From positions 124,001 through 188,000 of the forward strand of contig NIVC01001121.1 of NCBI GenBank assembly GCA_002269645.1: a stretch of 64,000 bases of DNA, given 5' to 3'. The notes under the pieces are model-generated. The model saw only the letters and a program-made list of their open reading frames with translations. It was not told the origin of the DNA and ran no database searches. A program made the position numbers and the translations under genes. This DNA comes from Macrostomum lignano (Eukaryota). This document shows positions 1 through 64,000 of the stretch, one piece after another (the stretch's first letter is position 1; each line of letters opens with the position of its first letter).

Positions 1-1067
1 GGCGTGTGTTCTCTTGACCCCCCCCCTCTGTGGCAAGCTTTTTCTACGTTGTCTCGTAAATTCCAGTTCAAAGCTACATGCTGCTTTGCGTGTTTCTCAT
101 CGATTTCCCTACTCGTTCATGCTGAGTCACGATTATTGGTTTAGATGCAACTATAGTCTTTTGTTAAGAGATTTTAACTTTTTTATTTAAATGATCTATT
201 CGAAGGATTTACTTAAATCCTTTATTTTATAGGTTTATTATTTTGGTTTGTTTTACTCAATGGGTTAATTTAAACGTTGAATTCAAATGATTTTTGTTTT
301 AAGAATTTTATTAAATGGTGGAAATAAAATGAAACGTTCTTTGAACGGTTTAATTAAACGGTTTATTTAGCGAATCTATTCGATTCCGATTTACAGTCGA
401 AAAACAAGGTCATTTCTTTCCGTTTGTCCGTAGACTGGCACGGATTTAAAATATAAAATCGAATTACTACGCTTGTATGAATAAAAATCACAGTTGGGTA
501 GCACAAGCTTGGACCGCTCTAGTGGTAAATATAAGTGGTGTGAAATTTAAAATAATATTGAATTGAATATCAGGCTTTTAATTTGGCGAAGGAAGACGCA
601 GATACTAAATATACTACTGATAGCTATAGTAAGCAATTGGTGTGTCTAACGTCGTTTTAACCAGATGCAAGAACTGAGCTTTATTTACAAAATAGGGGTG
701 TTTTTTGCTTTTATGAGGCTTCAAAAATTTTTTGAAGCATTTCAAAGCCTCGGTCATAGCGTTATTTGTTTTAGTTCTGCTTTTGCATCCGAACGATTAA
801 GCTGGAGTAAATAAATCAAATTACCTGTATCGAATGAGTTGTGATCAACAATAAAACGAGCCGATAAAAATATTACAGTCAAGCAATTTACTACGCATAC
901 TACTCAAGCCGCGTGAAGCAGCTAATAGACGCTCGTATTCCCAAGCAAAATGAGCAAATTTAGATTCAAAATGGGTGAATAATATGGTAAACGGTTTCAG
1001 TCACAGCTACACGAAAGTTACACACCAATAGCTGGTATATTAGTCAATGTTGCGATGGTAAGCAGGC

Positions 1068-28042
<26,975 letters not shown>

Positions 28043-28992
28043 GCCCCGCTATTTAGTCAGCTGTTCTGGAAGCAAATCTTACAAAGAGACCTGCTTGTCT
28101 CTTAAAGCGAAATTCCAATAAAACTTTAAATCAAATAAAAGCTTCTGATTTGAAACGTTGTACTGAGCCTCACAAACTATAGTAAGCTTGTAGCACCTGA
28201 CTGAGAGGGCTTTGAGACAGATTTTCTCACGCTTATATACAATAAGTGGCGGTGAGGCTGATGGATGGGCCAGGAGGGGTGGAGGAAATGCCAACCTAAA
28301 TAAGTGCGCGCACAAGCACAAGTGGACACCAGCTGCATCTGGAATGGCTGGCTGTGCTAGTGCCTAAAAATAGCATGCAGTGTGCGACCAGTAGGACAAT
28401 GCGTCTATATGTTCTGAGTCTATTGAGTCCGCACCTTTCTCTCTCTCCCCTCCCTTTCTCTCCGCCATCATTTTGAGTGGGCTTCATCTATTCTCTACCA
28501 TGCTTGATTGAGGCGGCATACTGCAGAGTCTGGGCGTAACCCTCGCCTTTGAAACACATGCAGCAACGTTCTCCATGGCGGCTGGGCAGAATGATAAGTG
28601 AGTGATGCCAGCCAAAGACAAATAACGCTTAAAAATATGAGCTGCAGGGCGCCCCCTGTCTGCTGCAACTAAAAATATTCTGGAGTGCGACGGGTGCGCA
28701 GGAACTGGGCGGGACCCCTCCAACGACAGTAACTGAATTTCACCTTGTTGAAAAAGTTTATTTTAATGCCTGCAGTGCATTCTTAAATACGAGAGGGCTA
28801 CAATTCACGGCATTGTCTCTGACTAAGTTTAACGATCTGTTAGATACTCGCTTTACCTGTTAGGTACAGGCTTTACCTGTTAGATACTCGCTTTACCTGA
28901 TAGAACTCTATTTACCTGTTAGATACAGACTAAAACCATTAGATACCGGCTTTACCTGTAAGATACATGCTTTAGCAGGCTTTATCTTTGAG

Positions 28993-29500
28993 GACACTGA
29001 CATCACCTGATGGACACTGACATCACCTTTTAGACACTGACATCACCTTTTAGACACTAACATCACCTTTTAGACACTGACATCACCTGTTAGACACTGA
29101 CATCACCTTTTAGACACTGACATCACCTTTTAGACACTGACATCACCTTTGAGACACTGACATCACCTTTTAGACACTGACATCACCTTTTAGACACTGA
29201 CATCACCTGTTAGACACTGGCAATCCACCTGTTAGGCACTGGCAATCCACCTGTTAGACACTGGTAATCCACCTGTTAGATATTGGCAATCCGCCTGTTA
29301 GACACTGGTAATCCACCTGTTAGACACTGGCAATCCACCTGTTAGACACTGGCAATCCACCTGTTAGACACTGGTAATCCACCTGTTAGAAACTGGTAAT
29401 CCACCTGTTAGATACTGGCAATCCACCTGTTAGACACTGGTAATCTACCTGTTAGACACTGGTAATCCACCTGTTAGACACTGGTAATTTACATGTTAGA
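28993..29500. repeat. Adjacent minisatellites: 20-bp GACACTGACATCACCT(T/G)TTA (28993-29212) and 22-bp GACACTGG(C/T)AATCCACCTGTTA (29213-29500)
   Basis: Directly visible. Confidence 0.9.
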
Positions 29501-30188
29501 CAACAACCAACAACCATTTTTTATTAATGAATAATGAAACCTCACCAATGAGTGTCATGAGTGCTTTTTTAGTGCTATACTAAAATATTCTAAAAGGACA
29601 CGTTGATAACACAATCAAAATTTGTGTTGATTTTTCAACAGTCTAACTACCTTTTGTGGGTTTTTTAGTCCACCATGACATTCTAGCATCATTAATATGA
29701 TTAATAACTATGCCAACTAACTTTCTGGACTCTGGGTAACCTATGTACACACACACACCGACAGACAGAGGCTGGAATTAAGGTTTGAGGCATCGAGCTT
29801 AAGCAAACAATCCTGCTTGAGTTTGCAGACTCATTCGTCTTCTGCTTTTGTCATGAGATCGTCAACTATGGAATAATGAGAATAAGCTGCACATTTGGGA
29901 GGCTCATAGAAAAGTTCATTCGAATCATTTTCTAAAACTTATTCGTCTCTCCGTCTGAGAACCACTTCAGACTTTTGTGACGTTAATTAATTGTTAGGAA
30001 AGAATTTTGGGCAGCGCGAAGGTGGTTGAAAGTTTTTAAGGTAGTTCGCATTTGTTATAATATGCTGCTTTATCTAGAACTTTGGTCTCTAAAGTGCAAA
30101 TAATGTTTTTAATATGGAGTGAACTGGGTAGACAGAGCCATTATAGCTCTCTAGACACGATATCACTTCCTGTTAGTCTGAGTCTGAT

Positions 30189-30597
30189 AGGTAAGTCAGT
30201 GATTAACAGGTAATGTCAGTGACTAATAATTAATGTCAGTGACTAATAAGTAATGTCAGTGACTAATAAGTAATGTCAGTGACTAATAAGTAATGTCAGT
30301 AATTAATAAGTAATGTCAGTAATTAACAGGTAATGTCAGTGATTAACAGATAATGTCAGTGATTAACAGGTAATGTCAGTGATTAACAGGTAATGTCAGT
30401 GACTGATGGGTAATGTCAGTGATTAACAGGTAATGTCAGTGATTAACAGGTAATGTCAGTGACTAATAGGTAATGTCAGTGACTAATAAGTAATGTCAGT
30501 GACTAATAAGTAATGTCAGTGACTGATGGGTAATGTCAGTGACTAATAAGTATTGTCAGTGACTAATAAGTAATGTCAGTGACTAATAAGTAATGTC
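30189..30597. repeat. 20-bp minisatellite TAATGTCAGTGA(C/T)TAA(TAAG/CAGG), about 20 copies
   Basis: Directly visible. The reverse complement resembles the 28993 array unit. Confidence 0.9.
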
Positions 30598-31032
30598 CGA
30601 ATGTTAGAATCTGTATAAGTGAATTTTTTATGAAGGAGTATTTCTGAGAAATTCCGAAGCAGTTTCTACTTTGATACTTGGAGAATTTTGATTCTGATTC
30701 TATCTTGATCTATAACCCCAGCCCACTCGCTCCTCTCTAGCTGTCTGTCTGTCTTCTGCCCCCACACTGTGCTCTGCTGCGGTTGATAACGGGGTGCTCA
30801 CTTGTGCGTACTCAACTGGCAGCACGGACAGGGGTCTCTAGCCAAGCTCTTCTCTGCTCAAGTTGGATTTGTACATCGAATGCACCTGCCGTACTGACAG
30901 ACTAGGTGGTGTACGCAGAAGCTCACAGGACAGACGAATTGACTATGAGCTTTTGAAGCAGGTATTAGAGAGCGGAAATGAAAGTTCTGAGCCAAGCATT
31001 TTGTGACAAATTTAATTTTTGTGCCAGCTAAC

Positions 31033-34000
31033 ATGGAGCGGTTAAGACTGATATTTGTGACGAAATCTGATCCTGATTGTGGGAATTATAACACTGCATT
31101 GAGAATTTGGTGAGTTACTAAATCTTTTCTCATTTAGTCAGTGTCTCACCTGGTCAGTGTCTAACCTGGTCAGTGTCTCACGTAGTCAGAGTCTCACCTG
31201 GTCAGTGTCTCACCTGGTCAGAGTCTCACCCGGTCAGTGTCTCATCTGGTCAGAGTCTCACCTGGTCAGAGGCTCACCTGGTGAGAGTCTCACCTGGTCA
31301 GAGGCTCACCTGGTCAGAGTCTCACCTGGTCAGAGTCTCACCTGGTAAGAGTCTCACCTGGTCAGAGTCTCACCTGGTCAGAGTCTCACCTGGTCAGTGT
31401 CTCACCTGGTCAGTGTCTCACCTGGTCAGTGTCTCACCTGGTCAGAGGCTCACCTGGTCAGTGTCTCACCTGGTCAGTGTCTCACCTGGTCAGAGGCTCA
31501 CCTGGTCAGAGGCTCACCTGGTCAGAGGCTCACCTGGTCAGAGGCTCACCTGGTGAGAGGCTCACCTGGTCAGAGTACCCTTGATCAAAACTTTAAGCAC
31601 CTGATATGCTGACAGCTGATGTACCACTATTATCTTTTATCCGGCATCAAATCAGTTCCCGCTCGCTCTCAAACTCTCAAGTCAAGGTCTGGTCTCGATT
31701 CGTCCAACCTGGAGCTATCGGATCGTATCGACCACTGCAGACACTCTGGAAGATCCTACAAGTGCAGATGTACTATTGTGCCTGCACCTGTACCGGTGCG
31801 CCAGCCTACTAGGCCAGGGTGGCAACCTTAGTGAAAAGAATCTGAAACTGATTGGCATAGCAGGAGGAACAGACTTAAACGAAGACTCAAAGCAGCCCGA
31901 CAGACGAGCTGTGATGCAAAATTTTGCTCTAAATTGCAGGTAAAGTCAGTTTCAGATGTACCTTACCTGTATCAATATCTACGATTTGGGTAATTGAATT
32001 TACACGTAAAAGGCTTTGATATTTGCAGGCACATCGTGGTCTTTTCGGAGTCAATGCTGCAGTTTTTCAAACAGTTGGTGAGCAACCAGTCCATATGAAT
32101 GCAAATGCACATGTGCATGAATCTATGGAAACAGCTCAGACCGTGCGCTTTATGAAAGTTCCAGGTTACCAAGTGCCTGTGCTTCATCCAAAATGGGTTT
32201 GCGCAGAGTCAAGCAGAAGCGCTTCCCCCAGTCAGATAGAGCTTTCGAACAGTAGCTTTGGCGAGCTGGTGCTGGCGCCCCTGGTGCAAAAACCCATGGT
32301 GCTGGCGCCCCTGGTTCCGGCACCCCTGGTGCTGGCGCCCCTGGTTCCGGCGCCCCTGGTGCAAAAACCCGTGGTGCTGGCACCCCTGGTGCTGGCGCCC
32401 CTGGTGCTGGCACCCCTGGTGCTGGCGCCCCTGGTTCCGGCGCCCCTGGTGCTGGCACCCCTGGTGCTGGTACCCCTAGTGCTGGCACCCCTGGTGCTGG
32501 CGCCCCTGGTTCCGGCACCCCTGGTGCTGGCGCCCCTGGTTCCGGCACCCCTGGTGCTGGCGCCCCTGGTTCCGGCGCCCCTGGTGCAAAAGCGCCCCTG
32601 GTGCTGGCACCCCTGGTGCTGGCACCCCTGGTGCTGGCGCCCCTGGTTCCGGTGCCCCTGGTGCTGGCACCCCTGGTGCTGGTACCCCTAGTGCTGGCAC
32701 CCCTGGTGCAAAAACCCGTGCTAAAGTCCCTGGCGCTAAATCCCCCTCCAATCAAGTTGCGCCCCTCAAATAAGATGGCGCCCCTCCAATCAAGTGGCGC
32801 CACTCAAATAAAATACTCGTAGCACTTCACATAGTCGTGCCCCTTCCAATGAAAAATCCTGCTACAGTAAGTGTACATCCGGTATCTGTCTGACGAGCAT
32901 CCGTGCTGCGGTTCAGCCTGTAATTAGCGCCAATCTACTAATACAGGTTACTGACAACAGCAAAACCCAGCTCAGTCCTCTGCATGGCATAACAATGATC
33001 GACAATAAAGCACTTTAAATCCATGACTTGACACTGTTGAACCGTCTTCCAAAGATGTCTGAAGACTTCGGCAGCGTCGCGGAGACCAACCTCCCGCCAG
33101 TGTCAATAATTCCCCAGGGAATTTCCATCTCGTCACTGCAGCGCGATCTACATGTAGAGGAACTGGGAGATGCTGATGATGAGGCTCCAGGTCATTGCGG
33201 TGCCTATTTTATCATAGTCGGCCGGATTCGGCCGGTGAAAAACTGCTGCTCGGTCCTGGAGCCGTTCCGCCAGTGGAAGCTGGAACAGTGCGATGAAGCC
33301 AGGCCATCCCGAGTTCAATTATTATTTGTCGGAGATATTGTAGGTGCTGCTGTATTTACTTAACTACTGACATGAATGCAAATCATATACTACTGATAGT
33401 AGTGCAAAAATTAGAAAAATATTTTTTGTCTTATCTTTCGAAGTCGTCTATTTCTGTTTTTCTTACCTTCTAGGAGGACTCAAAATATGGCGAAGAATTC
33501 CAAGCAAGAGTTCAAGAGTAAGTTTTTAAATGATACGCTCGTGTTGATAAGTGATCGACTTAGGGTGCATTTCACCCGTTATGGACTTGAATTTGACCTT
33601 CCAGCATGCCTGATGTGCATCAGCTGCGCGGTGTTGGGCACAGACAGGCGCTTCGGATAATGCACCAGTCTCTCGGCCTCATCAACTGCTCACTAAGCGA
33701 GGGCCAATCAAATTCTGTTCTCGAGGTGCGGGAGATTCGATAGTTGAATGTTATTATGCAACCGAAGCTACTCAAGCTCTTAACTACCCAAGCTCGAAAC
33801 TACCCAAGCTCGAAGCTACTCAAGCTCGAAACTACCCAAGCTCGAAACTACCCAAGCTCGAAACTACCCAAGCTCGAAACTACCCAAGCTCGAAACTACC
33901 CAAGCTCGAAACTAACCAAGCTCGAAACTACCCAAGCTCGAAACTACCCAAGCTCGAAGCTACTCAAGCTCGAAACTACCCAAGCTCGAAACTACCCAAG

Positions 34001-35016
34001 CTCGAAACTACCCAAGCTCGAAGCTACTCAAGCTCGAAACTACCCAAGCTCGAAACTACCCAAGCTCGAAACTACCCAAGCTCGAAACTACCCAAGCTCG
34101 AAACTACCCAAGCTCGAAACTAACCAAGCTCGAAGCTACTCAAGCTCGAAACTAACCAAGCTCGAAGCTACTCAAGCTCGAAACTACCCAAGCTCGAAAC
34201 TACCCAAGCTCGAAACTAACCAAGCTCGAAGCTACTCAAGCTCGAAACTAACCAAGCTCGAAGCTACTCAAGCTCGAAACTACCCAAGCTCGAAACTACC
34301 CAAGCTCGAAACTAAACAAGCTCGAAGCTACTCAAGCTCGAAGCTACTCAAGCTCGAAACTACTCAAGCTCGAAACTACCCAAGCTCGAAACTACCCAAG
34401 CTCGAAACTAAACAAGCTCGAAGCTACTCAAGCTCGAAACTACTCAAGCTCGAAACTACCAAGCTCGAAACTACCAAGCTCGAAACTCGAAACTACACAC
34501 TCTTAAAGCTGCTCCCAAGCCGAAAACGAATCCCATGCGTAAAATGCTTCAAACTTGAAGTCTGTCCATATCCGTCTCAAAAAACCTTGCATTTCCAGGC
34601 CATGTCTCTGGGTGTGCCAACAATAGTAAGCGCAGTGCCTGGCAACACGGACCTGGTCAAACACCTGAAGACCGGATTTGTATTTGGAAACGACGAGGTT
34701 GGTATATTTTCGGCGATTTCAATATTGAATGAAAAAACGCACTATTGAACAACGTACATGTTGTCCTTTATCGAGAACACGTATGGACACTTTTTTCTTA
34801 GAAAACGTTGGATTCTTTGGATTCTGGCAATACGACCTACTTTTTTTACAGCCTTACGCTTACTTTTTCCAAAAACCAATGCAGCAACTCATCAGATGCC
34901 TCTCACTGGTTGCATCCGAGATCAAGGCTGACCAAGCTCTGGTCCAATCCGTCACTGAATCAGCCAAGCTGTTTGTCCAACGAAGTCACGACATCGATGC
35001 GGAGCTGAAGGCGTAA
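31033..35016 (+). CDS. GLT1D1: GLT1D1-like GT-B glycosyltransferase; exons 31033-31109, 31682-31939, 32029-32077, 33055-33339, 33474-33517, 33605-33725, 34599-34697, 34885-35016
   Basis: Manual splicing with compatible phases gives MERLRLIFVTKSDPDCGNYNTALRI..., LLCLHLYRC, GIAGGTDLNED, RHIVVFSESM, IIPQGI, GRIRPVKN, INCSLSEGQSNSVLEAMSLGVPTIVSAVPGN. These are collinear with recalled GLT1D1 motifs (GNAVTAQRV, LHLYRG, GGTDVNED, SEGMSAAILEAM). The exon 2 acceptor and the last exon boundaries are less certain. Confidence 0.85.
31138..31575. repeat. 16-bp minisatellite GTCAG(T/A)G(T/G)CTCACCTG, about 27 copies (GLT1D1 intron 1)
   Basis: Directly visible. Confidence 0.92.
32262..32715. repeat. 15-bp GC-rich minisatellite CTGGTGCTGGC(A/G)CCC, about 30 copies (GLT1D1 intron 3)
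   Basis: Directly visible. Confidence 0.92.
33760..34490. repeat. 16-bp minisatellite CAAGCTCGAAACTACC, about 45 copies (GLT1D1 intron 6)
   Basis: Directly visible. Confidence 0.95.
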
Positions 35017-35104
35017 GTTGAGCTTATTGAAGACTGCGTTCGGTGAAAATCTGGAATGATCGAACACTGAAGGGCTGGAGGTTTGGGGCATTTACTCGAA
35101 GAGT

Positions 35105-35250
35105 TGAGGGGTTGTGGACACCCACAGCAGAGTCTAAGAAGGGTTGTGAATGGATGCCCACAGCAGAGTCTACTATGAGGGTTGCGGATACCCACAGCGG
35201 AGTCTATATGTGGTTTTAGACGCCAACAGCAGAGTCTATGTGGTTGTGGA
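35105..35250. repeat. Short degenerate array (CCCACAGCAGAGTCT...GGGTTGTG), about 4 copies
   Basis: Repeated CACAGC(A/G)GAGTCTA motif downstream of the GLT1D1 stop. Confidence 0.6.
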
Positions 35251-36770
35251 CTATATCATTGCAAAATTACTACGTCACCGCAGTTTTAAAGTATAGCACC
35301 GCTTGCATGGTAAAAAATGAGTTGGTTATTTATTGCGCATGCCAAAGAAATACTTTTTTTAACTTTACGCGTGCATTAACTACACTTCAAAGTGCATGTG
35401 CTATGTATTTTTGATTTTCTTGTTGTTGCTTTTCCACATTAATTTTGTATGTTAACGTTATGCCTGCCGAATGACGGTATAACAGAATTTTAGAGAGTTT
35501 TTTTGTAGAATTGTAGTTGAAAATCCAGATCAACGAATAGCCTGGCCAACTGCATCACAGAAGGACGCTGCCATTCGATTTTCATAGAAATGATCGTGGT
35601 TAACAATATCTTTAAATAATTTTTTTTTTAGAACAAATCAGTCACACTAATATACATGTATTAAACTCGATGTAGACAACCGATAGCGCTAAATGGGCCG
35701 GGTTTAATTGACATTAGACAAGAGGATTCTTGAGAGGAAAATCGAATGTAGCATCCTTCGACTTCTGTCGCCTGATTTGATTAGCGATTAGTAGCCAATA
35801 CATGTGAAGTAAGCTTTTATTCACAAACATCATGATATTACAAACTGTATAAGACAGTCAGAATGCACTCTTTAATTGAGGTCATTCCAAATATATAAAG
35901 GCCACGAAAACGTCTTTCAACAGAAACTCTCCTTTCTTTTTCATTATTTTTTTCAACAATAACTAGACTTTCTACCGCGAGAATCTACAGAAGTAGATTT
36001 ACTGAGTTGACCTTGCATGTTCTGTTAACGTAACTGCAACAGCAGAAAATTTTAGTAGAAAATTTTCGCAAATTTATATTTTCCTGGGGTTTTAATATTT
36101 TAAAAACAATAGCAGAAAAGTTAAAAAAGCAATTTTGTTCAAACAGTGACCGATAAACAAACTTAAAAATTTCTAGGAACTTTATTAGTACAAATAAGCC
36201 TACTACGCCTATGTATAACTGTAATGCAGGGGTTGGAAAACTTTTAGACTACCTCGGCTCAAGGGCCAGATAAAGAATCCAGTGCATAACTGCGAGCCAG
36301 AGAAGGGAAGAGAGAAGAGAAAAGGAGAAATAAGAGAATTAAGACGAGAGGAGAGAGAGAGTCTCTTTTTCAAAAGCAAGACTGAACTTCTGAAGTAATT
36401 CAAGTTTGGTTGATAAAATATTTCTGATTTTCTGAAAAAAAATTTCTGACACTCAGGCCCTGAGTCAGGAGTGCCCAAAATGACAAAAAACTACAATTTT
36501 TTGGCCTAGTGGTAAGCAGTGTAAGCACTAGCAGTAAGGCAACCTTCAGTCAGTCAAATCCCCTATGCAAGATATAAAATTTTGAGTAGGGCCCTAAGTA
36601 ATTATTATTATTTTTTAGCTTGATTAGCCTACTTTCTTTAAATAAATCTGGTTTAAATAAGGGCCTAGAATCATAATTTATTCTATATTATTATTCGTGT
36701 CAGGGGTCCATGAGTTTGATTTGATTGCAGGTATTTTGCTTACACTTTTGCACAAATATTGCTTGCTAAA

Positions 36771-37338
36771 GAATTGGGCAATCCTTCTGTACCCCCCCAT
36801 AAATTCAGGAAAGTAGTTTTTTGAAAGAAAACGATAGGCCTAATAGAAGTAAGGTGGCACTTTTATCTTTTATTCCTCGTATAGCATTGTTATTATGTGT
36901 GTGTACATTTATTTAAATATTATGAATTTAAATTGATTATACTATACTTTACTGTACCAGACTGTACTTTTTGTTTCATTTTCAATTTTGGAGTTCATTT
37001 GGAAACATCTTTTTGGTGCCAACATGTTCCGAAACCTGATTTAGACCTACTGAATCTGGCATTACTATCCTTGCTAATAGACTGCTCTACTATCTATCTA
37101 CTATCTGTGCTAATATAAGATAAAAAAGGCTATCCTGCATTTTTGTTCGTTTAATTCCAACACCCACCCCCCACCACCCTTGAATAGAGGGCGAAATAAT
37201 TCCGGAAATAATTTAATGAACGAAAATGCAGGATAGCCGATAAAAATGCCATCTGGCACTTTACTTCTATTATTGTTTTCTTTTGAAAAAACTGCTTTCC
37301 TAAATTTATGGGAGGGTATAGAAAGATTGCCTAGAATT
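36771..37338. mobile_element. Foldback/MITE-like non-autonomous element with about 100-bp imperfect inverted arms
   Basis: 36771-36868 is the approximate reverse complement of 37239-37338. Inner inverted pair: 37128 GGCTATCCTGCATTTT and ...AAAATGCAGGATAGCC ending at 37238. Confidence 0.6.
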
Positions 37339-37588
37339 GGTTGCTTTTCAAAGATTTCTTTTAAGAATTGCTTACCTTATCTAGATTCTAGGCCTATGAT
37401 TGCTTGCTAAAAATTATTTGCCAAAGATTATTTGCAAGAAAATTGTTTGCTGAGCAATTGCTTGCCAAGGATTGCTAGCTACATATTATAATTATAAGCC
37501 CCATTTTAATTGCTAAAGCTTGTTTAGGCCTAGTTAATTGATTAGGCCTAATTCATTTATATTATTAATTATTAATTCATCAGTATGA

Positions 37589-38185
37589 CCATAGTCAGGA
37601 TGATGTACATTACGCTGGAAATTTCCGGCATACAATTGAAAATTTAACTTTTTTTTGGCGTACAATTGGCGTAAAAAAATGAGGCAAAATATATTTGGCA
37701 TACCTTTTGGCGTGACGCCATGGCGTAAATATGCCAAGCAGCGTATACCAACTCCAACCTTCACGCCAAAGTTAATATTAACAATTGTTGGCATAACACC
37801 ATAACCTCAGAATCTTATTATAAAATCATAAATACTATAAAACTCATAAGATGAAAGATCATAACTATTCATGATTTATAAAAATTTAAAATTCCACACA
37901 AACTAATTGTGTTAATTTTCTAAAAAAAACTTAAACAAAAAATTGATTTTTGTTGGCATTATCTGTAACTGTAAGCCAATTTACTTTAAAGGAAAACCAC
38001 ACATTTGTTAAATTTTTATTGTTAAAAAATGTGTAACAGGCAAAAAAGGTAATTTATTGTCACAAAGCCTAGAAAACCTGGCATAAGTTCCTAGGAACTT
38101 GGCGTACATTTCAGTATGAAGTGGCATAGATTTTTTTAGGGGACTTTTTATTCCGGTGTATACCATGACATGATCCTGACTATGG
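37589..38185. mobile_element. Putative TIR-bounded non-autonomous DNA element
   Basis: Left end CCATAGTCAGGATGATGT. Right end ACATGATCCTGACTATGG, whose reverse complement is CCATAGTCAGGATCATGT. No clear TSD seen. Confidence 0.45.
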
Positions 38186-40343
38186 ATTTATAATGGCTTT
38201 TGTCTCAATTAGGCTTATTTAAAATTAAACTTTGTACAATATATACATATCACTAGCTTAATAAGGAAAGAAGACAAAAAATGGGTAAGGCCTGACGCCT
38301 GACTAGGCCTATAAAAATTTAGATCAAACATTATTATATATTGTGAATATAAACAATATAATCTTAGATCACAGGATCCTTAGATTAGACCTAAAGCCTT
38401 GCCCCATTAGAATAAATTTCTTAAAGTCTATAGATAAAAGCCAAGCATCACCCATTTTATATACCAAATATACTAAGCATAATATATACTTTGTACACTA
38501 AATATCCTACAAAGAATTAGGAATATTGCATTAGGCCCATACCATAGGCATAGTCCGGATCATATTGGGTGCATACCTAAACAAAAATTGAATAATTACA
38601 AATGCATGCCAAAAAATTGAGTGCATGTCTATTCTTAAATCTCAAAACTATATTAGTGTTGCAACAATAAATGACATTTTTTTACATAATAACAATAAAA
38701 GATCTTTTTTAAATTAAATAATAGACTTTTTTGGCATAAAATTTGATGAAATTTTCTGCTTTTTTGGTGATATTATTTATAGTGGAAAATTTATACATGC
38801 AAAGATTTGTTTGAATGCATTTAAATGCAAATTAGTACTAAACCACACTCAGGAAAGTTACTATATGCCAGAATTTTCTGGCATACCATTGAAGAGTTGG
38901 GCTATTTTGGTGTACCACTTTGGTGTACCACTTTAAGCTTGAGAAATTTTTGGCATACCACTTTGAGCTTAAGAAACTTTTGAAACACCCATTGCAATAA
39001 TTTTTATTTTACAAAACTACGAGCTGTATATGCACATTTTAATGACAGCAGAAGTTTCAAAAAATTCCATTTTCATTTACAATACTAATGGTGCTTTCCA
39101 ATATAAAGTTTTAAAAACTTTTTTGTTTTTAAATTCATTAGTAATAATAGTTTTGCTTATTGTAAGATGTTATAGAAAAGTTTTTGTTTAATTAAAGAAC
39201 ATTTTTTGGAAAATTTAGAAAATGTAAGGTTTCTGAATGTGGTTTAACTTTATATGATAGATTTTTGCGATGTAAAAGTGGCATTGTTTGAAATCCATGT
39301 TGCAACAGCAAAAGGGTCCTTGAATTGTTGCAAAAGCTGCAAAAAAGGTCTTTCATTGTTGTAAGCGCAAATTGCAAAAAGGTCTTTTACTATTGCAACT
39401 GCAAAAAAGGTGGCGTACCTTTTTAATGAGAGGCATTTTTTTCTGGTGTACCATGCTGCACCATCCAAACTATGGGTACTAAATAGCTAATAAACAATAA
39501 ATTTAGTTTAAACAAATTGATTATCAAAAAACTTAAAAATAGTTCTAATATCTTAAGATCATAAGATAGCAATTCACAATCATGCATGTATTATCTCTAA
39601 ACTTATATTGACCATATGGTTTAGTTTTGCAACAAAAAATTAAAATAAGTCAATAGATAATCAAATTTTGTCACAAAATTATCTGAGTCATCAATTTGGC
39701 AACTTGTTCATAGTCTACTGCAATTGATTTGATAAGGCTTGCTAGCATGCATACGCGTATACTTGTATATACTCGTACGTACGCGCATACTTGTACATAT
39801 GCGCATGCATGCTTGCAATGAATTGTTAAAACTATAAATGCCAAAAAATATATAAAAAAATTTTTTTACATAAAATATCTTTATGAAAAGTATTGTCTGC
39901 AAAGTATAATTTATATTTTTACAATTCTCTTTCTGCCAATTACATATTGATCTTATAACTAGTAAAAGAACAGAATGATATAACATATTTGATTAAAAAT
40001 GTAGTGCATCTTGGTTGATATTTAACATTTTTTAAACCTTGCAATAAGGATATGAAAAACATAGCTTAAGTATTATAACAAACTAAAAAGTTGCATTGTA
40101 TCAAGTAGATTGAATAATTTTGTAACCACAATATACAAGTGTATACTGAATAATTAAAATGAATATTAATTTTCCATTGCTGCTGTCACGTGCAAGGCTA
40201 AAAAAACAAGCGCCTTCATTCTTAGTTCTTAGCAAGTTCACCTATAATCATCAAGCACATTTGCAGAATCCATTGTACTGTTACACTAGACGATTCCTTT
40301 TCTTGAAAAAGCTAAAAAATAGAGCCACTATTCTATAAAGATA

Positions 40344-43300
40344 ATGCAAAGAAAGCGCAAATGGGAGCCAGGGAGGGGCAACTTGAAGCAGGTGGTGTTT
40401 CTAACACAGGAAGACAAGGAGCAGGGTGCTCAAGCTAGCTGGGAGCAGCTGGAAATTGTTGGAAATATTCACATCTTCCCGCCTGACCTGTGCAACATGA
40501 CCTACCTGAAGTATTTGTTCATGGGACACAATCAGCTTGCCAGCATACCGCCTGAGATCTCGTTGCTTAAGAATTTGGTGCACTTGGATCTGTCCTACAA
40601 TCAGCTGAAATCTCTGCCACCACAGATTGGCGCTTTGACTGAACTCAAGGAGCTGCACTTGCAGGTGCGTTCTGTCTTCTGCCTCTGTGGGAACACTGAC
40701 TCAAGGATCAGGAGTCATTTGACTGACTGAAGGATCAGGAGTCCCTTGACTGACTGAAGGACCAGGGGTCCCTTGACTGACTGAAGGACCAGGGGTCCCT
40801 TGACTGACTGAAGGATCAGGAGTCCCTTGACTGACTGAAGGACCAGGGGTCCCTTGACTGACTGAAGGATCAGAGGTCCCTTGACTGACTGAAGGATCAG
40901 GGGTCCCTTGACGGACTGAGGATCAGGGGTCCCTTGACGGACTGAGGATCAGGGGTCCCTTGACTGACTGAAGGATCAGAGGTCCCTTGACGGACTGAAC
41001 GATCAGAGGTCCCTTGACTGACTGAAGGATCAGGGGTCCCTTGACTGACTGAAGGATCAGGGGTCCCTTGACTGACTGAAGGATCAGGGGTCCCTTGACT
41101 GACTGAAGGATCAGAGGTCCCTTGACTGACTGAAGGATCAGGGGTCCCTTGACGGACTGAGGATCAGGGGTCCCTTGACGGACTGAGGATCAGGGGTCCC
41201 TTGACTGACTGAAGGATCAGAGGTCCCTTGACGGACTGAACGATCAGAGGTCCCTTGACTGACTGAAGGATCAGGGGTCCCTTGACGGACTGAGGATCAG
41301 GGGTCCCTTGACGGACTGAGGATCAGGGGTCCCTTGACTGACTGAAGGATCAGAGGTCCCTTGACGGACTGAACGATCAGAGGTCCCTTGACTGACTGAA
41401 GGATCAGGGGTCCCTTGACTGACTGAAGGATTAGAGGTCCCTTGACTGACTGAAGGATCAGGGGTCCCTTGACTGACTGAAGGATCAGGGGTCCCTTGAC
41501 TGACTGAAGGACCAGGGGTCCCTTGACGGACTGAAGGATCAGAGGTCCCTTGACTGACTGAAGGATCAGGGGTCCCTTGACTGACTGAAGGACCAGGGGT
41601 CCCTTGACTGACTGAAGGATCAGGGGTCCCTTGACTGACTGAAGGACCATGGGTCCTCTTTCATTGGGGGACCATTGAGTCCTCTATCTCACTGATGGAG
41701 GGACCATTGAGTACTCTTATCTCATTGAGGGACTATCTATTGAGTCCTCTATCTCACTGAGGGAGGGACCATTGAGTACTCTTATCTCATTGAGGGACCA
41801 TTGAGTCCTCTATCTCACTGATGGATGGACCATTGAGTACTCTTATCTCATTGAAGGACTATTGAGTACTTTATCTCACTGAGGGACCATGGGTCCTCTG
41901 ACTGACTGAGAGACCATAGACCATAGGTCCTCTGACTGACTGAGAGACCATGGGTCCTCTGACTGACTGAAAGACCATGGGTCCTCTGACTGACTGAAAG
42001 ACCATGGGTCCTCTGACTGACTGAAAGACCATGGGTCCTCTGACTGACTGAAAGACCATGGGTCCTCTGACTGACTGAAAGACCATGGGTCCTCTGACTG
42101 ACTGAAAGACCATGGGTCCTCTGACTGACTGAAAGACCATGAGTCCTCTGACTGACTGAAAGACCATGGGTCCTCAGACCTCAAGCATAGTGAAGGCTAT
42201 ACTTGACTGTCCTGTGCACATGCTACAAGTTCAGTCGTATCAAACCAAAAAACGAAGCATTAAAGTTTTCTTTTTACATTCTTTCAGGGCAACCAGATTC
42301 GCAACCTGCCCATGCAAATTGGCCGTCTATTCCAACTGAACGTGCTGAATTTGCACAATAATCCATTGAATCCGGAGGTGGCCCAGCTGTACAACACTGA
42401 GGGCGTGCATCGAATGCTGAGCTGGTACCTGGATAATGAAAGTGAGTTCTATTTTGTACCTGTTCACACTTGGAGGTTCTTCTTATTTTATTCATTATCT
42501 TTAAATTTGCTTTAGTGCACTGTTACCATACATCGTTCACCCACCCGATTCACCCATCGTTCACCAAACCGATTCACCAATCGTTCACCCACTTGATTCA
42601 CCAATCGTTCACCCACCCGATTCACCAGTTGTTCATCCACCTAATTCACCAGTTGTTCACCCACCCGATTCACCAGTTGTTCATCCACCTGATTCACCAG
42701 TTGTTCACCCACCCGATCCGATTCACCAGTTGTTCACCCACCCAATTCACCAAATCCTTCACCCACCCGATTCACCAGTTGTTCACCCACCCGATTCACC
42801 AGTTGTTCACCCACCCGATTCACCAGCTGTTCACCCACCCGATTCACCAGTTGTTCACCCACCCGTTTTCCCTGCTGTTCACCCACCCGATTCACCAATC
42901 GTTCACCCACCTGATTCACCCTCAGGCCTGTCGATGCCACCGCCGCCTCCGCCCAGCCGCAACTGGCGCTACCTCCGCAATCCGTCTGACGTGAACGAGA
43001 GCATCGCCTTCACCCTGATGTGCTACAACGTCCTGTGCGAAGGCTACGCCACCCGCAAGCAGTATCCCTACTGCCCCAGCTGGGCGTTGCTATGGGACTA
43101 CAGGCGCAGAGGCATCATGACGGAGATTCGAGTCTACCAAGCCGACATCATCTGCCTGCAGGAAGTGGAAACTGAACAATTCTCGGTGTTCTTCAAACCC
43201 GAACTGGCCAAAGACGGCTACGATGGAATATTCAGTCCCAAGAGCCGAGCCAAGACCATGTCGGCCAGCGAGAGTCGCTACGTTGACGGCGTTGCCATAT

Positions 43301-45675
43301 TCTGGAAGAAGGAGCGATTCACCCTCATCAAGGAGGACGTTATCGAGTTTTCGCGCATGGCCGTTGAGCGCTACGAGACCGATTGCAAGGTTAGAATTGG
43401 CTGTGTTTAACGCGGGATTTTTGAGATTATCTTTTCATTAGTTTGTTGTTAATGGGAGAATTTTCCAATATCTTATCCCTATTGTATCTACGGGAGATTT
43501 TCCCCATTCCCCATATTATATGTATGGGAGAATTTTCCAATTTCATATATGGTATCCATTGGAGATTGTTTCCATTCCATATATGGTATCCATGGGAGAT
43601 TGTTTCCATTCCATATATGGTATCCATGGGAGATTCTTCCCATTCCATATATGGTATCTATAGGAGATTCTTCCCATTCCATATATGGTATCCATGGGAG
43701 ATTGTTTCCATTCCATATATGGTATCCATGGGAGATTGTTTCCATTCCATATATGGTATCCATGGCAGAATTTTCCCATTCCATATATGGTATCCATGGG
43801 AGATTCTTCCCATTCCATATACGGTAACTATGGGAGCATCTTCCCCATTGTCAATCCCCATGGAATTTGTAGAAGTAGATAAATCTGCTCGCCCCAAGGA
43901 ACCCTATAAATTGTCTCCATTCCTATTTGTCGAATCCCAAATCCCACAGGAAAGCCAGGAGATGATAAACCGCGTGATGCTCAAAGACAACATCGCCGTG
44001 ATGGCCATCTTTGAGGTTCGCGACGAGATTAGCGGCGGCCCGCCCAGACAGATGGTGGTGTCCACCGCACACATCCACTGGGACCCGGAGTTCTGCGATG
44101 TCAAACTAATCCAGACCATACTGCTGCTGTCGGCTCTGTGGAAGAAGATCGAGAATCACATGATCGAGAGTCAGGGTGCAGATCAGAAAGGCCAGGTTGA
44201 TGTCACCAACATGCCTGTGATCATTTGCGGCGATTTCAACTCTCTGCCAGACTCCGGTGAGTGATGGCGCCTCCTATATCCTTATCTAACTTTGAGTTAA
44301 AAATTCCTAGAAATCAAAATTCTTAGAAGCTTTACGCATAAAAAGCCTGAGAATAAAAATAATAAGATATTAATTACCATAAAAAATTTCTAGTAGACCG
44401 CTTTGTTAATTTCGCATACAGGATCCGAATTCTGGATGCCAATTTTTTTAGCTAATGTGTTAATAAGTCCAGTACACTTCAGTCTGTACAGTACTCAATA
44501 TGTGCAGTACACTTCAATCTGTACAAGTGCACATCTATATGTACAGTACACCACAATATGTACAGCAGACCTCAGTATGTACGGTACACCACAATATGTA
44601 CAGCAGACCTCAATATGTACAGTTCACCTCAGTATGTATAGCACACCCTCAAAATGTACAGTACACCACAATATGTACAGCAGACCTCAATATGTACAGT
44701 ACACCTCAATATGTACAGCAGACCTCTATATGTACAGTTCACCTCAGTATGTAAGATACACTTCAATATGTACAGTACACCTCAATATGTACAGTTCACC
44801 TCAGTATGTAAGATACACTTTAATATGTACAGTACACCTCAATATGTACAGGCACACCTCAATATGTACAGTAGACTTCAATATGTACAGTAGACCTCAA
44901 TATGTACAGGCACACCTCAATATGTACAGTACACCTCAGTATGTACAGTACACCTCAATATGTACAGTTCATTTCAATAAATACAGTACACCTCAATATG
45001 TACAGTAGACTTCAATATGTACAGTAGACCTCAATATGTACAGTTCACCTCAGTATGTACAGTACACCTCAATATGTACAGTTCATTTCAATAAATATAG
45101 TACACCTCAATATGTACAGTAGACTTCAATATGTACAGCACATCTCAATATGTACAGGTACACCTCAATATGTACAGCACACTACAGCTCCATACGTGCA
45201 GTCCTGAAGCATTTCAATCCTGATCATAAATCATTAGCATTTTGCACATTTCAATGCGACTGCAGGCGTGTTCGAGTACCTCACCAACGGCCGTGTGAAG
45301 AAGTCTCACCTGGACTTCAAAGAGCTGGGCTACGAGCGAATTCTCGACCGACTGACGCCGCATCGGTCCCAGCATCAGCCTGACTACCTGGAGCAGGACT
45401 TCAACTTGTCCCGCTGCTATCAAGACGACGTCGGCATGCCCTACACGAACTATACCTACGAGTTCAAGGGCTGCATTGACTATATCTTCTTCACTGAGAG
45501 GCACTTTAATAATATTGGCTGCCTTGACATGGTGCCGGAGGCCTGGTTCCAGGAGTCCGCCATTCTTGGCTGTCCGCATCCTCACGTACCGTCCGATCAT
45601 TTCCCTCTGCTGGTTGAGCTGGAGCTCAAACCCCAGCACCACCAGCAGCAGCACAGGCAGCAGCAACAGATGTGA
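40344..45675 (+). CDS. CNOT6: CCR4/CNOT6 poly(A) deadenylase (LRR + EEP nuclease); exons 40344-40664, 42288-42441, 42926-43389, 43950-44256, 45266-45675
   Basis: LRR: LKNLVHLDLSYNQLKSLP...GRLFQLNVLNLHNNPL. Nuclease motifs: FTLMCYNVLCEGYAT, YCPSWALLW, ADIICLQEVE, AHIHWDPEFCDVKL, ICGDFNS, IDYIFF, PSDHFPL. GT-AG boundaries and phases are consistent. Confidence 0.97.
40700..42180. repeat. Composite minisatellite in CNOT6 intron 1: 27-bp AGGATCAGGGGTCCCTTGACTGACTGA (40700-41650), about 30-35-bp degenerate block (41660-41880), 27-bp GACCATGGGTCCTCTGACTGACTGAAA (41885-42180)
   Basis: Directly visible. Confidence 0.93.
42525..42920. repeat. 24-bp minisatellite CACCAGTTGTTCACCCACCCGATT (CNOT6 intron 2)
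   Basis: Directly visible. Runs up to the splice acceptor at 42925. Confidence 0.9.
43455..43860. repeat. 34-bp minisatellite CCATTCCATATATGGTATCCATGGGAGATTGTTT (CNOT6 intron 3)
   Basis: Directly visible. Confidence 0.9.
44470..45185. repeat. About 19-bp minisatellite ATGTACAGTACACCTCAAT (CNOT6 intron 4)
   Basis: Directly visible, degenerate. Confidence 0.9.
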
Positions 45676-45804
45676 TCTTTGTGAACTTTATGAGGATTTG
45701 GGTCTTAATTGCTAAACTTCGTCTTTATAATTTTAATTTATTTCGAAATCAATGTTGTGAACATCACAAAGTTTTTATTGGCTGTTGTCATTGCCCAATC
45801 TGTG

Positions 45805-47140
45805 ACTATAGTCATTGATCAATTCCTTATCTGTAACCATTGATAAGTCATTAATGAGTCATTGACTGTAGTCATTGATCAATTCTTTGTCTGTAACCAT
45901 TGATGAGTCATTGATGAGTCATTGACTGTAGTCATTGATCAATTCTTTGTCTGTAACCATTGATGAGTCATTGATCAGTCATTGACTGTAGTCATTGATC
46001 AATTCTTTGTCTGTAACCATTGATGAGTCATTGATGAGTCATTGACTGTAGTCATTGATCAATTCTTTGTCTGTAACCATTGATGAGTCATTGACTGTAG
46101 TCATTGATCAATTCTTTATCTGTAACCATTGATGAGTCATTAATGAGTCATTGACTGTAGTCATTGATCAATTCTTTATCTGTTACCATTGATGAGTCAT
46201 TGATGAGTCAGTGACTATAGTCATTGATCAATTCTTTATCTGTAACCATTGATGAGTCATTAATGAGTCATTGACTGTAGTCATTGACCAATTCTTTATC
46301 TGTTACCATTGATGAGTCATTGATGAGTCAGTGACTATAGTCATTGATCAATTCTTTATCTGTAACCATCGATGAGTCATTGATGAGTCATTAACTGTCG
46401 TCATTGATGAGTCATTGACTGTAGTCATTGATGAGTCATTGACTGTAGACATTGATGAGTCATTAACTGTAGACATTGATGAGTCATTGACTGTAGTCAT
46501 TGATGAGTCATTGACTGTAGTCATTGATGAGTCATTAACTGTAGTCATTGATGAGTCATTGACTGTAGTCATTGATGAGTCATTGACTGTAGTCATTGAT
46601 GAGTCATTGACTGTAGACATTGATGAGTCATTAACTGTAGACATTGATGAGTCATTGACTGTAGTCATTGATGAGTCATTGACTGTAGTCATTGATGAGT
46701 CATTAACTGTAGTCATTGATGAGTCATTGACTGTAGTCATTGATGAGTCATTGACTGTAGTCATTGATGAGTCATTGACTGTAGACATTGATGAGTCATT
46801 AACTGTAGACATTGATGAGTCATTGACTGTAGTCATTGATGAGTCATTGACTGTAGTCATTGATGAGTCATTAACTGTAGTCATTGATGAGTCATTAACT
46901 GTAGTCATTGATGAGTCATTGACTGTAGTCATTGATGAGTCATTGACTGTAGTCATTGACTGTAGTCATTGATGAGTCATGACTGTAGTCATTGATCAGT
47001 CATTGGCTGTAGTCATTGATGAGTCATTGACTGTAGTCATTAATGAGTCATTGACTGTAGTCATTGATGAGTCATCGAGTGTAGTCATTGATGAGAGTCA
47101 TTGACTGTAGTCATTGATGAGTCATTGATGAGTCATTGCC
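45805..47140. repeat. TGAGTCA-containing array: 48-60-bp units (45805-46370) followed by 24-bp GTAGTCATTGATGAGTCATTGACT units
   Basis: Directly visible, starting about 130 bp after the CNOT6 stop. Confidence 0.93.
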
Positions 47141-48009
47141 ATTTATTTAACTCGAGTTGTGCTGTTAATTACTGAACTAATTTAACGTGGCTGAACGATT
47201 TTTATTACACTGACTTTTTTATATCATGTTTCTCTTCTTAATCTTGTCTTTAACGAAAATAATTCTACCGTTGTTAACAGAAGCATCAAGAAACATTTCC
47301 TGATTGGAACTGCTTTATATTTTATTTTGTTTTAAATTTGTATTTGATATTTTAAACTAGTTATTTAGCTTTTCTCTTTTCGTGTTTTCCTGTTGTTTTT
47401 TGAAGTTTTTTTACTGCACTGGCTCTCTCTGCAGCAGCTATTTTTTGTGTTTTGATCTGCTTTTTTATCTGTTTGCGTGAACTCTTCTATTCTATCTTTG
47501 TGTGTGTATGTACTGTACATTGCTGTCTATTATTGTCAATGTAAATGTATGACTCATTTTTATTGAGGCTCTTTATTGCCTTACTGTACAGTAATCATGC
47601 AGTGTAGGCGTTACGTGTAAATTATCATATATATACAATAAGCATATACAACTGTAAAAATTTGTAACAAAACTTAATAAATTTGAATTTGTTTTCCAAA
47701 ACTGTCTCAGTGTCTCTACATTACTGTTAGTAGTATGTTATTAAAATTGTCTTTTGTCGTGTTGTTGTGCCTCCCTTTGTATCTCCTAATTGGCAATATC
47801 AGATTGCATATTTGATCCTTATTGTAGTTACCTGTACTGTACTGTGCTAACTGCTGTAAATCTCCGACATGCGACACATTCTTCAATAATTTGTATGTGT
47901 AATAAATCTGAAACTATTGACTATGTCGGCTAGCGTGAACAACACAGCACTATTTAATCCTCTAATCTGTTTCGTTTGGACTTTATCACTTTTATATCTG
48001 CATTTGTTG

Positions 48010-49370
48010 CTCTGGCAATGGGATTTCACTTTTGCTATGGAAATGGGATTTCACTGTTGCTATGGAAATGGGATTTCAGGGTTGCTATGGGAATTGGATT
48101 TCAGTGTTGTTATGGGAATTGGATTTCAGGGTTGCTATGGGAATGGGATTTCAGGGTTGCTATGGGAATGGAATTTCACTGTTGCTATGGAAATGGGATT
48201 TCAGTATTGCTATGGGAATTGGATTTCAGAGTTGCTATGGGAATGGGATTTCAGTGTTGCTATGGGAATGGGATTTAACTGTTGCTATGGGAATGGGATT
48301 TCAGTGTTGCTATGGGAATGGAATTTCACTGTTGCTATGGAAATGGGATTTCAGTATTGCTATGGGAATTGGATTTCAGAGTTGCTATGGGAATGGGATT
48401 TCAGTGTTGCTATGGGAATGGGATTTAACTGTTGCTATGGGAATGGGATTTCAGTGTTGCTATGGGAATGGGATTTCAGTGTTGCTATGGGAATGGGATT
48501 TTTCTGTTGCTATGGGAATGGGATTTCAGTGTTGCTATGGGAATGGGATTTCAGTGTTGCTATGGGAATGGGATTTCAGAGTTGCTATGGAAATGGGATT
48601 TCACTGTTGCTATGGGAATTGGATTTCAGGGTTGCTATGGAAATTGGATTTCACTGTTGCTATGGAAATGGGATTTCACTGTTGCTATGGAAATGGGATT
48701 TCACTGTTGCTATGGTGATAAAATTTTAATGTTGCTATAGGAATGGGATTTCAGTATTGCTATGGGAATTGGATTTCAGAGTTGCTATGGGAATGGGATT
48801 TCAGTGTTGCTATGGGAATGGGATTTCAGAGTTGCTATGGAAATGGGATTTCACTGTTGCTATGGGAATTGGATTTCAGGGTTGCTATGGGAATGGGATT
48901 TCACTGTTGCTATGGAAATGGGATTTCACTGTTGCTATGGTGATAAAATTTTAATGTTGCTATAGGAATGGGATTTCAGTATTGCTATGGGAATGGGATT
49001 TCAGAGTTGCTATGGGAATGGGATTTCAGTGTTGCTATGGGAATTGGATTTCAGAGTTGCTATGGGAATGGGATTTCAGTGTTGCTATGGGAATGGGATT
49101 TAACTGTTGCTATGGGAATTGGATTTCAGAGTTGCTATGGGAATGGGATTTCAGTGTTGCTATGGGAATTGGATTTCAGAGTTGCTATGGGAATGGGATT
49201 TCAGTGTTGCTATGGGAATGGGATTTTTCTGTTGCTATGGGCATGGGATTTTTCTGTTGCTATGGGCATGGGATTTTTCTGTTGCTATGGGCATGGGATT
49301 TTTCTGTTGCTATGGGCATGAGATTTTTCTGTTGCTATGGGAATGGGATTTCAGTGTTGCTATGGGGATA
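48010..49370. repeat. 25-bp minisatellite GTTGCTATGGGAATGGGATTTCAGT, about 54 copies
   Basis: Directly visible. Ends about 65 bp before the SLC25A51-like ATG. Confidence 0.95.
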
Positions 49371-49434
49371 GGGCTTCACAGTTGCCAACTGCATTGATTG
49401 AGAAAACGTTTCTGCAGCGAGACCGTGCAGGATC

Positions 49435-52065
49435 ATGCAGCAACAGCAGCAGCAACAGCAGGCTCTGTGGCCAAGGCCAGCTGTCTCAGTCAGCACTGCA
49501 GCTGTGCCAGCAGCCCCTCCGGCTGCTTCAGTGCTGACTGCCAGTCAGTGTTACATCTGCGGCGCCTTGTCAGCGGCCGCCAATGTCAGCGTCAGTTTCC
49601 CGTTGAATAAAATAGTGTTCAGACAGCAGCTTCATTATTGCAGATTCGCCTCGGCTGCTAAACAGGTCCTGGTGACCGAGTTTGGCACCTTGTATAGGTG
49701 AGTTGCGCTCTTGAATATTGTCTTTGCTATTGTCTAGCTATCAATGAGTCATCGCTTAGCTATCCATGAGTCACTGACTATCAATGAGTCATTACAGCTA
49801 TCAGTGACTCACTATCTCCAGTAATGAGTCATTACAGCTATCAATGACTCACTATCGCCAGTAATGAGTCATTACAGCTATCAATGACTCACTATCGCCA
49901 GTAATGAGTCATTACAGCTATCAATGACTCACTATAGCTAGCACTGAGTCATTACGAGCTATCAATGACTCACTATAGCTAGCAATGAGTCATTAGGAGC
50001 TATCAATGACTCACTATCGCTAGCAATGAGTCAGCCAGCTCAATGCTAGACATCTGCCTCTCTGCATTTCAGAGGCGCTCTGCCCCCTCTGCTCCAACGG
50101 GCCAGCAACCTGGGCATTATGTTCGGCTGTTACGCAATCGCTCGACAACACCTTGACAACAGTAGTTTATTACCAACGGTTGCTAAGAACGCCGCTGTTG
50201 CTAGGGCGGTAATGGCCGCTTCCGTTGCCGGAGCCTGCGAAGCCGCCTTAATGCCGTTCGAGCGAATTCAGACTCTGCTGCAGATGGGCAACGGTAGGCA
50301 CTCTACTGTCAGTAGTGCTTACGGACATCGCCGCGCCACTAATTTGTATCGGGATACGTTCCATGCCTTCTGCGAGCTTCGAAAACGCTATGGTGTACCG
50401 GAATTGTATCGTGGGCTCAGCGCTGTGAGTCTCGCTTTGTCTTGGAAATGACAGAAAGAATAGAAAAGATAGGGATAGAAAATCTCACCAAAGAGATTCT
50501 TTATAATGTCACTCATAGAGATTCTCCTGTAGAGCGATAGAGATTCCCCCACAGAGGGATAAAGATTCCCCTACAGAAGGATAGAGATTCCCCTACAGAG
50601 GGATAAAAATTCCCCTACAGAGGGATAGAAATTCCCCCACAGAGGGATAGAGATTCCCCCACAGAGAGATAAAGATTCCCTTACAGAGGGATAGAAATTC
50701 CCCCACAGAGAGATGGAGATTACTCTAAAGAGGGATAGAGATTCTCCTGTAGAGCGATAGAGATTCCCCCACAGAGGGATAGAGTTTCCCTTCAGAGGGA
50801 TAGATAGTCTCCTACAAAGGAATAGAGATTTCCCCACAGAGGGATAGAGATTCCTCTTATAGAGGGATAGAGATTCCCCTACAGAGGGATAGAGATTCCC
50901 CTACAAAAGGAAAGAGATTCCCCTACAGAGGGATAGAAATTCCCCTACAGAGGGATAGAGATTTCCTCACAGAGGGATAGAGATTCCTCTTATAGAGGGA
51001 TAGAGATTCCCCTACAGAGGGATAGAGATTCCCCTACAGAAGGAAAGAGATTCCCCTACAGAGGGATAGAAATTCCCCAGAGGGATAGAAATTCAGAGGG
51101 ATAGAGATTCCCCCACAGAGGGATAGAGATTCCCCTTATAGAGGTATAGAGATTCCCCTACAAAGGGATAGAGATTCTCCTACAGAGGGATAGAGATTCC
51201 CTAGCAGAGGGATAGAGATTCCCTAACAGAGGGATAGAGATTCCCTAACAGAGGGATAGAGATTCCCTAACAGAGGGATAGAGATTCCTCTAGAGATTCC
51301 CCAGAGGATAGAGATTCATAGTATAGATATTCCCCACAGGGATAGAGATTCCCCACATAGGGATAGAGATAACCCAACAAAGGGATAGAGATTCCCCACA
51401 TATGGATAGAGATAACCCACATAGGGATAGAGATTCCCCAACAAAGGGATAGAGATTCCCCTACAGAGGGATTGAGATTCTCCTACAAAGGGAGATTCCC
51501 CTACAGAGAGGGATAGAGATTCCTCTACAGAGGGATAGAGATTCTCATATATAGGATCATAGAGATGGCTTTAGATTTGAGATCTCTTGCCGTCAAGTTC
51601 TCAGACATTGACTATGCATATATTACTATGAGTTGCTATAGTAACGAAATCAACCACCAGGTCCTGCTGCGCAACTCCACCAGCACAGCTCTGTACTTTG
51701 GTCTGCGCGAGCAAACCCGGCATTGGCTGCCGCCAGCCGCAGATTCTTCAACTAGAAGCAGCAACGTCTGCGGCTTCGTCCAAGGCGCCTGCATCGGCGG
51801 CTTCGTGTCCACCCTGGTGTACCCGCTCAACGTGGCCAAATCGCATATGCAGGCCCGGGTTGGTGGCGGCTACCTCAGTCTGTCCGAGGTTCTGTCCGGC
51901 CTAGTGTCCGAGCGGAACGGCCGACTGACCGGGCTGATGCGCGGCTCTCCGGCCAACTGCTTCCGGGCAATGCTGTCCTGGGGTGTGGTGACCGCCGCCT
52001 ACGACTGGCTGGCTGACCGGCTTTTTGCTGCGTCCGCCTGCGGCTCCGTGCGACTGCGCGGATGA
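49435..52065 (+). CDS. SLC25A51: SLC25A51/MCART1-like mitochondrial carrier (NAD+ carrier family); exons 49435-49697, 50073-50424, 51661-52065
   Basis: YICGALSAAANVSVSFPLNKIVFRQQL, LYRGALPPLLQR, AGACEAALMPFERIQTLLQ, LYRGLSAVLLRN, VYPLNVAKSHMQARVGG, ANCFRAMLSWGVVTAAYDWL. Three carrier P-x-[DE] repeat equivalents, collinear with recalled SLC25A51. Confidence 0.9.
49740..50035. repeat. About 40-bp minisatellite GTAATGAGTCATTACAGCTATCAATGACTCACTATCGCCA (SLC25A51 intron 1)
   Basis: Directly visible, about 7 copies. Confidence 0.85.
50480..51550. repeat. 21-22-bp minisatellite ACAGAGGGATAGAGATTCCCC(C/T) (SLC25A51 intron 2)
   Basis: Directly visible. Confidence 0.92.
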
Positions 52066-52067
52066 GG

Positions 52068-52335
52068 GTTCTGGGATTTGGGAATAGACTGCTGGGATTT
52101 GGGAATAGACTGCTGGGATTTGGGAATAGACTGCTGGGATTTGGGAATAGACTGTTGGGATTTAGGAATAGACTGCTGGGATTTGGGAATAGACTGCTGG
52201 GATTTCGGAATAGACTGCTGGGATTTGGGAATAGACTGCTGGGATTTGGGAGTAGACTGTTGGGACTTGGGAATAGACTGCTGGGATTTGGGAATAGACT
52301 GCTGGGACTTGGGAATAGACTGCTGGGATTCGGTA
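52068..52335. repeat. 21-bp minisatellite GGGATTTGGGAATAGACTGCT, about 12 copies
   Basis: Begins directly after the SLC25A51 TGA stop. Confidence 0.92.
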
Positions 52336-52974
52336 ACAGACTGATGGGATATATATTTTTTCAAAGTTCTACGTATATATAGATTGATAGATTTTTTATA
52401 TCATAGTTGTGCGTTTTCAAATTCTAATTTACCATTACAGTAAAGAAGGTGCTACTTCCTGATTTCCGTTTACCTAATGCAGTACAGGCCGAAAATTCAA
52501 TTTTTAATCCGCCAAGCAATCCAGTTCTGCTTTATCCGCTCCGGTGTTTCTAATACGTGATTTTATAACTGATGTGTTTCTAATTATTGTACATTGCATT
52601 TTCGAATACAAGTATGTCCTAGTTCATTGTGATGGATGATATACCGGTCAATTCAATACTACATTAGGTTATTTTGGTGGATTCTAGTCTACTCAGAGTA
52701 GGTGCATAAGAAAATTGTCTTATTGTTATAGTACGCAAAATAGAAATAAAATTTTAGCCTTAACTAAAGAAACAATAAATTAATTGAAATAGACTTTTGG
52801 CATTTTAACGTTTCAATTTAATCAAAGGTACTCGAATACGTTCGTCTAATTAATGATTATTAAATAGTTAAAACACTGCAGGGTCTTCAAATTAAACGCC
52901 AGGATAGCAAACTCAGCATGCAACTTGATTAAAACAAATTTAGCATTGTGCAATTTATCAATTTAAACTCTCGT

Positions 52975-55773
52975 TCAGCTCAGTTCGCGACGAGATTTTC
53001 GGCACACCGTGGAGACAAGGACCTCGGCTTCGTTGTCCATGGCCAGCTTATCCTTGTCGCTCTGGCCGCTGCAATCGAGAAGCTCCTCGGCCGACTCCAC
53101 TGTGCCGTACACCACTCTTCTCGGATGGTTTAACTCAGGACTTCTACTCAGAGGACTCCACCGAGTTCGCTTGAATCTATGGCGAAGTCTTTGCATAATT
53201 GGAGTAGCAGCGCTTCCAGATGAGCGAGTCGCAAGCATAGTAATTGCGACACCTGCCATGATTCCTGCTAGGCAGCAGCAGAACACCACTAGGATCGGTG
53301 TTGAAATCCGCGTATCGGTGGATTCGGACGGTACACGAAATTCTGACGCCTGCAGTCCAGTTGCTTTCTGCACGCCGCTTCCAAAGAATCCCTTGAAGCT
53401 CCACGAGTTGCTGCTTATGTCGTAGCCCCACCGCCAGCCGTGCTTCTCAATGCGAGTTACCGGGCGCTCGATCAGTTCGTCGTCGGGCTCCTCGAACGGC
53501 GGACGTCGTACTGGCAGCCGGTGCAGACCGGAGCGGCCCTTCACGCACTGCATGACGGCACAGCCGTCCACCGTGTCCAGGGTGACCTGGCTGAAGCCCT
53601 CGGGGCATTGCTTTGGCCACTCGGACTCAGCAGAGAGACCACCCGACGAAGCCATCAGACCCCGACTTGGCTCGGCCAGCGGGTTTCCCGACCGACAAGA
53701 GAAGAATCCGCCGATCGGGAGTCGATATCTAGCGGCCGAGTGCAGGTCCATGCTCAGGCAGAGCGCGATGTCCCGTCCGATAACGTAGGGCTTGAAGAGC
53801 TCTCGGCAGGAGGCAGCCTGAGTGACTTGGTTCAAAAAGCGACCGTTAGTGGCATAGGCCCCGCCGAACACCATTCCCGAGTGGGTTCGGAGCCGAGCAC
53901 CTTTTCTCGCGGCGCACCAGAACGTATTGAGTGTAGTGGTCGATTTCTCACAATCGTAGCCGTCGTCGCAGGTGAAAAATATGTAGCAGTTTGTGGTTTT
54001 CTTGGTGCACTTTTCCTTGGTTTGACCAGTTGTTGTAAGAAGAGGCACCTGCTCGGTGGTTTTGAAGAGCAAGCAGGATTCTCATGATGAGCAGAGCTGC
54101 GATCTTATGCCTTTTACGGCAGTCTTTCATGCTAAGTTAATTGCATGTACATGCATGCTTTCATACTCTGTATCATAAGGAGCAGCTCACCTCTTCGTAG
54201 CCTTTGGGGCATGAAAACGTCCCACTTATTGGGTTTCTTAAAGCACCACCGTATGCGCTACAAGCACCCAACCAAGACCTGGTCTCTGTGCACGTCTGAT
54301 AGACGCCGGCAAAGCTGAAATTTGTCGCTGGTGCCTCGCAATGGCCGTCCAAGTTAGCGGTAGGGTCGAAATTGGCGGAATTCGGATCTTGACAGCCTTT
54401 GACTGCGTTGGCGGCGTAGTACCTTTTTGTGGTTACAAGTGGATAGAATAGGTCGCACTCGTAATACCGCTTTTGAACTATTGCTTCAAAAGGGTTCTAA
54501 GGGTTTCCATAGACGGATTGAAAATAGTTGGGCTCACCTAGTTACTGCATCCTCAATCTCCTTTCTGAGCTGCAGCAGGAACACCGCCGGCATCTCAGGT
54601 AGCGACCTTCGACTGATGACAGCGTACAGCGGCTCTCCGTCCACATCCACCCCTACGAGGTTTTCCTTGAGTCCTTTCAGCCAGTCTTCCAGACTCGGGT
54701 CTGCACCAAGAACTGGACCGCCATGCGACTTGATAGACATCTTGCTGATGCTCTTTTCGTACTTCTCGACGTTCTGCTTCGTAGCGATGTATTCAAATTT
54801 GGCTGACATGTTTAGCAGGCTGAAAAAGTTGAGACTCATTGTGGCCGACAGCTTGCTGTTTGTGAACTCCTGGCTGCTAAAGGCGTCCTTGTTAAAGAAG
54901 TCGACCTTTTCAAGAACGCCGCCCGCGTCAACCGTGGTGACCACATGCGTTCCGAAATCCCTGATCACCAGATCGGACAGGTATCGAGCCAGCTTGGTTC
55001 GGTTACTAGCGATGGCGCTCACGATGTCGGACATGCGGCTGACGAACGCCTCGGAGAGCCGGAAGTCCGGCTGCAGCTTGGCCGTGTAGAGCCTGTAGCG
55101 AAGCTGCGTCCGGCCCATCTTGAACTTGCTGCTAACGGCCACAGACTTCATCTGCTGGAACTCATCGGACAGCTTGCCGTTGATGCTGAGAACTTTGTTG
55201 GAGGCTTCGGCGTTGATTGACTGGCTGAGGGTGCTGGTGTAGTTATTGAAGTGCTCCATCACCTCAGACATGACTTCCACTGCGGACTCTTTGCGGATGA
55301 GTAGGTTCACTCTGTTTGGTAGGACGTACGCGCCGTCATCAGAGAGGGTGCAGTCGTTGAAGGAGATGTCCGCCACTTTCCCCATGTCCTTGTTTCTCAG
55401 GTTGTCCCAGCCGCCGCCTAATTAAATGTGGTTGTATTTTTACTGGATTTTTTAGCGGTAAAATTCATCGAAACATCTCAGTGGTATGCAAAGATGGAGA
55501 GGCGAGAGAGAGAGATGATATTTTGAAGTGCAGATACACTCGTATACACATGCAATTCAGTCCTATTTTTGTCAGCTTCTGAATAATAAGATACTTACCA
55601 GGAAGCGCAGAAAAGCGATTTAGGTTGCTCTTCTTGTCGACGAGCCATTTGCAAGCTGGTAGATTATTTTCATTGGCTTGATGATTTTTAACCTCGGTAA
55701 CCGAAGGTGGTGTTGCTTGAGCAGCGCAGACAATGGCTGCCGCCAATGCCACAGCGGCAATGCCTTGGAGCAT
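52975..55773 (-). CDS. MPEG1: Perforin-2/MPEG1 paralogue A; exons 55599-55773, 54538-55417, 54191-54422, 52975-54048
   Basis: Signal peptide; LPGGGWDNLRNKDMG; MACPF DFGTHVVTTVDAGG; EGF-like YYAANAVKGCQDPNSANFDPTAN; P2 FWCA...SGMVFGG, IGGFFSCRSGNPL, CPEGFSQ...DGCAVMQCVK; TM helix and cytosolic tail. Confidence 0.95.
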
Positions 55774-56096
55774 AGCGCTCGGTTCAGTTGCAACGCTCTC
55801 CTTGTTCCTTACTTGAACGGAGCAGGATTAGCAGGCAGCACACCGTAATCATATTTATATATTTATCTTGTTGACGGATATAAACTCTAATTAGCTTTGA
55901 AAATCTATTTAGAACCTTGACTATTTATTAATACCCCCGCACTTAGAAGCACAAGTGAGAGCAGTAAATTTGACTATAAATAATCTTCTAATTGTCTTGA
56001 AGCTTTATCTATAGCACCTTTGTATGTATATGTATATGTACATGTATATGTATATGTTGTATATGTATATATTGCCTACTATTGTCCCATATGCGC

Positions 56097-56245
56097 AGTG
56101 TATACTTCGCTACGCGCTGGGCGTGCACTACCCGGAGCGCCTGCCGTCCAACGCTCTGATGGCCCGCGCTGGAACTTCGCCCCTGAGCGCTACCCTGCGC
56201 TGGCGCCGCGGCGTGGCGGCCGACCGGTGCAGTATGTATATAGTA
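56097..56245 (+). mobile_element. 3' fragment of a non-LTR retrotransposon (LINE, RTE/L2/CR1-like ORF2 C-terminus)
   Basis: GC-rich island in AT-rich DNA. It translates CILRYALGVHYPERLPSNALMARAGTSPLSATLRWRR, resembling the recalled 'LRRILGIxWxDRxxNxELxxRAGxxPL...RRRL' motif downstream of the RT domain. Flanked by (TATG/TA)n. Confidence 0.6.
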
Positions 56246-56648
56246 TAATATATAGTATATCGTATTTTATACATTCGCTATTCTGGAGTCTATTATGTGT
56301 ATAATGCGCATCCTCCACAATACATTAAGGATCATGCAATAGGGTCATGGTCATGTAAGGTCTAGCAAATTCGCTGCATCTACTGCACCGCACATTCAAG
56401 TGTTTTTGTGCAGCACTCGCGGGTGTTTGTGTGTTGTTGTCCTTATTCAAAGGTAACAGTTTAACGGTGCCATCGTATATACGTACGTGTTCGGAAGAAG
56501 TAGTTCGTCTAAATAGTGCCGTTAGTTTTTGTTAAACCAGCTCTTGTTGTCTTATTTCTGTAGCGATATAAGTTTAAAAACTAGCTAGAACAGGCGCTGC
56601 GCTCCGCATCAGATCAAACTGAACTGATTTAAAATTTCGATCAGAAGA

Positions 56649-59600
56649 ATGCTGCTCCATTTTGGCCTTACTTTTTTTCTCCTTGCGCTTGTAATATCGG
56701 TTGTGTCATCAAAAGAACTGAAACTAGAGGCTCACCAAGCCGAAAATGGCCGACATTGGCGTCAGCTTGGAGGCTCGTCTGTCGGTTCTCCTCTGAGATT
56801 CTCTGCGCTGCCCGGTGCGTTAAAAATGAGAGGCCTACCGTACCGAGAGATCCTCTCGGATCTCGACCTAGATCTGTAGATTTTCCTTTTCTCTAACATA
56901 GACAATAATTGAGTTACTTTGCTTATTAAACTTTCGCATTTTGAATGGCTAGAAATCTCCAAATTCTCCATAAAATTTATCTTCTCTTTTATTCCTAAAA
57001 ACGGTAGTCATAGCCTTAAGTTGGGCCTCTCTAAAGTTTTGTTGGCTTCTCTAAAGTCCTAACTATCTTTGTAAACTTCCCTGTCTAGCCAAGTCTATAA
57101 ATAATCTCCTAGATATCTGCTTCTCTCATACATTTAGCCTCATTATTAGATTTACGCTCGAATGTTTTAGGAGGCGGTTGGGACAACCTCAGAAACTTGG
57201 AGATGGGACTTGTAGCTAGTGAGTCTTTTCAGCACGGCAAGCTGTCATCCGACGGAAAGTACTTGCTGCCAAGCGGCGTGATTCTGTATGTCAGAAAGGA
57301 GTCTAACTTGGAGATTCACTCGGAGATCATGGAGCACTGCAACAACTACACTGACTCGGTCAGCGGGTCAATCAATGCTGCCAGCACAGGATTCTTGAAG
57401 GCTATTGCTATCGCGGGTCGGCTGTCCGATGAGTACCAGCACGTTCGCTCGATTTCGCTTCGAGATAAACTTCAGATCGGCAGGACTCAGTTGCTCTATC
57501 GGACTTACTCAGCCAACATGCAGCCAGACTTTAAGCTGTCCGAATCGCTGATTGTTCGCTTGAAAGCGGTCGCAGGAGCGCTAGCAAAGAAGCGGACGAG
57601 CCTTGCCAGGTACAGGGCTGACCTGATTGTTCGCGACTATGGGACGCACGTTGTAACCTCGGTTGAAGCCGGCGGAATCCTGCAGAAGGTGGACTTCTTC
57701 CAGTCTGACTCGGTTGCAAACAGCAGCTCTCTGAGAAATAAGCTCTCAGCTTCATGAGCGCCCTTTTTCATTCGCTGCTCGGCGTAAGCATCGGCGCTGG
57801 ATCCGTGTCCAAAGAAGACCTGCAGGCGTACGAGAAGAGCGTCCGCGACACCATTGTCAAATCATATGGCGGGCCGAATCTGGGTCCGCAACCGAAGCTC
57901 TCCGATTGGCTGCGGACTTTGAATGAGAATCTGGTAGCGATTGATCGCAATGGCGAGCCGCTGTGCGATGTCATTAGCGAGGCCAACCTTCCCGGAGTCA
58001 ATGCGCTGCAACTGCTGGATCTGCGCAAGGCGATTCAGAGTGCCATCGAGAGGTTAGCTGTTGGATGTTGAATGTTGACAAAACTTTCTACGTATTCGTA
58101 GGACTGAATGTTGCTACAATATTAGAAAATACTACGTACGAGACTATAGTGTTTTTAACTTCTGATTATAATATATAAATAATAATAGTAGGAGGATCCC
58201 GGGCGCCTTGGCGCCACAACCAGCGATGAGGGAATTCCTCCCATTCCGCTGGCATACGGATAGCGAATACTGTACGCAGTCACGCACCTATATACACGCT
58301 CAGGTAGAGTGTACGGTGGCCCCTGCCTTTCTCATCGTCTGCATGTACACTCCTTGTACCATGGGGGGTTGGTCCTCGTGGGTGTGAATCGCACACAACC
58401 CCCTGGTCACTTTTTTGGTGCACAAGGAATTGAATCTGTTATCAAGGCGGGAGAGTCAGACGCTTTTACCGCTAAGCTGCTCTACCGATAACAGGGTGTT
58501 AAAATTAATATCTGAGTCGCATACTCGCGCTTAGAATAGTTCCTTACTTCACAGTAACATACATAACCCTGTCCCTGAATACGGCAGATACTACAAGGCT
58601 AACACCATCGTAGGCTGCATGGACCCCGGATCCAGCAGCTTCGATCCGCTGGCCAATTTTCCCGGAGACTGCGAGCACCAGGCCAAGAACTACAGCTTCG
58701 CTGGCGTCTACCAGATGTGCAACGACAACAACCCGGATGCCAAGTTCAATTTGTGCGCCGACAACTTCGACTCCGGTGCGGTGAAGAACCCAATTACTGG
58801 CCAGTTCAACTGTCCTTCGGAGTACGAATCTGTAAGTATTCTGCTGCGCCTCTGCGATTACTGAGCTTTAGCCCTGGGATATTTAATATTTTAAGCTTCT
58901 CTTAGTTCGCAGGTCTCAACGGAAGGGACTCACAACTTTTCTCGATCGCATTCTAGGTGTCACTGTTCAAAATCACTGGCAAGAAGAAAAGACGCTGCCA
59001 GAAGAAGACCAAACGTTGTTGGTTGATCTTCCATTGCAATGACGGCCAGGAGTGCGTCGAATCGACGTCAACCTTGGAGGCGTTCTGGTGTGCAGCCGAA
59101 CTAGAGGAGCAGCTGCCGGCTCATTCAGGCATGGTCTACGGTGGCGCGTATGCAGCCGATGGCAGGTTCGTTAACGAAATCACGAAGACAACCTCCTGCA
59201 GTGAATTCTTCAGGCCCTACCAAATAGGCCGGGACATTTTCCTGTGCCTCAGTCTCGACCTGGACTTGGCGAGCGAGCACCGCATTCCATTTGGCGGATT
59301 TTTCTCCTGCAGCGAAGGTAACCCTCTGGCCGAGCCCGGCCGAGAGCCTGTAGCTCTCGCTCGCAAAGCTGTCGCTAACGAAAACGACGAAGATTACCCG
59401 AAGCGCTGTCCCAAAGGCTTTAGCCAGGTCACGCTAGACACAATCGACGGCTGCGCGGTCTTGCAGTGCGTCAAGTCCAGACCAGACCCGGGCCGATTTC
59501 CGATCAGGCGCCCGCCATTTGAAGACGCCGAATTCGAGACGCTGGAGCCTTCGACTGAAACCGATCAAAGCGAGGCATCTCGGATGGCCTTGGGCGTCGT

Positions 59601-59919
59601 CGGAGGAGTCCTCGGCGCAGTCGGAGTCGGCGGCACGGCCGCTTATCTGGTCCGACGCCGAGGTGGCGACGGCAGCGGCGCTGGAGGAGTCGTCAGACGA
59701 GTGCGCAGCCAGCTCTCTCGCAGGTTCGGGAGCCGAGGAGCCGAGGTCCACCGTGGCCATGATGAGGATCCGGAACCTGGCTGCTCGAGCAGCGAGGAAC
59801 CGGATGAGGGCGATTGTCAGCCCTTGCTTCCACCTGGCGACGGCGCCAGCTGTGATGCTCCACCCGGCCAAGATGCCACCCTCCAGGTGCGATTGATGCA
59901 GGCAATCAGGCCGCGCTGA
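56649..59919 (+). CDS. MPEG1: Perforin-2/MPEG1 paralogue B, with apparent 1-nt frameshift at about 57754; exons 56649-56814, 57171-58052, 58588-58831, 58957-59919
   Basis: Same motifs as paralogue A (LPGGGWDNLRN, DYGTHVVTSVEAGG, RYYKANTIVGCMDP, FGGFFSCSEGNPL). The frame breaks at TCA-TGA where the paralogues read SA[ST]MS. Confidence 0.88.
58165..58486 (-). mobile_element. tRNA-derived SINE in intron 2 of MPEG1-B
   Basis: Minus strand starts GGTAGAGCAGCTTAGCGGTAAAAGCGTCTGACT (A-box-like), has GATTCAATTCC (B-box-like) about 55 nt in, then a unique body and a (TAT)n-like tail. This intron is 535 bp versus 115 and 127 bp in the paralogues. Confidence 0.6.
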
Positions 59920-60858
59920 GTGAGCAGTTGTACACGCACGATTTCGTAGCCTTCAGTGACGGCTGAACAAAGTTAATTAACAATTGTTTAAGCTTTACTG
60001 TTTGATTCAAATAATTACTAGAGACGTTTTCGAACGCAAAAAGTGAAATGTTGTAAAGCCCTTTTAATTAAACATTATCTGGGTGGGCTCAAGCATTACA
60101 AAGGTTATTGAGCTATTATTTCCTATACATGTAACATAATAATATAGCGACGTAACTTTTTAACGGAAAATTTCTTTAACTGCAAAAAATTACCCTTATT
60201 ATCATTAAAATAGAAAGTTTCATCATCCAAGAGTTTCCGTGATGTAAGCCTGTTCACAATACTCGTATATTTCGTTTGCCTTGTTCCGTGTTTTTCGCAT
60301 TAGTGAACTCGCAGTTTAAACAGAACTTCGAAGCTGCTAATTCTGGGTACAAGAAATCTAAAAATAAACTTGACGCACTGCTCAGAATTACGCGAGTATT
60401 TGGGTAAGAAAGCCATTAACAGGCATCTAGCTACTGCACAGCCTTGCTCTGTATTGCTGTTTTGGACAGACATCACATGACAAACTGCAATGGGGTACAA
60501 TAGGTCTAGCACTGCGTTAGACAAAAATCTGTTCGACTGTCCCTTCTGTCCATTGCTCTCTTCTCTTCTGTACCACACGGTTTGAGTAAGCTCTAGCAAG
60601 CAGATGTACAGTAATTGCCCACCTATTACCGATCCTTCACTGGCATAGCGAAGAAGAGAAGGGCTGCCGCTATTGCCATTGTTGTCAGGGACGCTAGTTT
60701 AGTAAGAAAATAAATCTGAAAAGACAAAAAGCTATATTAGCCAACTATACTAACTATATTATCACTGTCGCCAAAGCCGAGACCCTTGGCACTTTCATAT
60801 AAATTTGATAGAAACAAACCTTAAAACTTAGCAGCATCAGAATACGACATCTCGTAAA

Positions 60859-63155
60859 ATGTGTCACTGTCTGTGGGTGATTCTAGCCCTCATTGGCCTG
60901 TGCTGCTCTGCTGGGGCCACTCCGGTCGTGAACCTCAGCCAGAGCTCTCCCGCCCCAGACGGCAGCAACCGCTGCTTATGGCTGCTCAACAGCGGAGCGT
61001 CAATCACGCGATTCTCCTCGATGCCAGGTGAGATGAGACTAAATGAGATTTACAACTGACTTCGTTTAGGCCAAACACGGAAAGTATACCTTTTTTAAAC
61101 TATACAGGTGGAGGCTGGGACAACCTGAGAAACAAGGACATGGGTCTCGTGGCTGACCTGTCGTTTACAGACTGCACCCTATCAGATGACGGCATGTACG
61201 TTCTCCCGAAGAATGTGATTCTGTACCCCAGGAAGGAGTCCAACGTGGAGGTCATGTCCCAGGTGATGGAGCACTTCAATAACTTTACTAGCTCCGTCAG
61301 CGCCTCAGTGAATATCGGTGCGAACGGAATTCTGGGCGCCATCGGAATCGGTGGCAAACTGTCAGAAGAGTTCCAGATGGTCAAGAGTGTGGCAGTGCAG
61401 AACAGACTGCAGATTGGCAGGTCGCAGCTCCGCTACCGAATGTACTCGTCGAAGCTTCAGCCAGACTTTAAGCTGTCCGTGGCGCTCACCAATCGCTTGA
61501 CGGACATTGTGAGTGCGCTGGTGAACAATCGAACGAAGCTGGCTCGATACCTGTCTGATCTAATCGTTAGGGACTTTGGAACGCACGTTATCACTTCTGT
61601 AGAAGCCGGTGGTATTTTGGAAAAGTTGGACTTCTTCAGGTCCGACTCCATCACGGACAGGAACTTCATGGAGAACAAGTTTTCTGCGTCGATGAGTGTA
61701 AAATTTCATCAAATTCTCGGAGTCGATGTCGGCGGCAGTACCACCGTAACAAAAGAGGACATCGATAAGTACACAAAGAGCGTTCGCAAAATGATGATGC
61801 GCTCATTCGGCGGACCAATCCTGGGTCCCAGCCCGAAGCTGGCAGATTGGATGAAGTCTCTGCACGAGAATCTGGTGCCGATCGATCGCGAGGGCGAGCC
61901 GCTGTACAGCGTGATCAGCAGGCGCTCCCTGCCGAACCTGCCCATGACGCATCTGATGCAGCTGAGGAAGGAGATCGAGGATGCCGTGATGCGGTAGGCC
62001 ATTCCCTTTCCAACCAGTTTTTTTATTAGGAAAAGTTTCTGGTGCCCTTGCCTCAGCATATTGCCTGCTATTGTGGGTTAGATGTCTCAGATGGTTCGAT
62101 GGCTCATACCCGTATTCCAGCTACTACAAGGCCAACACCGTCAAGGGCTGCATGGATCCCAATTCGCAAAACTTTGACCCCATCGCCAACGTCGGCGGCC
62201 AGTGCGAGGCTCCCGCCTCCAACTTCAGCTTCGCTGGCGTCTATCAGCAGTGCCGGGAGTCGAACCCCGGGGCGGGCATGAAGCTGTGCTCCGGGGACGG
62301 CAACGGCATTCTGCCAAACCCCATCACAGGAAAATTGACTTGCCCAGCTGGATACGAGCCGGTAGGTTGTTGAATTTTTCCCCTGCCTTATCGACTGAAA
62401 ATAGAAAAAAATACTTTGGGTAACAGCTGTCTAAAAATCTTGCTGTTCTAGATCCAGCTGCTGTCCACCATTGGCCGTACGGGAAAACGCTGCTGGGAGA
62501 AGACGCGTCGGTGCTGGTTGGTCTTCACCTGCAATGACGGGGTCGAATGCGCCGACTCGCATACTGTCGTGACTGCCTACTGGTGTGCGGCTCGTCGAGG
62601 TGCGAAGCTCAACCAAAACTCCGGCATGGTGTACGCAGGCGCCTACGCTGCTGACGGACGATTCGTGAACGAAATCACGCAGGGTAAATCCTGTCCGGAG
62701 TACTTTCGGCCCTACAAGATAGGACGCGACATCTACCTCTGCCTGAGCCTAGATCTGGATGCGGCTTCCCGCTACCGCATCCCTTTCGCCGGATTCTTCG
62801 CCTGCAACTCAGGCAACCCGCTGTCGGAGATGAACAGACGCCTCGTGGCTTACTCCAGCTCTGGCAACGGCGCCAAGTCAACCTCGCCGAAACGCTGTCC
62901 GGACAGCTTCAGCCAGGTGACTCTGGACACGATCGATGGCTGCGCAATCATGCAGTGCGTGAAGGGCCGCTCTGGGCTCAGCCGTCTGCACATCAGGCGT
63001 CCGCCTTTTGAGGAGCCGGACTATGAGCTCATCGAGCACCCCGTGACCCGCATTGAAAGCCACGGCTGGCGCTGGGCCTACAATGCTACAAAGAACATTT
63101 GGCGTTTTCTTGGCTTCTACGGCAGCAGCTCTGAGGAAGTCGGCTCTAGCAGTGT

Positions 63156-63198
<43 letters not shown>

Positions 63199-63585
63199 CA
63201 AGCGACGCCCAACAGCCGCGACTCGGGTTCCGACACGTCAACGGCCATCCTGGCCATCGTGAGCTGCCTGGCAGCCATCGCTGCGATTGGCCTCATCGTA
63301 CTGCTGGTTCGCAAGCGCGCCTCGCCCGGCCCCAGAATTCGTCGGGTTCTCCGCGACCTGCGCAGCCGCCGTCGTCAAGGCCGACAGCAGTCGTCGGCGC
63401 CCTACCGAGAAGTGCCTCCGCCGGACGAAAGCACGCAGCCACTGACTGAGGACGGCCAGGTGAACAATTCGTACGGTTCGCTGGAGGCCGACGAGGTCAG
63501 CTGCGACGACGAAGACGACGAGGTTGTCATGGACGACGAGCTGGCCTCAAGTGTGCTCCGCAGGAGCAACGGCGCCTCCGTTTGA
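60859..63585 (+). CDS. MPEG1: Perforin-2/MPEG1 paralogue C; exons 60859-61027, 61108-61993, 62121-62361, 62452-63585
   Basis: Signal peptide; MPGGGWDNLRNKDMG; DFGTHVITSVEAGG; RYYKANTVKGCMDPNSQNFDP; YWCAA; FAGFFACNSGNPL; poly-Ser linker; TM AILAIVSCLAAIAAIGLIVLLV; acidic tail. All phases are consistent. Confidence 0.95.
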
Positions 63586-64000
63586 GCTGTGAAATGAGCC
63601 GCGGTGTCAAGAAGCACAGGTAGTAAAATGACGTAACACTTGCTGTGACGCAACATTTGCTGTAACAGCCCCATTTCGTCTCAAATTTTACCAAGATAAG
63701 ATTAAAATTAAGTGTAGACGTGTGATGACAAAAAACAGACTTTGTTTTCTTTCATTATTCATTTGCAATTTTAAACTTTTATTTGAAGTGGTCACTTACT
63801 CTTACTCGGAATCTATTTTTTAAATCGAGACTATTTTTTAAACAAAAAGCGCTGTTTGGTTTTTTTAATTTTTTTGTTTAACTATTTTGCAAGATTAGTT
63901 CATCAAATAGTTAACTAGTACTCAAGTTTAAGATCATGAAACATCCAGCTGTACAATACACTGGTTTTGTTATAAATCTATACAAGTATGTAAATTTGAC

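What the first reader, a model, noticed from the sequence alone, without database searches (positions are those of the whole stretch)
52975..63585. Tandem cluster of three diverged perforin-2/MPEG1 pore-forming genes
Seen: three full-architecture paralogues (signal, MACPF, EGF-like, P2, linker, TM, tail), oriented -, +, +. A and C share the GRSGL.RL..RRPPFEEPD.ELIE.PVTRIE.HGWRW segment that B lacks, although B lies between them. Established: MPEG1 is a bactericidal phagolysosomal pore former, single-copy in mammals and expanded in some fish and invertebrates. Inference: a locally diversified innate-immune effector array generated by duplication plus inversion. Hetero-oligomeric or target-specialised pores are possible.
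Basis: partly seen in the sequence, partly recalled or inferred. Interest (0 to 1): 0.7.

Follow-up and report, generated by a model that had tools for sequence, protein, structure and literature searches.

The report
Three perforin-2 genes in a flatworm
The region holds three old, neighbouring copies of the pore-forming immune gene MPEG1/perforin-2 in the flatworm Macrostomum lignano. They are already annotated and counted in a published survey, so the cluster is ordinary, except that the middle copy has lost a small "locking" segment found in nearly all other perforin-2 proteins.

Summary
Window 52975-63585 carries three four-exon MPEG1/perforin-2 genes: A (-), B (+) and C (+). The window is Macrostomum lignano assembly Mlig_3_7, contig NIVC01001121.1. 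GenBank already annotates A (786 aa) and C (809 aa) exactly as I modelled them. A 2023 survey reports 13 MPEG1 genes in this species.

The paralogues are ancient: 55-63% amino-acid identity, synonymous sites saturated. They are not haplotigs. The whole cluster, however, occurs three times in the assembly at 98-99% identity, matching the species' three subgenomes.

- **B's frame is broken here.** One base is missing in the MACPF exon at 57753/57754, so GenBank annotates only the 501-aa downstream ORF. The other two copies are intact at that site, but each has its own single-base homopolymer loss elsewhere. B's ectodomain shows dN/dS 0.12 between copies. Long-read consensus error is the likelier cause.
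- **The segment B lacks is ancestral.** It is the conserved C-terminal tail (CTT, also called the L-domain) that locks neighbouring subunits in mammalian perforin-2. B lost it, along with an N-terminal cysteine pair, a glycosylation site and the YxxΦ tail motifs.

Function is inferred by homology only. Interest is low to moderate.

The parts
52975..55773 (-). Gene A, MPEG1/perforin-2 paralogue, 786 aa. Exons 55773-55599, 55417-54538, 54422-54191 and 54048-52975 (stop included).
   Evidence: Gene model. It has the same length and span as the GenBank gene in L003 and is near-identical to P0005, BOX15_Mlig010268g2. Pfam MACPF E = 2.8e-21.
56649..59919 (+). Gene B, a derived MPEG1 paralogue lacking the CTT. 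Exons 56649-56814, 57171-58052, 58588-58831 and 58957-59919. The frame is broken in exon 2 in this assembly copy.
   Evidence: The downstream 501-aa ORF (57754-59919) equals P0121, BOX15_Mlig012544g1. MACPF hits occur on both halves. Other copies are P0009 and P0008.
57753..57757 (+). Site of the single-base loss in B exon 2 (a two-base run shortened to one) and the resulting in-frame TGA at 57755-57757.
   Evidence: Alignments. L001 and L002 are intact at this site.
60859..63585 (+). Gene C, canonical MPEG1/perforin-2 paralogue, 809 aa. Exons 60859-61027, 61108-61993, 62121-62361 and 62452-63585.
   Evidence: GenBank gene of 809 aa with the same span. PDB phmmer E = 2e-111. AF2 model plus Foldseek to 6u2k/6sb3.
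61572..61613 (+). MACPF signature (DFGTHVITSVEAGG) in C. Equivalents: A 54959-54918 (-) and B 57635-57676 (+).
   Evidence: G-T-H and G are invariant columns in the 54-sequence alignment.
62455..62574 (+). P2/MABP extended beta-hairpin of C (res 434-473). Equivalents: A 54045-53926 (-) and B 58960-59079 (+). K+R count is 6 in C, 5 in A and 10 in B.
   Evidence: Long strands 430-454 and 457-479 in the C model and 363-386 and 390-412 in the B model.
63013..63123 (+). CTT/L-domain core of C (res 620-656, EPDYELIE...HGWRW...RFLGFYG). The A equivalent is 53490-53380 (-).
   Evidence: Predicted strands 630-633, 638-643 and 648-654 at pLDDT about 62-73. The domain is defined in PMC6989145 and PMC6753088.
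59524..59652 (+). B short acidic juxtamembrane linker (59524-59583, 20 aa) running directly into the Gly-rich TM segment (59584-59652). This is where the CTT strands and helix are missing.
   Evidence: The B model has no strands between residue 537 and the TM helix 571-600. The same sequence occurs in P0009 and P0121.
55774..56648 (.). An 875-bp divergent intergenic region between the start codons of A and B (head-to-head).
   Evidence: Coordinates. No function was tested.

Best explanation
The region is a three-gene tandem/inverted cluster of ancient MPEG1/perforin-2 paralogues in the free-living flatworm Macrostomum lignano (Mlig_3_7 contig NIVC01001121.1). It sits between a mitochondrial-carrier gene and a Kelch/BACK gene.

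Each gene has four exons and encodes a type I membrane protein with a signal peptide, MACPF domain, EGF-like module, P2/MABP domain with a long basic beta-hairpin, a single TM segment and a cytoplasmic tail.

By homology with mammalian perforin-2 (inferred, not shown here), the proteins would follow this route:
1. Tail motifs sort them to endo/phagolysosomes.
2. They assemble into ring pre-pores on the vesicle membrane through the TM anchor and the P2 hairpin.
3. On acidification they flip and insert a beta-barrel pore into engulfed cells.

A and C are canonical. B is the oldest and most derived branch of the three. Compared with A and C, B has:
- lost the beta-strand/helix part of the C-terminal tail (CTT/L-domain), which in mouse and human perforin-2 locks onto the neighbouring subunit's hairpin;
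- lost an N-terminal cysteine pair;
- lost a conserved N-glycosylation sequon;
- a much more cationic hairpin;
- no YxxPhi tail motifs, but a [DE]xxxL[LI]-like motif instead.

The single-base frame break in B in this window is most likely an unpolished long-read homopolymer error in a triplicated genome, not a dead gene. The whole cluster is present three times in the assembly as the three subgenome copies.
For: **Identity and source**
- The best hits are M. lignano proteins.
- P0121 is exactly the window ORF, and the contig context and gene sizes match.

**Family membership**
- Pfam MACPF hits.
- PDB MPEG1 at E = 2e-111 over 572 residues, and the P2 domain alone at E = 4e-39.
- AF2 model of C (pLDDT 71.6) against MPEG1 pre-pores: E = 1e-51, TMt up to 0.81.
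- 48 invariant columns are shared with 53 other MPEG1s.

**Age and order of the paralogues**
- NJ tree: Macrostomum clade 100%, then P0007, then B, then (A, C-group) at 75%.
- pS is 0.6-0.75 between paralogues.

**Triplication**
- L001 and L002 hold the same cluster at 98-99% identity.
- About 85% of this genome exists in three copies, with 1.1% CDS divergence (PMC10733133).

**B is under constraint**
- Ectodomain dN/dS is 0.12 between copies, p = 2e-4 against neutrality.

**The frame break looks like an assembly error**
- All six exon single-base indels among the three copies are private losses from 2-4 nt homopolymers.
- The L001 and L002 B coding sequences differ by 1 substitution but 2 such indels.
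- The assembly is Canu on PacBio reads, polished with Pilon (PMC5730564).
- 93% of read pairs multi-map.

**B's derived features**
-.

**CTT function**
- PMC6989145 and PMC6753088.
Against: - No expression, localisation or activity data for these genes were found. The only indirect support is that the GenBank annotation is built from a transcriptome.
- The frame break in B cannot be checked without reads. All three assembled B copies carry some frameshift, whereas A carries none (outside a contig end) and C carries one. That also fits recent decay of B, although the excess is not significant (about p = 0.14 by my own binomial estimate counts).
- A+C-group monophyly has only 75% bootstrap support.
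- The sorting-motif readings are pattern matches only.
- CTT strands in the C model have only moderate confidence (pLDDT 62-73).
Confidence: 0.8

Rival explanations
1. B is a genuine pseudogene in this subgenome copy, and perhaps in all three. After the recent whole-genome duplication the redundant, already degenerate B paralogue is being lost, and the single-base deletions are real mutations.
For: - Each of the three assembled B copies has a different frameshift: window exon 2, L001 exon 1, L002 exon 4.
- B has about 9 private departures from positions that are at least 90% conserved in other MPEG1s, against 2 each for A and C.
- B lacks the CTT and a disulfide pair.
- Its tail evolves near neutrally, with w = 0.8.
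Against: - Ectodomain w is 0.12 between copies.
- No other stop or frameshift occurs in 2.2 kb of the window copy.
- L001 and L002 differ by 1 substitution but 2 indels, an implausible ratio for real mutations.
- Every indel is a homopolymer shortening, typical of PacBio consensus error.
- The two lost cysteines disappeared as a pair, which is how functional proteins lose a disulfide.
Confidence: 0.2
2. The cluster mainly serves feeding and intracellular digestion rather than antibacterial immunity. On this reading the proteins lyse ingested diatoms, prey or yolk cells in the pharynx or in gut phagocytes, and the paralogues are specialised for different cargo or compartments.
For: - In the planarian Schmidtea mediterranea, MPEG1-like-1 and MPEG1-like-2 are reported solely in the temporary embryonic pharynx (PMC5293490).
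- Flatworm digestion is largely phagocytic (general knowledge).
- Tail motifs differ between paralogues: YxxPhi in A and C, an acidic di-leucine-like motif in B.
Against: - No expression data exist for the Macrostomum genes.
- In molluscs, fish and mammals, MPEG1 responds to pathogens and recombinant fragments are antibacterial (PMC10781884).
- The two roles are not mutually exclusive.
Confidence: 0.3
3. The three copies are assembly artefacts: haplotigs or collapsed or expanded repeats of a single gene.
For: The assembly is known to be redundant. The whole cluster does recur on three contigs at 98-99% identity.
Against: - A, B and C share only 55-63% amino-acid identity, with saturated synonymous sites.
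- They differ in orientation, intron sequences and tails.
- The same A-B-C order recurs on independent contigs, although L002 begins inside A.
Confidence: 0.02

Closest known systems
Mammalian MPEG1/perforin-2 (PDB 6sb3, 6u23, 6u2k; PMC6989145, PMC6753088)
   Same: The domain order is the same: signal peptide, MACPF, EGF-like, P2/MABP with a long basic hairpin, CTT/L-domain, TM and tail. A and C align end to end at 32-37% identity. The MACPF signature and most cysteines are conserved.
   Different: - These are three linked four-exon genes. From my own knowledge, untested here, the mammalian gene is a single intronless copy.
- The tails are about 106-113 aa (TM plus tail). The tail alone is about 40 aa in the typical MPEG1 (PMC10781884).
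- C has a long Ser-rich spacer before the TM segment.
- B lacks the CTT strands and helix, the N-terminal Cys pair and one N-glycan sequon.
Invertebrate MPEG1 expansions (PMC10781884, which reports 13 MPEG1 in M. lignano; mollusc and oyster MPEG1 families)
   Same: Lineage-specific multiplication of full-length MPEG1 genes in an invertebrate. These very genes were counted in that survey.
   Different: The survey gives a count only. It does not describe the tandem/inverted layout or the CTT-less paralogue. Nor does it note that much of the count comes from three near-identical subgenome copies: 3 genes x 3 contigs, plus a dispersed C-like copy.
Engineered mouse perforin-2 lacking the CTT (delta 606-652; PMC6989145), and perforin-1 as a proposed CTT-less descendant
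   Same: B naturally lacks roughly the stretch removed in that construct. It keeps the P2 hairpin that confers binding to acidic lipids.
   Different: B is still TM-anchored and belongs to the Macrostomum MPEG1 clade, so it is not a perforin-1 relative. Its activity is unknown. The mouse truncation was tested only for lipid binding, which was unaffected.

Membership tests
MPEG1/perforin-2 | N-terminal MACPF domain with the (Y/W)-G-(T/S)-H-(F/Y)-x6-G-G signature and two TMH helix bundles | tested here: met
   - Pfam PF01823 E = 2.8e-21 for A, 5.2e-22 for C, and 9e-09 plus 9e-06 for the two halves of B.
- The motif reads DFGTHVVTTVDAGG, DYGTHVVTSVEAGG and DFGTHVITSVEAGG.
- Helical TMH regions appear in the models.
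MPEG1/perforin-2 | P2/MABP beta-prism domain with an extended basic beta-hairpin, unique to MPEG1 | tested here: met
   - phmmer to the isolated mouse P2 domain 6sb1: E = 4e-39.
- Foldseek to 6sb4 and 6sb1: TMt 0.77-0.80.
- Long hairpin strands occur in both the C and B models.
- Hairpin K+R counts are 5, 10 and 6 for A, B and C.
MPEG1/perforin-2 | [quoted passage not shown] | tested here: met
   The alignment to 6sb3 is continuous through residues 353-430. The conserved motifs are C362, C380, C396, C408 and C426 (invariant) and YY..N..GC (Y353, Y354, N357, G361).
MPEG1/perforin-2 | C-terminal tail (CTT/L-domain): two strands plus a helix before the TM segment, pairing with the neighbour's hairpin | tested here: inconclusive
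   - A and C carry the conserved Trp (98% of 49 outgroup MPEG1s). C has predicted strands at 630-654, but only at pLDDT 62-73.
- B does not meet this feature. It has only 20 residues between RRPPFE and the TM segment, and no strands.
- Intersubunit pairing itself cannot be tested here.
MPEG1/perforin-2 | Type I topology: signal peptide, single C-terminal TM segment, cytoplasmic tail | tested here: met
   Kyte-Doolittle peaks at the N-terminus and at A 674-705, C 691-723 and B_C 395-417. TM helices appear in the models. No dedicated signal-peptide predictor was available.
MPEG1/perforin-2 | Acid-triggered oligomeric pore formation and killing of engulfed microbes | not testable with these tools
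   Known for the mouse and human proteins. No data exist for Macrostomum.
MPEG1/perforin-2 | Expression in phagocytic cells and induction by microbes | not tested
   No paper mentions these locus names. The only evidence is that the annotation is derived from a transcriptome.

The most novel reading that the evidence does not exclude
B is a functional, selectively maintained perforin-2 that has naturally shed the CTT "interdomain lock" and gained a hyper-cationic membrane-binding hairpin and a different sorting motif. It would then assemble or fire differently from canonical perforin-2. It might form pores without the acid-dependent unlocking step, work in a different compartment, or cap or modulate A/C rings. 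That would be an independent natural replay of the CTT loss proposed to have led from MPEG1 to perforin-1.
Probability: 0.2. Interest if true: 0.5.

Novelty: already known. Interest (0 to 1): 0.25.

Why it matters
As a cluster it adds little. Invertebrate MPEG1 expansions are well documented, and these genes are already in GenBank, UniProt and a published count.

Three modest points are useful:
- The published figure of 13 MPEG1 genes in M. lignano is largely the same few loci counted once per subgenome. The number of distinct paralogues is nearer five or six. This is my inference from the protein types and loci seen, not a direct count.
- B is a naturally CTT-less, still membrane-anchored perforin-2 in a transgenesis- and RNAi-capable model animal. 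It could serve as a ready-made test of what the CTT lock does in vivo.
- The frame breaks illustrate how unpolished homopolymer errors in this triplicated assembly can mimic pseudogenes.

Tried and rejected
- **Other MACPF copies in the window.** tblastn found none outside 52975-63585.
- **Repeats that might have mediated the duplication or inversion.** Only coding-sequence homology between paralogues was found, at 71-76%.
- **dN/dS by domain between A, B and C.** Synonymous sites are saturated (pS 0.6-0.75, several dS undefined), so the values cannot be used. I used the subgenome copies instead.
- **Literature on the loci.** A search for the locus names found nothing. A search for Macrostomum immunity or MPEG1 found only the copy-number mention.
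- **B orthologues in other species.** A search with P0009 returned only M. lignano proteins and one C-group transcript, so the age of the CTT loss is not dated.
- **Ancestral exon-4 acceptor in A.** It would be out of frame. The in-frame acceptor 33 nt downstream (exon 4 starts at 54048) matches the GenBank protein.
- **Haplotig explanation for A, B and C.** Rejected on divergence.
- **Handling of B.** It was analysed as two separate pieces, or through the database proteins of other copies. I did not restore its frame.
Full report
**What is in the sequence**

The mechanical ORF list and three-frame translations of 52900-64000 show three sets of long open exons. Their MACPF exons hit Pfam PF01823 with E = 2.8e-21 (A), 5.2e-22 (C), and 9e-09 plus 9e-06 (the two halves of B). 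I placed splice sites by GT-AG and by frame. The three genes share one structure:
- exon 1: signal peptide to ...LPG, phase 1;
- exon 2: GGWDNLRN through the whole MACPF domain, phase 2;
- exon 3: EGF-like module, phase 0;
- exon 4: P2/MABP domain, juxtamembrane region, TM segment and tail.

The models are:

| Gene | Strand | Exons | Protein |
|---|---|---|---|
| A | - | 55773-55599, 55417-54538, 54422-54191, 54048-52975 | 786 aa |
| B | + | 56649-56814, 57171-58052, 58588-58831, 58957-59919 | frame broken (see below) |
| C | + | 60859-61027, 61108-61993, 62121-62361, 62452-63585 | 809 aa |

tblastn with all pieces finds no other MACPF sequence in the 64-kb window.

**The frame break in B**

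The MACPF exon is one open frame in A and C. In B it is split. One base is missing relative to A and C at 57753/57754, and TGA follows at 57755-57757 after residue 250. The rest of the gene, 501 codons from the ATG at 57754, is open in the other frame. I analysed B as two pieces, or through database proteins from other genomic copies, and did not restore the frame.

**Where the window comes from**

A protein search with C returned Macrostomum lignano proteins at the top, followed by mollusc, echinoderm, nemertean and vertebrate MPEG1 at 31-38% identity.
- P0005 (786 aa) is near-identical to my A model and uses the same exon-4 acceptor.
- P0121 (BOX15_Mlig012544g1, 501 aa) is exactly the window's B ORF downstream of the break.

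P0121 lies on contig NIVC01001121.1 (303,806 bp) of assembly GCA_002269645.1 (Mlig_3_7). The gene order there is Mito_carr, 786 aa (-), 501 aa (+), 809 aa (+), Kelch/BACK. The window is therefore about bases 124001-188000 of that contig, and my A and C models coincide with GenBank's.

The locus is thus already annotated, as hypothetical or MACPF domain-containing proteins. A 2023 survey of MPEG1 across Metazoa states that M. lignano has 13 MPEG1 genes and cites it as an example of intensive duplication in invertebrates (PMC10781884). It does not describe the layout or any loss of the C-terminal tail.

**Three copies of the whole cluster**

Two further contigs carry the same arrangement:
- L001 (NIVC01002244.1): A, B and C between Mito_carr and Kelch.
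- L002 (NIVC01000833.1): the contig starts inside A, followed by B, C and Kelch.

They are 98.1-98.3% identical to the window and 98.8% identical to each other. This fits the report that about 85% of the DV1 genome exists in three paralogous copies, with 2.2% SNP divergence overall and 1.1% in coding sequence (PMC10733133). A, B and C themselves are not haplotigs, but nine of the 13 counted genes are probably this cluster counted three times. A fourth, dispersed C-like gene (P0001) sits on NIVC01000118.1. It is a DNA-level copy of window 60114-64000, introns included, at 95-97% identity and among different neighbours.

**Is B dead?**

Aligning the three copies shows six single-base indels in exons. 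Each is private to one copy and each is the loss of one base from a 2-4 nt homopolymer:

| Copy | Gene and exon | Window-equivalent position |
|---|---|---|
| Window | B exon 2 | 57753 |
| L001 | B exon 1 | 56740 |
| L002 | B exon 4 | 59477 |
| L002 | C exon 2 | 61205 |
| L002 | A exon 2 (two, at the contig's first bases) | 55380 and 55406 |

The L001 and L002 B coding sequences differ by one substitution but two such indels. That ratio is not what real mutation gives. It is what residual PacBio error gives in a Canu assembly polished with Pilon (PMC5730564), in a genome where 93% of read pairs multi-map.

Nei-Gojobori counts between the window and L001 copies:

| Gene or region | dN/dS | Notes |
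|---|---|---|
| B overall | 0.29 | |
| B ectodomain | 0.12 | 4 non-synonymous against 10 synonymous changes; p = 2e-4 against neutrality |
| B TM plus tail | 0.8 | |
| C | 0.07-0.09 | range over the three copy pairs |
| A | 0.35 | |

B has therefore been under purifying selection since the subgenomes diverged. I put about 75-80% on assembly error and about 20% on a real, very recent lesion. All three B copies carry a frameshift, which is suggestive, but the excess over A and C is not significant (about p = 0.14, my binomial estimate counts).

**Family membership**

phmmer of C against PDB sequences gives E = 2e-111 to mouse and human MPEG1 over residues 52-623, and E = 4e-39 to the isolated P2 domain. 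An AlphaFold2 model of C built on a 54-sequence alignment has mean pLDDT 71.6. Its ectodomain is mostly above 80, the long P2 hairpin forms strands 430-454 and 457-479, and the TM helix is 694-721. The model matches MPEG1 pre-pore structures 6u2k, 6u2l, 6u23 and 6sb3 at E = 1e-51 to 3.5e-48 with TMt 0.75-0.79, and up to 0.81 for the liposome-bound 6u2w. Perforin-1 and complement proteins follow far behind. A, B and C share all 48 invariant columns of the alignment, including the G-T-H...G MACPF signature and most cysteines.

**How the three relate**

A neighbour-joining tree on 519 gap-free columns, with 500 bootstraps, puts all Macrostomum sequences in one clade (100%). P0007 branches first, then B, then A together with the C group (C, P0004, P0003) at 75% support. 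Amino-acid identities are A-C 63%, B-C 59% and A-B 55%.

Between paralogues the proportion of synonymous differences is 0.6-0.75, which is saturated, so domain-wise dN/dS is not meaningful. Amino-acid identity is:
- 53-65% in the MACPF, EGF-like and P2 domains;
- 46-49% in the CTT and linker;
- 26-31% in the N-terminus, TM segment and tail.

The duplications are therefore old. The head-to-head A/B pair, with 875 bp between start codons, plus tandem B/C requires at least one inversion. No non-coding remnant of the events survives.

**The segment that B lacks**

It consists of two strands and a helix just before the TM segment. These pack against the P2 hairpin of the neighbouring subunit, forming an intermolecular four-stranded sheet that has been proposed as an interdomain lock (PMC6989145; PMC6753088).

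Its Trp is conserved in 98% of 49 non-Macrostomum MPEG1s, and in A (W636) and C (W640). C has predicted strands at 630-633, 638-643 and 648-654, at moderate confidence.

B keeps the threading part up to RRPPFE. A 20-residue acidic linker then runs straight into a Gly-rich TM segment, compared with 65 residues in A and 77 in C. The model of the intact database copy of B (P0009, pLDDT 75.5) has no strands between residue 537 and the TM helix 571-600. All three genomic copies of B share this state, so it is real. That A and C share the segment across B is simply retention of the ancestral state.

B roughly equals the mouse delta 606-652 construct, which still bound lipids. Ni et al. also suggested that CTT loss accompanied the origin of perforin-1.

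**Other derived features of B**
- Of 134 columns at least 90% conserved in non-Macrostomum MPEG1s, B departs privately at about nine, against two each for A and C.
- These departures include both members of an N-terminal cysteine pair (C39 and C79 in C numbering) and the Asn of a conserved N-x-T sequon.
- The P2 hairpin has 10 Lys+Arg in B, against 5 in A and 6 in C.
- A and C tails carry YxxPhi-type motifs (YGTV in A; YREV and YGSL in C). B has no tail tyrosine but carries DCQPLL, which fits [DE]xxxL[LI]. This is a pattern match only.

**Likely mechanism**

This is inferred from the mammalian structures, not shown here:
1. The proteins are made as type I membrane proteins and sorted to endo/phagolysosomes.
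2. They form ring pre-pores held to the vesicle membrane by the TM segment and the P2 hairpin.
3. On acidification they reorient and insert a beta-barrel into the engulfed target.

B, without the lock and with a more cationic hairpin, may assemble or trigger differently.

Whether the targets are bacteria or food is open. Planarian MPEG1-like genes are reported only in the temporary embryonic pharynx (PMC5293490). No expression data were found for the Macrostomum genes, beyond the fact that the GenBank annotation is transcriptome-based.

**Verdict**

This is a real, correctly recognised MPEG1 cluster that is already annotated and already counted in the literature. The CTT-less paralogue B is the only element with some novelty.

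Noticed in passing
window 46007-47138, 48005-49366, 49736-50033, 50515-51544, 52071-52350: Dense minisatellite arrays with 20-25 nt units and up to about 54 copies lie in and around the mitochondrial-carrier gene just upstream of the cluster. The 21-nt array at 52071-52350 matches at many more shifted positions in L001, which suggests a longer array there. It also creates the spurious SIPKSQQ-repeat ORFs.
   Followed up: partly
window 53154 (A exon 4, cytoplasmic tail) vs L001 5922-5957: L001 has a 36-nt in-frame insertion relative to the window, yet the GenBank protein for the L001 gene is still 786 aa. The annotators' transcript evidence apparently skips it.
   Followed up: partly
window 63158 (C exon 4): The (AGC)n poly-serine tract in the spacer before C's TM segment differs by 12 nt between subgenome copies.
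   Followed up: no
L007 (NIVC01000118.1) 8875-12987 vs window 60114-64000: This is a fourth, dispersed C-like gene (P0001, 727 aa). It was copied at DNA level with introns and flanks at 95-97% identity. A gap of about 86 nt in the tail region truncates the tail, and the gene sits next to a RING/B-box gene rather than in the cluster.
   Followed up: partly
L004-L006 (Logan SRR28338163-5): Intron-free contigs from three sequencing runs encode P0003 (764 aa as called, starting at MPGGGWDN). It is a C-group MPEG1, 72-77% identical to C, with a CTT and a Ser-rich spacer. The species of origin is unknown to me.
   Followed up: no
P0010 and P0006 (UniRef models from the older ML2 assembly): P0010 joins the C-terminal half of one MPEG1 to the N-terminal part of the next, which suggests another tandem MPEG1 pair elsewhere in the genome. 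P0006 is a frameshift-ridden fusion of B and C.
   Followed up: no
window 2219-7631 (-), 33744-34748 (+), 42730-44264 (+), about 49400-52100 (+): The other genes in the window look like housekeeping genes: an ABCA-like transporter, a glycosyltransferase, an LRR plus endonuclease/exonuclease/phosphatase (CCR4-like) gene, and a mitochondrial carrier.
   Followed up: partly
window 36001-40000: GC content drops to 0.29-0.33, against about 0.48 elsewhere in the window. I did not examine this region.
   Followed up: no
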